Virus record (IMG/VR): IMGVR_UViG_3300047368_000324 | Span: 1 to 64,000 of that record | DNA: 64,000 bases | From: a virus | Strand: one strand, 5' to 3' | Shown here: positions 1-64,000 of the stretch, one piece after another | Layout: every line of letters starts with the position of its first letter | Position numbering within the stretch: position 1 is the first letter of the stretch | Made by a program: the position numbers and the translations under genes | Notes under the pieces: generated by a model | Seen by the model: the letters and a program-made list of their open reading frames with translations, nothing else | The model's database searches: none | Told to the model about the DNA's origin: nothing

Positions 1-293
1 AGGGGCGATAGGTGCTTGTTTTATATATGATTTAATTAGAATGAAATGATAAAAATTAACGAAGATTATTCAGAGTATAAAGATCAGTCTGAATTAAAAC
101 AAATTGTAAATGATATAATTGATCTCATGGGAGATTATCCAAAGGGTAGTGTGCATGGCGGTTTAAGCCCTGTTGCTATTGAAAAGATAATTGCTTATTT
201 AATGTATTCAGAGAACAACCAATCTATAGATTTAAATATAACAAAAGCAGAAGATGAATACCACCTCAATTTAACTATAAAAAATAAACAATA

Positions 294-482
294 ATGATAC
301 AAATAGAAGACTCAAATAATGAAAAGTTTTTTATTAATCCTTCTCAAGTAATATATGTTAAGGAGAGAATAAACAGAGATGGCACTCTATGGAAAATACT
401 ACTTTCCAATGGGGAGTCCATTATAACCAAGAACCAACAAGGAGCTAATTCGATTATCTCGTCAATAACCCCAGCAAAATAA
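294..482 (+). CDS. small protein, FlbD/SwrD-like pattern
   Basis: MIQIEDSNNEKFFINPSQVIYVKE...ILLSNGESII resembles the FlbD-family pattern (MI.l...ng..f.lN...I..ie...I.l.nG); weak. Confidence 0.3.
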   Translation: MIQIEDSNNEKFFINPSQVIYVKERINRDGTLWKILLSNGESIITKNQQGANSIISSITPAK

Positions 483-484
483 TC

Positions 485-513
485 TTGACAAATACAAAAG
501 CTTTACTTATCAT
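485..513 (+). promoter_or_regulatory. sigma70-type promoter, leaderless; representative of ~20 early promoters
   Basis: TTGACA 485-490, 17-bp spacer, TATCAT 508-513; predicted +1 falls at the ATG at 520. Confidence 0.8.
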
Positions 514-519
514 TAAAAC

Positions 520-1584
520 ATGACAAAAAACCTAGGGCTTACTTGCATCAGCGAAGAATTGAAAGAAAAAGATGCAAAAAAATACGCATTTCGCACGATG
601 ACTCGCAAGCGTTTTAATGACTTGTCAGAGAAAGAAGGAAGAAATGAAGCAATCAAACAACTATCTGAACGCATTTATCATAATGCTCTTAACACTCGCT
701 ATGTCGTGTGTCATTGTATTAGGAGTCATATACCTCATTATCGTCTCAGTTCTGCTCTCTTTCCTTTACTTACCGATGCAACTTTGGACTTATCACTTGA
801 ACTTTTACCCGATAAAAGTAAGATCGAAAATGAACTAAGAAAAGTAGGCTTAATTGCCAAAAAATTTCACCTCTCGATAGGTTCGCATCCCGATCAATTT
901 AATGTCTTAGCATCTGCTAATGAAAGTGCAGTTAATAGAACCATTAACGAACTTAACTTTCAAGCGAGTGTCTTTGACATGATTGGCTTGCCACAAGACC
1001 ATACTGCACCCATGAATATCCACATTAATTCGACTCCTCCCGAAATTGAAAGCGACAACGATCCTGATTCCATAAACCATGCTAGAATCAAAGAGATCGC
1101 AGAGAGATTTTACACCAACTTAATGCGTTGTAAACAAGGTGTTTTTAATAGACTAACAATAGAGAACGAAGACAAAGGCTTTTGGAATGTTGACAATATT
1201 ATTAAGTTTAGTGAATATATTTTCAGTAAATATTACTTAAATATACCTGTGTGTTACGATAATCTTCACGATGCTTGTAACCCATCGAAAGTTCTTTCGG
1301 TAAAGTGGCAAGCAGAAAGGTGTGCATATACATGGGTTAATCAAAATCAAACTAAAGATGAAGATTATTTCATTGCTCCTGTCTTTCATTGGTCAGAAGG
1401 TAAAACTGACAAACCCCGATCTCATGCAGATTATTTTTCTTTCAACAACATCCCGCCAACGATTGCAGTTCAGCCAAATAAAGAAGTCAGATGGGAATGT
1501 GAAGTAAAAAAGAAAGACCTAGCAATCAAGAGATTGAGAGAGAATTTCGAGAAAGCGACCCTCGATTTACGGCTATGTTGCTAA
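520..1584 (+). CDS. uvsE: UV DNA damage endonuclease (UvsE/UvdE)
   Basis: Motifs YRLSSALFP, SHPDQFNVLAS, MNIH, RLTIENEDK, YDNLH, FHWSE, RSHADY, ECEVKKKDLAI. Confidence 0.92.
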   Translation: MTKNLGLTCISEELKEKDAKKYAFRTMTRKRFNDLSEKEGRNEAIKQLSERIYHNALNTRYVVCHCIRSHIPHYRLSSALFPLLTDATLDLSLELLPDKSKIENELRKVGLIAKKFHLSIGSHPDQFNVLASANESAVNRTINELNFQASVFDMIGLPQDHTAPMNIHINSTPPEIESDNDPDSINHARIKEIAERFYTNLMRCKQGVFNRLTIENEDKGFWNVDNIIKFSEYIFSKYYLNIPVCYDNLHDACNPSKVLSVKWQAERCAYTWVNQNQTKDEDYFIAPVFHWSEGKTDKPRSHADYFSFNNIPPTIAVQPNKEVRWECEVKKKDLAIKRLRENFEKATLDLRLCC

Positions 1585-1636
1585 GTAAATCAATTTCTAC
1601 CTTGACATCATTTAATTATTAACCTAACATAATACT

Positions 1637-1798
1637 ATGCACGAAAATATTACAGAAGAAAAGTTTTGGTATGATTCATACACAGGCACTTATTGGCTCG
1701 CAGATGAAGAATGGGAAGAGCCAAAAGAGTTTACGGAAGATGAATTAGTTTCAGAAGGGATTTACTTAAACGAATTTTGCTTAAATGAGTATCTATAA
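1637..1798 (+). CDS. small acidic hypothetical protein (below ORF-track cutoff)
   Basis: TTGACA 1602, 17 bp, TAACAT, ATG 1637; MHENITEEKFWYDSY...EYL*. Confidence 0.6.
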   Translation: MHENITEEKFWYDSYTGTYWLADEEWEEPKEFTEDELVSEGIYLNEFCLNEYL

Positions 1799-1926
1799 TA
1801 TAGAAGTTCCGATGACGCAGAGGGAATTAGAAGAGATGATTATGGAAGATAAGTCTTTCTCTTGGGTTTTCAATACGAGCGAAGATAATTCTGTTGCAGT
1901 TAATGTGAATATCTTCAAGGAAGAAG

Positions 1927-4900
1927 ATGAAGACTGATAGATTTAAACTAGAAGAGCTAATTGTTTCTTTAGGTCAAATCAATGAAGATTTATCAACAAT
2001 GCTTGAGAAAGAATTTGATACAAAAGAAGGCTTGACAGAAGATCAAAAAATGAATATAATTATTGGTATGCGTGAATTACATAAAATTAGATACGATGCG
2101 ACATGGGAGTGCATGAACAGGTTAATAGAACAGGGAGATTTAAAATGAATATCATACGAGCGTTAGAAATTATATTAGCGGAAGCAGAAAATTCAATTAA
2201 TTCTCAAAAAGGTGAATCTTTTGTTAAAAATGAAGCATTAGCATTATGTAAACAATTCATGGATTTCATTCAAGTGAATGAAGAGCAGATCATGCCTAAT
2301 ATGCCTAACTTCACACCAACGGATGCACCGAGTAATCCACCGAGCGATCCACCGCCAAGTCCACCAAGCAAATGAATTTAGAAGAAGCGTTTACAATAGT
2401 CTTAAATGAAGCAGAAATATCTGCTTTGGGTGAGCGTTCGGATTATCATTTCTCTGTTATTAAAGCGACTGAAGTTTTGCGTTCCTTTTATGAGGAGCAT
2501 GGGCATCATTTTAAAAATTATGAACAAGAGGAACATGGAAATGCTACCAACTAAAAAACATCTACATAATTGTTGGGAAGCAGGGTTTCCTTTAAAGCCG
2601 AAGAACTTAAAAACTTTTTATCCAAATAAATTAATAAGGAAAAGGTATTCTTATGATTTTTGGAAAAATATTATTAATGATATAAATATTTTGCCATACA
2701 AAAAAAGAATCGAAGTTGCGAGTAATTTATTTAAAAGATTAGATGATCGACATAAATTTCATACCGAAAAGCAAGCAAGCTTTGAGCTAGAGTCAATGGC
2801 TTTCTGTCTACTAGAATCAGAAGGTTTAATAAAAGAATGAGTAATTATTCAATAATAGAGGGTTGTATTAGGCAATCCACAAATAACCCAATTAATAAAA
2901 CTATGGAGCTAAATAAACTAATATTAGATGTACTTGATCGCTATAAAGATAGTCAAGCGAATATAAATAGCGAATCTTTTCGTGATTTATTATCAAAAGA
3001 AATAGAGGTTGAAGTTGATAAATACTGCCTCATGCTTATGAACGCATTAAATACTTGACAATAAACTAGAATACTATACTATTAATAACATGAAACAAAT
3101 AAATGTAGATAAATATATTATTGGAAAGAAAAAGTTAGGCAAGGGTAAAATTGGAAGTAAGGGCGGTGTTGGCATTCCAACAGGTGCTTTTGGGAATGGG
3201 AGCAAATATAATAAGCTAAGGAAGTGAGAACTACTGCTAGGCAAATAAGAGACAAAGACCCATCTATTGATGACATGAGATATGATCTTGCAGAAGCAGA
3301 GGCAATAAATATGAATGTATCAGATATTATAAACTTAATAGTTGATGGGTACGAAGGATTAGATAATATTTCTGATCTTGAAATCGAAGAAGAATGGAAT
3401 GACTTATTTGGAGACAATAAATAATGAAAATAATAAATAAATGGGAAGAAACTTTTGAAGTAAATGTTGGGGATTGGGTAGGATTCAAATGTGACATTGA
3501 GCAAGAAGGCAGAGTAAAAGCAATTAATAAACATTATGCAGTATTAGAAAACGCAAGTGGATTTGAGGGCGGTTACATTGGTGGAGATACAGAAGCACGA
3601 GTTTCAGTTGAAGAATTATGGAGAGAATCATAAAAGACAATAGCGAAAAAATTGAACTTGGCAAGCAGATTAAGGATATTGAGGCAGAGCTTGAATTTCT
3701 TTATGTTAGAGAACCCGATGAAGTTGAATATATTAATCAGTTAAAAAATAAGCTTGACAATTTATACGAAATAATAGATAATCATAACCATGAAACTAAC
3801 TAAATATCAAAAAGCTAGATTGATTGAATATAATTGGGATATTATTACCAATAAAATAGACGGAGAAGAGCAGAATTGTTCATGGGTGAGTATTGCACCC
3901 GAAGATGGTTCTGTATATGGAGAAGTCGTGAAACATTTTAAGTTATCGGGAGATGGCGAGGATGTTAAGTTATTGGTAGTGGCAACTGCTGAAGACCAAT
4001 GAGCGAAATAAGAGAATTATGGGACTTGTCATGGGCAGATGGTTTGATTTTAACTTTTATGCTAATGGCACTATATACATATAAAGTATGGATAGATAAC
4101 AAATTTAAGAAATGAATTTCATCAAAAGATTATTGCGTATATATAATTTAAAGAAATTTAATTCTTTCAAAACAACTTCAGAGCCAAAATTATCCGCACA
4201 ACAAATAGATGAATTGATTGAAATAAATAAAGAAGTATTAACAAATATAGGAGACGATATGGATTACGATGGCATGGGAAACTATGGTCGCTTTCCGCCC
4301 GAAAGAGAATGAACAAACTAGAAGAAGCAATAGGAAAAATGTCAAATATTCAAGATAATATTGACACTATTATTCATGCGATTGGTGACTCTCCTCGGAG
4401 TTATTCAGAGGATGAAATAATGAATATGCTAATGGGTATGAGTCAACTTCACCAAACTTGGTATGATAACTTATGGGTTGAATATGAAAATTTTAAAAGA
4501 CAATATAATGCGTTTGATAAAGATGATATATTCGATAAAAATTATTTAAAAAGTAAAAACAATGAACATAGATAAAACTCCAATCAATAAATATATATTA
4601 ATAGATACAATATCTAAACCTTCGTATGCTTACCTTGGCTATGCCTATTTAACAGAGAATGAAAAAGGTATCAAAAATCGTGCATTTAGATTTAATCGAG
4701 CAAATAAAAAATATATATTAGAAAAAGATTGGCAATGAAAATACAATTAGGAGTCAGAGGTAGTGAAGATGCGATCAATCATGTTTTAATTAAAATAGAT
4801 GATCTCGTTTTAATGAATAAAGATAATTTATTTCTAGCAGGGAATGAAGGTAGAGATAAAACAGGGAAAAGTTTAGTTCAATTATTAAATACTCTATCCA

Positions 4901-5415
4901 AGGATCACGAAATATCTGTTGGCGAAAAAGCATCTGACTTAATAGAGCGAGAATTAAATATGAAGAAAGGTGCATTAAATAAATATGAAAAGAGTAGAAG
5001 AAGTAAATAGGGAAAGAGTTTTATCTCAAATAATAGATCATTGTAAGGAGCTTTTGAAAGATGGAGAGTTTTTGTCTAAAAATGATTGGCAGACAGACAC
5101 ACTCTTGCTTCATTCAGAGAAATTTCTCAAACAAGAGAAAAAGGCTTGACACAAATCCTTGCCTAGTCTAGTATTATTACTATGAACACGGCACAAGCTT
5201 TCTTAAATAGTATTAACGAATCAATCGCTCAAGGCGAGAAGGTTGCAAACTCAATTCCTCGCAAGGGTCTTAACATTTATCTTGATAAATCAACTATGGT
5301 CATGCAACAATTTCATGATCCTAGTGCTTTTGACAAAGCAAAGCAAGCAACTGCTCGTAAAGGTCAATCAAGTATTCTTAGGATGCAGATGGAAGGCAAT
5401 GGTAGGTTGCAATAA
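1927..5415 (+). CDS. run of ~15 short hypothetical early genes
   Basis: Tightly packed + strand ORFs of 60-110 aa with ATGA/TAATG overlaps; TTGACA promoters at 3055, 3754, 5146. Confidence 0.65.
2313..2370 (+). repeat. degenerate 12-bp coding tandem repeat (Pro-rich tail)
   Basis: caccaacggatg/caccgagtaatc/caccgagcgatc/caccgccaagtc/caccaagc encodes PTDAPSNPPSDPPPSPPSK. Confidence 0.7.
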
Positions 5416-5454
5416 AAAGCTTGACATTAAATAAAAACCTGACAAACTAAAACT

Positions 5455-6642
5455 ATGCAAACACTAGAAAAACTATACAAAATAGACTCTAAGGGTCGGC
5501 TTAGAGAATGGACAATGCACATTAATCGTGATACATTTTTTGCGGTTAAAGGTTTAGTTGGCATGAAGCTTACAGAAGACAAACCTACATTTTGTACTGC
5601 TAAAAATATAGGTAGAAGTAATGAGACTTCTGATGAAGAGCAAACAATTTTAGAAGCAAAAGCTAAGTGGGAAAAGAAGCTTAAAGAGGGTTACGCAAAG
5701 ACTCCCGAAGATGCGGAGACTAGAGCATATTTCGATCCCATGCTTGCACAATCTTATGATGATCGCCATTTAGAAGTCGAAGAAGCATATAAGAAAGGTG
5801 TAGTTTATTGCCAACCAAAACTTGATGGGATTCGTTGTATCGTAAGGAAAGAGGGTGACGATATTATTGCTAGAACTCGTAATGGTAGAGTTATTGATGC
5901 AGTTCCGCATATTACTAAAGAATTAAGTGTTTATTTTAAAAATAACGAGAAACTTGTTCTTGATGGAGAATTATATAACCATGATTTAAAACATGATTTT
6001 AATAAAATAGTTTCATTGGTTAGAAAGCAAAAGCCAAGTAGAACTAAATCAGATACAGATAAATCTTTTCAAAAGAAATTAGATAAATTTGACAAAGCAC
6101 TAAAGGAATCGAAGTCTCTTGTTCAGTATTGGATATATGATATACCTCAAAGTAATACTTTTAAATGCAAGCACTCTTTCTCAGAGCGTTTCTTCGCTGA
6201 AGATATATATGAAAGTGATTCTATCAAATTAGTGAAAACAGGTGTTGTGTCAAGTAAAAAACATTTAGACAAATACTATTCAAAATATATTCAAAAAGGA
6301 TATGAGGGTCAAATGATTCGTATTAACAATGCCTATGAACAAGGTAAGCGTAGTGCAAAGTTGCTAAAGCGTAAAGATTTTATGGATGCGGAGTATCTTG
6401 TCACAGATATTGAAGAGGGTAATGGCAATCGTAGTGGTACGGCAAAGCATCTTGTTTGTTATTGCCCAAAAATGGATACGCATTTTAATTCAAATATCAA
6501 AGGTAGTTTTGATTATCTAGCAGAAATACTAGAAAATCGTGAGTATTACATTGGTAAATACGCAACGATTAAGTTCTTTGAATTGACTCCCGATGGTATT
6601 CCAAGGTTTCCTTATGCACTTTCTTTCAGAGATTACGAGTAA
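5455..6642 (+). CDS. ATP-dependent DNA ligase (phage type)
   Basis: PMLAQ, adenylation motif QPKLDGIRC, LDGELY, GYEGQMIR, KRSAKLLKRK, C-terminal GIPRFP. Confidence 0.93.
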   Translation: MQTLEKLYKIDSKGRLREWTMHINRDTFFAVKGLVGMKLTEDKPTFCTAKNIGRSNETSDEEQTILEAKAKWEKKLKEGYAKTPEDAETRAYFDPMLAQSYDDRHLEVEEAYKKGVVYCQPKLDGIRCIVRKEGDDIIARTRNGRVIDAVPHITKELSVYFKNNEKLVLDGELYNHDLKHDFNKIVSLVRKQKPSRTKSDTDKSFQKKLDKFDKALKESKSLVQYWIYDIPQSNTFKCKHSFSERFFAEDIYESDSIKLVKTGVVSSKKHLDKYYSKYIQKGYEGQMIRINNAYEQGKRSAKLLKRKDFMDAEYLVTDIEEGNGNRSGTAKHLVCYCPKMDTHFNSNIKGSFDYLAEILENREYYIGKYATIKFFELTPDGIPRFPYALSFRDYE

Positions 6643-6735
6643 ATTAAATCATAACTAGCTTATAATGAGAGGGTTATAAGCATTTTCACAAAAAAGCTTG
6701 ACAAGCAAGCATTTTTCCTCAATACTTATTCTATC

Positions 6736-7506
6736 ATGCAAATCACACTAACAGAAAAATCAACTCAATTTGAATTAACGAATAGTTTCGATCAACTATT
6801 ATTTCCATTCAAGCAAACGCTTGAACAAGCGAAGGCAGTGCAGAAAGTAAATCAACTCAAAGAAGTTGATCGCTTTTTCAACAATCTTACTCTTCGTCTT
6901 GTCAAAGAAGGTGAAGATTATTGGGCATCGCTCATTCCAAAGAATGATGCAGAAATGTTTGGTCGTTGGGTCTTCGCAATTATGAGCGTTCACACTACTT
7001 GGGAAAGTAATGTGCGTGGATACGAAATCGCAATGAGCGATTTATCATGGACAATTTCTAAAGATGCGTTGCGTGACATGATTGTCAAAGCAAAGGTTGG
7101 TCTTTATGAGCGTAGAGAAAGAGGCTTGTGGGAATTGGCAACCAAGTTCAGAGAAAACCCCGATCAGTTCAAGAAGCAGGATGACGAGACATGGCAAGAG
7201 TGTCGCAATCGTTTGATTGGAACGATCTATGGTCTTGGTAATGCGAAGACAACTTACGCTTTATCTTTGAGCTACCCAACAGAGTCACAACTTTGTTGCT
7301 TAGATGTTCACTTGTTACGCTTCATGGGGCATGACCTCAAGAAAGGTCACGCTAGTTCGCTAGAAGCATATCAAGAAATGGAGAACGAGTGGCTTGCTCG
7401 TTGCGATAAGTACGGAGTATCGCCAAATGTTGCTAGAGAAATTTATTGGAACAAAGTTCAAGGCAGAAGAAACTCACGCTATTGGAGTTACTGCCTCGAA
7501 AAATAA
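6736..7506 (+). CDS. HhH-GPD DNA glycosylase/AP lyase (OGG2-like)
   Basis: HhH IYGLGNAKT followed by LCCLDVHLLRF, similar to OGG2 GIG.KEASHFL...ILDRHILR. Confidence 0.7.
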   Translation: MQITLTEKSTQFELTNSFDQLLFPFKQTLEQAKAVQKVNQLKEVDRFFNNLTLRLVKEGEDYWASLIPKNDAEMFGRWVFAIMSVHTTWESNVRGYEIAMSDLSWTISKDALRDMIVKAKVGLYERRERGLWELATKFRENPDQFKKQDDETWQECRNRLIGTIYGLGNAKTTYALSLSYPTESQLCCLDVHLLRFMGHDLKKGHASSLEAYQEMENEWLARCDKYGVSPNVAREIYWNKVQGRRNSRYWSYCLEK

Positions 7507-7546
7507 TTTGTTTGACATTAAACATTAATTAAACATACTTAATACT

Positions 7547-8403
7547 ATGGAACAAGAATTATACTTAGTAGATTGGGGCGAGGGAGTCAAAGGTTCACGA
7601 TATGCAATCATAGAGGGCAGATCGCACATGGATGCGTTCAGAAATCTCGATTCTATTGCTGATCCATCTGATGCTAAAATAAAATTAATTAATACAAATA
7701 ATTTATATAGAGAGCCACTTTATGTAGAATTGAGCGAAAGTCCATTTTACAAAAATTTAAATGACGATGAAGACGAAGAATTCGTCTCTATTGCAAATAA
7801 AATTAACGAAGAAAATCTAAGATCAGTATGAGCTATTGGAACACAAAACAAATACATTGGCATGATTTCACTGCTGAAGATATTTTCATCAAAAGAAATA
7901 GAGTTAGTAGTCAATTTGAAGATGAAATTCAAACTGCATCATATAAAACCAAAAGTGGTTTTGTAGATTTCTTAACAGGTGGAAATACTTATACTCAATA
8001 TGGTAGGATGGTCAAAAAGGCAGTCGGAGTTTGTGTTCGATTGCATAGCTTGAAAGATGGTTATCCTTGTGCGGAGATTGACTTTGTAAAATATAATATT
8101 GCGAAACAATATTCCAATGGAGCAAGCAAATGGACATCACCTAATGCTATTGCATATATAACAAGTAATCATCGACATGGAGAGTATAAGCGTGATGCCC
8201 AAGGAAATTGGGTTATGGACTATGATCCGCTTGTAGCTAGGGATGATGAAGGTTATCAAGTTCACTTTTCGGCAAATCAATCTCAATATGGTGGAGATCG
8301 TAGGGAGTGTCAAGAAATGCTTGATATATCTTGGGCGGTTGTAGACTTTCTTGTCGAAAGAGTTTTGCCATTCCAAAGAAATGCCTTGACAATGGTTGCG
8401 TAA
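7547..8403 (+). CDS. two hypothetical proteins (7547-7831, 7828-8403)
   Basis: TTGACA 7512 with ATG 35 bp later; ATGA overlap between ORFs. Confidence 0.65.
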
Positions 8404-8420
8404 TGTGATGGAATACTATT

Positions 8421-8720
8421 ATGACACAAAAAGAGGAAAAACAAATTGCAGAAATTCGTCAAGCTCACTTAGACAGAATTGAAGAGCTAAAAGAAGTTAT
8501 AGCAGAAATGAACCCCGAAGCACTCTTCGCAGATGGTTTTGATCGCTCGATCATGGGTTACGATAAAGATGGCAGAGTAATTTACTCTGTTGACTCTATT
8601 ATCGAGACTCTTGTCGAGCGTGATGGAATGGATTGGGAAGAAGCTTCAGAATACTTCAGTTTTAACATCGAAGGTGCTTATGTAGGCGAGTACACTCCTG
8701 TCTATATGTACCAACAATAG
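8421..8720 (+). CDS. conserved phage hypothetical protein
   Basis: ADGFDRSIMG...VIYS...EEASEYFSFNIEGAYVGEYTP pattern common in phages; promoter TTGACA 8386. Confidence 0.7.
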   Translation: MTQKEEKQIAEIRQAHLDRIEELKEVIAEMNPEALFADGFDRSIMGYDKDGRVIYSVDSIIETLVERDGMDWEEASEYFSFNIEGAYVGEYTPVYMYQQ

Positions 8721-8974
8721 TGTAAATATATTAACAAACAAGCGAAATTAGTATGAACAAACTAAAAGAACTTATTAATTTAAAAATAGAAGAGATTGAA
8801 AACCTCGAAATCAGCACTCAAGAGAATGAAGAAAGATACATCCATGAGATTAACTGCTTAGTATATACTAAGTATTTACTCTTCGGTGACGAAAATCTTC
8901 TCGTTGATTAAAAAAAATGTTGACTTTCAACAAAAACCTGTCAGACTTATTATATAACACTTAGAAAAACTATT

Positions 8975-11257
8975 ATGATTATCACACAAGAAAAATCCAA
9001 ACGAGTCGTATCGTCTCACGATTTCGATTCAGTAAATTGTACCATTGATGCAGAAGATATGCGTTATGTAGCGTCTCTTCTCCGCAACAACTATTCTAAT
9101 CCACCTCTCGCAGTTGTGCGTGAAATTAGTGCTAATGGTTTAGATGCAAACCAAGAAGCGAATTCTTCTCGTCAAGTCGAGATTACAATTCCCTCTAGGT
9201 TTAATCCGCATTTTTGCGTTAGAGACTATGGTCATGGCTTGAGCAAAGAAGATGTTTTCGGTTTGTATTCCAAGTATGGAAAAAGTACAAAGCGTAATTC
9301 TAATTCTTATATCGGAGCTTTCGGTATAGGTAAGTTCGCCCCATTGTCTTATGGAAATAATTTCACCTGTGTATCTTTTCATGGTGGAGAAAAAGCTTCT
9401 TACAATGTATTTGTCAATGAAGATGATGATACCAAAATTGTAGAACTACATAGAGAACCTAGTAATGAACCAAGTGGTTTATCCGTAGAGGTTGCTATTG
9501 CAGATGAAGATATTGATAAATTTAGAGAAATTGTTAAAGCTTTCTTTCGTTTCTTCGATAAGTCAGAAATGCCAAAATTTATAGGAGTTGACAAGGATGA
9601 AAAGTTCTTTGATGATTACAATGTCGTACTTCAATCCAAGAATAAAGATTGGTTCATTATTGATGACCAACAAGATTATTGGAGAAGAAGTCACTCTCAA
9701 TGCCATGCATTTATGGGCAGAGTGCATTATCCAATAAATACAAGTTCTATTGACTTTAAAAACTATGTCGAAGAAGATTATGACTTTTCACCTCTAAAGA
9801 ATATATGTGAACAAGACAATGTTTATATTAGATTTGATATTGGTGAATTGAAATTGCATCATAGTCGTGAGTCCTTAGAATACAACAAAGCTACGCAAAA
9901 AGCTATTGTTGCAAAGTTACGCAAGATGTACGATGACATCCAAGAAATTGCCAAGGAAAAGCTTGGTGGAGCAACTTGCCTATGGGATGCGAAAGCAAAG
10001 TATGCACAGGTTATCAATGCGTTACCATATCAATTAAGAAATGTCTTTCAAAATACTTTTAAATGGAAAAATGTCCCTATCAATAGTGCAGTCTTCCATC
10101 GCCCTCATAACTATCATGAAGATATAATCATTACTGAATATACCAAAACGGATGACAAAGATGTTACTGATGGATATAAAGTAAGAAGTCAAAAGTCAAG
10201 CAGAGTCGATGTTCACATGAACAATAGGCTTATGATTCAAGACATTAAATCTCCACATGGTAATGCCTTGAGAGCTAGAACTATATTCAACAAGGATGAC
10301 TCTATTGTTGCGGTGTATTGCGTATCTTATACTGATTGTGGTAGCCAATATTTATATGGCGATGAAGATGGTTGGCAACTCAATCTTGTCTCTAAGAAAA
10401 ATATATTTTATACTAGCAATGTTGAGAAAGCTAAGTTAAAGCAAGGCACTAGATCAAGTGGTGAGTCACGCTCATCCGTTCCAACTTTCTTGTATGATCC
10501 ACAAGGATACAGAAATTCCGATCAATGGAAAAATGGTACAGAGCAAGATAAGCTTGAAGCAGAGACAGATGAAGATTCACAAAATGTATATATTTCTATT
10601 AGTAATTATAAGCCAAATGGTGATTATAGTTACTGCTTAGATAGTCTCAAGCGTGATTTCAAAGGCATGAAAGCTTTACTGAAAAACCTAGATGAGCCTA
10701 TGATTGATCTTCATGGTATTCGTAGTGCGGATGTTTCTAAGCTTGACAAGTCAAAATGGATTGAATGGAAAGATTATCGTATTCAAAAAGCAAAGTCTGC
10801 CCTACTTCGCAGAAAAGCTGATTTATTGCGTGGAGAGCGTAGGCTTGCATACCAAGAGCATCGACATGAAATGCACAATGTCAAGAGTATTGAAGGTTTA
10901 CTAGCTAATAATAGCCTAAAGAGCATTTTGAACAAAAGCCTTAACAAGAACCATGACCTTCGAGAAGCAATAAATATTCTCACAGATTCTCAAAGAGAAG
11001 AGGTTGTTTTGTCAACATTAAGTCAACTCAAGAATTTGGTGCATGATAATGACAAAGATTGGTTCAAGAAAAATTTCTCTTCTACATATAATTGGAAAAG
11101 TTTCGATTACCTTTGCAAGGAAATCATAGACAAGTACCCATTACTAATGAATATAAATTCATCAATATATGGATGGCAGAATCTTGCGGAGCAAAACTTT
11201 GGCAAGAACATTGCAGATTATATTTCTATGTGTGATAAGCTAGGGGGTGAGGCATGA
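8975..11257 (+). CDS. rIIA: rIIA-like protein (N-terminal GHKL ATPase)
   Basis: YSNPPLAVVREISANGLDA, VRDYGHGLS, YGKSTKRNSNSYIGAFGIGK, SRESLEY; adjacent to rIIB-like gene. Confidence 0.85.
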   Translation: MIITQEKSKRVVSSHDFDSVNCTIDAEDMRYVASLLRNNYSNPPLAVVREISANGLDANQEANSSRQVEITIPSRFNPHFCVRDYGHGLSKEDVFGLYSKYGKSTKRNSNSYIGAFGIGKFAPLSYGNNFTCVSFHGGEKASYNVFVNEDDDTKIVELHREPSNEPSGLSVEVAIADEDIDKFREIVKAFFRFFDKSEMPKFIGVDKDEKFFDDYNVVLQSKNKDWFIIDDQQDYWRRSHSQCHAFMGRVHYPINTSSIDFKNYVEEDYDFSPLKNICEQDNVYIRFDIGELKLHHSRESLEYNKATQKAIVAKLRKMYDDIQEIAKEKLGGATCLWDAKAKYAQVINALPYQLRNVFQNTFKWKNVPINSAVFHRPHNYHEDIIITEYTKTDDKDVTDGYKVRSQKSSRVDVHMNNRLMIQDIKSPHGNALRARTIFNKDDSIVAVYCVSYTDCGSQYLYGDEDGWQLNLVSKKNIFYTSNVEKAKLKQGTRSSGESRSSVPTFLYDPQGYRNSDQWKNGTEQDKLEAETDEDSQNVYISISNYKPNGDYSYCLDSLKRDFKGMKALLKNLDEPMIDLHGIRSADVSKLDKSKWIEWKDYRIQKAKSALLRRKADLLRGERRLAYQEHRHEMHNVKSIEGLLANNSLKSILNKSLNKNHDLREAINILTDSQREEVVLSTLSQLKNLVHDNDKDWFKKNFSSTYNWKSFDYLCKEIIDKYPLLMNINSSIYGWQNLAEQNFGKNIADYISMCDKLGGEA

Positions 11258-11271
11258 AAATGCCTCTCCCC
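11244..11271 (+). terminator. GC-rich hairpin at the rIIA stop
   Basis: gggggtgaggcat-gaaa-atgcctctcccc; no strong U-tract; a new TTGACT promoter follows. Confidence 0.4.
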
Positions 11272-11336
11272 AAAACTTTCATCTTGACTTTCACGACAAT
11301 TCAAACTAATATTATATACAACAAAGGATAAAAATT

Positions 11337-12431
11337 ATGAGCGAAAAATTAGCGTACAACTTGAGCGAAGATTCCATTACTATCTTTTTTGATGGAAAAC
11401 CACACACGATCCGTAAAGATAATGCAAATTTCTCTGCATTACGATCTGCAATCTTTGAGGGGAGATATGATGATGTCCCCGAACTTCTTGACATCAAGAA
11501 GGCAGTTGAAGATTTTGTAGAGGGTGATGTTGAGGTTAGAGATGAAGTCTTATATTATAAAGGCAAACATAGATTACATGGAGTTGTCGTTGACAAACTC
11601 TTAGATATGTTGCGTAGTGGAATGAAGGATTCTACTCCAATAACTAATTACATTGGTAGATTGATGAATAATCCATCATCTAACTCTGTTGACGAACTTT
11701 ATAGCTTCCTAGGGTATAAATCTTTACCGATTTCTCCCGAAGGTAAAGTTTTAGGTTACAAGGGTGTTCAATCTGATTATTGGAGTAACACAGGCAATGC
11801 AGATACAATCGTGTTGCAAGGCGAAACCAATAGCAGACATCAAATTTACAATGGTGTTGGCGAAACTATTGAGATTCAGCGTAGAAGTTGCGATGACAAC
11901 AAAGACAACCATTGTTCTCATGGTTTGCACATCGGTTCGTATGATTATGCTAATAGTTGGGCATCTTCTGAAGGCAGATTACTTCTTGTGGAGTTTGATC
12001 CGCAAGATGCAGTCTCCGTTCCAACGGATTGTAATTTTCAAAAATTAAGGGTTTGTAAGTACAAAGTGGTTGCAGACATTACCGACTCTCGTCAAGAGCT
12101 AGATAAGGTAGTCTACGAGGCTAATAAGCCTATCTATGGTTCTGATGCTGATGATTGTTGCGAAGATGAATCTTGCGACTACGATTGCGAGGGAACGATC
12201 ACAGGCGAGTGGGACGATGAGGAAGATTTAGTTTCAAAATTAGATGTTAAAAACTTTATTGAAAATAAATTAGATAATGGCGAAGAGGTTACTCTTAAAC
12301 TTATATCTTCATTGAAGGTTTGTAGAGAAGAAGGTTGGAGAATAAGAGACATTGCCGTTATAGTTGAAGACTTGGGTTTTGATCTTCATAGTGATGCTGA
12401 AGAAATCATGTCAAATTGGAAAGTTTCATAA
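11337..12431 (+). CDS. rIIB: rIIB-like protein
   Basis: LYSFL...LPISPEGKVLGYKGV, HCSHGLHIGSYDYA, DPQDAVSVPTD, KLRVCKYKVV. Confidence 0.88.
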   Translation: MSEKLAYNLSEDSITIFFDGKPHTIRKDNANFSALRSAIFEGRYDDVPELLDIKKAVEDFVEGDVEVRDEVLYYKGKHRLHGVVVDKLLDMLRSGMKDSTPITNYIGRLMNNPSSNSVDELYSFLGYKSLPISPEGKVLGYKGVQSDYWSNTGNADTIVLQGETNSRHQIYNGVGETIEIQRRSCDDNKDNHCSHGLHIGSYDYANSWASSEGRLLLVEFDPQDAVSVPTDCNFQKLRVCKYKVVADITDSRQELDKVVYEANKPIYGSDADDCCEDESCDYDCEGTITGEWDDEEDLVSKLDVKNFIENKLDNGEEVTLKLISSLKVCREEGWRIRDIAVIVEDLGFDLHSDAEEIMSNWKVS

Positions 12432-13109
12432 TGGATACAACTTTACAGAAAAACGAATTATTGAATTCAATTAGTAATGCTAATTCAGTACAAGTTGATG
12501 CTTCATGGGCAATTCTTAAATACAAGGAAATTGGTATTTATAGAAAAGTTGCTTGTTTAAGTTCCTTATTTCATGTAGAATTTGAGAGCGTATTAGATAC
12601 GCTCCCGAAGGATGAAGAGGGTAGGCTACTTGATTACAAGACAAGACACTTGATCCATGATGCACTACTTTTAGTATCATGAGTGAAGAATCAGAATTAT
12701 TTATTCACCAACTTCAATCAGAACTTACTCAAGTTATCGTAGAAATCGGAAAGCAATATACCGATATAACAAGTCAACAACAAATGGCAGACTATCTTGA
12801 GGTTTTAATTGAATCTTTAAAATATTTTCACGAAAGAGGAAATTACGGAAGAATGGCTTATGATATATATAAAGCAATAGATTTCTTGCCATCTGCATTT
12901 CCAATTAAATAACATGACTGAAGAGATAGAGAATATTATATATAAATATATACAGAATAAAGAAAAATTAAATACTATCGAAGAATTAAATACTTATTTA
13001 AATAAATTAAGTGATGATGATTTTGAAATTCTTGCTGAATATATTTTAAACAAACTAAAAGAAGATAATTCTTGACTTTCGGGGCTAAACAAAATAGAAT
13101 ACTTATATT

Positions 13110-13520
13110 ATGGGATTAGATCAACAAGCTTATAGCAAAAATTCAGAAGGAGAAGAACATGAAATCGCTTATTGGAGAAAGCACAATCGCCTTCAAGGGT
13201 GGATGGAAGAACTTTGGCAAGCCAAGGGTAGACCAAACTACGAACCGACTGATAATGGGGGTCTAGGAGACTTTAATTGCGTTAATCTTTATTTAAATGA
13301 GCAAGACCTTGATGACCTTGAGGATGCAGTTTGTGCGAAAGCGTTACCATCGTGCGGTGGATTCTTCTTTGGAGATGATTCGTTCTCTTGGGCAAACAAG
13401 CATGGAGAACATCATGAAGGTTATGATTATTTCTACAAGGAACTAGATATGGAATTCATAGAAAAAGCTAGAGATGAAATTAATAAAGGAAATAAAGTAT
13501 TCTATACTTGTTGGTGGTGA
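13110..13520 (+). CDS. conserved phage hypothetical protein
   Basis: MGLDQ...EIAYWRKHNRLQGWM...DFNC...YTCWW pattern. Confidence 0.7.
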   Translation: MGLDQQAYSKNSEGEEHEIAYWRKHNRLQGWMEELWQAKGRPNYEPTDNGGLGDFNCVNLYLNEQDLDDLEDAVCAKALPSCGGFFFGDDSFSWANKHGEHHEGYDYFYKELDMEFIEKARDEINKGNKVFYTCWW

Positions 13521-13967
13521 ATATGTATTCAATAGACATAATTGATATTGTTAATAATATATTTATCGGAACAGGTTTGGCGGTACTCTTAATATTTGTT
13601 TTATTTTTAGCATTTACTTATGATGACTAATAACAAAGAAAGAGAATTATTATTAAATATAAATAATATAGAGAACGAATTAAACATAATTGAAAAAGAA
13701 TTAGATTACATAATCGACAATGCTCCCGAAGATGGAGAGGTTGCAGAACTCTTAGAAATCGAGCGAGGTTACCTTTTGTCAGAACTTGGCATCGCCAAGG
13801 ATTCTTATATGTTACTTACTAAAGATAAATAATTACATTCTCTATACAATATATATATAAGCATAATATAAGAACAAATAACACACTTATATTATTACTT
13901 GATTTATTTTAAGTTAATGATTATTATTAATTTATATATAAACACTTGTAAATAAAGGGATTCCGTT

Positions 13968-14002
13968 GTGGGTCAAAGTGGGAGAAAGTGGGTCTGTATG
14001 GG
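13968..14002 (+). promoter_or_regulatory. four (G/A)TGGG boxes at exact 10-bp period, MraZ-binding-site-like
   Basis: GTGGG 13968, 13978, 13988 and ATGGG 13998 in an otherwise very AT-rich intergenic region. Confidence 0.55.
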
Positions 14003-14338
14003 CTACGCGACTTCAATATATATAATAACTAATATAAATATATTCAAATAACAAATGAAATTAAACAAAATAAACAAAATTCTAAATAATATAAATTCAA
14101 AATTGCTTGAAATTAAACTTAAAAATAATTTTAATAGTAAAAATATATCTAATAATTGCGAAATGAAAATTGATAATGAAAATAATTCAAATACAAAGCG
14201 AAATAAATACGGATTTCCAACTTTATTCAGATAATACTGCTCTTTTTAACATATTTTAATTGATTAATATATATTAATTGGTCGCGTTCGCAAGTTTTCG
14301 GTTGACAAGCAAGCGATATTGCCACATACTTATAACAT

Positions 14339-15688
14339 ATGAGCGAATTAACACGAAATATAAATGCTTTGCTAGATGAATATAATGATATTAAACAAGA
14401 TAAATCAATAACAGGCGATTCTATTGAAAATATAATTAGTGATATAAATAAATTAACTAATAATGGATTAAATGTTAATGATATATTCACAAATAACTAC
14501 TATGTTAACGATTATCAAGAGGATAAGCGTTGTGCGAGTGGCAAAATCTTCGGAGTAAAGCAATCATGATTGAATTAGAGACAAATAAACATATAGCACC
14601 AAAGACAGGGCAATATAAACTAGAAATAATTGATAAAACAATTGATGAAATTATATTAATTTATGAAAATAAAAATATAAATGATTTAATTGAAATAATG
14701 AATGGTTTTAGTCTTAATAAATATAGTAGAAGATTAACAGGTAGTGATATGTACTTGTGGGAGACTTAATATTGCATTATATATCAAGCAATAAACGAAA
14801 TTAAGATTGAATTTGAGCCAAATAACTTCAAATAAAGCTATTATGCCATATATACCAAGCATTTATGTCGATAAAACAGAAAAAAATCGACACATTAAAA
14901 AAAAGTGTTGACAAGAGCGACATATTTTGCGATACTTAAACCATGACACAATTACAAAGCACTTACAACACGATCCGCAAGCAACGCGACATTGCGGATG
15001 AGGTATCTAACTTGAGTTCGTACATGAGCGGAAACACAAGCGAGCTTGTGCAACACATAGGCTTTCTAGGAGATAAGATAGAAGACCAAGCACAAATGAC
15101 TAATGGATATTTAGATGATATAAGATCATCAATAGATAAGAATACAGAAGCATTACAATTAATAGCTAGAATTTTACAAAATAAATAATAAATTTAATAA
15201 CATTAATAAATATATAATTATGAGTATCGCAAAAAACGCAAGAGCATCAGAAGTAATGAGCAAAGTGCAGAATGGACACTACGCTAGAAATGGAAAGTTT
15301 GCAAACTTCGGTTCTATCCCCGAAGATAGCATATATTACCACACTTGGTTGGCACAGAAAGCCGAGCAGAAGCAAAAAGAAAAAATGGCTCAACGAGCAA
15401 TCAGATCGGGGGTTCGTAGTCATGCCTAAGTATGCAGTATTTGTTAAAATGGTTCACCTTGGCAAGTTTGTTATCGAGGCAGAAGACGAAGAGCACGCAA
15501 GGCTTATAATGGATTCGGGAGAAATTGCAGATGATGAATGTGTGGATATTCAGTCGGTAGAGAGCGAGATTACGACTATTGAACTTGCTGATAAACCACC
15601 ATTTGAGGGTTTTGAATCACCTAGAATACCCGAAGACTTTGAGACAATGACCACTGATGGAGAAATAATAGAAGATAATAAAGAATAA
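14339..15688 (+). CDS. five short hypothetical early genes (last probably starts at 15422, acidic)
   Basis: TTGACA promoters at 14302 and 14908; packed ORFs. Confidence 0.6.
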
Positions 15689-15789
15689 TATGGAAATAAT
15701 AGTTGCATCACTTTTAACTTGTTTTTTAAATAAAACAGTAATATATATTAAACCAAACCAAGAACAAATAATTTATACAGAAAATACTA

Positions 15790-15875
15790 TTGACAAATAA
15801 TCAAATATATAGTATTATTAATACATAACAATTGAGAAATAAACTCAATCAAATAAAATAAATTGATCTTTAACA
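15790..15875 (+). promoter_or_regulatory. sigma70 promoter, hairpin and boxA-like antitermination leader
   Basis: TTGACA 15790, 17 bp, TATTAT 15813; hairpin attgag/ctcaat 15831-15849; TGATCTTTAACA 15864-15875 versus rrn boxA TGCTCTTTAACA. Confidence 0.7.
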
Positions 15876-15882
15876 TTTTAAA

Positions 15883-16305
15883 TTTTGAGCATAGATCTCG
15901 CAAGCATTAAGTTGCTAAAAGCCAATTCTTGTAAGTCTCAATTCACTTTGGAACAATGAGTCGATAGCTGAGTATCGGACATTGACTCGTTCCATTCTAT
16001 TTGGAAGGGCTTATAATCCTTCCTGTGGGTGACTCGAAATAACCTGTCGTGAGCGGGTTAAGGTATGCAGATCCCTGTGGTAGGGACGGTAGAGTCCAAT
16101 CGGATGAGCCGAATGACAAATGCCAAGTCTAGTCTGTAGTTCGAAGTAGGTAATCCATGAACTGATGTTCACGCCGAAAAGTTGAAGGTATACAGTAGTC
16201 CTTCCCCACATTTATTTTTACAGGCAAATATGCGGAGGTTGTGTGTTGCCTCTAGTGACTATCATCGCCTGTTAGGTAACTCAATAAAAGCCTAACGCTC
16301 CAAAA
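15883..16305 (+). ncRNA. large structured non-coding RNA, family not recognised
   Basis: GC-richer, no credible ORF; ends pair (ttttgagc / gctccaaaa); helices ggaac..gagtcgat/attgactcgttcc, ggaaggg/tccttcc, tgtggg/cccaca, taacctg/cgggtta, tccct/aggga, tcgg/ccga, tgaac/gttca, gaagg/ccttc, caggc/gcctg, gttagg/cctaac; own promoter and terminator. Confidence 0.72.
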
Positions 16306-16335
16306 GCCCCCATCTTTCGAGGTGGGGGTTTTTTT
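16304..16335 (+). terminator. intrinsic terminator
   Basis: aagcccccatc-tttcga-ggtgggggtt followed by a T run. Confidence 0.85.
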
Positions 16336-16372
16336 GTTTGACAAGATCGACCACCTAGTCTACTATGGTAGC

Positions 16373-16884
16373 ATGAACACATTAAAAGACATACTATCAC
16401 ATTTCGGATACATTAACTCGGCTCAGCTCGCAGAGCTTAACGAACACTTTCCTCACATGAGGGTGGTTATTAAATGGGGCGGATTGCCTCGTGAACGAGT
16501 TCCTGTATGGCAAGCAATTGAAACCATCGAGAGAGTCGAACGAGAGAACCTTGACTATTGCAGAGAGGTATTTCTATCTGCCAAGGATTGCAACAATCTT
16601 CGTGAGGCTTTACATATAACCACTAATTAAAATATATTATGAAGTATCAAGCAGAACATAGTGCAGTTGAATTAGGTCTATTAGATATAGATGATAGAGT
16701 ATATGATAATGAACATAGAATGGATTATGCTCAAAAACAAGAAATACAAAGTAGAGTTGAATTAATTAGATTATTATTGAAAAGAAATTTACCTCTAAAA
16801 GCTAAACAACAATTAAAATTCTTAGATAGATATATTGATCAATGCTTATATAATGATTATATGGTGAATGACTATTTATCTTGA
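16373..16884 (+). CDS. two hypothetical proteins (16373-16630, 16639-16884)
   Basis: TTGACA at 16338 puts the start at ATG 16373 rather than GTG 16322. Confidence 0.6.
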
Positions 16885-16915
16885 CCTTTATCTTAATCTT
16901 AATTAGTATTATACT

Positions 16916-17491
16916 ATGATAAATCCAGCAGAAGTAACTAACTATAATCGAACTCAATCTGAATTACAGGAGTTTTTATTATTTTGTATTAATGTCGCAG
17001 GTAAAAAGTCTGCAGTCGAGGCTCCAAAACTAGAAGTCTTCCTCGAAAGAGCAAAAGATATCTCTGACACAGATTCTCCATTTGATGCTCTTCGTGCTCT
17101 AGAAAAAGCTGGCAGACTACAGGAGGTGCTTCATTGGGCGTCAATTAGCCCTTACAAGCAACGCTACAACAGCTACAAGGATGTTCTTGCTCTAGGAGAC
17201 CTACAAGCAGTTACTCTCGCCCGCCTGATGCAGGTGCGAGGTGTTGGACTTAAAACCGCACGATTCTTTCTATCTCACAGTCGCGAGGACTTTGATGAGC
17301 CCATGCTTGACACACATATTCTTCGCTTCCTTAGGGATCAGGGTTACAGAGACGCCCCAAAAAGTACCCCTCAAAACCAAGGAATCTACAACTATTACTC
17401 TAATGTATTTAAAATGTTTGCTCGTACACTTGGCAAATCAGTTACTGATTTGGATTTAGAAATCTGGAAGCAATACTCAAAAACAGAATAA
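16916..17491 (+). CDS. second HhH-GPD DNA glycosylase-like protein
   Basis: HhH LMQVRGVGLKTARFFL, PMLDTHILRFL, C-terminal DLDLEIW. Confidence 0.75.
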   Translation: MINPAEVTNYNRTQSELQEFLLFCINVAGKKSAVEAPKLEVFLERAKDISDTDSPFDALRALEKAGRLQEVLHWASISPYKQRYNSYKDVLALGDLQAVTLARLMQVRGVGLKTARFFLSHSREDFDEPMLDTHILRFLRDQGYRDAPKSTPQNQGIYNYYSNVFKMFARTLGKSVTDLDLEIWKQYSKTE

Positions 17492-17642
17492 ATTGGAACT
17501 ACTAATAATCATAACTATGGGTACAGTAATGGGCGTGAAGCTAGCATTCGAATCTTGGAATGACTAAAACGCCAAATACGTAAATGACAAATATGGAAAT
17601 ACCAAATAACCAAATAATATATATTCAGCAGAGAGCGCCGCC

Positions 17643-17721
17643 CAACACCCTGAACATCAACGACTTATGAAATTTTCGCCTAGTCTGAGAATCTCGTAAG
17701 TCTTTAAGAAGCAAGGATTTA
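17643..17721. repeat. arm-core-arm element, copy A (core CCTAGT 17679; left spacer 11 bp)
   Basis: caacaccctgaacatcaacgactta-tgaaattttcg-cctagt-ctgagaatctcg-taagtctttaagaagcaaggattta. Confidence 0.8.
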
Positions 17722-17777
17722 CAACAAAAGTAAAAAAAGTGTTGACAGCAAGCAGTCTGTAGGTTAGTATTATATAC

Positions 17778-18981
17778 ATGATTAATTACGATATACCAAA
17801 CTCAATCTCACAATTTCAATCGAAAGCTATGTTGGAATTTTCCCATCTTGATTTCAAGCCACATCGTCATGCTGACGGAGTTCAAGCTGTGCTTGAATTG
17901 GGTAATGACATCTCGATTTCTGTCGTTGCGAACAACGAAGGAGGTCAAGGGCTTTATGGTAATCTCAAGGAGGATCTTTACGAAGTTGCGTTTTTTTATA
18001 AAAATGATATGATTCCTCTTTCTCCTTCCGATGATGTTGTGGGATGGCAATCTCCTCAGCAGATTTCTTATCTAATGATGAAGGCTCAATCCGAGGGTAT
18101 TTATTGGGTGGATGAACTTCGAGAAGCAAAAAGAGAATATAGAAAAGAATTAGGGCTTGACAGCTGAGCACTATTAATCTAGTATTATATCATGACAACA
18201 GAAGAAGAATACAGACAAAGAGCAGAAACAGTTTTAAACATCGTTAACGGCAATCTTGCATGGTCAAATCCAAGTTCAACAGTTTGCCTTGACCAACATG
18301 AGCGTCATCCCGAAAAGTTCCCAAAGGGAAGTGCATTTCAATCGTTCGATGAATCTTTAGATGACATCATTCGAGACTTGACATCCTATAGAGATGAGAC
18401 TAGAATAGAATCATCTTTTCAATCAGCAGAACTATAACCAACACACACTATGTTAACAAACGAAAAACAAATTGCAGAGTTTAGACTCCGCACTCTCCAT
18501 AAAATGCTCAAGCTTGAACTTCTTGGAATGAAACGCAGAGGTCAATCGGCTTACGCTATCATAAAACAAGAAACAGGTTTTACAGGATCAAAGCAAAAAG
18601 TCTATGACAAACTTGATGACCTGCTCAACCCTCCTGCTCACGATGTGGAAATGGAAAAAGCAATTTATAATGCTTGACATTTAATTCAAACTATATTATA
18701 TTTATATCATGTTAGATTATATTGAAGCAAACTGCGAATTACCTTCGCTTGAAGACAAAGCCTCCTACGACCAAGAATCGGGAATGTGGGAATTATATTT
18801 CGAGGAGCTTTTGCCCTCTTGGTACAATCGGAGCGAAGGCGAGCATCCTGACCTCATCACTTTACATTTCGAGAGCGAACACGAAGCTCAAGAAATTCTT
18901 AATCAACAATCAACAATCCTCAACAAAAGGAATCAAGAAAATGAAGTTAGTTCAGAAAATCAAGAACCTGTTCTCTCCTAA
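17778..18981 (+). CDS. four hypothetical early genes
   Basis: TTGACA at 17742, 18157 and 18674, each 35-36 bp before an ATG. Confidence 0.7.
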
Positions 18982-19171
18982 GTATCAAGTCGTCTATCGC
19001 ACGCTTGACGGCAGAACAGAACGCTATACCATCAACAAACCATCATATGCTTATGAATTTGGCAACAATCAGGAGGGCAAGCAAATCGTTGGCTTCCGTT
19101 CTTATTGTCATAATCGCCACGGAGTGCGTTCATTCCGTTACGATAGAGTCGTAGCATTAGAAAAGGCATAA
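18941..19171 (+). CDS. stand-alone WYL-like domain protein
   Basis: VVYRTLDGRTERYTI...FRSYCHNRHGVRSFRYDRV fits WYL Y....G..t.R.i ... aYCh.R...R.FR.DRi; likely start ATG 18941. Confidence 0.6.
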   Translation: MKLVQKIKNLFSPKYQVVYRTLDGRTERYTINKPSYAYEFGNNQEGKQIVGFRSYCHNRHGVRSFRYDRVVALEKA

Positions 19172-19345
19172 TTATATGACTGCATCATCACTTAAAAAAC
19201 AGATTCGTCAACTTGGCTACGAGCTAATGCTTGCAGAGGTAACAGAATCTTATTGCGAAGAATTCATTGAGAAGAGGAAATTGCACGACTCTCTACTTGA
19301 GAAATTATATAAGTTAGAGAAAAGAGTTTTCTGATTCTACCCTCC

Positions 19346-19425
19346 TAAACCACTATCCCCCAATGACTTGGGGGATTTTGGTCCTAGGCCCGCCGTGCCG
19401 GAAGTCTATGATAGAGAAGCACTTA
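19346..19425. repeat. arm-core-arm element, copy B (core CCTAGG 19383)
   Basis: taaaccactatcccccaatgacttg-ggggattttggt-cctagg-cccgccgtgccg-gaagtctatgatagagaagcactta; overlaps a terminator-like hairpin atcccccaa-tgac-ttgggggat. Confidence 0.8.
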
Positions 19426-19803
19426 AGTAACAAAAAAAATGTATTTATTAGTCATTTTATAGTTGCAATTTAAACCCGTTCTGTCATACTTATATGTATG
19501 ATAATTAATGAAGACTACCAATCAGATGAAAACCCTAGTGCTGAACTCGTTGTCGAGGCGATCATGGATCAAATCTCTGACATACTTATTCAACCTATGC
19601 ACGAAAAACTTACTGCTGAAGATCAACTTACGCTTGGTCTTGTAGCAAGTGCCTTAAAGGTATTAGGCAAGAAAGCTCAAGCTTACGATAATTTACAAAA
19701 CGGAGATTTACCTCTCGATTGGCAAAATTAATGCTTGACTTTTTATATATATTCACTTATACTTATATTATAACAATCAGATAAACCCAAACTTAAAAAA
19801 ATT

Positions 19804-20601
19804 ATGTTAGATACAACTCAAGAAACTCCTCGTCTTAACCTTCGCATTTGCGGTAACCGATCAACCATCGTTGACATGGATGCCGTTCGTAGAGTGCCAA
19901 CTCCACAAGCAACCAATCGCTGGAAACCTATTGCTCACTCAAAAGTTGTGGATACAACTCGAAACACTCTTGAAGACAAAGGTTTTGAAATTCTTAACGA
20001 ATGCCATAATGTGACCAAAGGTGGCGAGCATTACTTTGGAATGTTTCAAGTCAATCATGCTGACCTTTCCGATAATGGTGGCGAGCGTGGTTGCGTTGTG
20101 GGCATGAGAAATTCCCATGACAAACTTTTCGCAGCAGGTTTGTGTGCAGGTGACGCACCATTCATCTGTGACAATCTTATTTTTCACAATGAAGTTGTAT
20201 TTACTCGCAAGCATATTGGCGATGTTCATGGCGAACTTATTACGAGAGTGAACAAAATCACCGAGTACTTAATCCCTATGTGGACTCGCCAAAATGATCG
20301 AGTGCAAGCTTACAAAGACCTTGCCGTCAATGATCGAGAAGCCCAACATCTTATTTTCGATGTTTACGAGGCAGGAATCAAGACCAATTTGATTGGTAAA
20401 TCCATGCTTGCCCAAGCTTGGGAACAATGGAGAAGTTCTGACCACAAAGTTTTTCAAGATCGAAATCTCAATTCATTGTACAACGCATTCACGGAAGTAA
20501 GCAAAGGCAGAAATGTTATGCACTTGCCCAAACGATCTGAAATCTTTCACAATGCTTTTGATCCTGTCGCAGGGGTTGAAGAGGTTGAACTCGTAGCTTA
20601 A
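19804..20601 (+). CDS. DUF932/DUF945-family protein
   Basis: WKPIAH, GMRNSHDK...GLCAG...FICDNLIF...RKH, SLYNAFTE. Confidence 0.75.
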   Translation: MLDTTQETPRLNLRICGNRSTIVDMDAVRRVPTPQATNRWKPIAHSKVVDTTRNTLEDKGFEILNECHNVTKGGEHYFGMFQVNHADLSDNGGERGCVVGMRNSHDKLFAAGLCAGDAPFICDNLIFHNEVVFTRKHIGDVHGELITRVNKITEYLIPMWTRQNDRVQAYKDLAVNDREAQHLIFDVYEAGIKTNLIGKSMLAQAWEQWRSSDHKVFQDRNLNSLYNAFTEVSKGRNVMHLPKRSEIFHNAFDPVAGVEEVELVA

Positions 20602-20875
20602 TTTTAACACTAAAAACAAAGGATATATATTATGAAATGCCGTAATCTCAACGAAGTACTCGATTCACGCAAAGGACGATTTGTTTCCGTCCTTCTCAAG
20701 AATGGTCTGAAGCGTGAGCTTTATTCAGCTAAAGTTCACGACTATAATTCTAAAGCCGTCCGTTTCCGTGACACTAATGGGGGCGAGCGTAGAGTTGAAC
20801 GCTCTATGATTGTCAGGGCTAAGGTTGCCGAGCGTTATTTTAAACGCTCAAGGAGCTGACCAAAGCCCTCCTTCA

Positions 20876-20905
20876 AAAACCCTTGGGAAACCAAGGGTTT
20901 TTTTT
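20876..20905 (+). terminator. intrinsic terminator
   Basis: aaaacccttgg-gaaa-ccaagggtttt plus T run, directly before repeat copy C. Confidence 0.85.
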
Positions 20906-20911
20906 GTGCCT

Positions 20912-20991
20912 TAACCTATTGTAGGTCAATGACTTACGGGCCGGCAACCCTAGGGAAATTAACTCGCAAGTCTTTGATTATCAAGCGTTTA
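20912..20991. repeat. arm-core-arm element, copy C (core CCTAGG 20949)
   Basis: taacctattgtaggtcaatgactta-cgggccggcaac-cctagg-gaaattaactcg-caagtctttgattatcaagcgttta. Confidence 0.85.
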
Positions 20992-21035
20992 AAATTAAAT
21001 GTTGACATTGAGTTCTTATCTGTTATTATATAGTT

Positions 21036-21437
21036 ATGATTAGAACAAAACCAGACTCTCGCTACGACATCGACTATGACCGCAAGGTGTTCGTATATAA
21101 AAATCTTCACAAGAATTGCTGGAGCATTCGCCAGGACGGATTGGTTAAGGCTCATTCAGATGGGTCTCCAATCTCTATATATTCAGCGGTAATGAAAGTT
21201 AATCAAAAAGGTCGTGAGCGTGTGATTCGAGAAAAAAGTAAGAATGTTCATGCCGGTATCTTAGGTTACATCCGTCACGAAGATTTGAAAGTATGGGATG
21301 GATGGGTTGACATGATCGAAATTACATACAATCCTTACAAGTATCATTCTTTTGTAGATGTCGAAAACAAGAAGACAAGATACTTTGCTACTCTTTGCAA
21401 ACTTTATCAAGATAAAGTTTTAGTTGAGCGTTATTAA
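21036..21437 (+). CDS. conserved phage hypothetical protein
   Basis: VYKNLHKNCWSI...V...GRERVIREKSKNVHA...TYNPYK pattern. Confidence 0.7.
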   Translation: MIRTKPDSRYDIDYDRKVFVYKNLHKNCWSIRQDGLVKAHSDGSPISIYSAVMKVNQKGRERVIREKSKNVHAGILGYIRHEDLKVWDGWVDMIEITYNPYKYHSFVDVENKKTRYFATLCKLYQDKVLVERY

Positions 21438-21475
21438 GGGTTGACAAGTTAATTTATTTTTATTAGTATAGTATC

Positions 21476-22216
21476 ATGATTAAAACAACACTTCTCACAT
21501 CAGGTAATCAAAAAATTCTCAAAGGAGAAAAAATGGGTTACATCACAAAAGGTATTCATCTTGCTCCAGCAAATCTTGCGGGCTACGAAGTTTGCCAATG
21601 GCGTTCAAAAGGATGCACCGCTTCTTGTCTCAACACAGCAGGTCGTGGGCAAATGAATTCTGTTCAGCAATCACGAGTTGCCAAGACAAAACTATTCTTC
21701 GAAGAGAAAAAAGATTTTATGTACAAGTTGTGCAAAGAAATTGCGTCAACTATCAAATCCGCAAGCAAGAAAGAAATGAAAGCAGTTTTCCGCCTCAATC
21801 TCACAAGTGACATCGCATGGGAAGGTGTTTACATGAAAGATCCAAACTATAACATTTTTGAATACTTCTGTGGCGAGCAATTTTATGATTATACAAAGTC
21901 ATTCAAGAGAATGTGTGCTTTTCTTGGTAAGCCATTCGCCAAAGACGAGGTAAAATTTCCTTCCAATTATCATTTGACTTTTTCTCGCTCGGAGAACAAT
22001 GATAAGAAATGCGAAATGGTTCTTGCTATGGGTGGCAATGTTGCCGTGGTGTTTCGCAATCAACTTCCCAAAACTTGGAAAGGTTACGAAGTCGTCAATG
22101 GCGATGATACTGACTTGCGTTTTCTTGACAAGCGAGGTGTCGTTGTTGGTCTTATCGAAAAAGGTATGGCAAAGAAAGATGCAACGGGATTTGTCCAAGA
22201 AGGTATTGACTCTTGA
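21476..22216 (+). CDS. Gp88-like protein (Cys-rich)
   Basis: CQWRSKGCTASCLNTAGRG, FRLNLTSDI, FYDYTK, NYHLTFS, GDDTDLRFLD. Confidence 0.7.
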   Translation: MIKTTLLTSGNQKILKGEKMGYITKGIHLAPANLAGYEVCQWRSKGCTASCLNTAGRGQMNSVQQSRVAKTKLFFEEKKDFMYKLCKEIASTIKSASKKEMKAVFRLNLTSDIAWEGVYMKDPNYNIFEYFCGEQFYDYTKSFKRMCAFLGKPFAKDEVKFPSNYHLTFSRSENNDKKCEMVLAMGGNVAVVFRNQLPKTWKGYEVVNGDDTDLRFLDKRGVVVGLIEKGMAKKDATGFVQEGIDS

Positions 22217-22523
22217 TTCTAAACTGATATAATTATATTATGAAAAAAACAAAATTCATCTTAACATTATCAAGCGACAAAATTCCACTCATAGCCGAAG
22301 TATGTGCTTTAAGAGTATTAGAGAATGATGAAAAAGTATTAGGCAAAGCTTGCGTAGAAGCTAATGTAAAGTCAAAAAACTTTATAGATATAACACGAAA
22401 AGCTAATTATAGAGAAGGAAAGTTATATGCTTACGCGGAGTATATTTAGAATTGATAATTTGCTAAATAGAAAAACGAAATAGGTAAATAGTAAATAGTA
22501 TATTTTTATCAATGAAAATTCCA

Positions 22524-22603
22524 TAACATTTTTATTATCAACGACTTACGTAAGTGGTCGCCTAGGTTGAGTTTTGCGTAAGTCTCTAAGTATCAAAGAT
22601 TTA
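22524..22603. repeat. arm-core-arm element, copy D (core CCTAGG 22561), at the +/- strand switch
   Basis: taacatttttattatcaacgactta-cgtaagtggtcg-cctagg-ttgagttttgcg-taagtctctaagtatcaaagattta. Confidence 0.85.
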
Positions 22604-22906
22604 AGGAGGGGCTTTCTGCGACGCAGTCCACCCCTCCCAACCCGATGATTAAGATAAAGTAGGATAGATCAACTCTTTAAAAACACAAGCGATACCGAAT
22701 CCAGCCAAAAGAATAACTAATTCCATATTTAGTTATTTATAATTTGCATAGCTTCGGCATCCCAAATGTCTATAATCCTGCTAAGGATCCATGCTTGGCG
22801 TTTTTCTGTGCGAGCTTTTTTCATTGTCTCGGTAATGCGTTGAAGTCTTGGTTGTGGTTTATTTAATTCTGACATGATACAACTATAAGGGTTTTAATTT
22901 TAAAAG

Positions 22907-25900
22907 TCAAGCGAAAAGAGGATGCAATTTTACATCTTCGAAACGAATCCCAACCTTGCGGTCGGTGCGATACGGGCGAACCATAGCGATGGTGCCAAGC
23001 TCTTCGTGCTCGGTAGCTTGGATAAATTGAAAGATTTTATTATCTCGAGAGATAAGCACATCACCTTTTTTAAATTTATTTTTATCTGACATATTATTTT
23101 TTAGTGTTGGGTTACTACATTAAAACGAGGAGAGTTTAGATTCTCTTCTCTTTCGATTGTTCTAAGGTATGAAAGACTTGACGCAGTCCGAACCCGTGGG
23201 TATTCAGTTCCTGTGTCGAAGATCTTAACAGACCAATGCGTTGACCATTTTTTGATTCTAACTTGTATTTTATCTTTAATCATATAACTACTATCGCATA
23301 TAAATTCAGAAATTGCAAGAAAAAAGTGAAAAAAGATTCTTTTATTTTATTGCACTATTCTGTTCTGACTAGTCGGCAGATGCCGTAAGTCTTTGGCTAT
23401 GTGCTACTTAGAACACAAGAGCCTCGACATTTTGATTTGATACGGCAAACCAATCGGATGGATTAATGATATGACCATTTAGTACAGGCTCAAAGTTGAC
23501 CTGACTTACTCCGGCATTGACTATTCCATTTACCCGCTCGCGAGTTGTTGGAGTGTTCCAGCCAGCCAGCGACCATATCACAAACCCGCTTGCGTCACGC
23601 TTGATTATAGCGTTCCCATGCAACCAAACGGTGTTACCGTCCGTGCGAGTGTTGCCAACTGTCAAAGGTTGGCGAGATTCAAAAGCTTGTTTAATTTGTT
23701 GTGTTACTTGTCTCATTATTTTATATTAAGCATTATCATTTGGTTTTGCAAGCATAAACTTCATAAAAGTTTCTTGAGCTTTTAGATTGTCTTGGATCTC
23801 ATCAAGCTCAATCTGTGCGTTAATTACCATCTGCTGACTTTGGATGTGCCCCGCTTCTGCATTTGGTGTGAGTACTCGAATAAGTTCTTTAAGCTCTTTT
23901 ATTTTATCCATGGTTTGAGAGTATTGGAGTTTGTGTTTTGATTTGTAATTGCTTTGCCTTTTTCATGGCTTTAGCGTGAGTCTTTGCGTTATCTACGAGT
24001 TTTCCAAAGAGGCGAATATCGAACCAGTTTGAAAAGTTTGGGTTTTTATCAACATTAATCATAAGTCTTATTATGCAGTTTTGAGTTTAAATGTCAAGCG
24101 TTTCTTTCAACTGACTTCCAACCATAAGCTAAAACTTTGTCATTATAGCGAGCTTGTGAAAGCATAGCCTTAAGGTCAGAAATTTTTGCATTGATCCAAT
24201 CAATTTCGCTTTGATCCATTTTACCTTGCCACATTGCAAGTTGGTTTTTTTCTATTGCGATTTCGTTTTTTATTTGTTCTGTTGTCTTAATCATATTTAC
24301 AATCTATTCTATTTTTTAGTAAAAGTCAAGTTTTATTTTACTTTTTTTTAGCTATTACAAAAGCTAAAAGAATTTTTTCTCTTTCGGTGAGTTGTGTTTT
24401 ATTAATCTTTATCATATAAACAACATAGCAAGAAAATCGCTAAAAGTCAAGAACTTTTTTAATTTTTTAAAACTTTTTTTCTATTGTAAGTCTTTGATCT
24501 TTAGAGACTTCCGGCACAGCCGGCCTAGGCCCGTAGGCCCGTAAGTCCTTGATTACCAAGGCGTTTCGTCTTCTTTCATGTCTTGCCACATGAGGTAGAA
24601 TACTACAAGCCAAGGAGAGAATAGGATAATTTCGATCATAATGTTATTTTTTGCGTTGTTCGTGCAGTACGGTTTGAAACTTTTTGCGAGCTTCTTGTAC
24701 TGCGTGGAGAGCGTCGAGGATTGCCATGCCCTGAGTAATGCTCAAGGTTTGATCTCCTTCAGTGTTGCTCGTTTGAGCGAGGAAATTGAGATTTCCTTCA
24801 GCTTTAGAAAGTGCGAGTCCCAAGTCAAGTTCGGGAAAGTCCATTTTTTTTGATTCGTTCATATTAGAGAGATATTCTTGCACCTGTTCTGATTGGCTCG
24901 CGAAGATCTTGAGCTTGAGATTCAAGTTTGCTTGCGATTCTCATTGCCTGTGCGTGAGATTTTGCGTTATCAACAAGCCTTCCGTCAAAAAGGATGTTGA
25001 ACCATTTAGTGAAGTTTGGGTTTTGTATTATCTTTATCATGTAACTAATCTATAAAAGTTTTTGGTAAAAGTCAAGTTTTATTTTAATTATTTTTCAAAA
25101 ATTCTATTAATGTAGTAGCTGTAATCCTCGCCAAAGCTGAGGTGAGATTGTAACTCACGCACACGCTTGGCAACTTGTCGCCGTACTTCATGCTTATCTT
25201 TCGCTTGGTATGTTAACACATGATTGGTGCTTTCCATCATTACTTGGGAATTTGTGTTTGTATTAAAGAAGGGGAGCTTGCCACCTCCAATTGAACTGAC
25301 ATGGATATTTGCGGTGAATGTTTTATTTTTAATCATAAGTTTATTATAGATTTATATTTTAAGAAGTCAAGACCTATTTACTCGTATTGTGAGTGGAAGC
25401 CCCAATCAATGTCAGGCTGCTCGTCGAACTCTCTCAAGGATAGCTCGTCCTGTAGCTGCCCAAGCTCATTGCGTATTACAACGCGTTGAGAGTCGCTAAG
25501 TATGCACTCAGCAAGAGCGGTTTGTAGTGTTAGTATTTCTCTCTCTATTTCTTTTGTTGTCATATATACAATGTAACATATTATAGCTAAAACACAAGCC
25601 TAAAATGCAACTATTTTATTACATTATTATGTTATTGTAAGTCATTGTTTATTATAGACTTAGGGCACGAGCGGCCTAGGCCTGCCGGCCCGTAAGTCTT
25701 TGATTATTAAGCGTTTAGAACTCGTCCATCAAAAGCTCGTCCAAGGCGTATGTATCAAGCTCGGGGTCTTGGTAGTTCGCACCATCAGGGGTATGAAGCG
25801 TGCCTGATTCTACTAGGAAATTGGCTAGATCTTTGTAGTGCACAAAACGCCTAGCTAGCTTGTATAAGCTCTCATCGTTGCCTAACCATAGGGCCACATT

Positions 25901-26413
25901 CCATGTTTCCCAATTCGCCCAACCGTTGTAACCTTCCATTATTTGACCTTGGTTAAACGGTAACGGCGACGCTTGGACCCTATGTTCCGGGCTTGGCGTG
26001 CACGGAGCAAAGCTTCGGCCTGCTTTTTGTATAGAGGCATGGACTCAATTGTCCAGCCTGTTTTATCTGAGAACGGTATTGATTCTAGTATGAACATATA
26101 TTCCTTTGATTAGAGATTAAACTTCGAAGATTTCACGCATTGTACCGCTGACGCAATCCATATCTACAAGACTTTCGTCATTGTCAAAATCTTCGTCCTC
26201 TTCAGCCTCGACAGAATCAAGAGAAGTAAATTCATCCTCAATGTCACGCTCGGATGCGTGTTGGATGCCATGCTCAAGAGTAAACTCTTCATTGGCGATT
26301 TCTTCCTCGATGTCCGAGAGCAGTTCAGCGAAGCGACCTGTAACTTTGTTGTTGTTTGCGTTAGCAAGTTCAACGGCTTTGGCGATTAGAGCGATATTAT
26401 TTTCGTTATTCAT
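22907..26413 (-). CDS. run of short minus-strand early genes (incl. 23408-23716, 25715-25939, acidic 26117-26413)
   Basis: Minus-strand TTGAC/TTGC promoters ~35 bp before ATGs; 25715-25939 has YNGW.NWETW...LW..NDE and 23408-23716 has LHGN.I...GW.T.TT..R, both common phage patterns. Confidence 0.7.
23368..23410. repeat. half element, copy E (core ACTAGT plus right arm)
   Basis: actagt-cggcagatgccg-taagtctttggctatgtgctactta; left arm not recognisable. Confidence 0.6.
24487..24566. repeat. arm-core-arm element, copy F (core CCTAGG 24524)
   Basis: taagtctttgatctttagagacttc-cggcacagccgg-cctagg-cccgtaggcccg-taagtccttgattaccaaggcgttt. Confidence 0.85.
25638..25717. repeat. arm-core-arm element, copy G (core CCTAGG 25675)
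   Basis: taagtcattgtttattatagactta-gggcacgagcgg-cctagg-cctgccggcccg-taagtctttgattattaagcgttta. Confidence 0.85.
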
Positions 26414-26635
26414 AGTTTGTATATTATAGTATTATAGAGTGATTGCAAGAAAAAAGTTTGATTATGCGAAAGTTTTTTTATGCTTTGCTTTGCGTGGAAG
26501 TACTTTGTTTCTAAGCTTGTGAGGTCTTGCCTTTGTGAAGACTATTGGCATTCGTACTTTTATCTTATTCATATAAACAATCTAACACATTGTACCGAAA
26601 ACACAAGAAAAAAATTCAACTATTTTACTGCACGA

Positions 26636-26790
26636 TCCCCTCCCCCCCTATCAGAAACCCTACCCCTTTTGTGAAATGAAAGGAATCTATAAAATTCGAT
26701 TCGACCGGGGGGGTGGTATTTTTCAATATCTGAATGAATCTGACTTTAATTAACAAATGGGCCGACCAAAAAAAATCCACGGGGTGTATT
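26636..26790. other. G/C-tract junction between early and late modules; candidate genome terminus or packaging site
   Basis: cccctccccccc, ccctacccc and ggggggg tracts in an AT-rich genome; transcription diverges and promoter class changes here. Confidence 0.35.
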
Positions 26791-26797
26791 TTTAGGT

Positions 26798-27007
26798 ATG
26801 GCTGATGAACAAGAAACCTATTGGTTAAAGAGTATGCAATTCCAGATCCAACAGAAGGACCGAGAAATTGCTGATTTGCTAGTTATTATAGACACGCTTC
26901 AGACTAATCTCCGAAGCGCTTCTACATACATCCCTGAGGAAAAAATCCAAGAAGTTAAAACCCAGAGTTATCTTTGGAGTTTAAATTGGCGACCTGGGGA
27001 TCAATAA
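26798..27007 (+). CDS. hypothetical coiled-coil protein
   Basis: GTGTA-N9-ATG upstream (26784). Confidence 0.6.
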   Translation: MADEQETYWLKSMQFQIQQKDREIADLLVIIDTLQTNLRSASTYIPEEKIQEVKTQSYLWSLNWRPGDQ

Positions 27008-27109
27008 GTCGTAGCGCCCAAATGTCACAATGTGACCGCGCAAAAGGTCGTCGAGAGGCATTTTGTCACTTCGGCGGCCTTTTCTGGCTTATTTTGGGGG
27101 CTAAAAAAT

Positions 27110-27125
27110 TGGCATGGCACCTGCA
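27110..27125 (+). promoter_or_regulatory. sigma54 (-24/-12) promoter of hsp20
   Basis: TGGCATG-GCAC-CTGCA; GG 27111-12 and GC 27123-24 have canonical spacing; TGTCAC/TGTGAC motifs at 27023-27069 upstream. Confidence 0.6.
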
Positions 27126-27138
27126 AATATAAAGGCAT

Positions 27139-27525
27139 ATGAAATATTCACTAATTAACCAACTGTTTGAGCAGGCCAACCTGCTTAGTGCGATGGACGA
27201 CACCGTTTGCAACGTTATCGATTCCAGTTTAGATTCTTATAAGTACAGGACAACCTTAGATGAGCAAGAAAACAACTATGTTATCCATGCTCAAGTCCCA
27301 GGACTTAGTAAAGAAGATATAAATATCACTTTAGATGATAATATATTAAAGATTCGCGGCGAAAAAGCTATAAATGACCATATGACATGTTCAATTAATA
27401 AAGAACTTTCGCTTGGAAGAGACGTTAATCCATCTAAAATTACTGCAAAAGTAGAAAATGGAATATTAGAAGTTAGTATACCTAAATTAGAGAAATGTAA
27501 AACTAAGCAAATTAAAATTAATTAA
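27139..27525 (+). CDS. small heat-shock protein (Hsp20/alpha-crystallin)
   Basis: YVIHAQVPGLSKEDINITLDDNILKIRGE...ITAKVENGILEVSIPK. Confidence 0.93.
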   Translation: MKYSLINQLFEQANLLSAMDDTVCNVIDSSLDSYKYRTTLDEQENNYVIHAQVPGLSKEDINITLDDNILKIRGEKAINDHMTCSINKELSLGRDVNPSKITAKVENGILEVSIPKLEKCKTKQIKIN

Positions 27526-28363
27526 TATCTTTTAATTTTTTTTCAAAAGCCCTTCCCCATGGATAACCTAGCTCTCTATGAAGCATTCGGGTTCTAATTT
27601 CCCAGAATTCTTGGCTGGTCGCCGTTGGATTGATACCGGCTGAATCGTGCTCTAAACTTCGGCGGTCACCCTCCTCATTATCTTGGGGTCTATAAACATA
27701 GACAGGTATTCCATTTTTATTAGATCTTAAGCAGAAAGCAATATCATCTCCAATCAATCTTATGTCATCTGTTATGTCTTCTGCAAATAAATATTTTAAT
27801 GAAGATTTATTAAATGCCATGCCTCCGCATAGATAATCTGCTTTTTTCAGCATGGGCTTATCTGGATCTCTATGATTCTTCAGAGTATAGAATGTTCCAG
27901 ACATATCTGTGATGCCTGTAAATGCCACGGCTGTATTTTTATCATAATTTTTACATTGATTATTATATTTATACGTTGCGCTTCTATCTAAATCCCATCC
28001 GTAGTTCTGAACCAGGCAGTCATCGTGGTGCAAGATGCTTACCATTGCCCTACAATAGTCGGGCATCGGGAAACGATCATCATCTAGTGTTATTATTTTT
28101 TCTGTAGGAGCAGCTAATGCGACTTGATATCTTCCAATGTGTTTAAAATTAAAGTCAGAATACACAGTATGAACATTATCCATACCTTTTGTTCTATTTA
28201 GCCATGTTTCTATGAAATTAGTTTTTTCTTTTGGCAATCCTAAAAAACAGCCAATTATGCACTTTGGCGGCAAGCTCTGACTAAAAACCCTATCTAGTTG
28301 CTTATTAAGTAGCTCTTCTGTTTTATTATAATAATTAAGTATAAGAGTATAATCAGTATTCAT
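27518..28363 (-). CDS. GT-A fold glycosyltransferase
   Basis: TLILNYY...QSLPP, GRYQVAL, ITLDDD (DxD), ADYLCGG, GDDIAFC. Confidence 0.7.
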   Translation of the reverse strand: MNTDYTLILNYYNKTEELLNKQLDRVFSQSLPPKCIIGCFLGLPKEKTNFIETWLNRTKGMDNVHTVYSDFNFKHIGRYQVALAAPTEKIITLDDDRFPMPDYCRAMVSILHHDDCLVQNYGWDLDRSATYKYNNQCKNYDKNTAVAFTGITDMSGTFYTLKNHRDPDKPMLKKADYLCGGMAFNKSSLKYLFAEDITDDIRLIGDDIAFCLRSNKNGIPVYVYRPQDNEEGDRRSLEHDSAGINPTATSQEFWEIRTRMLHRELGYPWGRAFEKKLKDIN

Positions 28364-28377
28364 GCATAATTTTATGT

Positions 28378-29133
28378 TTATTTTTTAACAAATCCAAATA
28401 TGCCTAATCCATCTTGTTCTACAGGATCATAAAACCAACTTTCGTGGCTATCTTTTAATATTGAATTTAATTTATTGAATAATACTGATTGAGTTGGTGC
28501 ATCTGGGCCGTAATCCTCGAATCCGTGCCACTCTCCCATAATAGCTCCTGTTTCTTTAAGTATGTCTAGGTCTTCGCAGTCATCTCTCAGGAAACCATTT
28601 TCTCCGCCCTCACAATCTAATTTTAATAAATCTATACTCTCTATATCATATTCATGCATTAATGATCTTAAAGTATAATGCTTAACATCAAAATCTTCAT
28701 GTAATTTATATACTTGTTCTTCTGCTTGATCAACACTTTCTTTATTAGGTATTAATTCATTAGTAAGAAAACCTCCACCAGTTGCTTCTTTAACACTTCT
28801 ATAAAAATATACTTTATCAGGATAATAATTAAGAACACCTCTAATAAGAGTATTGTTATGTTCTTCTAAATTTAATTTACACATTTGATAATTGTCTACG
28901 TCAGGCTCTACAGTATACGTCTCGCAATCGGGAAATAGGGAATGGCAACGTTTGGAAAAGCTACCTATGTGTCCTCCAATATCAACTACAACTTTCGGTG
29001 CACAGTTGATAAACTGATTAATGGGGTAATTTTCTTCACTAAACACCTCTCCCAAAACATTCTTATCTTCTTCTTGAAAGTGCTCTCTTATTTTAAATGG
29101 AATATTGTTATGTAATATGTCGATTGTTTGCAT
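28378..29133 (-). CDS. FkbM-family SAM-dependent methyltransferase
   Basis: VVDIGGHIGSFS, VEPD..NY, IDLLKLDCEGGE, GEWH. Confidence 0.88.
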   Translation of the reverse strand: MQTIDILHNNIPFKIREHFQEEDKNVLGEVFSEENYPINQFINCAPKVVVDIGGHIGSFSKRCHSLFPDCETYTVEPDVDNYQMCKLNLEEHNNTLIRGVLNYYPDKVYFYRSVKEATGGGFLTNELIPNKESVDQAEEQVYKLHEDFDVKHYTLRSLMHEYDIESIDLLKLDCEGGENGFLRDDCEDLDILKETGAIMGEWHGFEDYGPDAPTQSVLFNKLNSILKDSHESWFYDPVEQDGLGIFGFVKK

Positions 29134-29310
29134 AACATATTATATAGTTTGATTTAAAAAAGATACATAATATATTTTGTATTTTGTATTTCATGCCAAT
29201 CAGGCGATTTCGGCGAAAGCCGAAAATAAATTTTATTGATTTAATTTAATTTAATATATTGTTTATGGAATCGCCTCGGCAGTCTTGGCATACAGTTAAA
29301 TTATAAACTA

Positions 29311-30897
29311 CTATAACTTTTGATGAATGATGACAGTTTTTGGGTGATTTTCCAGTACAAATTCTAGAGATAGCTCTCGGTCTCTAATTGGAGATATATT
29401 AGTAATCAATTTGGAATCTATGAGTTTACTGGAACCTTTGTCGTTATAGCAAACTTCAATTCCTGCCATGCTATGAGAAAACAAATGATTCGCCACATCG
29501 AAGCTTAAAAATTGTTGCGCTTTGGATACAATCGAATGCTTCACTAAATTCATAGAACCATTGAGAAGGTACTTTAAGTCGTCTCCCGTGCGATATAAAG
29601 CAATGCCATTCAAGTGTCCCGTCCAGGGCTGTAGAGACGTCTCGCTGCCCTCAAAAAAGCTCTTGTACCTCGATCCTGCAATGATAAAATCGTAAGAATC
29701 AATATAATCGATAAAAGAATCAATCCAATTTTCAATAATATTTCGAGAATCTGTCTCGCACATAAATATGTTTTTATAATATCCATGTTTACCATCTAGT
29801 ATATCTAGCATAGAGTCATAGAATAATTTATTAGGTCCAGATGTAAAACCTAGTGCTGGAATATATTTCTTTTCATTGATAAATGTTTGTATTTCTTTAG
29901 GATCTGTGATATATATGTCTTCTTTCTCACTGATATCCATATTTACAAATTTAATAGAATTTATATTTACATGAGATTCAAAGTTTTGAACCCTTTGTTC
30001 TGTTATCTCTTTATTTGTACATATTATTATATCTATTGAGTGATGAAGTGATGCATTTCCTGCAAAGTATCTACTCATCATCGTATAAAGATGCCCAGAT
30101 TTAATTTCTCTTTCTGTTGCGAGGATAAGCATAAGCATTTTATTTGAAAATGTTTTTGTTTTATCGATATATGGCTTGTCCCAAAATTTAAAATCACCTG
30201 AATTAACTATATCCATAGAGTCTTTGGGATTTATTGTTCTACTCTCTTTAAAAAAGAAACTTTCTGTTTTTGATACGTATGCTTTTTGTGAAAAATTAAA
30301 ATCTATATCCGAACTACTTTCTTTGCACCAATTTATAAATGTTGAGATCTGAGAATATACCGCGGGCTTGCTTAAAGAAACTTCAGGAGATATCAAATCT
30401 GAACAATTACTCAAAAGAGATGGGTTGTTCATTGTATTAGTTAATTTGTGTGCACCGTCCTTAGTTAATATATAGCAAAGCGAATGAGGGTGATAAGTTT
30501 TTGATATGTCAATAAAATCCTGCCCTTCCATTTTTAGTGGGTTTTGCAATAAATTAAACACATCCAAGGCGGAGTTATAGCTCTCCATAATAATAAAAAA
30601 ATCAAATTGAGATACCGCTAAATTATGCCAGCACATAAAATGCGTCAAAAATCTACCATATTCTTGAGGGTACCTTGAGAAGAATAATTGGTCTTCGTGA
30701 GTTAGGGGGTTAAGAGGCAGGTGAAATCTGTCGAGCTCATTGGGTAATGGATTCGTGCATACCTGTTCAAGCAATTCAAACCTAGAAGAAAAATTTTTTT
30801 TAAGCAGATTAACCTTTCTTTTTTGCCTGTAGCCTTCTTCCCTAGATTCAATGTCGCTATGGTTGATATAAATTATTTTAAAATTAGATGTTTGCAT
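29311..30897 (-). CDS. two-domain protein with degenerate GT25-like N-terminus
   Basis: IIYINH...R, EYGRFLTHFMCW, FIIMES, CYILTKDGAHKL; second domain has ETD, IAGS, HLNGIALY; late promoter motif at 30908-30912. Confidence 0.45.
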   Translation of the reverse strand: MQTSNFKIIYINHSDIESREEGYRQKRKVNLLKKNFSSRFELLEQVCTNPLPNELDRFHLPLNPLTHEDQLFFSRYPQEYGRFLTHFMCWHNLAVSQFDFFIIMESYNSALDVFNLLQNPLKMEGQDFIDISKTYHPHSLCYILTKDGAHKLTNTMNNPSLLSNCSDLISPEVSLSKPAVYSQISTFINWCKESSSDIDFNFSQKAYVSKTESFFFKESRTINPKDSMDIVNSGDFKFWDKPYIDKTKTFSNKMLMLILATEREIKSGHLYTMMSRYFAGNASLHHSIDIIICTNKEITEQRVQNFESHVNINSIKFVNMDISEKEDIYITDPKEIQTFINEKKYIPALGFTSGPNKLFYDSMLDILDGKHGYYKNIFMCETDSRNIIENWIDSFIDYIDSYDFIIAGSRYKSFFEGSETSLQPWTGHLNGIALYRTGDDLKYLLNGSMNLVKHSIVSKAQQFLSFDVANHLFSHSMAGIEVCYNDKGSSKLIDSKLITNISPIRDRELSLEFVLENHPKTVIIHQKL

Positions 30898-30989
30898 CTC
30901 TGTTTCTTACACAGATATATTATGTTAAAGTAGTATTTTTACAAACTATAAAATACTATATAAGTGTAATTAGGTAAAAGGTTTAAGGC

Positions 30990-31481
30990 ATGTTTGATAT
31001 AGAAAATTTAACTACAGATAAAAGTCTCGGATATATTAGAGAAATTCATCATACAGATATTAATATTTTGATGTCCGATTTAATTGATGAAGACCGATCG
31101 TCTGCTATTGCCAATGGATACAGAAATCACCTTGAAATGATTGCTAAAACAGTCATGCATTCTGAGTCTGCTTACAGCATAATTGACCCAGAAGGAAGAT
31201 TTTGTTCTGCTTTTGGTTTTATTCCAGTTACCAAAAAAGATAGTGCTTTAGTGTGGTTATTGAGTTGTAATAATTATTTTCTTAATAAAAATAAAATAAA
31301 TGTATCTAAAAGATTATTGGATTTATCTAATAGCGTCCTGGATCAAGTTAATAAGAAATATTCACATATTATATGCAATGTAGAAAAAGGCAATAGCTTT
31401 GCCGCAAGAAGAACTAAATTAATGGGTTTTAAAAAATCTCGGGAACTTAGCCGTGTAGATGAATATATTCGAGAGGCTTAA
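30990..31481 (+). CDS. GNAT-fold protein (T7 gp13/DUF2833-like)
   Basis: AFGFIP...ALVWLL, IICNVEKGNSFAARRTKLMGF; directly upstream of the giant virion-like gene. Confidence 0.5.
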   Translation: MFDIENLTTDKSLGYIREIHHTDINILMSDLIDEDRSSAIANGYRNHLEMIAKTVMHSESAYSIIDPEGRFCSAFGFIPVTKKDSALVWLLSCNNYFLNKNKINVSKRLLDLSNSVLDQVNKKYSHIICNVEKGNSFAARRTKLMGFKKSRELSRVDEYIREA

Positions 31482-31483
31482 AA

Positions 31484-34400
31484 ATGGGTTCTAGCGGATA
31501 TCAGATTAACGAACTCGAAGGAGGGTATTCTCCAACAATTTCTGAGAAAGGTATTGATATATACGGAGGTCCCAGGGGTTCCTTGGCTGGAACGCTTCCA
31601 ACATGGATCGCGTGGTGGGTTGCGAATTACAGATATACTCCTGGACATATCGTATACATGCCTGGCGTTTACAACGCAGATGGCAGCAATGGAACTTACT
31701 ATGACACCAATGGGATGTCCTCAAGGAGGGAAGAGATTGCTTACTCTCAGGACATTCAAGCTGTAAACCTTCAGGAAGGCGGAGACCTTGTTGGTGGAGA
31801 CATGGGACGCGCCGGAAGTGAATATTCTACTGGGTCGAATAAAAGGCAATATTTTGAATACGGTGCACATACTTTATGGGTTAAATTATTTGGCGAACCA
31901 GATAATAGTTCAACTAATGATTCTTCGCTGTTAACTGACCAAGACTTTTTTAACGTTACAAAACGAAGACGAAATGGATGGTATTGTTTTTATGAGTTAA
32001 TGAGTGAAGTTGACCCTCAGGGCAGTGGCCAGCTTGAAATTGCTTTTCCTCAAGGAAATAGTGTGAACAATAACACTTGGAATAATACAAAAAAAAGATA
32101 TTCTATCGTTGTTGGCAATAAAGAGACCTTGAAAGTGGTCTATGGCTCTTGGGGCGAGGATTTATTTAGACAAATTTCATGCGAACCAGGAAGTACAACG
32201 GAAATCAAAGTTAAGCATGACGAGACAGTTTTAAATATGTGCGATAGTTTTATTTTATTCGCCGCTGTAGTTGCTGCGAATACGGGTGGTGATTTAGATT
32301 TAATTAATTTTGTCGTTTGTAAAAGTGTGTTAAGATCTTCTGGCACTATTGAGCAAAATTTAGAAACTTCTCCTGTTGAAGTTGCAATTTTACCTTCTGA
32401 TAAAGTTTCAATTGGGGGTAATGTACTCAGAAGTCCTCAAGAGGTTCCGGTTAGAGATATGGTTGACCCCAGTTTTAATGGGAGTTCTGATTTCTTCCAA
32501 GACGAAAATGGGCAAGATGAAACTGCGACAATGGTTTCTGCAGGCTACCCTGGAGTATTAAACCCAGAATCTATTTTTCGTGCAGCGCAAAAATCTAGTG
32601 ATTTCGATGGTACCATAACAAGAATAGCTCAAGGAAACACGGCGGCTAGCGAGGTAATAATGAATGACGCTGACTTAGATGACGACCATTTATATCTAGA
32701 CAAACTAAAGTTTGGCAAAGTCCCTGCATATGACCCTAGGTTTGGAGAAGCATCTAGCTCATTAAATAGTTTTATTAGTTCTGTCTATAATTTTTCCCTT
32801 CCGATGTCTACTAGCTCAAGTATTGATTTCTGGCAATCTGGCCAATTTTACAAAGTAGGCAAGGCTGTTAGGTTTTCTCCGAATCAGTCTGAGTATTCAA
32901 AATCCGAAGCAAATCGAACGATTAAAGATGTCATATGGGTAAGTAGAAAAGACCATGCTTCTACATCAAGCAATAAGCCTCCAATGGGGGCGGGGTCAGG
33001 TATGCCTTCTGATTTTGAAAATGAATGCTGGAGATCTTATGGAGTTTTGGCTAATCAACCGAATTCATCATTGTTACAATTGAATGATGTCTACAGGGAT
33101 TCGGAAGTTTTTGTTGGAGGTTTAATTATCAATAAGTCTCCAGATGAAATCTTATCAATAAGTGGTGAAATGGTCGACCGCGCTCTACTTGGTTCCGAGC
33201 GAAGAATTAGAATGTCTGAAATGACAGGAGGTTCTAGATTATATGCGAGCTTGACTATATCTCCTGCTAAAAAGTTTAAAGTCAAATATTACAGAAAAAG
33301 AAATAGTTGGGGCAGACGTTCTAGCGTAACGTTTAGATTTCCGCCCGCAGTAGAAGATGCTGCGGCTGCAGATTTATGGTTATATGCAAATAATTTTAGA
33401 AGAGATCACGCGGGTTCAATAAATTTTGCCGTAACTTTTGTTACGCATACGAGTTTTGTATGGGCTCAAGCGAAGAAACGCAGGAGCTCATTTTTTGGAA
33501 TCTTATTGGGTGTTGCATTGGCGGTTGTTGGCATTTTGAATCCAGCGCTGTTTTTGACCGCAGGAATGCAGTGCGCAGCATATGGCTTCGGGGGAGGTTT
33601 AGCGCTGGGAGCCTTAGGTGGAGCTGTTGGGTTGGGCGTGGGCACCGCATTAGGCGCTAGTGCAGAAGCTGTTTATGCCAACTTGGGAAAAGGGGTTGGC
33701 CGAAAAAAAGCTTTCACAAGAAGTTCTTTCTCTCAAGTTATTAGTAAGATTGCAAATGATGCTCCGTCCGCAAATTATGTATTAGATAGAGGTTCCGCTC
33801 CAGAAAATGGCATGGTTATTGGACGTAATAGCTCAGATGTGTCAAGTATGTATGATACTAATCTAGGAGGTAGTAATGCAAATGTACAATCTGAAAATGA
33901 TATAATTCGTTTTAATTTTGGTAACCTTTATCCATATTTATATGAGAGTAAATATGGTAATACAATTCATGTATCTGGTCAGTATCAATTTTTAATACAA
34001 GACTTAAATTCTGCTAGCGCAATTAAGATTGCTTTTAATTATGAGGAGATAAGTCGTAGAGGTGGTAGGGGCGCCGTTGATAGCTTTGGCAATACATTTT
34101 CGGGGTATCCAGCTGGGACACCCGAAGGTAGTCATGCAGGCGCAAATTCAACGCTATGGAGTCAATATCGAAATGCCGCGAATGAGATTGTAAATGGTAA
34201 CGCGAGTAGTACTGGTAATTTAAAATTAATATCTACTAAAAACTATTTTAATTATTTATTAATTGGACCCGAAAACATAAGAGATGATTTGGACCCCTTA
34301 AAAGCTTTGGTTATGTGGTCAATGGATTTGAGTGACGCTCAATTTAGCGCACTAGTCGGCATGATTCAAACAGGCTTTCGAGATTTAACATTTAACTCCA

Positions 34401-37400
34401 GCGGTTCCTTTTCTGATCAAGATGGGCTTAGTGATTATAAGGAAATTTATACATCTAATCCACCTATAGCTGCTGCAGAAAATGTAGCAGCCACAGGTTA
34501 CCAACTAGAAATATCAAACAATACCATAACACACGTTAAGGAGGATAAAACAAACGGTCGGAGGGTAAAAATCCTTAAGAGCGTTGGCGAATCCCAGGGA
34601 ATGAGCAGAGAAGATATGGAAGTCTTGGCTAAAGGGCTTGCTCCTGGAGAATTTTTGCTTGGAAAAGATTTAGAGAATTCTACGCCACAATATATAAACT
34701 TTTTAAAATCTTCAGCTCTTTCTGGAGCGAAAGAATGGACTTCAATAAATAACGGAGTTAAAATAAATGGCGGAGACGTCATACAAAATGGACAAGATTT
34801 TTACTTTGTTAATGCAACCTTTATCAAGAATAATCAAAACCTATCTGACGTTGCGACTTTAGTTCCAAGATCTTCTTCTCAAATATATACCGCCGATTCA
34901 TTCTCTCCGAGTTTAACACTGGTTAAACAATGGCAAAAAATGCTTGAGTCTCCATATTATACCGAGCAGACAAATGACCGTTCTGCCTCTTATTACCTTG
35001 CGGGTAGGAAGTTAGACTTTTCTTTCGTTGTAAAAGAAAGTGCAGACCCTTCTTTATTTAATCTATTTTTCTTTGGATTCTCGGATTATATTCCAAATTT
35101 TGCCTCAGCAAATATGGATACATATGAAATTGATAGCGTTGCCCAGCTACCGATGATTAAAGATTCAAAGGATTTGACTGGAGATTATATTGGTAATGGA
35201 TCAACTCAATTTGTTCGTGACGATGCAACTTATACTACTAAACATGTTTTTAGATTAAAAGACAATATTCCTCGAACAGCAGAGCTTCCTGTTGGCGCAA
35301 TCCCTGGTTTTAAATCAGAGCTTTCTTGGGAGTACTTAGGTTCGCCTTCTGATCTTACTCCATCAGTCATATCAGAATGGACGCTACCTGTCTTGAAGGA
35401 GACTGTGTCAGAATTTACTCCTGGGCAGGATGTTATAGCCACTAATAAGTTGCGCCCATTAGGTTTTTGGAAATCAGAGGCGGGCACCAAACTTTCTGGT
35501 TCGAGTATTAATGGAATAATCGAACAGCAAGAGTTTTCGCTCACGGTCAACTTCCCATGGATTAAAATGACCAGCGCGCCTAGCGATTCGACTGCTCAAT
35601 ATGTTACAACTCAAAACAAGGATGGATCTACCGTATATTTACTTTCTCCTTATAGCAAGGTGTCTGGGCAGACTTCTGGAATTAATTTAGCAGCATTTAT
35701 ACCCTCGAATATAAATGACACATGGAAGGGGTTAATGAACAATACTATTCTAAGTAGTTCTCAGACCAATTATATACTTGACGCATATCTTACGAATAAA
35801 CTTGACATATTAAGAACTTTTGAAGTTCAAGGTTTTGAGGTTTCTCATATTCAAATTGTTATTTCACCTATTACTGACTTAATCGATAAAATTGAAGTTT
35901 GGGATCCTACCGCAAATTACTCAGAAGGAGATGTTGTTCTCGTGCATCATACGAATTATAATTACCTTTCAGAAGAAACAGGTAAAATGCAAGCGGCTCA
36001 AAGCGAATTTGGGAAATTATGGTTATATGCAAGAGCCACGCGAACTATTACAAATGGAGAAAAACCTTTTCATAACGATAATCCAGAGCCTAGTGCTGCT
36101 CCAGGCAGCATGGGGGAATTGGGCGAAGTAATATTACCTGTCGATACAAAATATTGGGAATGCTGTACTGCAAGAGAAGGTTCTACTGTAGACAGTATAA
36201 CAAGCGGATTGGGCGCAAAAAAATTAGCAAAATCTTGTTACGGAACCGATTTAGACGTCAAGACCTATACTGTTTCGATGGGAGAAGCGGATACGTTTAC
36301 GCAGCCAGGCAGAAGCCAAAAAACTACCGAAATTTACATACCCCAACAAAGAGGAATTTACAATAAAAATGTTTCTATGGATTTTAGTTCCCCTAAAAAT
36401 TTAATTTTTACAACAACAATATCTCCTGAAGCTAAAATTGTTGGACGATTACCTTCAAGCGCCGTGGCGTATACAAATGAAGGAGGAACCTGGCCTGGAA
36501 CCCTTAACCAGAAAGATACGCAATATCTTGAGCCTAGTGATTATGCAAATTTATACGAAGAGAATCCTTTGATTAATTTATTTTTAAGAAGAAGCGTTAA
36601 TGCTGGGGCAAGATGGAGTAATTGGATTGATGGAATCATGACGAGCGGGCAGGATGCTGAAATATATAAAAAGATTACATACTCTCAAGGGGATGAATAT
36701 CAAAAATTTGAGACAATGCCTACTGTTGAGCTCGCTGTATCTAAGGATTCTGGAAGTACTTTTGAAGAGTTCGTTGCTAAAAGAGAATTTGACGAAAACT
36801 ATCCAGTTTTTCATAAGGGTTTTGATATACCAGTCGGAATTAAGGCAACGATATCAAATGCGCTAGGTATAAATGACAGCCCTTCTAATTCAGTTGGATC
36901 AAATTTATATGGCTATATAAGCTGTTTATATAACCCAGGAACAGAAGTAGTAGGTGGAGCGTCAGGTTTAATAAATTTTATTGGAGAAGGGACTGGTTCA
37001 GAAAACGTTAAGTTAAAGAATTGGAGTGGGACAGATATAGGAAATTCTACTGCGGCTGATTTTTATGAAACTATCGCCACAGATGATGAAAGTGGGCTTT
37101 TGCAATACGGACCCCAAACTATATCAGACGAACTAACTTTACATTCACTAAATGGAATCAATCGAACGAATTATACACCAGCATTTAAAATATTTCTTCC
37201 TGAGACATCAAGTTCAAGGAATCCTCTTGATCTGTGTGTTCAGAAATGCGTATTAATACTTGGAACAAGAGACTCAAATGACGGCTTGACACACAACCGT
37301 ACAAAAATTAAAAACTTCGTATCTGGAAGTGGTATAGATTTCCATTTTGATAACTGGTTTGCTATCCCCGCTGGACAAAATTCATATGTAGATCAATCCG

Positions 37401-40400
37401 GTAACACTTGGCCAGCCACTGACCAAATTGACAAATTTGGAGAAGAAGACAATGAGTTTATAAAAATAAAATCTAATTTAAACACCCTAACCGAGGCATT
37501 GTACGCTTTATCTGATGTCGTTGGAGCCTCTACAACCCATAACAATAATTTCATAGATCTAAGTACGACGCAAACCCATTATCACGGTTCGGCAAATCCT
37601 TTTACTAATTTTGATGAAGTGGGAGTGGGTTACTTGACAAACATATTAAGGGGCGCAGGGGAATTTATTGGCGCAAAAGCCAATGCAAGTTTTAACAATA
37701 GCGGAACTTACATCGGGGGAGTAGGTTTAACTCAAACTACGGTAACTTCTACAGAATTTATGTCAATCTCTCAACCCGCGTTTGAAGATAAGGGTGTGCA
37801 TGGAAAACCTGAAGGTTCATATAACATGTATATGTATAATGATTCAAATTATACCTTCCAAATTGATACAGCTATACCCGCTTTATTATATAAGAAATAT
37901 ACTAATATCAATGACTCAAATGACGTGGTTAATAAAAACTATTACGATTTACTTCTTGATGATAACTGTCCTGGAGGAGGCGACTCCAAGGCAGATTTTA
38001 CGGAAGATTACGTTTTTAACGCCGAAATCAAACTTTTGAAGAATTATTTAATGGTGGGCGAGATATCGCATTATGATTCTAATTTTCAAGAAGCTGATGG
38101 ATATAAAGGTAGAGTTTTTCTAACCAGGTCAGAGCTAGGGGATCCTGTTAATAACGATACAGTAACAATTAAAATTGATGATGGAATCAATTGTCCTCAT
38201 GGAGCTAATTTAAAAACATTGAATTTAAGTTATAAGTTAATTGACCCTCCTAACTTGAGTAGTATAGCCAATAATATAAACGGAAAACTATATTATTATG
38301 ATAATGATACTCATGTTTATAGCTTTGGCGTAAGTTTTCCTGTTGCAAGTGAATTTGGAGGAAGGCTTGTTATTCAAGATGGTATTGGTCCTGATTTAAC
38401 TTTTGAATCTCAATCTGGACCTCCTGCTATAAATTATACTAGACCAGATAGCCAAGCAACCTCAGTCACGTTTACTATCGATGATGGGGTTCCTCACGGG
38501 TTTGGCGTTGCGAGAACGGGCGCCGCATATCACAATTTAATTTATCCAGGCGGATTTAATCCTGTACAAAGCTTTCCAGTTGTAACAATTGCGGATGTTG
38601 CTATCGAAGGATCACTTGGTGTTAGCGGAGATGGTTATATTGCCAATAAAGTTGTCGGGGTTTTTCCTGACATGACCATTGTTCAAATAAACAAGCAGTA
38701 TATTTACAATAATTCTGATCACGAATACAAAGGCCTTTATATTAGTATGCCCGCGTTTAATATCGCAGACACTACAGATAGAGGCCTCTTTGTTTCAAGG
38801 TCTTCAATTTCAAACCGAGGAATATCGCGTACGCTTGAGCTCGGGTATCCTGTATTTGGTTTTGGACCAATGCATGCCAAAGCAGTGCTTCATGAAAAAA
38901 TGTTTCCACCTGATGATAGCGGTACCGCAACCCTCTCGATTCAAGATGGAACCCTGTTAGGCTCTACAAAATCAGAAGGAACTTTTGAAATACCATATCA
39001 AAGATTAGATAAAGCTTTTGGAACAATTACGGGAATTAGAACTTCTTCAACATTCAAATTATGGTCCAGCTCTCCATTGATTAACTCTGGAAATATAGAT
39101 TTAGAAGGGCTCGTAACTTGCTGGGAGCATGCAAAGGTTACAATAGAAACTTCAACTAGTGAAGCTATTGAAATTCAAGACGATTTGATTCAAGAATCTG
39201 CAGGTTTTACAAATTTCCGCTGGAACTTCACGGACTACGATTTAAGCCAGAGTATTAATTCTCAAGCTGATCTTATTGATGGTCTTTATGTAACTATTTT
39301 AGATAGAAGCCGAGGCTCTACCGAAGGGGTAGACACCTGGGAAACTTTTAATTATACTGTTGCCGAAGCGATTGATTTGTTTTTTGAGAGTGGAGAGTAC
39401 CAATATAACTACAATACAGCAAAAAAAGATCTACCAACTGACCCTTTAACGAGAAAGCGTTTTTCCGTACAAATTAAAGCAAAACAAGGTTCACCCGAAA
39501 AACTTGTAGTTGATGATCAACTTCTAAAAGACGGAGGTTGGACACATAGCGCAAACATATCCCTTGGTTCTATTGGCGACTCTGCCGAGGCTCCAATTTA
39601 TACAAACCTCACTCAGTCTTTTAAATACCCTGAGGAGTCTAATAACGTCGTAGTCAATAGAATGGGCGGACAATTTAACATTGCTGACGGAGACAGAAGG
39701 TACACTTCAGTAAACTCAGCATTAATGTATTCTAGCTATGCAACCCTAAGGTCTATGATTATTAATTATAATCCTGATTCTACTGGCAAAATATATTATA
39801 CAAAATTTATAAATGATAGCCCGAATAGAGTTCCTTATTCTGGTTTTAGGTCAAAAATAAAATATGATCCGTCTAGACCAGGAATGAACGAGCCTAATAT
39901 TTGGATGGATCGCTCAAGCTTTGTCAAAAGCGGCATCGATGTAGACGAATACACAACATCCGCTTCTAGTAATGGGGCGATTGATCTATGCCCAAATTCA
40001 ATAACAACATTTATATGGGGCAGTAAGGCAAAATGGCTAACTCATGAGGATGAAAACCCTGAGACGGATTCCTCTCCAAGCGAATTTGATGGAGATAATT
40101 TTGTGGTTTGGAATTCCGAATCATATTACGGCTCGCAAGATTGGGAGGTTATTGGCCGAAGTAATAAAGGAGGAAGCGATAAGAGTTACTTTCACCTTCC
40201 TAGTTGGATTCCTACATTTACAGCTAATCAAGACTGGTTTCAAACAAACAGAATTCCTGGTTGGAGCTTAACAACCCCCCATTTGTCTTTTATAAATAAT
40301 TATGAAAATTTTCAAAGTTACGGAGCAAGTGGTGCGACTAATTTTTGTAATATAATAAAAAATGGAACTGCTGTCTGGGGAGGATTAAGTCTATCTGACG

Positions 40401-43024
40401 CTTGGATTAAGAGAGAGGATGTTTCTGGTTCAGAAAATTGGTTTGGTTATGATAGGGAGGGTTACATAGGGCTTCAAACTGGCCAGGCTTCGAGAATGAA
40501 TAAATTTATTCATGGTCTCGCCCCAGGAGTAACCTATAGGCTTTATATATCTGCCGCCTGGAGACCCAACTATGGCCCTTCTGGCGTAAGGGTTTATGTT
40601 TGCGAGCCTGACCAATCTCAATCAGATGCAGGAGATTTAACCAATGAATTAATTGGTTATGGAGAATTTACTTGTAACACCGCAAGGTCTATAGATTATA
40701 ATGCACAAAATCATCATGGAGGAAGAGGCGTTCAAACTAATTTTACGCTAGAAGAACCTTATTCCGCTAATCTTAGAAGCGGGGCATCTAATGTTCCAAA
40801 TGGAGAACGAGAAGATTACGGAAGCATCAAGAATCATGTTGGTAGTGATGGTTTTCGTTTATTCTATGTTGAGTTTACTCCGTCTCTAGGCTCTGGGGTT
40901 ATAGAGGTGAGGCTTGAGAACGCTTTTGTTAGCGGTCTTTATGCTGGTGTTGGTAGGTCAGATTTGGGTAATTATGATTATACATGGTTCGCTCCAACTC
41001 AAGGCGATATGTTTGATGTCAGTCAACCCTGGTTTGAGTCAGAGAGAAAAAACTGGACAGAATACTCGGGAGTTTGGGCAAGCAATGGAATAGCTGGTAG
41101 CAGTGGAGATCAGACGGTTTTTATTGGAGATGTTTTTATTAAAAGCATTAGGCCTTTATATGTTGAAACCGTGAAAGTAAAGGGAGACTGTAAGCAGGGC
41201 GGCTTCGAGCTTGTATTAAAAAACGGCGACACGCAAAATTCAACTCTAGAAAGGGCATACCTAAGGAGTCCCACTTCTCATGCGGACATATTCAGGAAAA
41301 TGTCTGCAACAAATTATGCTGGAGATAGTGTTGACCTGTTTTCAACAGAAGAAGGTACTCTTGGTTGGTTTGAGGTTGATGAAGATTACGAAATAGATAT
41401 TATTCGACAAAATCCTTACTTATTGACGTGGGATCCTTTTGCGGTTGATGCAGAAAATTATTCTGCTCGTGGATCGAATCAAGGCTATATTGCTCAAAAA
41501 TTCGTTCCTGACGTATTTGGTAATGCTGAACATGGCGCTTATGATTTGGACATGGTTGTAAATGATGAAGCTGTTGAGGCTTTATATGAGATCATGCTAG
41601 GAAGAGCGGCAGACGAAGCTGGCAAGACTGCGAAAATTAATAATCAAATGACTGTGAATGAAGTCATAGAGGAGATGCTGGCTAGCTCAGAGTACGCAGA
41701 TTATAAAGCAATTAGAAACCTGCCTGACGACCCTAGACCAGGCATGTCAAAAGAAAGAGCGTTTTATTCAAATTTGATGTCAGGATTTTACCTTGGGCAT
41801 ACGTGTTTCTATCATGGAAATATATGGCAGCTTAAACAAGAATACAGAACTTACGGCAATGACGGAACAAAGCCCTTGAGACCTGGATACGAGAATTATT
41901 TAGGAAATGCTCAATGGAACTGGACTACAGAATTTGATGACATTGCACCAAGCTCTACAAAATGGGAAAACATTAGTAATAAAACCTCTAGCCAAATTAT
42001 TAGCGACGCTGCAAGTGGAACAGGAGCCTATCATAATAGTTCATTAAGCGAGATAAAGGTTTGGAATAATGATGTTTTTGTAGAGAATCTAGTTGCCGGT
42101 TTACGAAGAATATCTTCGGTCGGTATGATGTGGAGCGCGCATTATTTAGATTCTTTTTTTAGAAGACCTTTTATACAAGAAAATTTAGAAACCCAAGAAT
42201 TTGATTACTTGGAGGACTTAGGCGCAATTAATAATAAGGAAAATACCCTATTGCTTGGAGAAAGCAGAACGCTTTCTGATGCAAGCTTTCGCTTCGGAGA
42301 CTCATTGTCCATTAGTAATAGTAATAATTATTGGACTGAACCATCCAAACCAACTAATGGAACTACTAATTGGAAGGCGGTTTATCCACGAATTATGTCA
42401 TCGATTGAGCGGGAGATTGCGCCTCCCCAAATGGGTTGGTATGGAGCGAGCACGCAAGCAATTTCAGGCGCTAATGCGGGAGATGCAGAATTTGCTTTGT
42501 GGGCAGGGGGTTTTGGGGGTATAGATGGAAGGAAGTTAGCTTGGTCTGTAGGTCCAGAATACCCTGTTGCCAAGGTTTATGAATATCAGGGCGCAAGTAA
42601 TCCAAGCGGATGGTCTACGTTGCATGATAATCAAGAGATATTGCTCGATCCTTTAGCGTCGAATTTTGATCCCGTTAGTCCAGCTTTAAATAATTCTCAA
42701 TTTAAAAGAATGATCGGCAACTCAAAGTTTTCTAAAGCTTACGCTTTTGGGGTTGGCAACTCTGTCGAGCTTAGCTCTAGGGGCGCTTCCAGAGACTCAA
42801 GGATTGAACTACCAATTTACGCTGATACAAGTTCTGAGTTTATTGGAGATAATTACTACGGAGGATCAAATCCAATACCTCATAGAGGTCTCGCTGGCAG
42901 AGTCCTTAATGCGGGATTTTTGAATGATTATGCCACGTATAATAGCAGCACTGACCAATATAAATATTCTTCAGCATCGCTTAGTAAGGCTTTTGAAGGA
43001 AGGATTAGAATAAATTTTATATAA
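31484..43024 (+). CDS. giant 3846-aa putative virion/adhesin protein
   Basis: Uninterrupted ORF rich in G/S/T/N; CBM5/12-like motifs (WQSGQFYKVG, WDPTANYSEGDVV); Gly-rich hydrophobic hairpin; DUF4214-like LYEIMLGRAADEAG...ASSEY. Confidence 0.75.
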   Translation: MGSSGYQINELEGGYSPTISEKGIDIYGGPRGSLAGTLPTWIAWWVANYRYTPGHIVYMPGVYNADGSNGTYYDTNGMSSRREEIAYSQDIQAVNLQEGGDLVGGDMGRAGSEYSTGSNKRQYFEYGAHTLWVKLFGEPDNSSTNDSSLLTDQDFFNVTKRRRNGWYCFYELMSEVDPQGSGQLEIAFPQGNSVNNNTWNNTKKRYSIVVGNKETLKVVYGSWGEDLFRQISCEPGSTTEIKVKHDETVLNMCDSFILFAAVVAANTGGDLDLINFVVCKSVLRSSGTIEQNLETSPVEVAILPSDKVSIGGNVLRSPQEVPVRDMVDPSFNGSSDFFQDENGQDETATMVSAGYPGVLNPESIFRAAQKSSDFDGTITRIAQGNTAASEVIMNDADLDDDHLYLDKLKFGKVPAYDPRFGEASSSLNSFISSVYNFSLPMSTSSSIDFWQSGQFYKVGKAVRFSPNQSEYSKSEANRTIKDVIWVSRKDHASTSSNKPPMGAGSGMPSDFENECWRSYGVLANQPNSSLLQLNDVYRDSEVFVGGLIINKSPDEILSISGEMVDRALLGSERRIRMSEMTGGSRLYASLTISPAKKFKVKYYRKRNSWGRRSSVTFRFPPAVEDAAAADLWLYANNFRRDHAGSINFAVTFVTHTSFVWAQAKKRRSSFFGILLGVALAVVGILNPALFLTAGMQCAAYGFGGGLALGALGGAVGLGVGTALGASAEAVYANLGKGVGRKKAFTRSSFSQVISKIANDAPSANYVLDRGSAPENGMVIGRNSSDVSSMYDTNLGGSNANVQSENDIIRFNFGNLYPYLYESKYGNTIHVSGQYQFLIQDLNSASAIKIAFNYEEISRRGGRGAVDSFGNTFSGYPAGTPEGSHAGANSTLWSQYRNAANEIVNGNASSTGNLKLISTKNYFNYLLIGPENIRDDLDPLKALVMWSMDLSDAQFSALVGMIQTGFRDLTFNSSGSFSDQDGLSDYKEIYTSNPPIAAAENVAATGYQLEISNNTITHVKEDKTNGRRVKILKSVGESQGMSREDMEVLAKGLAPGEFLLGKDLENSTPQYINFLKSSALSGAKEWTSINNGVKINGGDVIQNGQDFYFVNATFIKNNQNLSDVATLVPRSSSQIYTADSFSPSLTLVKQWQKMLESPYYTEQTNDRSASYYLAGRKLDFSFVVKESADPSLFNLFFFGFSDYIPNFASANMDTYEIDSVAQLPMIKDSKDLTGDYIGNGSTQFVRDDATYTTKHVFRLKDNIPRTAELPVGAIPGFKSELSWEYLGSPSDLTPSVISEWTLPVLKETVSEFTPGQDVIATNKLRPLGFWKSEAGTKLSGSSINGIIEQQEFSLTVNFPWIKMTSAPSDSTAQYVTTQNKDGSTVYLLSPYSKVSGQTSGINLAAFIPSNINDTWKGLMNNTILSSSQTNYILDAYLTNKLDILRTFEVQGFEVSHIQIVISPITDLIDKIEVWDPTANYSEGDVVLVHHTNYNYLSEETGKMQAAQSEFGKLWLYARATRTITNGEKPFHNDNPEPSAAPGSMGELGEVILPVDTKYWECCTAREGSTVDSITSGLGAKKLAKSCYGTDLDVKTYTVSMGEADTFTQPGRSQKTTEIYIPQQRGIYNKNVSMDFSSPKNLIFTTTISPEAKIVGRLPSSAVAYTNEGGTWPGTLNQKDTQYLEPSDYANLYEENPLINLFLRRSVNAGARWSNWIDGIMTSGQDAEIYKKITYSQGDEYQKFETMPTVELAVSKDSGSTFEEFVAKREFDENYPVFHKGFDIPVGIKATISNALGINDSPSNSVGSNLYGYISCLYNPGTEVVGGASGLINFIGEGTGSENVKLKNWSGTDIGNSTAADFYETIATDDESGLLQYGPQTISDELTLHSLNGINRTNYTPAFKIFLPETSSSRNPLDLCVQKCVLILGTRDSNDGLTHNRTKIKNFVSGSGIDFHFDNWFAIPAGQNSYVDQSGNTWPATDQIDKFGEEDNEFIKIKSNLNTLTEALYALSDVVGASTTHNNNFIDLSTTQTHYHGSANPFTNFDEVGVGYLTNILRGAGEFIGAKANASFNNSGTYIGGVGLTQTTVTSTEFMSISQPAFEDKGVHGKPEGSYNMYMYNDSNYTFQIDTAIPALLYKKYTNINDSNDVVNKNYYDLLLDDNCPGGGDSKADFTEDYVFNAEIKLLKNYLMVGEISHYDSNFQEADGYKGRVFLTRSELGDPVNNDTVTIKIDDGINCPHGANLKTLNLSYKLIDPPNLSSIANNINGKLYYYDNDTHVYSFGVSFPVASEFGGRLVIQDGIGPDLTFESQSGPPAINYTRPDSQATSVTFTIDDGVPHGFGVARTGAAYHNLIYPGGFNPVQSFPVVTIADVAIEGSLGVSGDGYIANKVVGVFPDMTIVQINKQYIYNNSDHEYKGLYISMPAFNIADTTDRGLFVSRSSISNRGISRTLELGYPVFGFGPMHAKAVLHEKMFPPDDSGTATLSIQDGTLLGSTKSEGTFEIPYQRLDKAFGTITGIRTSSTFKLWSSSPLINSGNIDLEGLVTCWEHAKVTIETSTSEAIEIQDDLIQESAGFTNFRWNFTDYDLSQSINSQADLIDGLYVTILDRSRGSTEGVDTWETFNYTVAEAIDLFFESGEYQYNYNTAKKDLPTDPLTRKRFSVQIKAKQGSPEKLVVDDQLLKDGGWTHSANISLGSIGDSAEAPIYTNLTQSFKYPEESNNVVVNRMGGQFNIADGDRRYTSVNSALMYSSYATLRSMIINYNPDSTGKIYYTKFINDSPNRVPYSGFRSKIKYDPSRPGMNEPNIWMDRSSFVKSGIDVDEYTTSASSNGAIDLCPNSITTFIWGSKAKWLTHEDENPETDSSPSEFDGDNFVVWNSESYYGSQDWEVIGRSNKGGSDKSYFHLPSWIPTFTANQDWFQTNRIPGWSLTTPHLSFINNYENFQSYGASGATNFCNIIKNGTAVWGGLSLSDAWIKREDVSGSENWFGYDREGYIGLQTGQASRMNKFIHGLAPGVTYRLYISAAWRPNYGPSGVRVYVCEPDQSQSDAGDLTNELIGYGEFTCNTARSIDYNAQNHHGGRGVQTNFTLEEPYSANLRSGASNVPNGEREDYGSIKNHVGSDGFRLFYVEFTPSLGSGVIEVRLENAFVSGLYAGVGRSDLGNYDYTWFAPTQGDMFDVSQPWFESERKNWTEYSGVWASNGIAGSSGDQTVFIGDVFIKSIRPLYVETVKVKGDCKQGGFELVLKNGDTQNSTLERAYLRSPTSHADIFRKMSATNYAGDSVDLFSTEEGTLGWFEVDEDYEIDIIRQNPYLLTWDPFAVDAENYSARGSNQGYIAQKFVPDVFGNAEHGAYDLDMVVNDEAVEALYEIMLGRAADEAGKTAKINNQMTVNEVIEEMLASSEYADYKAIRNLPDDPRPGMSKERAFYSNLMSGFYLGHTCFYHGNIWQLKQEYRTYGNDGTKPLRPGYENYLGNAQWNWTTEFDDIAPSSTKWENISNKTSSQIISDAASGTGAYHNSSLSEIKVWNNDVFVENLVAGLRRISSVGMMWSAHYLDSFFRRPFIQENLETQEFDYLEDLGAINNKENTLLLGESRTLSDASFRFGDSLSISNSNNYWTEPSKPTNGTTNWKAVYPRIMSSIEREIAPPQMGWYGASTQAISGANAGDAEFALWAGGFGGIDGRKLAWSVGPEYPVAKVYEYQGASNPSGWSTLHDNQEILLDPLASNFDPVSPALNNSQFKRMIGNSKFSKAYAFGVGNSVELSSRGASRDSRIELPIYADTSSEFIGDNYYGGSNPIPHRGLAGRVLNAGFLNDYATYNSSTDQYKYSSASLSKAFEGRIRINFI

Positions 43025-43058
43025 TTTATAAATACAGAATTCTTGCATATTATAATAT

Positions 43059-43856
43059 ATGGATCATATGCTAGAAGGCTTACTTAGAAATAATGTAGTT
43101 GAGATGCAGTATTTTAGATTAGGTTTTTTTCCTACTCGCGCTCTTTTAACTTTAAACCCAAGCTTTACAAAAGAAAAAGGAGCCTTAAATGAAGTTGAAA
43201 TTGAAGCTTTTGTTTCTGCCTACGATATATTAAGAAAAAGAATTGTCACATTAAACAATCAAGAAGAAGTTCTTTCAACTAACGTCTTTAACCCTGACGC
43301 AATTTCACCTATGCAGCTGTATGCTAAAGATTTTTGCGCAAATAAAAAAATGGTTGATGATGCAATCTCTGACTTCCAGAGTAAAAGACTTACTAATATA
43401 TCTAGCGTCGGAGATGTTTTTAAATTAAGTTTGAAAAGCAAAATGGTTTTGGTTGATTTATTTATGGCTACGGGCAATTCAATTAAAAATCCTGATGTAA
43501 TTAATCAGCATCTTGAAGATATATATTACGCAGACCCAACAATTCGGGGAATGACTCAAATTAGGTACGGCTTCTTTTTCGCAATGGATTATGAATGGGA
43601 AGACGACAAGCAGGCTTTGGCTTTTGCGGCAAAAAAATGGCTTTCATTGATTGATGTATATCGAGAACTTTTTACTCAATCATGTTCGGAGCGGACGAGA
43701 AAAAATATAGAAAATATTAAATACCCAGAAATTGATCAATTTGATACTTATGAAAAAATAATAGACTATTGGCCATACGCTATATCTCCTAGACCTCCAG
43801 AGGTGCTTGAGTCAGACTTAGTTGCGGTTTATGAAACTGCGGAATCTAATGATTGA
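43059..43856 (+). CDS. hypothetical protein
   Basis: 265-aa ORF; own TTGCAT/TATAAT-like upstream sequence. Confidence 0.6.
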   Translation: MDHMLEGLLRNNVVEMQYFRLGFFPTRALLTLNPSFTKEKGALNEVEIEAFVSAYDILRKRIVTLNNQEEVLSTNVFNPDAISPMQLYAKDFCANKKMVDDAISDFQSKRLTNISSVGDVFKLSLKSKMVLVDLFMATGNSIKNPDVINQHLEDIYYADPTIRGMTQIRYGFFFAMDYEWEDDKQALAFAAKKWLSLIDVYRELFTQSCSERTRKNIENIKYPEIDQFDTYEKIIDYWPYAISPRPPEVLESDLVAVYETAESND

Positions 43857-44872
43857 GCCAAGCTTCTGTATCCTTCGCTTGTATATCTCTGTGCGCCAAG
43901 ATAGTATTTATTAAAATTCTCTTCATTTAGAGATTCATTTAGGGCAACAGTATTTTCGTGAAAATAAAACATGCTGTCTTCTTTGTTTTTTGGAGCTTTT
44001 GTCCTAAAAAGACTCGTAAGTGGAAATACTTTAAATAAATTATCCAAGTCGAATTTGTCGCTAAAAATAGAGGATTCTTTAAAAAAATCTTCTTCAATAA
44101 ACTGATCGGCGTGATAGCGATAAATAGTGTTTGGTATTTTTGAGAAAAATAAACTTTTAATTTTTTTTATGTCTTTAGTTCTTAACGCTTCAGTTAGAAG
44201 CTTTGGGTAATATTCTTCATTTTGTAAATTTTCATTTGATACTGCAATTTGTACAACAAATAAATTATCTATCTTACCTAATGACTTTCTTATCTCACTC
44301 TTTAAAAGATCAAGGTTAAAGAATGGCTTCACCTTACCCATCTCTTTTAACTCTTCTGTTTGACCTGGGGAGTCAATCCAGTTTATTATGTCATACATAT
44401 TTACGCATTTTGAAATCGGCCCAAAGAGTCCAGGTTGAAATATTTTATTCCAGAAGTTTTTTTTAAGCGCAGCAAGTTCGGTGCGGCTATCGATTACAAC
44501 CGCGTCATATTTATTTAGATTAATAACTTCTGATAAAGCATTAATTGTAAAAATGTTTGGGCACGCAAAATAACGCTGTTCATAAGGCTCTATACCACTG
44601 CATAATTCTTCGAAGAAAATTTTAGTGTCGGCATTGTTTATTAATTTTGCTCTTGAGTCGAAATACGTTAAGTCTGACGGTTGTATTTTGGGGAAAGAAT
44701 TTACTAGAAAATCTACTTCGTGACCCATGTCGCATAGGTAATGTGATAGATTTTTTTTAAAAAAATCATTTCGTAGATATGTCCTCGACCTAATAAATTT
44801 TGAAATATTCCATATTGGCACTTGGTCGAATATTCCCGCAGAACAATTTGTTAGATAGAGAATTTTTGACAT
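43829..44872 (-). CDS. hypothetical protein
   Basis: 347-aa ORF coupled to the upstream antitoxin-like gene. Confidence 0.6.
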   Translation of the reverse strand: MSKILYLTNCSAGIFDQVPIWNISKFIRSRTYLRNDFFKKNLSHYLCDMGHEVDFLVNSFPKIQPSDLTYFDSRAKLINNADTKIFFEELCSGIEPYEQRYFACPNIFTINALSEVINLNKYDAVVIDSRTELAALKKNFWNKIFQPGLFGPISKCVNMYDIINWIDSPGQTEELKEMGKVKPFFNLDLLKSEIRKSLGKIDNLFVVQIAVSNENLQNEEYYPKLLTEALRTKDIKKIKSLFFSKIPNTIYRYHADQFIEEDFFKESSIFSDKFDLDNLFKVFPLTSLFRTKAPKNKEDSMFYFHENTVALNESLNEENFNKYYLGAQRYTSEGYRSLAQSLDSAVS

Positions 44873-45066
44873 TATTTTTTCTTAGATTTTATTCTTTTAA
44901 TTTCTTTATCAAGTATTTTTTCTACGCTTTCTGGATTACCTTCCAGCATAACTTCTGCTGGAGTTTTCCCGTCTAGTAGTGTGTTTTCAGCCTTAAGCCA
45001 AGAGGTTGATTCGTAGCCGTTTAAGTTTTTGCTGAGGGATTGTAATATTTTTTTTGCGTTTTTCAT
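44872..45066 (-). CDS. Xre/MbcA/ParS antitoxin C-terminal (DUF2384) domain protein
   Basis: STSWLKAENTLLDGKTPAEVMLEG..ESVEKIL; start 45066 supported by GTGTA-N10-ATG on - strand. Confidence 0.7.
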   Translation of the reverse strand: MKNAKKILQSLSKNLNGYESTSWLKAENTLLDGKTPAEVMLEGNPESVEKILDKEIKRIKSKKK

Positions 45067-45113
45067 ATAATATATATACACTTATTGTAAATCTGTGTAT
45101 TATATACTCGTAC

Positions 45114-45842
45114 ATGACGAGGAAAAAATCCACCTTAAAAGAGGATTCCTTAAAGATTCCGCAATTGGAACAATCAATTCACATTGCATCTTTAAGACTT
45201 ACTGAAAAGCAGAAGAAATTTCTTTCGATAGCATTTCAAGAAGACACGAAAATTATGTTTGTCGCAGGGCCAGCAGGTTCCACGAAAACATATATGGCAG
45301 TTTATTCTGCCTTGAGGTTATTAAGCGCATTCAATGAGTTAGATTTGCTTTATGTAAGGACTGTTATAGAGAGTGCTGAAAAAGGCTTGGGAGCTCTTCC
45401 TGGAGATATAGGTGAAAAATTTAATCCATACATGGCACCTTTAGAGGATAAGCTCTATGAAATGCTTCCAAAAAATGATACTTCAAAGAGGGACTTGTTG
45501 GAAACGGGGCGAATTTCTGCTATGCCTATTAACTACCTTCGCGGTTCTAGCTGGAAAAATAAGATTGTCGTCGCCGACGAAGCTCAAAATTTTACATATA
45601 AAGAATTAACTACCCTTATCACACGAATAGGAGATAACTGCAAATTGTTTATTTGTGGAGATTTTATGCAGAGCGATATAAATGGCAAAAGCGGTTTCGC
45701 GCCAATGTTTGATTTATTCAATGACGAAGAAAGTGTATCTAAGGGTATACATTCATTTAAATTTGGCAAGGAGGATATATTACGCAGTGAAATACTTAAA
45801 TTCATTATTAAAAAACTCGATAGCAAAACGAATACTGGCTGA
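45114..45842 (+). CDS. phoH: PhoH-family ATPase
   Basis: GPAGSTKT, LGALPGDIGEKFNPY, YLRGSS, VADEAQN, TRIG, GDFMQSDI; start reassigned to ATG 45114. Confidence 0.93.
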   Translation: MTRKKSTLKEDSLKIPQLEQSIHIASLRLTEKQKKFLSIAFQEDTKIMFVAGPAGSTKTYMAVYSALRLLSAFNELDLLYVRTVIESAEKGLGALPGDIGEKFNPYMAPLEDKLYEMLPKNDTSKRDLLETGRISAMPINYLRGSSWKNKIVVADEAQNFTYKELTTLITRIGDNCKLFICGDFMQSDINGKSGFAPMFDLFNDEESVSKGIHSFKFGKEDILRSEILKFIIKKLDSKTNTG

Positions 45843-46716
45843 GGCTTTCAAAAGAAAGCTCTTGACGGTGCCAGTGCAGCCTATTGATGATAGGGACTGG
45901 AAGATGCCTGACATGAATATAAAAGGCACGATCGCTTTAGAAAACTTTTCTCAAAGAGGGAGGACGCTACCTGTAAAAAACCAGGGCCGTATTGGGTCTT
46001 GCGTTGGACAAAGTGGTAGGGTCGTATATGGTTTTTGTAAAGAATTTGATAATACCGAGCCCAGTGTAATGCATATATATAAAACGGGACAAAAATTTGA
46101 CCCATGGCCTGGCGAATCTTATTCTGGCACAACAATTAGAGGCGCAGCAATTGGCCTAAAGAAGCATGGCTGTTGCGAGGAAAGGTATTGGCCGTATACT
46201 GGAAAAGAAAACGCCCCAATGAAGTATGGCGCCGAAGAAGATGCTGCGAGCAAAAAAATTGAGGGCTTCTATGTTATTGACAAAAATGACGCAAATTTAA
46301 TAAAATCAACTTTATTAAAAGAACCCTTATGGACTTCTATAATAGTTCATGAAGAGTTGTATTATACTAGTTCTTCAGGCGTGATAGATGACGAAAAATA
46401 TCTAGAGTCTAAGAAATCTGGAGGGCACGCCATTGCCATGATTGGCTGGAAAACAATTAAGGGTAGACTATATTGGGAATTCCAAAACAGTTGGGGAAAA
46501 TGGTTCGGGGATGATGGATACTTTTATCTATCTGATGATTTGTACAAAAAAATAATCATCAATGCAAATGGACCGTTTTATATAAAAGCGCATTCTGAAA
46601 ATAGAAAATTTCAACCGCCTCCTCCGAAAAAAGAAGGTTTTAGAAAATTTATTATTAAGTTCTTTGAGGGCTTAATAGATCTGGTTATAAATATGTTAAA
46701 AAAGAAAGGAAAATAA
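45835..46716 (+). CDS. papain-like (C1) cysteine peptidase; start uncertain
   Basis: VKNQGRIGSCVG (catalytic Cys), GGHAI (His), FQNSWG..FGDDGYFY (Asn); C-terminal amphipathic basic helix. Confidence 0.88.
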   Translation: MAEAFKRKLLTVPVQPIDDRDWKMPDMNIKGTIALENFSQRGRTLPVKNQGRIGSCVGQSGRVVYGFCKEFDNTEPSVMHIYKTGQKFDPWPGESYSGTTIRGAAIGLKKHGCCEERYWPYTGKENAPMKYGAEEDAASKKIEGFYVIDKNDANLIKSTLLKEPLWTSIIVHEELYYTSSSGVIDDEKYLESKKSGGHAIAMIGWKTIKGRLYWEFQNSWGKWFGDDGYFYLSDDLYKKIIINANGPFYIKAHSENRKFQPPPPKKEGFRKFIIKFFEGLIDLVINMLKKKGK

Positions 46717-46717
46717 A

Positions 46718-46903
46718 ATGGAAAAACAATTCTGGAAAAGTAAAAAATTCTGGGCTTCAGTTGCTGCTGTTTTCATCCCACTATCTAACCATTTTTTTGG
46801 TTGGAATATGGATCATAACGCAGTCGTTACCATGATGGCTCCTATGATTGCTTATGTTTTTGGACAAGGCATGGCCGACATGGGAAAAAACTCTAAAAAA
46901 TAA
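46718..46903 (+). CDS. small two-TM holin-like protein
   Basis: FWKSKKFWASVAAVFI...MIAYVFGQGMAD; basic C-terminus. Confidence 0.6.
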   Translation: MEKQFWKSKKFWASVAAVFIPLSNHFFGWNMDHNAVVTMMAPMIAYVFGQGMADMGKNSKK

Positions 46904-47337
46904 TGGGCCCTATTTTAAATACAATCCTTGGCGCTGGGATAAAAATAGGCGCCAACTTAATATCCGCTTGGTTAGAGCAAAAGCGGCAAGATCAACTTGC
47001 ACTAGCTGCGAGAGATAAAGATACCTTGGACGCTTTAATAGCTAGCCAGCAAGCTCAAGCTTCGGATCCTTTTGTGAAGGTGACTAGAAGAATTTTATTC
47101 ATGTCAATTACTTTCACTCTTTGCTATCTGATGTTATACTATGCACATAATCCAACTATCAGTTATGATATGATTGTTCCATATGGCGATAATGCTAGAT
47201 GGGGTATTTTTTCTTGGTTTTTCGGAGGAAAAGATTTTCATGTGGTTCAGCTTACTGGAGGCTTGATGCTTTCTTCTTTTATGGACTTGTGTTTTATGGT
47301 TGTGGGTTTCTATGCAATTCCTAGTAAGAGACGATGA
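46903..47337 (+). CDS. membrane protein, 3TM holin-like
   Basis: N-terminal amphipathic helix, DPFVKVTRRIL plus TM segments, C-terminal VVGFY. Confidence 0.5.
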   Translation: MGPILNTILGAGIKIGANLISAWLEQKRQDQLALAARDKDTLDALIASQQAQASDPFVKVTRRILFMSITFTLCYLMLYYAHNPTISYDMIVPYGDNARWGIFSWFFGGKDFHVVQLTGGLMLSSFMDLCFMVVGFYAIPSKRR

Positions 47338-47600
47338 GAAGGTTAATAATATTTTTGGTTTTATTTGTTTGTTCTTGTAGTCCTATATCTAAGTTTAAAA
47401 AAGATAACAATGTTAATATAAAGTCTCATACATTTAAGCAATTAGATTTAGATGGAAATGGTACCGTTGATCCTTTGGAATTTTATAGCTCTATTGATAA
47501 TATAAATTCTGTGACACCTGCATATGGATTGGGACTAATTTTATTGAGCGTTATTATTTGCGCGTTTGGATCTTCTTTGTTTTATAGATCAAGAAAATAA
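47334..47600 (+). CDS. lipoprotein with EF-hand and C-terminal TM (u-spanin-like topology)
   Basis: MRRLIIFLVLFVCSC signal/lipobox, DLDGNGTVDPLEF EF-hand loop, TM AYGLGLILLSVIICAFG, basic tail. Confidence 0.5.
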   Translation: MRRLIIFLVLFVCSCSPISKFKKDNNVNIKSHTFKQLDLDGNGTVDPLEFYSSIDNINSVTPAYGLGLILLSVIICAFGSSLFYRSRK

Positions 47601-47615
47601 GGTGTAACAACAAAT

Positions 47616-48209
47616 ATGGAAAATATTGCTATAATAATTGCGTCTGTAGTTTCCGCAATCGGAGGTGTTGCGGCTGTATGGGCGAAGAATAAATTTGAGT
47701 ATAATAAAAAAGAATGCTTAAAGTCTATAACTGATTCAGGTGTAAATGTTTACAAAGCTTTAGATTATATACTAAGCGAAACTGGAGCGGCTAGAGCTTA
47801 TATTTTTGAGTTTCATAATGGAGAAAAATTTTTCTCTGGAAAGGGTCAGCAAAAATTTAGTTGCACTTACGAAAATGTTCGCGCAGGGGTTAGTTCTGAG
47901 TGCTTAAATTCTCAAAATCATAGAATATCAAATTATAATAAATATATCCACGGTTTAATATCCGAAGGAAAATATTTTAGTTTGGATACAAGTCAAATAA
48001 ATGATTCAGCATTATCTGCAATACTTCAAACTAAGGGAGTTCATTCTTTTTATAATGTTCCAATAAAAACTTTAAGTGGAAAGATAATAGGCATCCTGGG
48101 TATAGATTATATATGCCCTGTGGAAAAATTTAGTTTTGGAGCAGGTAATCTTGATCCAGAAGTTTTTATGAAAAGACAAGCTAGAATTATTAGTGGATAT
48201 TTAGCTTAG
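47616..48209 (+). CDS. N-terminal TM plus GAF-like domain protein
   Basis: IAIIIASVVSAIGGVAAVW; RAYIFEFHNG, FSCTYE, SFYNVPIKTLSGKIIGILGIDY. Confidence 0.65.
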   Translation: MENIAIIIASVVSAIGGVAAVWAKNKFEYNKKECLKSITDSGVNVYKALDYILSETGAARAYIFEFHNGEKFFSGKGQQKFSCTYENVRAGVSSECLNSQNHRISNYNKYIHGLISEGKYFSLDTSQINDSALSAILQTKGVHSFYNVPIKTLSGKIIGILGIDYICPVEKFSFGAGNLDPEVFMKRQARIISGYLA

Positions 48210-48243
48210 TTGATTTTTCTAAGAATAATGCTTATTATTGTGT

Positions 48244-48564
48244 ATGTCTTTTACTTATTGTAAATCTTGTGGTCATAAAAATATATACTCTTTAACTGCT
48301 CCTAATTTTTGTAGCGGGTGCGGGGTAAGTTTAGGATCTACCTCAAAGGTAATGCCTACAAAAAAAGTTCGACGGCAAAAAAATCAACAAGACCCTGTTG
48401 ATTTTGAAGACGGAGAAGATATAAATAGCGTGCCAGAAATTAGTAATTTTAAATTTTCTGTCTCTAATGATGGCTCCTATAAGAATAAAATAAAACTTGG
48501 AGAAATTATCCCTAATATAGACCAGGTTGCTAAAGATCAACTGGGGAAAGATGAAGAAGGTTGA
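48244..48564 (+). CDS. zinc-ribbon protein
   Basis: YCKSCG...PNFCSGCG. Confidence 0.65.
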   Translation: MSFTYCKSCGHKNIYSLTAPNFCSGCGVSLGSTSKVMPTKKVRRQKNQQDPVDFEDGEDINSVPEISNFKFSVSNDGSYKNKIKLGEIIPNIDQVAKDQLGKDEEG

Positions 48565-49330
48565 TAAAAAAGATGAGCAAAATTTTACTTTTGAGCAGAA
48601 ATACAAAGAAATAGCAGTTGAAATTAAAAAGCGGCGCGGGAAGTGGTTTTTAAATTCACTGGCGTGGTTTGATTTTCAGGATGTAGAGCAAATTATTTGT
48701 GCGCATATAAGTAAAAAATGGCACCAGTGGGATCAAAACAGACCTCTTGGCCCATGGATCAATAAAATTATTACTAATCAGATGAAAAATATTCTGAGGA
48801 ATAATTATTCAAACTTTGTTAGGCCGTGTTTAAGCTGCCCTTTTAATCAATCTAGATCTAGTGTTGACACTGGAATATCAAACGGCAGCCTTTGCGGTTT
48901 TACCAGCAGCGGGCTTCAGGATTCTGAATGCCCTTTGTATTTAAAATGGGAAAAAACTAAAAAATCTGCCTACGATATTAAGATGGCAGTTACTATTGAG
49001 AATCACGCAGGAGAGGTAGCGTGCATGTCTGATAAGCAGATTGATATTGATCGCGCAGCAGAAAAACTAAATGAAGAGATGCAAAAAATTCTGCCAGAAA
49101 AACAATACAAAGTATATAAAATGCTTTACGTCGACCACATGGACGAAGTTGAAGTCGCAAAAATAATGGGCTACAAGACAAGTGAAAAGGGCAGAAAGGC
49201 AGGGTATAAACAATTAAAAAATCTTAAAAAATTATTTAAGGAAAAAGCCATAAGTATATTAAAGAAAGGAGAAATTGTAGCATATGAAACCGCAGCTAGA
49301 ATTAACCAAAGATCAGAAGGAATTTCTTAG
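48551..49330 (+). CDS. phage sigma70/ECF-like sigma factor with Cys-rich insert
   Basis: Region 2-like DFQDVEQ...WDQNRPLGPWINKIITNQMKN; insert CLSCPF..C..C; region 4 HTH LPEKQYKVYKMLYVDHMDEVEVAKIMGY. Confidence 0.75.
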   Translation: MKKVDKKDEQNFTFEQKYKEIAVEIKKRRGKWFLNSLAWFDFQDVEQIICAHISKKWHQWDQNRPLGPWINKIITNQMKNILRNNYSNFVRPCLSCPFNQSRSSVDTGISNGSLCGFTSSGLQDSECPLYLKWEKTKKSAYDIKMAVTIENHAGEVACMSDKQIDIDRAAEKLNEEMQKILPEKQYKVYKMLYVDHMDEVEVAKIMGYKTSEKGRKAGYKQLKNLKKLFKEKAISILKKGEIVAYETAARINQRSEGIS

Positions 49331-50342
49331 AGAGAATATTGATTCTATTAACGACTTAACTGAGTTAACTAGAACATTATTTAAAAATGATTCACTAGAC
49401 GGTAGGTCTAGGGAGGGTAGGGCAGTCAGGGCTTACCTTGCTCAGCAAGAGTTAGATTATTCTACGAAGCATATTGACAAGAAGGAAGATGTTGAGTTAA
49501 GTGAATCTCAAAAAGAGTTTATAAAAAACAATTCTGCGCCCGGAGTTAGTAGTCTGGATCTTGCTAAATTATGTTTTTCAGATGACAAGATTAAGCATTT
49601 GAGTAAGGAATTCTGGGCGGTACATAACTTTATTGTTTCTGAAGGCTTAGATGTCTTTGAGGATGAAACTGGGTTAAATGTCAAATATTCTCCACCCAAG
49701 GCAGACAGCAAAGTATTAAAAAAGATTAATGATTTCGTGGGTACAGAAATAACCGAAGGCAAGATGAATGTGCAATACAAAAGATGCATGGAGTCTTTAA
49801 GGAAATTTTTGTGCGCACCTAGGTTCTTGCAAGTAATTGAGACTTATACATCGATTGAGGATCGGGATTTGTTTGAGGCAGAATTCGTTAGGGCAACATG
49901 GGACAAGCCGGACCTTTCTACGGACGAAATAAATTTATATATAAATGTATGCATGGATTACATTCAATTAAAAAGAATTCAATCCGCAATGAATAAGCTT
50001 AATCGAATGTTTGATGAAGCCGAAGATCAACAAGATTTAACTGTTAGACTCGCGGAGCTTTTAAAGACTAAAAGCGAAGAATATAATCAGTGCGAAAAGA
50101 GAATGGAATCTTTGATTTCAAAACTACAGGGCGATCGATCAAAAAGGATACAAAATAATGTTGAAAAAAACGCCAGTATATTAAATTTAGTTCAATTGTT
50201 TCAGGAAGAGGAGGAGCGATTGATTATGGTAAAGATGGCAGAAATGCAGAAAAGAAGCATCTCTGAAGAGGCCGATAATTTAGAAAAAATGCCCGAATGG
50301 AAAGCTAGGGTGCTTGGAGTAACAAAAAGAGACGTTATTTAA
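49284..50342 (+). CDS. hypothetical helical protein (possible small terminase or DNA-binding protein)
   Basis: 352 aa, C-terminal coiled coil, upstream of TerL. Confidence 0.4.
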   Translation: MKPQLELTKDQKEFLRENIDSINDLTELTRTLFKNDSLDGRSREGRAVRAYLAQQELDYSTKHIDKKEDVELSESQKEFIKNNSAPGVSSLDLAKLCFSDDKIKHLSKEFWAVHNFIVSEGLDVFEDETGLNVKYSPPKADSKVLKKINDFVGTEITEGKMNVQYKRCMESLRKFLCAPRFLQVIETYTSIEDRDLFEAEFVRATWDKPDLSTDEINLYINVCMDYIQLKRIQSAMNKLNRMFDEAEDQQDLTVRLAELLKTKSEEYNQCEKRMESLISKLQGDRSKRIQNNVEKNASILNLVQLFQEEEERLIMVKMAEMQKRSISEEADNLEKMPEWKARVLGVTKRDVI

Positions 50343-51004
50343 TGGAGTTTGAGCAAGTAGTGAACCAAAAGTACACTTGTGGAGAGGGCACTCATGTTCT
50401 GTCTCCAGGTCTTAAACAGTGTGCTTTAGATTTTTATCGAACTCCTGATTCTAAAGTTTCTCCATACTTGTACAGAAATTGTCGTTTTGACGGCTCTAAG
50501 ACATTTTGGGCTGCTAAATTTAGTTTTGAATATCAGCAGTTTTTTGAAGGGTGTAGCTTTATTGGTGGCGCATCTGGGATAATTGACGTATGCAGGGGTG
50601 GGGATTTGCAGTTTAAGAATTGCACTTTTATCGCTAATTCTAGAAAAGCTCAATTATTTATTAGGGGCGGCGCTAAAAATATAGTTTTCGAAAATTGTAA
50701 ATTTATATCTGATAGGCCGTTTGTTTTTTCTAGTTGGTTTATTTTTGGAGCTTGGTCTTTGTTTGATTTTTTTTATAGACCATACCTTAGAAATGTAGAA
50801 ATTAAAAACTGCTCGTTTAAAAAGGGCTGTTTAGTTAAAGGCATATCTATGTATTCGGAAAAGATCAAAAGGGACAATTCTTACTTTCCCTGGCTCACAA
50901 TGCCTTGTTGGATAATTAGGGCTTATTGGCGAATAAAAAGAAAAATTATGAAGAGTAAAAATATCCCGCTTTTTATGTCTAAAGTCTACCCTGAAGAGTT
51001 ATGA
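50342..51004 (+). CDS. beta-helix (pectin-lyase-like) repeat protein
   Basis: Repeated F.NC.F units (YRNCRF, FEGCSF, FKNCTF, FENCKF, IKNCSF). Confidence 0.55.
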   Translation: MEFEQVVNQKYTCGEGTHVLSPGLKQCALDFYRTPDSKVSPYLYRNCRFDGSKTFWAAKFSFEYQQFFEGCSFIGGASGIIDVCRGGDLQFKNCTFIANSRKAQLFIRGGAKNIVFENCKFISDRPFVFSSWFIFGAWSLFDFFYRPYLRNVEIKNCSFKKGCLVKGISMYSEKIKRDNSYFPWLTMPCWIIRAYWRIKRKIMKSKNIPLFMSKVYPEEL

Positions 51005-51954
51005 TTGAATGTAAGGTATGCAAAAAGACTTTTAAGTCAGAAAGGGCCTTGCATTGTCATTTAAAGGCTCATGACATGACCATAGCTGAATATTATACTG
51101 AATTTTTCCCAAGAAAAAATAAATTAACTGGCGGGAGCATTCCCTTTAAGGATAAAGATTCATATTTTGACACAGATTTTAGTAATTATTCTGAATTAAA
51201 AAAATGGTGCGACATAACTACCCCAAACGAAGTTAAAGAATATATACTGAAGCTTTTAGAAAAAAGAATCTCTTCTAGGAACCTTAATCGCGCGCCAAGC
51301 TATTTAGAATTAGTTATCAATAAGATGCCAACTATAGATAATTATAAAACTCATTTTGGTTCTTATAGCAATGCTTGCAGCCTGCTTGGAGTAAAGCCTT
51401 TGTTTGAGAAAGCATTACCCCCTGATTTCAATAACTGCGACACGTCTATGTTAAAAATCTTTGTAGACACCAGGGAGCAGCAGCCTCTTTCATTTCCTAA
51501 TTCTGAGACTATGGCATTAAATATAGGAGACTATACTGCTGCGGGAAGTTTTTATGATAGAACTTATATAGACCGAAAAAGTACTAATGACTTTATCGGA
51601 ACATTAAGCTTGTCAAACCTGGATAGATTTAAAAGAGAAATAGAACGGGTGAGAAATGCAGATTCATATTTATTTATTATCGTTGAGTCGAACTTAAAAT
51701 CCCTAGAAAGCTACATGAGGGCAGCAAAAAATAAAAAGTTTGGGCCACATAAAAGTAATTTAAAATTTATATATCATAACATGAGACAGATTACGCACGA
51801 ATTTCAAGATTGTTGTCAGTTTGTTTTTGCAGATGATAGGAGTGGTTTAGAAAATATAATTCCTAAAATATTATTTTTTGGTAGTATTATTTGGGGAGTA
51901 GATTTACAATATTATATAGAAAAAAATGAGCTGGACATCAGGACAACAAAATAG
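51001..51954 (+). CDS. C2H2 zinc finger plus ERCC4/XPF-family nuclease
   Basis: CKVC...HCHLKAH; IFVDTREQQP, IGDY, IDRKSTNDFIGT. Confidence 0.8.
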   Translation: MIECKVCKKTFKSERALHCHLKAHDMTIAEYYTEFFPRKNKLTGGSIPFKDKDSYFDTDFSNYSELKKWCDITTPNEVKEYILKLLEKRISSRNLNRAPSYLELVINKMPTIDNYKTHFGSYSNACSLLGVKPLFEKALPPDFNNCDTSMLKIFVDTREQQPLSFPNSETMALNIGDYTAAGSFYDRTYIDRKSTNDFIGTLSLSNLDRFKREIERVRNADSYLFIIVESNLKSLESYMRAAKNKKFGPHKSNLKFIYHNMRQITHEFQDCCQFVFADDRSGLENIIPKILFFGSIIWGVDLQYYIEKNELDIRTTK

Positions 51955-53794
51955 AGAAATTAACAACTCAATCAATGAAATCATTTCTGAAAAGAAAGGT
52001 TTTCTTGAGGAAAAAGAGGCCAAGATACTTCTGTACAAATTTCTTCGGGAAAACACAACCTTCACTACAGAGCTAATTTCAGGAATTAAGCTTTTTCCTT
52101 TTCAGCACATGGCTATTAAGGCAATGTTTGAGACTGATTATTTTATGGGGGTCTGGAGTCGTGGTATGTCTAAATCTTTTACCACAGGCATATATGCATT
52201 CCTCGATGCAATTTTAAATCAGGGTGTTGAGATAGGAATTTTATCCAAATCATTTAGGCAGGCTAAAATGATATTTAAAAAAATAGAAGACATTGCCGCC
52301 AAACCCGAAGCCTCCTTTTTGGCTCAGTGCATTACGAGAAAATCAAAAAGTAACGACGAGTGGCTCATGGAAATTGGATCTTCAAGAATCCGAGCATTGC
52401 CATTAGGCGATGGTGAAAAACTTCGTGGTTTTAGGTTTCATAGAATTATAATTGATGAATTTTTATTAATGCCCGAAAGAATTTATAATGAGGTTATTGT
52501 TCCGTTCCTTTCTGTTGTTGAGAATCCAACCCAAAGGCAGGAACTTTATGATCTCGAGACTAAGCTTATTCAAGAAGGCAAAATGACAGAAAAAGAAAGG
52601 TACCAGTGGCCGAACAATAAGTTAATCATGCTTTCTTCTGCCAGCTATAAATTTGAATACATGTACAAGCTTTACTGTCAGTTCGATGACTTGATCCACG
52701 AGCCCGGCCAGGATAAAAATAACGCTCATAGAACTATTATGCAATTTAGTTATGACTGCGCTCCTCAGCAGCTTTACGATCAAAATCTGATTGATCAAGC
52801 TAAAGCGACAATGAGCCATAGTCAGTTTGAGAGGGAATTTGGAGCTGTATTTACTGACGATAGTAGTGGTTATTTTAAGACATCAAGAATGGCCGGATGC
52901 ACTGTAGATGAAGGTAGTAATCCCTGCGTAGAAGTAAAAGGAGAGCAGGGGGCAAAGTATATTTTGTCTTTTGATCCTAGTTGGGCAGAATCAGAAAGCT
53001 CGGATGACTTTGCCATGACTGTATTCAAAATAAACCCCGAAACTAAAATGGGAACGATGGTTCATGGGTATGCTTTGAGTGGAACTAATCTAAAGCAACA
53101 TATTCAATACTTTGACTATATACTTAAAAACTTTAATATAGTATTTATTGTGGGCGATTATAACGGAGGAGTTCAGTTTATTAATGCTGTAAATGAAAGC
53201 GCTATATTTAAGAAGCAAAATAAAAAAATAGGAGTTATATCTTCTTCTCTTGATAAGCCTGAGGAATATCATTCGGACCTGCTTGAGTTAAGGAAAGAAT
53301 ACGATCTTGATTCAAATAAAATCTGCTACCTAAGAAAACCCTCTTCGTCGTGGATTCGCATTGCCAATGAATTGCTTCAGGCTAATTTTGATCATAAAAG
53401 GATATGGTTTGGATGCAGAGCCACAGACGACCAGTATCATGCCCAGGTTAGAAAAAAAATTCCAATTTCAAAAATTAAATTCTTAAGAACAGCTGATGCA
53501 GAAGAGAAGCAAAGTGATCGGGCTAAAATGATTGATTTCGTGGAGCATCAGTATGATATGATTGAATTAACTAAGTCGCAGTGCGCCTTAATACAAATAA
53601 AAACTTCTCCTCAGGGAACGCAGACTTTTGACCTGCCAGACAACTTGAGAAGGCAAAGTGGCCCAGATAAGGCAAGAAAAGATAGTTATTCCTCTCTTGT
53701 ACTTGGTAATTGGATGATTAAAATATATAATGATATGAATGATGTTAAGATGGAAAATATTCAATCTACGTTTACGCCAATGTTCATTGGTTAA
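51926..53794 (+). CDS. terL: terminase large subunit
   Basis: Walker A SRGMSKS, LRGFRFHRIIIDEF (Walker B), FEREFGAVF, nuclease LSFDPS...DDFA, RKDSYSSL. Confidence 0.88.
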   Translation: MSWTSGQQNREINNSINEIISEKKGFLEEKEAKILLYKFLRENTTFTTELISGIKLFPFQHMAIKAMFETDYFMGVWSRGMSKSFTTGIYAFLDAILNQGVEIGILSKSFRQAKMIFKKIEDIAAKPEASFLAQCITRKSKSNDEWLMEIGSSRIRALPLGDGEKLRGFRFHRIIIDEFLLMPERIYNEVIVPFLSVVENPTQRQELYDLETKLIQEGKMTEKERYQWPNNKLIMLSSASYKFEYMYKLYCQFDDLIHEPGQDKNNAHRTIMQFSYDCAPQQLYDQNLIDQAKATMSHSQFEREFGAVFTDDSSGYFKTSRMAGCTVDEGSNPCVEVKGEQGAKYILSFDPSWAESESSDDFAMTVFKINPETKMGTMVHGYALSGTNLKQHIQYFDYILKNFNIVFIVGDYNGGVQFINAVNESAIFKKQNKKIGVISSSLDKPEEYHSDLLELRKEYDLDSNKICYLRKPSSSWIRIANELLQANFDHKRIWFGCRATDDQYHAQVRKKIPISKIKFLRTADAEEKQSDRAKMIDFVEHQYDMIELTKSQCALIQIKTSPQGTQTFDLPDNLRRQSGPDKARKDSYSSLVLGNWMIKIYNDMNDVKMENIQSTFTPMFIG

Positions 53795-53829
53795 TATCTA
53801 TTTCTTTTAAATAATGTGTATCAAGAATT

Positions 53830-55398
53830 GTGAAAAAGTATAAATATTCTACCCAATTTAATTTTGAGGTTTCCGCTGCTTCTCTAGATGAGTATGAAAA
53901 TGTATCTGAAGCTTCTTTGAAAAAATTAAGCGACTTAATTCCTGAGGATGTGGATTTAGAACGCAATATCGATATAACAGCTGTAGCTTTTAATGCAGCA
54001 GTAGTAAACAAATTTAATAAAAACGGAGATGGGATCAATAGTAAATCAGCGATAGCGATTAAAGATCTTTTTATTCACAAGCCATGTAATATAGAGCATC
54101 AAAAAGATAATGTTGTGGGACATATAATATCCGCGGGTTTTTCAGAATATAAATCAAATAACGAATTTATTCAACCAGATGCTAACTCATCTGAACCATT
54201 TAATATTTGCCTAGGGGCTATAGTTTATAAAACTGTCCAACCAGAATTTGCAGAACAAATAATTGACTCTGTTGATGAAAAGAGCGAAAACTATCAGTCC
54301 GTTTCCGCTAGCTGGGAGATAGGATTTAATGAGTATGCTGTCGTTGTCGGATCTGGCCCATTTGAGGAAAGAAAGATAATCCGAGATGAAGATGAGGTGA
54401 AAACTCTCAGCGCTAATCTAAAATCTTTTGGAGGCAAAGGTGTTACAGAAGACGGAGAAGAGATTAATCGGTTGATCGAGGGTGAAATTTATCCTCTAGG
54501 AATAGGCTTTACTAATAACCCTGCAGCAGACGTAAAAGGCGTTGTAATGAAGGACGATGATGATGAAATTCAAAATGTTGATAATTCGAATGTTATGGAA
54601 AAAGAAGATCATCAAGAAAAAAGTTCTCATTTAAATGATAGCGCTGTAATACAAGAGGAACAAAACTTTTTTTCAAAAACTATGGAAAAGCAAGAACTAC
54701 TAAAAGATATTGAACAGCTCCTTTCTGAAAAGGCGGCTGCAAAAGACTTTTCGGATGAAGCTATCGCTAACATTACCAAGGTCTTTCATGATGCAATTCA
54801 TGAAAAGAGTAATGAGTATGTTGAGCAGATTGAAAAAGCGAAAGCTGAGCAAGCCGAAGCGCAAACTCAAAAAGAAGAGCTAGCAAAAACGTTATCAGAG
54901 CTTCAAAGCAAGCTTGAAGAAACTGAAGAAAAACTTCAGTCACTTGAAGTTGAGAAATCAGATAGAGAATCTCAAGCAAAATTTGATGCAAGAATGAATG
55001 CTATCGAGGAATCCTATACTTTAGAGGATGCTGATAGAAAGATTATCGCAGAAGAATTGTCAAGTATTGATGACTCTGAAGAAGCTTTTGCTTCGTATCA
55101 AGAAAAGCTTTCTGTAGTATTTAAGTCTAAAAGCAATGAGTACATTCAGAAACTAGCTGAAGAAATGGAAGCAAAAATTCAAGAAGAAGTCGCAAAAAGG
55201 CTTAGTGAAGAATCTTCACAAGCTAGCGAAGAAGTATCTGACGAAGAAGATGGCTCCACGTTAATTGAAGAATCATTAGAAAAAGCTAATGCAACAGAAG
55301 TTATTCCAAATAACAACTGCCAAACTTCCGAAACGGAAGAATCTTTGCGCAGTCGATTTGCTCAAGCTTTTAAAGATTCTGTAAAAGTTACATACTAA
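53830..55398 (+). CDS. prohead protease/scaffold fusion
   Basis: NKNGDG, NIEH, VSASWEIGF, GIGFTNNPAA, then long acidic coiled coil; between TerL and capsid genes. Confidence 0.7.
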   Translation: MKKYKYSTQFNFEVSAASLDEYENVSEASLKKLSDLIPEDVDLERNIDITAVAFNAAVVNKFNKNGDGINSKSAIAIKDLFIHKPCNIEHQKDNVVGHIISAGFSEYKSNNEFIQPDANSSEPFNICLGAIVYKTVQPEFAEQIIDSVDEKSENYQSVSASWEIGFNEYAVVVGSGPFEERKIIRDEDEVKTLSANLKSFGGKGVTEDGEEINRLIEGEIYPLGIGFTNNPAADVKGVVMKDDDDEIQNVDNSNVMEKEDHQEKSSHLNDSAVIQEEQNFFSKTMEKQELLKDIEQLLSEKAAAKDFSDEAIANITKVFHDAIHEKSNEYVEQIEKAKAEQAEAQTQKEELAKTLSELQSKLEETEEKLQSLEVEKSDRESQAKFDARMNAIEESYTLEDADRKIIAEELSSIDDSEEAFASYQEKLSVVFKSKSNEYIQKLAEEMEAKIQEEVAKRLSEESSQASEEVSDEEDGSTLIEESLEKANATEVIPNNNCQTSETEESLRSRFAQAFKDSVKVTY

Positions 55399-55415
55399 AT
55401 TTTAAGGAAAATAAA

Positions 55416-56048
55416 ATGGCTACTAGATTAGAACCATACAGAGATTACAGCGAACATGAGGTAGTTAACCTCTTTTCGTTAGCCGTTGCAGACGACCAAG
55501 ATTTACATCTTTGGGGACCTGGCGACGCACTCTCGGGCGATCAGGATGCGGGCGTTATTGTTTCAGCGGTGGCAACTGCTGCAGAATTGCCCGGAGATAT
55601 TCCTGGTTTTTCCGATAAAAATGCAGGGACGACTACTTCACTAAGAAAATATCTTGGTGCAAGCGGACAGCCCCATGTAGGATTCAATGCTTACCCAGTC
55701 GTAGGCATGAATGTTGAGCCTGCTAGCTCAGGTGGACTTCCACCAATTGGTATCACATTGAAACAAACTCTCGCTTATGATGAGAACGATGAAAATCTTC
55801 TTCGTTACCCTCTTAAGAAAGACGAACTTCAAGCTGTGCTTCCAGGTCAAGCAGTGCCAGTTTTAACAAGAGGACTTGTTCTTCTCAACGCAATGGCTTT
55901 TGAAACCGGTGTCGTTTTAGGCGCTGGCCAAGGCATTGATCTTTCTGGAACCGAAGATGGCAAATTTGTCAACGGAGGAGCTGGAGATCTCGGTCGAATC
56001 ATAGCAATTGGCGCTGGAGGAAAAGCCCTTTGTAAAATTTCTTTCTAA
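55416..56048 (+). CDS. capsid decoration/minor head protein
   Basis: Gly-rich, PIGITL...GQAVPVLTRG; immediately upstream of the capsid gene. Confidence 0.55.
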   Translation: MATRLEPYRDYSEHEVVNLFSLAVADDQDLHLWGPGDALSGDQDAGVIVSAVATAAELPGDIPGFSDKNAGTTTSLRKYLGASGQPHVGFNAYPVVGMNVEPASSGGLPPIGITLKQTLAYDENDENLLRYPLKKDELQAVLPGQAVPVLTRGLVLLNAMAFETGVVLGAGQGIDLSGTEDGKFVNGGAGDLGRIIAIGAGGKALCKISF

Positions 56049-56066
56049 CATTAGGAGATTAATAAT

Positions 56067-57203
56067 ATGGAAATTAAAATCGAAAGAACCGCAGAGCAGG
56101 TCGAGCTAGTTAAAGCTATGGCCTCTAAGAATCGCGAGGTTGCATATGAAGCTCAAGCTGCACTTGGAGACTTTATTGGTCCAGTGCTAGCAGAAGTTAT
56201 CGCTCAAGCTCCTACTCTTAGTAATTTATTTACTTCTCTTCAGTTTAATTCTGAAGATAATGCAAGTATCCCGTTGGATTTATACCACGATATTACAGAC
56301 GAAGACTATATTCAAATTTGGCAGCAAAGCGCCCCAGGCGGTTTGCCAACTAATCATGTAGCACCCGTACAACAAGAAATGAAGTTTACAACTTACCGCT
56401 TGGATAGCGCACTCTCTTTTGATAAGAGGTTTGCTGCCCGCTCAAGAATGGATGTTGTAAGCAAGACTTTCACACGTATGGCTCAAGAAATTTTGTTGAA
56501 GCAAGATAAGACATCTGCTTCCATGATCTTGACCGCTCTTGGTAATGCTAGTTTTAAAGATAGTGCTGGCGCTGATCAGTTCCACGTACAAGACGCGGTC
56601 ACATCTGGAAGATTTCTTCTTGCTGACCTGAATAAGCTTTTCACTCTGTGCAAAAGACTTAACACTTCTTGGGCTGGTGGAACTCCTGCAGACCGTCGCG
56701 GACGAGGAGTTACCGACTTGATCGTTTCTCCTGAAATTGTTGAAGAAATTCGCGGAATGGCTTACAATCCAATCAATACTGTAAGTAATCGTAAGGTTGC
56801 TGACGGTTCTGGTGGAACTGTTGATGGAGGTGGAGACATCGCTGGAACAGAAGCTCTTCGTGAACGAGTATTTAATAGTGCTGGAATTCCAGAATTCTAT
56901 GGCGTTTCTATCATGGAGATTAATGAAATGGGTAAAGGGCAAAAATGGAACAGTCTTTTCGGCTCAGTAAAAGCCGGAGGAATTTCCTTTGACGCAGCTA
57001 CTCAAGAAATTATAGTCGGAGTTGACTTGTCTCGTGAATCTATGCTTCGTGCAGTCGCAACAGATTCTGAAACCGGTTCTGAATTCGACTTGGTTGTTGA
57101 CGACCAATTTGTGTCAAGATCACAAAAGGTTGGATACTACGGGTCTCTTGAAGAAGGCCGCATGCTTCTTGACGATAGAGTCCTTACAGGCATTATTGTT
57201 TAA
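56067..57203 (+). CDS. major capsid protein
   Basis: 378 aa, strong SD (aggag), position after protease and decoration genes, followed by a strong terminator; TDLIVSPE and PEFYGVSI fit HK97-fold P-domain style. Confidence 0.75.
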   Translation: MEIKIERTAEQVELVKAMASKNREVAYEAQAALGDFIGPVLAEVIAQAPTLSNLFTSLQFNSEDNASIPLDLYHDITDEDYIQIWQQSAPGGLPTNHVAPVQQEMKFTTYRLDSALSFDKRFAARSRMDVVSKTFTRMAQEILLKQDKTSASMILTALGNASFKDSAGADQFHVQDAVTSGRFLLADLNKLFTLCKRLNTSWAGGTPADRRGRGVTDLIVSPEIVEEIRGMAYNPINTVSNRKVADGSGGTVDGGGDIAGTEALRERVFNSAGIPEFYGVSIMEINEMGKGQKWNSLFGSVKAGGISFDAATQEIIVGVDLSRESMLRAVATDSETGSEFDLVVDDQFVSRSQKVGYYGSLEEGRMLLDDRVLTGIIV

Positions 57204-57224
57204 GTTTAGAAATATTCTTAAGTT

Positions 57225-57257
57225 AAAAAAATCCACCTTTTTAGGTGGATTTTTTTT
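57225..57257. terminator. intrinsic (bidirectional-looking) terminator
   Basis: aaaaaaatccacct-tttt-aggtggatttttttt. Confidence 0.88.
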
Positions 57258-57307
57258 GTGTTCACGCAGAATATATATTTGTGTACATTGTATAGGAAAA
57301 AGGACTT

Positions 57308-58807
57308 ATGAGTAATACAAAGAAAAACAAAAAGAGCACTTCTTCTAGAGCAAAAAGTTCTACTAAAACTAGCTCAAGAAAGAAAACACCATTAGAAGAT
57401 CTTCAACAAACAAATGGAAAACTATATGAGCCTACAGTAGATCAGGTTCGTAAATTAGAAGAGATTTTAGAAGTTAAAAAAACAAACCCATTCGGCACAA
57501 ATGATCTTAGAATTTTCGAAGAAAATGTTGCGTCAATGAACTTGACGGATATGCAAGAAGTTGCCGTAAGAGCCGGAGTATTTCCCAGCGGCAATCGAAC
57601 TGTTTTAAAAAATAAATTAATTAAAGCTTTTAAGGCAGAGGGTTTTGGCATTAACAAAAGCGTAGTTGAGTCAGATCACCAGGTTACGCTCGATCCGAAA
57701 AATAAAAAACATAAAGAAATAATCGATTACTTGAATAGTTAAAATGATCACTCTATCTTCTATTGCAGAATCAATCTTTGATGCAGAGTTCTATTGGAAA
57801 GCAGAACTTAAGGACACTAGGTATTCCACTCCAGAAGAAGAAAGGGAAAAGGAGATATTAATTATAGCAGATTGGCTTGAGGCGCATATAGGAGAGTTGA
57901 ATATAATGATTAATACTCATTTTGAAGCAGTAGATGGCGCGGTAGATTTTTACGAAGAAGAGTCAGCCATACTTCGAGAAATGTATATGATGAATTACTA
58001 TCGAAAGCAAGGAAGGAATATGCTTAGGCAATTAGACGGGTCCACCGCGACCGCGACATTTAGCTTTAAAACCATTCGAGAGGGAGATTCAATGATTACT
58101 GCACCTTCTATGTCAGAAAACCAAGCTGTCGCCAGAAGTTACCGTTTATTAATGAATGATTCTAGGCAAGCAATAGAAAAGCTGGTCCATAATTATAACA
58201 TGTATAGATCTAAGCCGAATCAAGTTTCGGGAGATGATGTAAATTAATTTTTTTTTGTGTAATATAACCTATGGAAAACGAACAATCTAGACAAATTTAT
58301 TTCAAAGAAGAAAACGATGCGGATTCTTATGATGTACGCATGTATAGATCCAATCTATTCCAAGCTGCTAAGAATGCACAAAAAATCTTTGATTATCTTG
58401 GGGACGGAGTAGAGCTAGAGGAATGGATGAAACAGCATATCGTTTCCGCTTCAGAGGAGCTTAATCAAGTTAGGCAAGCCCTAGAGTATAATAAAGAATA
58501 TCCAGAAAAAGCAGAATCTCTTCCCGAAGAAGAAGAAGTTGAGAACAATTATCTATCGAACGAGGATAAAAGATATCCTATGCCGCAAGAATCTGAAAGC
58601 AGCGAACAATTCATGACAAGATGCATATATGATGCTAACATGAAAAAAAGATACCCTGAGCAGGGAGATCGCTTTATGGCTTGCATGCTAATATTAAACG
58701 GACCTAACGAAAACGTTACAGATAATCCTGGAGAAAAATTTGAAGACCCAATGGACCCTGCAAAAAAAGATATTCCGCTAGATCCTCAAAAACCTATACT
58801 GCCTTAA
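57308..58807 (+). CDS. three late genes (57308-57742, 57744-58247 possible head-tail adaptor, 58271-58807)
   Basis: Follow the capsid gene; GTGTA motifs at 57281 and 58257. Confidence 0.6.
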
Positions 58808-61277
58808 TTGTATTAAAAACTTTTCCATTTTTGATGGAAAACAGTATTCTGGAGTTTTCTTTCAACTCTTTAGAAATTAGTAATGTCGCAAGTGGGTCTT
58901 CGATTTGTTTTTGAATAATTCTAGAAATAGGCCTGGCTCCAAATTTAGAATCCTCTAATTGCCTAACGATATCTTCTTTGATTGTTTTAGAAATAGATAA
59001 TTTTATATTTTTAACTTTGAGCTTTTCTTTAATTGGTTTCAATTCTAAGTCTATTATTTTCAATAAAGATTCTTTGTCAAAGGGCTTGAACATTACAACT
59101 TCTGTTAATCTATTAACAAATTCTGGCCTTAGTGCTTGACTGGCTTTTTCAATTAATTTTTCTGTATATTTTTCGTTTTCATTTTCTGCTGGAGCAAATC
59201 CAACGCCGGGTTTTTTATGCGCAAGTTCACTACCTATATTGCCAGTGATTATAATTATTGCGTTCCTAAAGTCTCCAACTCGACCTAATCCATCTGTTAA
59301 CCTTCCTTCTTCCAGTATTTGCAACATTGATTGAATAACATCAGGGTGAGCTTTTTCTATTTCGTCAAATAAAACTACGCTATGTGGGTTTTTCATGATT
59401 TTATCGATTAAAACCGAGCCCTCTTCGTAGCCTACATATCCTGGAGATGCGCCAGCAAGTCTAGTGCTTGCAGTCTTCTCTGAATACTCACTCATATCCA
59501 AGTGAATTATTTCCGATTTCTCTCCTAATAGGCATTTTGAAATTTGTTTAGCGGTGTGGGTTTTACCTAATCCGCTCTGGCCTAATAATAAGAAACTGCC
59601 TATTGGTTTGCACTCATTTCTTAATCCAGACTTAGATCTAAGTATTGCTTGGCATATAGAATCTACAGCTTCTTTTTGACCTATAATTTTAGCCTCAAGT
59701 TTTTTATTTAAATTTAGGAACTTTTCGGACTCTGTCATTGAGAGCTCGCTCATGGGGATGGAGGTGATTTGGCTTACTGTTTTTAGAATATCTTCTTCTT
59801 TAATTTTTATCTTTGCCTTGAATTTTTTCATAGCCCACTGATTTAATTTTTGTGAATACTTTTCTAATAAAGAATCTTGGCTTTTAATTATTTCAATTTT
59901 ATCTAATTCATTAATGCATTTTTCTTCTTCCTTCATTAATCTTTCTAGCTCAGCCTCCATGTCTTTGATAGACTTAGGCCTTACAAATGCTTTAATTTTA
60001 ATTTTTGCCCCTGTTTGATCTAAGATGTCTATGGCTTTGTCGGGGAATTGTCTACTAGGTAGGTATCGATTTGCCAAGTTTACGATTAAGTCTAAGCATT
60101 CCTTGGGATAAGATACATGATGAAACGTTTCGTATTTTGAGACAATGCCGTTAAGGATTTCTCTTGTTTCTACCGCAGACGGAGGCATGCATTTAATTGG
60201 CTGAAACCTTCTGTCTAGCGCTGCATCCTTAAGTATGCTTTTCTTATATTCATTATGAGTTGTCGCTCCAATGCATCTAATATCACCCCTGGCAAGCATG
60301 GGCTTTAAAATATTCGCAGCGTCCATAGTTCCTTCTGCACTACCTGCGCCAACCAGAGTGTGAATTTCATCTATAAACAATATAAATCTTTCTGCTTCCC
60401 TAACCTCTTCCAAAAGACCTTTGAGTCTTTCCTCGAACTGACCCCTGTATTTTGTCCCAGCGATCATTCCTGCTAGGTCTACGGATAAAATATTCTTATC
60501 TAGTAAATGTTCTGGTGCATTACCTTTTGCGATAATTTGAGAAAGGCCTTCGACTAGGGCGGTTTTTCCTACTCCAGCTTCCCCTAGTAGTACGGGATTG
60601 TTCTTAGTTCTTCTACATAAGGTTTCGCACATTTCAAGCATTTCGTCGTCCCTGCCTATAATTTTATCGAACTTACCCTGCGATGCCAAAAGGGTATAGT
60701 TGGTAGTATATTTTTCAATTAAAGATGGGCTTTGATTTTTTTTACTTTTTTGCGCTGGCGGACTCAATGGTTGCGCTGGGAAATTAGGGTAAATATCTTG
60801 AGGATGAACAACATATGGAGTTTCATTACTAATTGATAATTTAAAATAATTTTTAATTTCTTCTATAATTATGTCTTCAGGTATATTAATATCTTTAAAA
60901 TACTGATTAATAGGGGAGTTTTCATATTTAAGCATGGCAAGTAATAAATGCTCGATGCCTACATAATCATGCCCAAAGTTGTGACTGATAAGGGTTGCTA
61001 TCTCAAGTATTTGTTTGAATTTTTTATCAAAGGTTATGTCTTTAATATCTTTTGCTTTTGTCCTTTTCCATTTTCTGGCCACAGATTCTATTAAAGAAGT
61101 TGGGTCCAGACCTACAGATATTAAAACTTCATGAACGATTCCTGCTTTTAGGTTTAGGATTCCTAAAAATAAATGCTCTAAGGAAACTTTGCTATGTCCC
61201 AGCTCTTTGCAGCATTTTTTTGCGATTTCTATTGCTCGCTGTGCGCGAGGCGTAAAGTTTGGCTTATGTTCCATCAT
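58794..61277 (-). CDS. clpC: ClpA/ClpC-type AAA+ chaperone
   Basis: Clp-N repeats, RRTKNNPVLLGEAGVGKT, FIDEIH, GQSGLGKT, FDEIEKAHPD, ClpP-docking VGF loop. Confidence 0.92.
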   Translation of the reverse strand: MMEHKPNFTPRAQRAIEIAKKCCKELGHSKVSLEHLFLGILNLKAGIVHEVLISVGLDPTSLIESVARKWKRTKAKDIKDITFDKKFKQILEIATLISHNFGHDYVGIEHLLLAMLKYENSPINQYFKDINIPEDIIIEEIKNYFKLSISNETPYVVHPQDIYPNFPAQPLSPPAQKSKKNQSPSLIEKYTTNYTLLASQGKFDKIIGRDDEMLEMCETLCRRTKNNPVLLGEAGVGKTALVEGLSQIIAKGNAPEHLLDKNILSVDLAGMIAGTKYRGQFEERLKGLLEEVREAERFILFIDEIHTLVGAGSAEGTMDAANILKPMLARGDIRCIGATTHNEYKKSILKDAALDRRFQPIKCMPPSAVETREILNGIVSKYETFHHVSYPKECLDLIVNLANRYLPSRQFPDKAIDILDQTGAKIKIKAFVRPKSIKDMEAELERLMKEEEKCINELDKIEIIKSQDSLLEKYSQKLNQWAMKKFKAKIKIKEEDILKTVSQITSIPMSELSMTESEKFLNLNKKLEAKIIGQKEAVDSICQAILRSKSGLRNECKPIGSFLLLGQSGLGKTHTAKQISKCLLGEKSEIIHLDMSEYSEKTASTRLAGASPGYVGYEEGSVLIDKIMKNPHSVVLFDEIEKAHPDVIQSMLQILEEGRLTDGLGRVGDFRNAIIIITGNIGSELAHKKPGVGFAPAENENEKYTEKLIEKASQALRPEFVNRLTEVVMFKPFDKESLLKIIDLELKPIKEKLKVKNIKLSISKTIKEDIVRQLEDSKFGARPISRIIQKQIEDPLATLLISKELKENSRILFSIKNGKVFNTIKAV

Positions 61278-61288
61278 ATTGAATTACA

Positions 61289-63844
61289 CTATTTTACGTC
61301 AGCGAGTTTCATATAGATGCTCTCATTCATGATTTTTAAATTTCTTATGAAAAAGGTTTCATCTCCTTTTGACCCGTAAGCTGCCACTATACTATTTTTT
61401 TGTGGAACTTCATTGTTTTCTAAGAATTCATCTAAGCTTTTACTTCTTCTGTTATTGCAGAGCATGCATTGAAATATGCCGTTTTCGTCCGCAATTTCAA
61501 CTTTCATATATTTATTCCCAGACCTACTCGTTCGAACAAAACTATCTTGAACTGAGCCAATAATGCTCGCTGAATCATTTTGCTGCATGCTTAAATAGTC
61601 TGAAAAGCTAATAAATTTTTGTCCATTTTTAGAAAAAATATTTTTTAAGTTCTGACTATAAGAATAGCCTAATAGCTGATTCTCAAAATACCAGTCTGCG
61701 AAATTACTACTTTGGATGTTTTTTTGATATATTTTTCTATAAGGTTCATACTTATTTTTAAAGGTTTGAAACCTAGACTCTTTAAATAAAGGCTTTCCAT
61801 CATCAGCTGGCAGCTGTTTGTCTCTGGCGTCAACAATGCTATCTAGTAGTTTATAGTTATACTTAGCTCCGAGTTCCAAGAAGTTTCTTTTTTCTCTTGG
61901 GGTTAAAATATTAAACACCTGAGCTTCTAAAACTAACAAAGGTCTACTACCTTCAAAGTTAGATAAGGCACCAGCCTGTATTAGAGAACATAGGGTTCCT
62001 ATATTCAATCCAGCTTGCTTTGCCGCAATAAACATCTCATACTTTGAGTCCGTATCTTCTCCTCGGAATTTAATAAGAGAGTCTATAGACTTCTCGCTAA
62101 TACCTTTAATACTATTCAGTCCATATCTAATATTTTTCCCTTCGACTTTAAAATCCATATCTGACTTTGCTAGGTTTGGTGGAAGCAATTTGATATTAAA
62201 GTTGCTTAATTCTTTACTAATTCTGCTAATTTCTTCTTGCGGCGCAGGCTCAAACCTGGTCATTTTTAATAAAGATAAAAAGAATTCTTGAGGGTATTTG
62301 AACTTTAAGTAAGTCGTCCATGCTGAAAGGGTGGAGTATGCGATAGAATGACTTTTATTAAAAGAATAGTTTGCACTATCTTCCGCAACTTTCCATAATA
62401 TTTCACCAATTTCTTTAGGTAATTTATTCTCAATAATTTTATTTTTAATTTTATCCCTCCACTCTTTCATTTTGTCGACTTTTTTCTTACCAACAATTCT
62501 TCTGAGCTGTTCGGATTCATCTAAAGTAAAGCCTACCTTTACTGCCATTTTCATCAACTGCTCTTGATAGAGAGGTATGCCGCCCGTGTAACCCAAAACT
62601 TCATCGAAGAACTCATGAATACTCTGAAAGCTACCTGTCTGGACATATCTTTCATAATTAGATAAAAACTCTAAGGCTCCAGGTCTTGCGATGGCTAGAA
62701 CTGCACTAAGCTCTTCTATATTTTTAGGTTTAATTTTTTTACAAACTTTGTAATCTGTCTCCGCTTCTATTTGAAACAGCCCGTGAGGAGTATTTAAATC
62801 TTGAAGCGGTAAATATACGTCGCCCGAGTGAAGGTCGATATCTTCAGCTTGAATACCTGCTAGTTTACAGGTCTCATCTATAACGCTTAAAGTTCTTAAA
62901 CCCAAGATATCAAACTTAACCATTAATTCTGCAACCCAATTCATGTCATAACCAGTAATTAAAACTCCTTCGGAATTTTTATGTACGGGGCATATGTCTG
63001 ATATTTTCTGCCTTGAGATTGCTATACCTGAAGGATGAACTCCTGTGTTTTTATTTAAGCTTTCTATGCCTTTCGCTACTTCAAAAATTTCTATATTTTC
63101 ATCCGCCCATTTCTTGAAATCTTCACTTTCCTCGTAAGCCTGAGATAAAGGTAAAACTTTTCCAAACTGTTTTGGTATCATGTCACTAACTCTTGCTGCC
63201 TCACTTTCATCTAAATCTCCGACTATTTTAATGCACTCTTTCATGCACAACTTTCCACTCAAAGTATTTAAGGTTAGAATTTTAGCAGTTCTTCCTGGGT
63301 GTTTTTTCTCAATGTACTCAATTACTTTTGGTCTATGCTCATAAGCAATATCATTATCTACATCCGCTAATAGGCTACCATCTAAATAGATTTTATTATT
63401 TTTTTCTATTTTCCTAGCTCTGCTTTTGGAGACAAACCTTTCAAAAAATAAATCGTTCTCTACAGGGTCTATCTTTGTCACACCAATTAAATATAACACA
63501 AGCGATCCCGCTGCAGAACCTCTTCCTGGGCCTGTGGGTATTTTACTTCTGTGGCAAAATTTCAATATATCCCAATTCAATAAAATATAATCAACAAAGC
63601 CAAGTTCATTTAATATTGATAGTTCTTCTTTTGCTCGATCATAGTAAACTTGTTTATTGTCTTTTTTATGTATATCAAAATCTTTAATACCTTTCCTGCA
63701 CAAAGACTTTAAGAATTCAAAATTATCTATATCATTTGACACATTTAATTCTTCATATTCTTTATGTCCAATATTAATATTTGGAAGCAATACTCCTGGC
63801 TCCATGCAGTCTTTATATTCTGTAAAATTATCTGAAAAACTCAT
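61289..63844 (-). CDS. dnaE: DNA polymerase III alpha subunit lacking the PHP domain
   Basis: GPGRGSAAGSLVLY, LFFERF, ADVDND, GVHPSG, KFDILGL, YSFNKSHS; starts just before the palm region. Confidence 0.93.
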   Translation of the reverse strand: MSFSDNFTEYKDCMEPGVLLPNINIGHKEYEELNVSNDIDNFEFLKSLCRKGIKDFDIHKKDNKQVYYDRAKEELSILNELGFVDYILLNWDILKFCHRSKIPTGPGRGSAAGSLVLYLIGVTKIDPVENDLFFERFVSKSRARKIEKNNKIYLDGSLLADVDNDIAYEHRPKVIEYIEKKHPGRTAKILTLNTLSGKLCMKECIKIVGDLDESEAARVSDMIPKQFGKVLPLSQAYEESEDFKKWADENIEIFEVAKGIESLNKNTGVHPSGIAISRQKISDICPVHKNSEGVLITGYDMNWVAELMVKFDILGLRTLSVIDETCKLAGIQAEDIDLHSGDVYLPLQDLNTPHGLFQIEAETDYKVCKKIKPKNIEELSAVLAIARPGALEFLSNYERYVQTGSFQSIHEFFDEVLGYTGGIPLYQEQLMKMAVKVGFTLDESEQLRRIVGKKKVDKMKEWRDKIKNKIIENKLPKEIGEILWKVAEDSANYSFNKSHSIAYSTLSAWTTYLKFKYPQEFFLSLLKMTRFEPAPQEEISRISKELSNFNIKLLPPNLAKSDMDFKVEGKNIRYGLNSIKGISEKSIDSLIKFRGEDTDSKYEMFIAAKQAGLNIGTLCSLIQAGALSNFEGSRPLLVLEAQVFNILTPREKRNFLELGAKYNYKLLDSIVDARDKQLPADDGKPLFKESRFQTFKNKYEPYRKIYQKNIQSSNFADWYFENQLLGYSYSQNLKNIFSKNGQKFISFSDYLSMQQNDSASIIGSVQDSFVRTSRSGNKYMKVEIADENGIFQCMLCNNRRSKSLDEFLENNEVPQKNSIVAAYGSKGDETFFIRNLKIMNESIYMKLADVK

Positions 63845-64000
63845 ACTTCAATGTCCCATATCATTTTTTTAAAAAAATCAACATTTCTTTCAATGTCATA
63901 CAATGCATCATGCAGTTTCTCTGCTTCAAATTCTATATCATAATCTTTGCAGCACTGCTGTAGGTTTACTTTTAAATTCCTCTCTCTTATATTGAGCAGT
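63841..64000 (-). CDS. 3' end of DEDDh 3'-5' exonuclease (DnaQ/epsilon-like), truncated by window edge
   Basis: Hand translation ...LQQCCKDYDIEFEAEKLHDALYDIERN...WDIEV* contains ExoIII HxAxxD; stop overlaps the dnaE start (ATGA). Confidence 0.75.
   Translation of the reverse strand, partial: LLNIRERNLKVNLQQCCKDYDIEFEAEKLHDALYDIERNVDFFKKMIWDIEV

Follow-up and report, generated by a model that had tools for sequence, protein, structure and literature searches.

ROOL and GOLLD are large bacterial and phage RNAs that have been reported as RNA-only multimeric cages. The manA RNA was described as a riboswitch candidate located in 5′ UTRs, with representatives in marine metagenomes, T4-like cyanophages and two gamma-proteobacteria (Weinberg et al., 2010; PMC2864571); its Rfam family, RF01745, is typed as 'Cis-reg', and since 2010 it has been a candidate riboswitch without a ligand. 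According to a cryo-EM preprint of July 2026 (bioRxiv 10.64898/2026.07.01.735769), other members of the family assemble in vitro into octamers, decamers and an icosahedral-like cage of 60 subunits, in which the building blocks are pentamers and the contacts kissing loops; the preprint favours a scaffold or self-assembly role for manA RNA and presents these RNA-only cages without biological context. For the leaders of rRNA operons, arranged as boxB–boxA–boxC, it is established that boxA recruits NusB/E and shields transcripts from Rho, the antitermination complex comprising NusB, NusE, NusA, NusG, SuhB and S4 (PMC12360218, PMC5725501). The boxA consensus derived for gamma-proteobacteria is GYTCTTTAANA (PMC5725501).

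Here we analysed the first 64 kb of the 76.6-kb IMG/VR virus record IMGVR_UViG_3300047368_000324 (hereafter the window), which contains a manA-class RNA in a setting that differs from the 5′-UTR annotation. We consider it probable that the unit at ~15825–16335 (~510 nt) is an independent manA-class RNA gene of an uncultured marine phage, whose transcription is aided by Nus factors and whose product is a trans-acting stable particle and not a switch. The RNA class is already known. The novelty with respect to the literature lies in the genetic setting, with its own promoter, boxA-like leader and terminator, and in the add-on domains, which together make an undescribed variant.

The phage and its manA core

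Proteins encoded in the window include UvdE, an ATP-dependent ligase, a Pol III alpha subunit, a ClpB-like ATPase and a large terminase. The large terminase shares no more than 26% identity with its counterpart in any cultured phage, and the window phage is therefore not a T4-like cyanophage. The sole genome match of the ClpB-like protein was a Saccharibacteria MAG at 30% identity, and a blastn search of the unit against cultured-phage records matched nothing. DNA near-identical to the window is present in seawater metagenomes from about a dozen studies. A 191-aa protein encoded at 16916–17491 matches phrog_11575 (function not known; E 4e-38) and, below threshold, the Ogg-HhH 8-oxoguanine glycosylase domain.

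Relatives of the unit were gathered by a conserved 15-mer scan over viral contigs followed by nhmmer, which yielded about 40 related loci with E values of 1e-33 to 1e-55 against the manA core of the window. Counts for the leader and promoter given below refer to 35 distinct related marine viral contigs (distinct upstream regions), those for the terminator to 33 distinct downstream regions and those for core covariation to 30 distinct cores of clade members. Coordinates are on the plus strand of the window unless stated otherwise.

The manA core occupies 16003–16214 and scored 73.6 bits, where the gathering score is 55.2 (E 1e-18 to 2e-20), with positions 1–192 of the 192-position RF01745 model aligned. 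It was the single Rfam family found across the whole window, and all 15 related loci tested with Rfam scored 64–88 bits. In the alignment to the model, the core begins with the manA 5′ hairpin (16003–16023) and is enclosed by a closing helix formed by GUGGG (16025–16029) and CCCAC (16205–16209); two inner manA helices are shortened or contain non-standard pairs in the present clade. The first-pass annotation, made from the letters of the window, had proposed a phage non-coding structured RNA gene with its own promoter, boxA-like leader and terminator, possibly of a new class. The gene itself and the internal domain that it drew as closed by TGTGGG/CCCACA were borne out, the latter as the closing helix of manA; since that domain is a full-length manA well above the gathering score, the RNA is not a new class.

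Covariation supports the helices of this manA-class core. When the Rfam structure is imposed on the 30 cores, 89.7% of cells are paired, and 16 of the 49 manA pairs have changes on both sides, a count reached by none of 500 shuffles and exceeding the 3–9 obtained with slid controls. RNAalifold independently gave double changes at 19 of 50 pairs. The first-pass description of ~420 nt of GC-richer, folded sequence agreed with the data, the GC content being 0.43–0.47 over 15900–16400 against 0.19–0.29 just upstream and the fold z-score −3.3 for 15825–16340. Two details of the first-pass annotation did not hold: the length, put at ~430 nt, is ~510 nt from promoter to terminator, and the pairing of 5′ and 3′ ends reduced, in the predicted fold, to the A-rich leader with the U run of the terminator, a pairing that is not conserved.

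The complementarity of two core loops, GUGGY and RCCA, holds in 31 of 35 sequences, with G opposite the variant C in all six cases; such covariation is blind to whether the contact is intra- or intermolecular. A possible pseudoknot had been marked in manA by Weinberg et al. (2010; PMC2864571). The loop complementarity would be consistent with multimerisation of the released RNA. A search of the window for tRNA and tmRNA found none. Sub-cut-off Rfam matches to rnk_pseudo, Yfr10 and RNAI (16227–16346) all fall on the terminator and were rejected as terminator look-alikes. Comparison of the RNA tail with the starts of early messages gave no complementarity (mean longest match 5.79 nt, against 5.82 nt for shuffled sequences).

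Promoter, leader and terminator of the unit

The sigma-70-type promoter at 15790–15818, TTGACA-17-TATTAT, agrees with the consensus at 11 of 12 positions and is the joint best within 13000–19000. Its predicted start lies near A15825, where there is no ATG. In contrast, each of 19 plus-strand promoters of the form TTGACA-16..18-NAnnnT between 485 and 22240 has an ATG 5–8 nt past the −10 box, a spacing which suggests that the early transcripts of this phage are leaderless mRNAs. The first-pass annotation had read this promoter, its missing ATG and its early-type sigma-70 surroundings correctly. A TTGAC[AT]-16..18-TAnnnT promoter precedes the boxA-like word in 35/35 related units.

Downstream of the start, a 6-bp hairpin (ATTGAG, loop AAAUAAA, CTCAAT; 15831–15849) takes a position like that of boxB in rrn leaders. 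It is present in 33 of the 35 related leaders, with compensatory stem variants TTAAG/CTTAA in four and TCGAG/CTCGA in one. The same letters could be read as a second promoter, TTGAGA-16-TAAAAT. We discarded this candidate, since its transcript would start within boxA and the compensatory variation of the stem is what would be expected of a hairpin, not of a −35 box. The hairpin is followed by the boxA-like word TGATCTTTAACA (15864–15875), which starts 45 nt past the −10 box and has one mismatch to the E. coli rrn boxA, so that both elements were found as first annotated. The order promoter–hairpin–boxA is retained in 33/35 relatives, and the word is kept in units that have no leader hairpin (L004, L008 and L042).

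Neither the window nor the 76.6-kb record as a whole contains a second match like TGATCTTTAACA. This single copy has no significance alone, with 0.73 matches expected by chance in the window and at least one found in 55 of 100 shuffles. Words that differ from GYTCTTTAANA at one position at most turn up at a rate of roughly one per 6 kb of strand (123 in 774,658 bases of AT-rich related loci, leader copies included). Because the match alone is expected by chance, the weight of the word comes only from its conserved sequence and position. It occurs once per manA locus and always on the manA strand, ending 13–16 nt before the core in 21 basal units and 63–220 nt before it in 14 insert-bearing units. 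G-TCTTT is invariant across 35/35 leaders. Measured against GYTCTTTAANA, a gamma-proteobacterial consensus that may not be that of the host, the window word agrees at 10 of 11 positions (A and not Y at position 2), and the 35 leaders have no mismatch in four cases, one in 23 and two in eight; most members carry A at position 2, as in the variant form GATCTTTAACA. Literature searches with the boxA variant strings returned nothing relevant, and those for manA and boxA together returned no paper connecting them.

These features bear on whether the word is a Nus site at all. It could instead mark where the RNA is processed, bind a phage protein or belong to the architecture of the mature RNA itself, within an RNA gene that is otherwise real. 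The shortness of the match, the prevalent A at position 2, the lack of a recognisable boxC and the five cyanophage manA loci that manage without such a word would all suit this reading. Against it speak the invariant G-TCTTT and the four leaders that match the gamma-proteobacterial consensus exactly, and the word stands where boxA stands in rrn operons, promoter-proximal, past a hairpin and upstream of a structured RNA that is long and untranslated. It also shows sequence conservation without covariation, as expected for a single strand bound by protein. We accordingly regard a non-Nus function of the word as rather unlikely, though deserving of consideration.

Eleven related leaders (L003, L041, L057, L119, L069, L074, L054, L048, L038, L098 and L061) contain a 2–3-nt insertion in the hairpin loop that co-occurs with an insertion just before boxA (11/11, against 0/17). 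The paired insertions are complementary (GGAU/AUCC, AGAU/AUCU, GAGGC/GCCUC, GGGC/GCCC and AGCU/AGCU), which suggests that they may form a leader pseudoknot. The window's own leader is without these insertions.

At its other end the unit is closed by an intrinsic terminator at 16302–16335, with a UUCG-loop stem of 14 pairs, six of them G–C (16302–16333), and a T run, in keeping with the strong terminator first noted there. An intrinsic terminator follows the core in 32/33 downstream regions, with energies from −9.5 to −31 kcal/mol. The linker between core and terminator is variable (24–206 nt), terminator stem sequences differ among loci, and no conserved alternative pairing between core and terminator was found in related loci. 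The next promoter, TTGACA-17-TACTAT (16338–16366), lies directly after the T run and drives a leaderless 85-aa gene, whose ATG at 16373 is 6 nt past the −10 box and whose stop is at 16630. In 25 of the 33 downstream regions, the next TTGAC hexamer likewise starts within ~3 nt of the terminator T run. The 85-aa protein family carries a KWGG-PRE motif, and the protein had no match in Pfam, PHROG or Atlas. Members at 40–87% identity lie downstream in 26 of 35 contexts, and the following 900 nt yielded none in the remaining nine.

The arrangement at this end weighs on the established view of manA, under which the unit would be a cis-regulatory leader or riboswitch in which a ligand or condition controls read-through of the terminator into the 85-aa gene. 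Such a role accords with the Rfam type and the riboswitch proposal of 2010 (PMC2864571), with the frequent association of unit and 85-aa family, and with cyanophage P-SSM2, where a gene starts 16 nt past manA with no terminator between them. In the present clade, however, the downstream gene has a consensus promoter of its own and an ATG near +1. No expression platform is visible, because the linker and terminator sequences are unconserved and lie outside the core, and accessory domains have been inserted between core and terminator with the unit undisturbed. The nine contexts in which no 85-aa gene was found in the 900 nt examined argue in the same direction, as does cyanophage P-TIM68, in which the gene downstream of manA is convergent, a position that sits poorly with a 5′-UTR role even for canonical manA. 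We therefore hold regulation of the 85-aa gene by the unit to be improbable. Since a terminator closes the unit and the next gene is served by a promoter of its own, the unit is not a 5′ UTR; most likely, it is separately transcribed as a stable RNA and is not a switch for its neighbour. Since the 85-aa gene follows the unit in so many contexts, a functional link between the two, or some read-through, is still conceivable.

Contigs from RNA libraries of two studies are identical to parts of the unit (15915–16186 and 15764–15992), these being low-depth assemblies that may include DNA; they leave parts of the unit uncovered and carry no transcript ends, strand or level. Several apparent joints in such contigs were dismissed as relatives that lack the 5′ inserts or differ in them.

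Accessory domains and a recurrent ~55-nt module

The window copy carries three accessory domains, which add ~190 nt; two precede the core and one follows it, all of them outside its closing helix. They are lineage-specific. The 3′ domain (16220–16295) is common to L109 and L114 and is not in other relatives. It consists of two hairpins, ACAGGC...GCCTGT (16220–16272) and TAGG...CCTA (16273–16294). Comparison by eye showed that both stems vary among the three sequences in a compensatory manner (GGC/GCC to AGC/GCU; UUAGG/CCUAA to CAAAGG/CCUUUG) and that the loops are invariant. On the 5′ side, the hairpin GGAAC...GTTCC with an inner hairpin (15950–15993) is common only to L013, at the same position, and is not present in the 21 basal units.

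The other 5′ domain, a module of ~55 nt closed by TTGAG/CTCAA (15885–15941), recurs in other contigs. It takes the equivalent position in L119, L120 and L123, and it is found outside any manA gene, in intergenic sequence, in six contigs (L115:313–381, L117:2838–2905, L122:1983–2050, L116:2076–2144 on the minus strand, L121:2220–2287 and L125:5617–5685). Closing stems of the copies outside manA include GGG/CCC, GAGAGG/CCTCTC, CTAGG/CCTAG and ACAAGG/CCTTGT, and double changes occur at 6 of 15 predicted pairs of the module. It had no match in Rfam at E ≤ 0.1, and neither the window nor 53 loci yielded further copies when scanned with a covariance model built from it. The module thus looks like an uncatalogued, portable RNA element. 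In L121 (2080–2170) and L125 (5690–5749), a conserved stretch starting GGGGTTCAGGTGTAAGCGATTCCCA adjoins the module, on opposite sides in the two contigs; this stretch may be another structured RNA.

A model for the unit and its place among known systems

Taking the unit as a Nus-aided RNA gene, host RNA polymerase would initiate at its promoter early in infection. By analogy with antitermination in rRNA operons and in lambda (PMC12360218, PMC5725501), the nascent boxA-like word would recruit NusB/NusE (S10) together with other Nus factors, and the Nus-bound complex would protect the long, untranslated and highly folded transcript from Rho. It would also assist co-transcriptional folding, which would go on until release at the intrinsic terminator. 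Once free, the RNA would act in trans as a stable particle and not as a switch on the next gene, probably as a homo-oligomer held by loop–loop contacts like those that the preprint reports for manA RNAs in vitro. It can further be imagined that boxA is kept on the mature RNA, so that a manA assembly displays NusB/S10 sites, soaks up host Nus factors and shuts down host rRNA synthesis, with the swappable modules as cargo adaptors; this extension strikes us as a long shot. The chance that the real gene is the 66-aa antisense ORF at 16011–16211 is negligible, for although 30/30 homologues have a stop-free antisense frame of 41–70 codons, they show no coding signal, with no third-position excess (of 67 columns each, 33, 40 and 31 vary at the first, second and third codon position) and with single-base indels scattered among them, and base-pair covariation together with the Rfam match explains the conservation.

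The preferred reading, a separately transcribed manA gene, has consequences for the family. A large marine phage clade carries manA as a discrete, terminator-bounded gene with an rRNA-style leader, to which peripheral domains have been added or exchanged, and this organisation gives in-genome support for the view of manA as a stable particle and not a switch. The recurrent ~55-nt module would itself count as a small RNA element, one not yet catalogued.

Compared with RF01745, the window core has the same helices and the conserved blocks GUGACU..GAA, the CUGAUG loop and GGUAUACAGUARUCC. The cyanophage manA loci examined, from P-SSM2 (L107) and from P-SSM7, P-HM2, S-SSM5 and P-TIM68 (L128–L131), share with it a marine phage origin and a sigma-70-type promoter upstream. 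In these five cyanophages, however, the promoter abuts the first hairpin or first base of the manA motif, whereas a leader of ~40 nt with hairpin and boxA-like word precedes the core in the window clade. No boxA-like word with up to two mismatches was found within 350 nt 5′ of the five cyanophage loci; the putative boxA leader is thus a feature of the present clade and not of the manA family. Further differences are the divergent terminase of the window phage, which sets it apart from the T4-like cyanophages that carry manA, and the three accessory domains, which distinguish the window copy from catalogued manA. The 5′-UTR position, which is a feature of the annotation and not of the RNA fold, is not shared by the window unit, and the terminator and next promoter that stand in its place are conserved in the clade.

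The succession of promoter, hairpin, boxA-like word and long untranslated structured RNA parallels that of rrn leaders, and agreement with the gamma-proteobacterial boxA consensus extends from 10/11 positions in the window to 11/11 in four relatives. Unlike in rrn leaders, the sequence downstream is a phage RNA of ~0.5 kb and not rRNA, and no boxC was recognised. Finally, although the window unit is much smaller than ROOL and GOLLD and has no Rfam sequence or model match to either, it resembles both in being a stand-alone, ornate, phage-borne RNA that possibly multimerises.

Follow-up and report, generated by a model that had tools for sequence, protein, structure and literature searches.

Repeat elements in the early region

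The DNA that we analysed, hereafter the window, is a 64,000-nucleotide stretch of a 76.6-kb contig from an uncultured marine phage group whose complete relatives measure ~200 kb. Between 17.6 and 25.7 kb it carries a family of repeats, six full copies and one half copy, here labelled A to G (Table 1). Pattern and profile searches bore out this copy count, which a preliminary description of the sequence had given, together with the outer 25-bp quasi-palindromic arms, the 12-bp spacers of fixed length and variable sequence, and the sole 11-nt left spacer, in copy A, whose core reads CCTAGT. Full arms, which had been claimed for all six copies, were found in general, though the left arm is degenerate in element A and also in element B, where it shares sequence with a terminator-like hairpin (19357-19379).

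A full element is ~80 bp long and consists of two mirror-symmetric arms at a rigid spacing, 30 bp apart in this phage. Each arm is a 25-bp quasi-palindrome, TAAGTcgTTGA-N3-TCAAcgACTTA, with an 11-3-11 layout. The spacer between the arms is mostly GC-rich, and its 12-bp halves are constant in length and variable in sequence, being 53% alike among copies. These half spacers come in a GC-rich and an AT-rich flavour, which assort independently.

Table 1. Repeat elements and neighbouring signals, in coordinates of the window
Feature	Position	Strand	Description
Element A	17642..17721	.	Left arm degenerate, 11-nt spacer, CCTAGT, 12-nt spacer, right arm 17697-17721; inner-site start 17662
Leaderless sigma70-type promoter after element A	17742..17780	+	TTGACA-17-TAGTAT, ATG 17778; 20-nt gap from arm end
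Element B	19346..19425	.	Left arm degenerate, CCTAGG 19383, right arm 19401-19425
Intrinsic terminator-like hairpin and T run	20877..20906	+	Directly upstream of element C; read from sequence
Element C	20912..20991	.	Two arms, CCTAGG 20949
Leaderless promoter after element C	21002..21038	+	TTGACA-16-TATTAT, ATG 21036; 10-nt gap from arm end
Element D	22524..22603	.	At convergent junction of + and - gene arrays; no promoter alongside
G/C hairpin closing minus-strand array	22604..22638	-	Abuts element D; read from sequence
Element E, half copy	23368..23410	.	ACTAGT core 23368, 12-nt spacer, single arm 23386-23410
Minus-strand promoter by element F	24450	-	TTGACT; 36 nt from left arm
Element F	24487..24566	.	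Two arms, GC-rich spacers, CCTAGG 24524
Minus-strand promoter by element G	25597	-	40 nt from left arm
Element G	25638..25717	.	Two arms, GC-rich spacers, CCTAGG 25675

The copy number is far above chance. With up to three mismatches allowed, GACTTA-N12-CCTAGG-N12-TAAGTC matched five times in the window against 0.02 expected (inner-site starts 19365, 20931, 22543, 24506 and 25657), and CGTAAGTC occurred seven times against 0.76 expected, every time inside an element. A first arm regular expression with two mismatches did not outperform its control, and we set it aside. Profile searches of the whole contig restricted the arms to 17.6-25.7 kb.

The elements follow a stop codon or terminator and precede a promoter, or else separate convergent units, and stop codons lie in or beside the arms. 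Separate terminators are present ahead of elements B and C. At half copy E and at element G, the outer TTA of an arm is the TAA stop codon of a minus-strand ORF (23408..23716 and 25715..25939, respectively).

Distribution of the family among related phages

No close cultured relative was found by megablast of the region, by tblastn with TerL (best 24-27% identity) or by blastn with the consensus element, and the exact full-element pattern matched nothing in IMG/VR beyond the phage's own record. Relatives were instead reached through their proteins. The group, with terminase relatives in excess of 2,400 at E<=1e-30, is very common in metagenomes from the ocean. Dozens of related IMG/VR contigs carry the family as arm doublets, with start-to-start arm spacings of 42, 47, 50, 52 and 55 bp. 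The distance between arms, 30 bp here, is 17, 22, 25 or 27 bp in the relatives, and spacings of 47 and 55 bp put the two arms on different helical faces. We found no published description of such a twin-arm repeat family in the literature.

The nearest relative, L085, has seven elements, five of them orthologous to those of the window and at the same places. None of the seven contains CCTAGG, the cores reading CATAGG, CCCAGG, GCTAGG and others. The CCTAGG core on which the preliminary description was built is present in most copies of the window but missing from the elements of L085, and CCTAGG as such is not enriched in the window (10 occurrences against 6.3 expected). In another relative, L086, all eight copies have a different inner half site. 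Spacers of class 42 (named by start-to-start spacing) were 0.79-0.94 identical within genomes versus 0.72 between them; for class 52, likeness within genomes was no greater than between genomes.

Promoters and helical phasing

The region from 16.8 to 26.6 kb contains ~17 leaderless sigma70-type promoter units and only seven elements, and therefore the elements do not delimit single cassettes, as had been proposed when they were said to partition the early genes. About 7 of the ~17 promoters have an element and ~11 in the region have none. Placement just before a sigma70 promoter was seen at six of the seven copies, with 10-40 bp separating the promoter and one arm (at B and E as read from the sequence alone); element D has none.

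Among the relatives, the gap from arm end to the start of the -35 box clusters at 20, 30/31 and 40/41 bp, with phasing at a 10-bp period (Rayleigh R 0.60, p~3e-6, n=35 sequence clusters). The promoter-proximal arm is thus in helical register with the -35 box. In the window, elements A, C and G have gaps of 20, 10 and 40 bp, and B (37 bp) and F (36 bp) belong to a minor phase class. This helical phasing to promoters points to a selected function. Spacer polarity had no association with promoter direction in class 42, and class 52 offered too few cases.

The arms as probable docking sites for a protein

Within arms, the Watson-Crick fraction at the variable pairs 6/20, 7/19 and 8/18 was 0.42, 0.47 and 0.62, versus 0.47, 0.42 and 0.63 in shuffles, and no compensatory changes within or between arms were seen across ~200 unique sites. 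Because base-pair covariation is absent, we regard the arms as double-stranded dyad protein sites and not as hairpins.

Each half arm has an IHF-type core, TCAR-N4-TTA. The family logo reads C16 A17 R18 ... T23 T24 A25, and the positions common to all arm variants, YAA-N4-nTGA (that is, TCAR-N4-TTR), coincide with the IHF consensus core; in the variant of L086, the inner half sites keep only these IHF-type positions. The IHF consensus WATCAR-N4-TTR is matched in the arms at the level of sequence. Two perfect WATCARNNNNTTR matches lie in the right arm of element C, and 6 of the 18 such matches in the 64-kb window fall within ~325 bp of arms. Arm positions G4/T5 and A21/C22 are conserved beyond the requirement of E. 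coli IHF, an estimate that is biased by the seed pattern.

We found no HU/IHF-family gene in the phage contig or in four complete relatives, and no DNA-binding Pfam domain (HTH, RHH or other) among ~45 ORFs in or beside the early region. The host may be a cyanobacterium, as hinted by a manA RNA motif and a gene resembling Kyanoviridae Gp96, and such a host would have HU and no classical IHF. The window has no tRNA genes that could serve as a host clue. A search for the perfect arm in 185,579 species genomes revealed no multi-copy host family; its nine matches (Fibrobacter, Akkermansia and others) were all single and unrelated, and we rejected them as a host clue.

The absence of hairpin covariation, the IHF-type core and the helical phasing to the -35 box favour what the preliminary description had offered as its alternative, that the elements are binding sites for a phage or host protein. 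Our preferred reading, held with moderate confidence, is that they are paired docking sites for a DNA-bending protein, marking the boundaries of early transcription units and also acting as homology patches for cassette exchange like that at PeSLs (see below). The anatomy of the elements, the phasing, and the absence of hairpin selection and of recombinases are established by our analysis; the identity of the binding protein and its effect on transcription we infer. In each arm, two 11-bp half sites, TAAGTcgTTGA and TCAAcgACTTA, form a dyad. Because the shared arm positions coincide with the IHF consensus core, the ligand is most likely a protein that bends DNA in a sequence-directed manner, whether an IHF-like factor of the host or a phage protein of unrecognised type. 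A mostly GC-rich spacer keeps the two arms a constant distance apart, and the unit follows a stop or terminator and leads into a strong leaderless sigma70-type promoter, or else separates convergent units. Once bound, the protein probably bends the DNA upstream and so stimulates or insulates early promoters; being conserved repeats, the elements would also act, alongside the repeated promoters, as homology patches for cassette swaps between co-infecting relatives. Against this reading count the minor phase class of B and F, the lack of a promoter at D and the small share of promoters that have an element, as well as the negative searches for HU/IHF genes and DNA-binding domains, the absence of classical IHF from a cyanobacterial host, the arm conservation beyond what E. 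coli IHF requires, and the arm spacings of 47 and 55 bp with their differing helical faces.

Other explanations for the elements

The elements could instead be operators for a phage global regulator of unrecognised fold, whose binding to the dyads shuts off or blocks early units later in infection, in the manner of stoperators or KorB sites. Dyad-symmetric arms with four conserved blocks and no hairpin covariation would suit such a protein, as would sites at unit boundaries, promoterless D included, and their phasing to the -35 box; the partly genome-specific variants of arms and spacers (all eight copies of L086, and the class-42 spacers) fit co-evolution with a phage protein. Yet the ~45 ORFs searched in and beside the early region have no DNA-binding Pfam domain, class-52 spacers show no greater likeness within genomes than between them, and the sites lie 10-40 bp upstream of the -35 box, which is usual for activators and architectural factors, and not over the promoter as for repressors. 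We consider this explanation unlikely, if well short of negligible.

It is improbable, in our judgement, that the repeats are selfish miniature mobile elements (MITE, REPIN or BIME-like) spreading in the intergenic DNA of the phage. Such elements would account for an inverted pair of palindromic arms with a set linker length, for the extragenic position directly after stops, for the high copy number and for the modest homogenisation of class-42 spacers within genomes. They would not account for the helical phasing to promoters or for the orthologous copies at the same places in L085, and the copies of the window are alike in length and not in spacer sequence. No target-site duplications were seen, the phage genomes searched yielded no RAYT/Y1 transposase, and the perfect arm has no multi-copy family among the 185,579 species genomes.

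We think it very doubtful that the arms act as single strands, whether as RNA hairpins (terminators, or processing or stability sites) or as extruded DNA hairpin promoters for an injected RNA polymerase, as in N4-like phages. Their 11-3-11 quasi-palindromes recall such structures, elements F and G are more stably folded than shuffles (z -3.6 and -3.2), G-T pairs on the + strand are tolerated in the right arms of C and G, and a 3846-aa ORF of the contig is as large as virion RNA polymerases. This ORF, however, matched no RNA polymerase family in Pfam; for A, C and D, folding did not surpass that of shuffles (z 0.13, 0.01 and -0.73); variable pairs show no compensatory change; and the elements are used in either gene orientation as well as at a convergent junction. 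The arms are not followed by a T run, a terminator scan of the elements called only a weak hairpin inside the right arm of F, and no Rfam family matches the elements. We rejected the hairpin reading on covariation and folding.

Cassette turnover and the recombination hypothesis

Comparison with L085 confirmed that cassette turnover in the region is real. The early region is mosaic relative to L085, with block ends at D, E and F: collinearity stops exactly at the arm end of element D (22603), and homology resumes at 23382, in the arm of E. A cassette relocated relative to F has both its ends in promoter repeats. At half copy E, CTAG is kept at the exact core position and everything to the left of the core is lost. 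We surveyed half copies for element breakpoints, and nearly all "single" arms proved to have a degenerate partner, leaving no usable sample.

The preliminary description had taken the elements for crossover sites, with a CCTAGG core and accessory dyad arms, at which a site-specific recombination system would excise early cassettes, invert them or change their order. To this proposal we now give little credence. Bending-protein-like sites at a fixed distance around a short symmetric centre do recall attP-type sites, two L085 block ends coincide with D and E, and the core retained in half copy E and the free assortment of half spacers would be in keeping with crossover. However, CCTAGG is not conserved in the orthologous elements of L085, and since the spacers beside the core are variable, no sequence-specific recombinase could bind there. 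Searches for tyrosine and serine recombinases and the Y1 transposase (PF00589, PF00239 and PF01797) were negative in the contig and in four complete relatives, with positive controls. Inversions between relatives are essentially absent: reverse-oriented matches made up 116 of 12,639, and each one inspected was one small cassette. Block ends numbered 0.56 per element versus 0.28 per promoter-only boundary, with no enrichment at elements once their larger target size was allowed for, and 613 of the 841 fell elsewhere. The relocated cassette, too, ends in promoter repeats and not in elements. Cassette turnover here resembles homologous exchange at any conserved intergenic sequence, plain promoter repeats included.

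In a variant of this proposal, the paired IHF-like arms would join with the symmetric, GC-rich centre to build an attP-like complex, in which an unrecognised phage or host nuclease or recombinase cuts and rejoins at the spacer centre; half copy E, replaced exactly to the left of CTAG, and the independently assorted half spacers would be its scars. If true, such a complex would be a dedicated shuffling device for early (host-takeover or anti-defence) cassettes in abundant marine phages, but we regard it as highly improbable.

The early region of this phage group is where host-takeover and anti-defence genes turn over. If the elements are docking sites as we propose, their rigid twin-site build and their phasing to host-type promoters suggest that a DNA-bending protein organises and boosts the first transcription units, and the same repeats would supply homology for cassette swapping. 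Identification of the ligand would give a handle on host identity and on how an uncultured lineage controls its early genes, and would yield a compact, portable promoter-boundary part. We rate the value of the finding as moderate, since IHF-assisted promoters and PeSL-type shuffling are known and similar in mechanism.

Comparison with known systems

Phage attP sites, integron attC sites and dif-type sites have a short symmetric centre and accessory sites at a fixed distance. With these the elements share the symmetric centre, the fixed-distance flanks and the stop codons lying within the outer box. They differ in that searches turned up no cognate recombinase, the centre changes from relative to relative, and its flanks are variable where a conserved core with binding repeats would be expected.

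The stoperators of mycobacteriophages are asymmetric, 13 bp long and aligned with the direction of transcription, and the repressor that binds them is known. Like stoperators and the KorB operators of plasmids, the family described here comprises many copies of one candidate protein site across the intergenic regions of one genome segment; unlike them, it consists of symmetric twin dyads and has no evident repressor gene.

In enterobacteria, BIME and RIP/RIB elements pair REP palindromes with an IHF site, the GC-rich REPs being hairpin-forming flanks and the IHF site central. Both these and our elements are extragenic, lie directly after stops at the ends of transcription units, combine inverted palindromes and defined linkers (spacing classes 42, 47, 50, 52 and 55 here) with an IHF-type consensus, and have been proposed as architectural or topological boundary elements. 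Here the arrangement is reversed, with IHF-like dyads flanking a GC-rich centre. REP, BIME and REPIN units are hairpins mobilised by RAYTs and multi-copy in the host; our elements have no covariation, no Y1 transposase and no host family.

The promoter-early stem-loops (PeSLs) of T4-type phages combine a promoter with a real stem-loop terminator and exchange cassettes by homology between PeSLs (Arbiol et al. 2010, PMC2839356; Comeau et al. 2014, PMC4122927). Both systems are repeated intergenic modules in a hyperplastic early region of small ORFans, with stop codon, conserved motif and (predicted at six of our seven copies) strong sigma70-type promoter in that order, and both show cassette insertion, deletion, replacement and relocation between close relatives, with ends in repeats. 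Insertion, deletion or replacement ends do fall at our motif (D, E and F versus L085), and about as frequently at plain promoters. In place of a stem-loop terminator or attenuator, of which covariation, the folding of A, C and D and the terminator scan (a weak hairpin in F apart) gave no sign in the elements, two 25-bp dyad sites are rigidly paired across a fixed-length spacer and phased to the -35 box. The genes here are leaderless and those of PeSLs Shine-Dalgarno-led; the promoter is a separate unit, most often lacking an element; and the phage has no close cultured relative.

At the IHF-assisted early promoters lambda pL and Mu Pe, and with upstream activators that depend on the face of the helix, single sites act at single promoters. 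As at those promoters, a site of the bending-protein type, here predicted, lies upstream of a strong early promoter and is positioned in one-turn steps; the difference is that here it forms a repeated twin-site module, set at many unit boundaries, one of them promoterless.

A repeat family confined to the early region

Elements A to G form a genuine repeat family, as the preliminary description had held. The pattern GACTTA-N12-CCTAGG-N12-TAAGTC, at three or fewer mismatches, has five matches in the window where 0.02 are expected, and CGTAAGTC occurs seven times against an expectation of 0.76, every time inside an element. The description of the copies stood for element A (core CCTAGT, left spacer of 11 nt) and for E, which has a single arm, but not for B, whose left arm is degenerate and overlapped by a terminator-like hairpin. 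On the contig, profile searches placed arms only in the early region, with none outside A to G.

We took loci around the 246-aa GP88-like gene from 54 related contigs, and most of these yielded the family to a half-element profile followed by an arm profile. Each unit consists of two 25-bp arms with the consensus (C)(G)TAAGTcgTTGAtatTCAAcgACTTA(C)(G), spaced start to start by 42, 46-47, 50, 52 (the commonest) or 55 bp; the 55-bp class comprises only the window and its nearest relative, locus L085. Spacers are GC-rich and their consensus differs by class (CGSSGGSCNGSCCSSCG in class 42, CGnAAAAnCssCywGGGCgkTTTkCCC in class 52), and the class-52 centre is the counterpart of the window's CCTAGG. 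Locus L086, from a relative whose GP88-like protein is 93% identical, carries eight copies of a variant with AATTAtATGA in place of TAAGTcgTTGA as inner half sites; the outer ones are still TCAAcgACTTA. Complete relatives (184-211 kb) have their arms restricted to one region of 10-20 kb. The perfect consensus arm is present in more than 20 IMG/VR contigs, and none was found among cultured phages.

Genome context and early transcription units

The window spans nucleotides 1-64,000 of an IMG/VR contig 76.6 kb long (G+C 35.7%; CheckV completeness 58%) and encoding rIIA, rIIB, DNA ligase and a T4-type large terminase. No close cultured phage was found; relatives abound in marine metagenomes. At its end the contig carries about 100 bp in tandem duplicate, and it was probably a repeat that broke the assembly there. 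The adjacent ClpB-like ATPase and Pol III alpha genes are an unusual replication and chaperone kit for a phage, and an ORF of 3846 aa, unmatched in Pfam, is comparable in size to the giant proteins or RNA polymerases that N4-like and crAss-like phages carry in their virions. The stand-alone structured RNA flagged at 15790-16335 was identified through Rfam as a manA motif, which occurs in cyanophages and in marine metagenomes.

The elements lie around the meeting point of two arrays of small genes, one on the plus strand (to 22449) and one on the minus strand (from about 22650). Most of the small genes follow one of about 17 sigma70-type promoters (TTGACA-17-TAnnnT), with only 3-10 nt between the -10 box and the ATG; judged from this arrangement, translation of most early genes appears to start on leaderless mRNAs. 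The elements had been described as promoter-flanked cassette boundaries. Promoters do lie near most of them, but D, at the convergent junction of the two arrays, has none, and there are about 17 promoter units to seven elements. The early cassettes include a mixed set of widely travelled phage accessory genes, with mycobacteriophage L5-named families (gp82-like, GP88) beside a Kyanoviridae Gp96-like gene.

Features of the window, the contig end and related loci (gap, nt from arm end to start of the -35 box)
Feature	Position	Strand	Gap	Details
Element A	17642-17721		20	
Element B	19346-19425		37	
Element C	20912-20991		10	
Element D	22524-22603			
Element E	23368-23410			Half copy; outer TTA of arm is stop codon of neighbouring minus-strand gene
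Element F	24487-24566		36	
Element G	25638-25717		40	Outer TTA of arm is stop codon of neighbouring minus-strand gene
Early promoters	16881-26606	both		
manA RNA motif (RF01745)	16003-16214	+		Full-length Rfam match, 73.6 bits (gathering score 55.2), E 1.8e-17
Paralogous ORF 1	6736-7506	+		Sub-threshold Ogg-HhH 8-oxoguanine glycosylase domain match, E 2e-5
Paralogous ORF 2	16916-17491	+		Sub-threshold match to the same domain, E 5e-5
Early cassettes	21036-22216	+		
Early cassettes	23408-23716	-		
GP88-like gene	21476-22216			246 aa
DUF7249-like cassette	25715-25939	-		Joined to element G; strand reversed in several relatives
Same cassette, locus L103	12732-12982			
Same cassette, locus L106	1725-1950			
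Same cassette, locus L111	6977-7196			
3846-aa ORF	31484-43024	+		
ClpB-like double AAA+ ATPase and Pol III alpha (DnaE-type)	58794-63844	-		
Tandem duplication	G000:C1:76416-76615			Contig end, beyond the window
Variant elements, locus L086	6241-15457			

The arms as a probable duplex protein site

Binding of a protein, offered in the preliminary description as the alternative to recombination, is the reading that best suits the sequence data, namely absent covariation, an IHF-type core and phasing to the -35 box. Variable symmetric positions in about 200 unique arms have Watson-Crick fractions of 0.42/0.47/0.62, against 0.47/0.42/0.63 in column shuffles, and the inner halves of arm 1 and arm 2 show no covariation. 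The two halves of each dyad thus vary independently. A symmetric duplex site for a protein should behave in this way; an RNA or DNA hairpin under selection should not. Folding of A, C and D at shuffle level likewise speaks against a hairpin; only the GC-rich copies F and G fold better than shuffles. On the elements, the sole call of a terminator scan was a weak hairpin within the right arm of F, and no element matched Rfam.

We measured the gap from arm to -35 box wherever a doublet had a recognisable leaderless promoter no more than 120 nt away. Gaps cluster at 20, 30/31 and 40/41 nt, with minor classes about 3 nt shorter, and the Rayleigh statistic is highest for a period of 10 bp (R 0.60, p~3e-6, related sequences being collapsed to 35 clusters). 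Such face-of-helix quantisation would be expected of a factor that acts from upstream, as an activator or through DNA architecture; a module that is only homologous and gains or loses bases at random would not yield it.

As to the protein, every half arm contains TCAR-N4-TTA, the core of the IHF consensus WATCAANNNNTTR, and in the L086 variant it is the IHF-type positions that are retained. Perfect WATCARNNNNTTR matches number 18 in the window, close to the 14.6 expected overall, six of them within about 325 bp of arms. Against a firm assignment to IHF, no HU or IHF gene was found in the phage genomes, and conservation in the arm extends to positions that are dispensable for E. coli IHF. The manA motif and the Gp96-like gene hint at a cyanobacterial host, which would carry HU and not IHF. 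None of some 45 ORFs in or beside the early region shows a DNA-binding Pfam domain, so a phage-encoded ligand would need a novel fold.

Cassette exchange and mobility

Cassette turnover in the region is real. The window and L085 (flanks 80-85% identical, five elements orthologous) are collinear from 14000 to 22603, the last base of D; 22604-23381 is unrelated, collinearity returns at 23382, in the arm of E, and 24.0-25.6 kb is a mosaic. Other blocks end in plain promoters (for example at 18672/18673 and 24065/24069), as does the cassette 24069-24356 at both ends, which in L085 lies on the other side of F. The preliminary description had asked whether breakpoints map to the core. Over 194 locus pairs, 78 block ends fell at 140 elements, 150 at 532 promoter-only boundaries and 613 elsewhere, and because the target is about 1.5 times wider at elements than at promoters, these counts give elements no special enrichment. 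Nor did cassette inversion hold up: reverse-oriented matches were 116 of 12,639, and all those inspected represent one cassette of about 220 bp with a DUF7249-like gene. These data fit exchange by homology wherever intergenic sequence is conserved, the mode described for PeSLs (PMC2839356), and not a dedicated crossover site.

A mobile element looks unlikely: homogenisation of spacers within genomes is modest in class 42 and absent in class 52, neither a transposase nor a host-genome family was found, and five elements occupy the same positions in L085 as in the window.

The proposal of recombinase crossover sites is not supported. The absence of a recombinase from the window extends to the whole contig and four complete relatives, where no tyrosine or serine recombinase or Y1 transposase was detected (control genomes were positive); CCTAGG is not enriched in the window as such and is not kept at the core position in L085 (CATAGG, CCCAGG, GCTAGG, CAGGGG, CCTGGC, GGGGGG and CAGGGG); and window copies resemble one another at 53% in the spacers that flank the core. 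Half copy E does keep CTAG at the exact core position, a single observation; a survey for further half copies gave no usable sample.

Relation to known systems

On present sequence evidence we see about an even chance that the elements are paired docking sites for a DNA-bending protein, which would mark the boundaries of early transcription units in register with host-type promoters and play a passive part in PeSL-like cassette exchange. On that reading the elements resemble both PeSL-type intergenic cassettes, the promoter-early stem-loop modules of T4-type phages, and IHF-assisted promoters.

Follow-up and report, generated by a model that had tools for sequence, protein, structure and literature searches.

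In T4-type phages, promoter-early stem-loops (PeSLs) join a stem-loop or terminator to a sigma70-like early promoter, and these repeated modules flank small, non-essential genes within a plastic early region (Arbiol et al. 2010, PMC2839356; Comeau et al. 2014, PMC4122927). Among T4-type relatives, the junctions of indels and gene replacements fall in PeSLs, and chimeric PeSLs exist, with one crossover mapped to the hairpin loop (PMC2839356; PMC4122927). Here we analysed a window of 64,000 nucleotides (bases 1–64000 of a 76.6-kb virus record, 36% GC) in which seven copies (A to G) of an element of the form GACTT-N13-core-N13-AAGTC lie between 17.6 and 25.7 kb, a family that we file as a variant of PeSL-type cassette boundaries. 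As in PeSLs, a terminator and a strong sigma70-like promoter share one intergenic module (in full at copy C), conserved copies are repeated around small genes (seven here, with others on about 40 related contigs), and junctions fall inside modules, some of which are chimeric (for example, elements F and F2 of the relative G001 compared with F of L178, the relative L205 compared with L172, and a deletion at copy E). Unlike PeSLs, these elements belong to a phage that is not T4-like, what is conserved in them is not a promoter/stem-loop consensus but two 24-nt palindromes enclosing a hypervariable, GC-rich spacer, and they occupy only about one gene junction in four.

Short GC-rich imperfect palindromes also occur as the REP/BIME elements of enterobacteria and the GC clusters of yeast mitochondrial DNA, which lie between genes and at gene 3' ends, are mosaic, and are associated with rearrangements. 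The elements described here resemble both in being short, GC-rich, mosaic, intergenic palindromes linked to rearrangements, but differ from REP/BIME in being phage-borne, restricted to one region, bounded by different conserved termini and inherited at orthologous positions, and no RAYT-type Y1 transposase was found in the three genomes searched (the window genome, G000, and the relatives G001 and G003).

An uncultured marine lineage

The phage comes from a marine lineage that is abundant and uncultured. At the DNA level it has no close cultured relative, and its large terminase is less than 27% identical to that of any cultured phage, with none of the best matches T4-like. Relatives of the terminase were found on 584 IMG/VR stretches, the best 80 of these 584 at 71–96% identity, and a terminase at least 70% identical is encoded on hundreds of IMG/VR contigs. 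Related records span 100–210 kb, and CheckV puts the completeness of the 76.6-kb record, a fragment, at 58%. Its early region is common at the DNA level to two records, G001 (78–90% identity) and G003 (70–79%); scanning metagenomes with the DUF932 gene of the B–C interval added 70 further loci. In 40 more distant relatives the box pattern occurred at chance level, G001 excepted, and relatives that have the gene downstream of the B–C segment, considered for an empty B–C site, are only 43–59% identical and do not carry the element family. No tRNAs were found, and no capsid gene was identified, the candidate (a 378-aa open reading frame (ORF) at 56067–57203) having no PHROG or phage tblastn match.

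Element copies and their setting

Small genes, mostly each with a sigma70-like promoter, fill 13–27 kb of the window; those among the seven copies encode 40–265 aa, and the elements separate groups of one to five of them, with terminators preceding the elements and sigma70-like promoters coming after. Copy A (17662–17702; 41 nt, core CCTAGT) is AT-rich in both arms and is accompanied by a sigma70-like promoter at 17742–17770. The left arm of copy B (19365–19406) is a terminator strand, and its right arm is GC-rich and contains a 5-bp stem/3-nt loop motif of the type CCGGC-NNN-GCCGG. Copy C (20931–20972) combines a GC-rich left arm with an AT-rich right arm and is followed by a decayed right outer box (20973–20991), the second half of the 24-nt flanking palindrome. 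Copy D (22543–22584) lies at the convergence of plus- and minus-strand gene blocks; copy E (23369–23392, core ACTAGT) consists of the right half only; and copies F and G, each with both outer boxes (24487–24566 and 25638–25717, with core elements at 24506–24547 and 25657–25698), are GC-rich in both arms. The exact pattern GACTT-N13-CCTAGG-N13-AAGTC occurs five times in the window and once, as a chance match, in the rest of IMG/VR. Half of the CCTAGG sites in the window (5 of 10) and 10 of the 12 CAA-N-GACTT boxes of the genome are in elements, which are confined to one 8-kb region of the genome.

The full arrangement is seen at copy C, where a canonical intrinsic terminator (20880–20905, plus strand; 7-bp stem, GAAA loop and T-run), with compensatory changes in the orthologue alignment, ends 26 nt upstream of the element, and a sigma70-like promoter of the next gene (21002–21029, plus strand; TTGACA-16-TATTAT) follows 29 nt past it. 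Across the family, element-to-promoter distances form loose clusters at 29, 35–40 and 50–56 nt, made up mostly of orthologues.

Anatomy, conservation and folding

A box scan of related loci yielded 89 distinct copies, 38–43 nt long, from the window and about 40 related contigs. In its complete form, the module is a 24-nt palindrome (TAAGTC-N-TTGA-NN-TCAA-N-GACTTA) present twice around a 26–32-nt spacer, with the GACTT and AAGTC boxes forming the inner halves of the two palindromes. In the 89-copy profile the boxes are near-invariant and covariation is absent; conservation extends over the left flank as C-N-TAAG ... TTGA-N-TA-TCAA-N-GACTTA-C-G and over the right flank as CGTAAGTC-N-TTGA ... TCAA-N-GA-T-TTA, and the base after AAGTC is T in 40 copies and G in 14. 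The spacer is mostly GC-rich and fast-evolving: conservation is lowest at positions 9–14, adjoining the centre, and orthologous C copies diverge far more inside the element than in its flanks.

Most copies fold as one long hairpin, with no excess structure in the spacer interiors relative to shuffles (mean z −0.34). In plus-strand gene contexts, plus-strand RNA was the more stable in 37 of 54 copies (17 showed the opposite; P = 0.0015), a count that includes non-independent orthologues and to which base skew could contribute; this bias towards the sense strand hints at a role as RNA. No element matched Rfam. Both AT|GC and GC|AT orientations occur in plus-strand contexts.

The CCTAGG centre is lineage-specific, occurring only in the window and in L183, L185, L213 and L214, with CATAGG, CCCAGG, GCTAGG, CCATGG, CAGGGG, GGCCTCCCC-like and other centres in the remaining relatives. 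Some lineages have one centre motif common to their copies (CCTAGG in G000, L183 and L185; the GGCCTCCCC-like motif in L172 and L205), and the core varies among copies within G001 and within L178. All four plus-strand-block cores of G001 are one substitution from CCTAGG; restriction avoidance of CCTAGG in G001 was considered and rejected, as 15 CCTAGG sites lie elsewhere in that genome.

The mixed halves of copies B and C

The sequence-only reading had proposed that B and C are reciprocal recombinants of an A-like and an F/G-like element, switching at the CCTAGG core. All of the sequences it quoted are present at the places it gave. We compared halves over their 13 variable positions against composition-preserving shuffles; since 13 informative positions per arm are too few for trees, pairwise identities, orthologues and breakpoint mapping were used in their place. 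The right half of B matched the left half of F at 11 of 13 positions (P = 0.0008), as did the left half of C the right half of G (P = 0.00065), and GC content alone, which had been named as a possible refutation, fails as an explanation of these GC-rich halves (shuffle P about 7 × 10−4). Similarities to A were at or below significance (B-left versus A-left, 7/13, P = 0.01 uncorrected; C-right versus A-right, 6/13, P = 0.08), in keeping with the earlier caution that the A-like assignments were the weaker ones. For the GC-rich halves, then, the mixed composition of B and C is real; for the AT-rich halves, the case is weak.

The GC-rich similarities do not point to particular parents. These halves also agree at 10–11 of 13 positions with non-orthologous halves of other genomes, so they represent family-wide arm types and carry no mark of a particular exchange. 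The right arm of copy B in G001 is identical to the right arm of the window's copy G at 12 of 13 positions; the 'G-like' type is thus carried on the other side, and an arm type can occur on either side of the element. Between the orthologous B sites, the two GC 'types' are separated by only about 3 of 13 positions.

The 'A-like' left half of B has a different origin. An intrinsic terminator of the upstream 52-aa gene (19355–19380, plus strand) has a 9-bp stem (19355–19363 paired with 19368–19376) followed by a T-run; it overlaps the left box of copy B, and the left arm of B is its descending (3') strand plus T-run. The hairpin at 19355–19376 is kept in 10 orthologues, with four pairs changed on both sides and the T-run present in most. 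The left half of B thus has the GC-rich hairpin, T-run and compensatory changes of an intrinsic terminator and, because it is a conserved strand of the upstream gene's terminator, its resemblance to A is not one of descent. G003-type relatives have the terminator apart from copy B, and both arms of that copy are AT-rich.

Both mixed states are also old. The terminator|GC state of B and the GC|AT state of C occupy the same positions in G001, L178, L183, L185, L188 and L191, and recur in relatives whose neighbouring gene is as little as about 83% identical at the protein level. Because they are conserved in place, these states predate the lineage split, and the present A, F and G are not their parents. 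The mixed halves of B and C are old, stably inherited states drawn from family-wide arm types, and the two copies are not a recent reciprocal pair produced by strand exchange at CCTAGG. The origin of the left half of B, the age of both states in six relatives, the weak similarity to A, the indifference of arm types to side, the replacement of CCTAGG in relatives and the failure to find a recombinase (see below) all count against that proposal.

At the C site of L180 and L182, an in-situ inversion of copy C was considered and rejected, the copy there not being orthologous; in these loci the terminator is separated from the element by another small gene and what may be a small RNA. In L182 (5397–5660 of that locus), a very basic ORF of 37 aa stands in place of the gene that follows the C-site terminator; beyond it lie a promoter-like site, a stretch of about 120 nt with pairing ends (GTTACAG ... 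CTGTAAC), possibly a small RNA, and then an element.

The element centre as a join point

Exchange of halves at the core, the more general part of the earlier proposal, fared better than the B/C pair at CCTAGG: the halves assort separately, and joins at the centre are seen in relatives. In G001, a 718-bp cassette that is absent from L178, G000 and L185 lies between two hybrid elements, F and F2. The single element of L178 matches G001 F on the left (left flank 50/70, left arm 16/18 identical) and G001 F2 on the right (right arm 17/18, right flank 70/70 identical). The left arm of F2 differs from the E-type arm of L178 copy F at 8 of 18 positions (10/18 identical), F2 has 22 identical nucleotides with copy E to the right of the centre, and its flanks switch likewise. 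In L205, an element found uninterrupted in L172 is split at its centre by a 688-bp insertion of a promoter and a 206-aa gene, and each junction carries a repeat of about 9 nt of that centre; the inserted gene is found inverted, and at another place, in L209 and L210. At copy E of the window and of L185, the left outer box and left arm have been deleted as far as the centre (by comparison with G001 and L178). Over all locus pairs, 28 structural breakpoints lay within 25 nt of an element centre compared with 18.3 ± 4.0 at random positions, a modest enrichment against a lenient null, most indels between relatives lying elsewhere. These comparisons support the element centre as a recurrent join point in the relatives, in a general sense.

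The minus-strand block between E and G also contains paralogous gene pieces (23954–24046 and 24932–25024, 71% identical) and a 73-nt repeat that bears a promoter and is present three times (24277–24349, 24398–24470 and 25023–25095), which together indicate tandem duplication of cassettes between E and G.

On balance, we think it probable that copies B and C, like the other five, represent a conserved, PeSL-like boundary module, the arms of which evolve and exchange separately and the tip of which serves as a break and join point. Its boxes may owe their conservation to recognition of their sequence, whether by a protein that binds DNA or in RNA, where they would form the base of a hairpin at transcript 3' ends. 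The two spacer halves would evolve and exchange separately, as the comparisons above show in part, and the centre, as the hairpin tip, would be a preferred point of breakage and joining, for which the joins in relatives are again part of the evidence. What acts there could be recombination, template switching, or repair after breakage, involving either other copies or co-infecting genomes. From a fragile hairpin or cruciform tip one would expect deletions on one side (as at E), chimeric elements, and insertions bounded by short repeats of the centre. We favour this reading, in which ordinary processes of recombination and repair act on a fragile centre of the palindrome, over a dedicated enzyme: the positions adjoining the centre are the least conserved, and the elements therefore fit a classical core site poorly, although the centre repeats in L205 and the lineage-common centre motifs are also expected from a core-dependent, site-specific mechanism. 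Candidate enzymes are an ERCC4-type nuclease homologue (51001–51954, plus strand; PHROG 3490, E = 2.6 × 10−10) and an ATP-dependent DNA ligase (5455–6642, plus strand), which could perform structure-specific cutting and joining and act on hairpins.

Read in this way, early-gene plasticity in this abundant lineage of uncultured marine phages falls within the same frame as PeSL-mediated shuffling in T4-type phages, with a double-palindrome boundary module as the added feature. With the hairpin tip as a repeated break and join point, the two halves of one module can differ in history.

Alternative explanations

The explanation with the next-best standing, possible but in our judgement rather unlikely, dispenses with exchange altogether and attributes the mixed look of B and C to functional constraint and ordinary divergence, the GC-rich arms being alike through a CCGG/GGCC-rich family consensus and the AT-rich arms through T-runs. 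The fast-diverging interiors, the terminator origin of the B-left T-run and the lack of significance of C-right versus A-right all agree with it, and the difference of about 3 of 13 positions between the GC 'types' at B fits the divergence expected between G000 and G001. It does not account for G001 F2, where the partner switches at the centre and the flanks switch too, a rearrangement and not point divergence, nor for the L205 insertion, which splits an element exactly at its centre.

Site-specific cassette integration, which we consider unlikely, would make the elements recombination sites with a 6-bp crossover core (CCTAGG here): the three-gene B–C segment would have entered as a circle with an F/G-like site and met an A-like resident site, leaving B and C as attL/attR-like hybrids. 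The composition of the copies (A, AT|AT; F/G, GC|GC; B, AT|GC; C, GC|AT) fits attB × attP giving attL and attR, and both arms facing the B–C segment are of the GC type; moreover, cassettes in relatives were inserted at centres with the centre repeated at both junctions, and some lineages have a single centre motif per genome. Against this, the core differs among copies within G001 and L178, the core-adjoining positions that an enzyme would bind are the least conserved while the conserved boxes lie 13 nt away, and copy E is a one-sided deletion to non-element DNA. At the B–C segment itself, B-left is a terminator, the A-like similarities are not significant, and AT|AT elements flank the same three genes in G003-type relatives with no separate history seen for the segment. 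Searches for Phage_integrase, Resolvase and Y1_Tnp, that is, for tyrosine and serine recombinases and Y1 transposases, gave no match in the window genome (G000, 58% complete) or in the two near-complete relatives (G001, 95%; G003, 100%); the controls of the PF00589 search matched in 14 of 14 genomes, and the search concerned phage genes, so that an enzyme encoded by the host is possible.

Like these elements, the attC sites of integron cassette arrays are imperfect palindromes that mark cassette boundaries, with outer boxes that are conserved and an interior that varies, and hybrid sites flank inserted cassettes in both. In attC, however, the crossover lies in the outer R box (R'), whereas the junctions here lie at the centre; the R''/R' consensus (RYYYAAC/GTTRRRY) is not seen in the boxes of these elements (TCAA-N-GACTTA and TAAGTC-N-TTGA), the cassettes here carry their own promoters, and no IntI-type integrase was found with PF00589 in G000, G001 and G003. 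Sites of the loxP, FRT and dif type share the layout of two inverted arms around a 6-bp centre (palindromic CCTAGG here) but, unlike in these tyrosine-recombinase sites, variability is greatest in the arms adjoining the centre, the centre is conserved neither among relatives nor among G001 copies, and no recombinase gene was found.

A related possibility, also unlikely and if anything slightly more so, is that cassettes are integrated and excised specifically at the centre without a recognisable recombinase, B and C being attL/attR-like scars of an old integration of the B–C segment. The outer palindromes would then dock a hypothetical phage or host factor on a hairpin or cruciform, and exchange would take place in the short, lineage-specific centre (CCTAGG here, GGCCTCCCC-like in L172 and L205). 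Were such a dedicated enzyme to exist, the elements would amount to an integron-like gene-capture device in a lytic phage.

Least probable by far is that the elements are small mobile palindromic repeats (of the MITE, REP or mitochondrial GC-cluster type) inserted in either orientation, with mixed halves arising from independent insertions and decay: terminal inverted repeats around a GC-rich interior in a 36% GC genome, and the presence of both orientations in plus-strand contexts, agree with this idea, but the elements hold the same orthologous positions across diverged relatives (the B and C sites being occupied in all relatives examined), are restricted to 8 kb, and have no transposase match in the Y1_Tnp, integrase and resolvase searches of G000, G001 and G003.

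Other features of the window

A 3,846-aa ORF (31484–43024, plus strand) that adjoins an internal-virion-protein homologue had no sequence match in Pfam, PHROG or PDB and may encode a giant protein that is ejected or part of the virion. The idea that the elements are N4-type hairpin promoters for a virion RNA polymerase was considered and found unsupported, given the lack of such matches for this ORF; a search with PF00940 gave no match, nor any from its own controls. On the minus strand, an 827-aa ATP-dependent protease homologue (58794–61277) matches PHROG 4871 (E = 5.9 × 10−230). The phage, otherwise non-T4-like, has rIIA-like (HATPase_c_3) and rIIB-like genes (8975–12431, plus strand), and a full-length match to the Rfam manA RNA motif (RF01745; 73.6 bits against a gathering threshold of 55.2, E = 1.8 × 10−17) lies at 16003–16214 on the plus strand.
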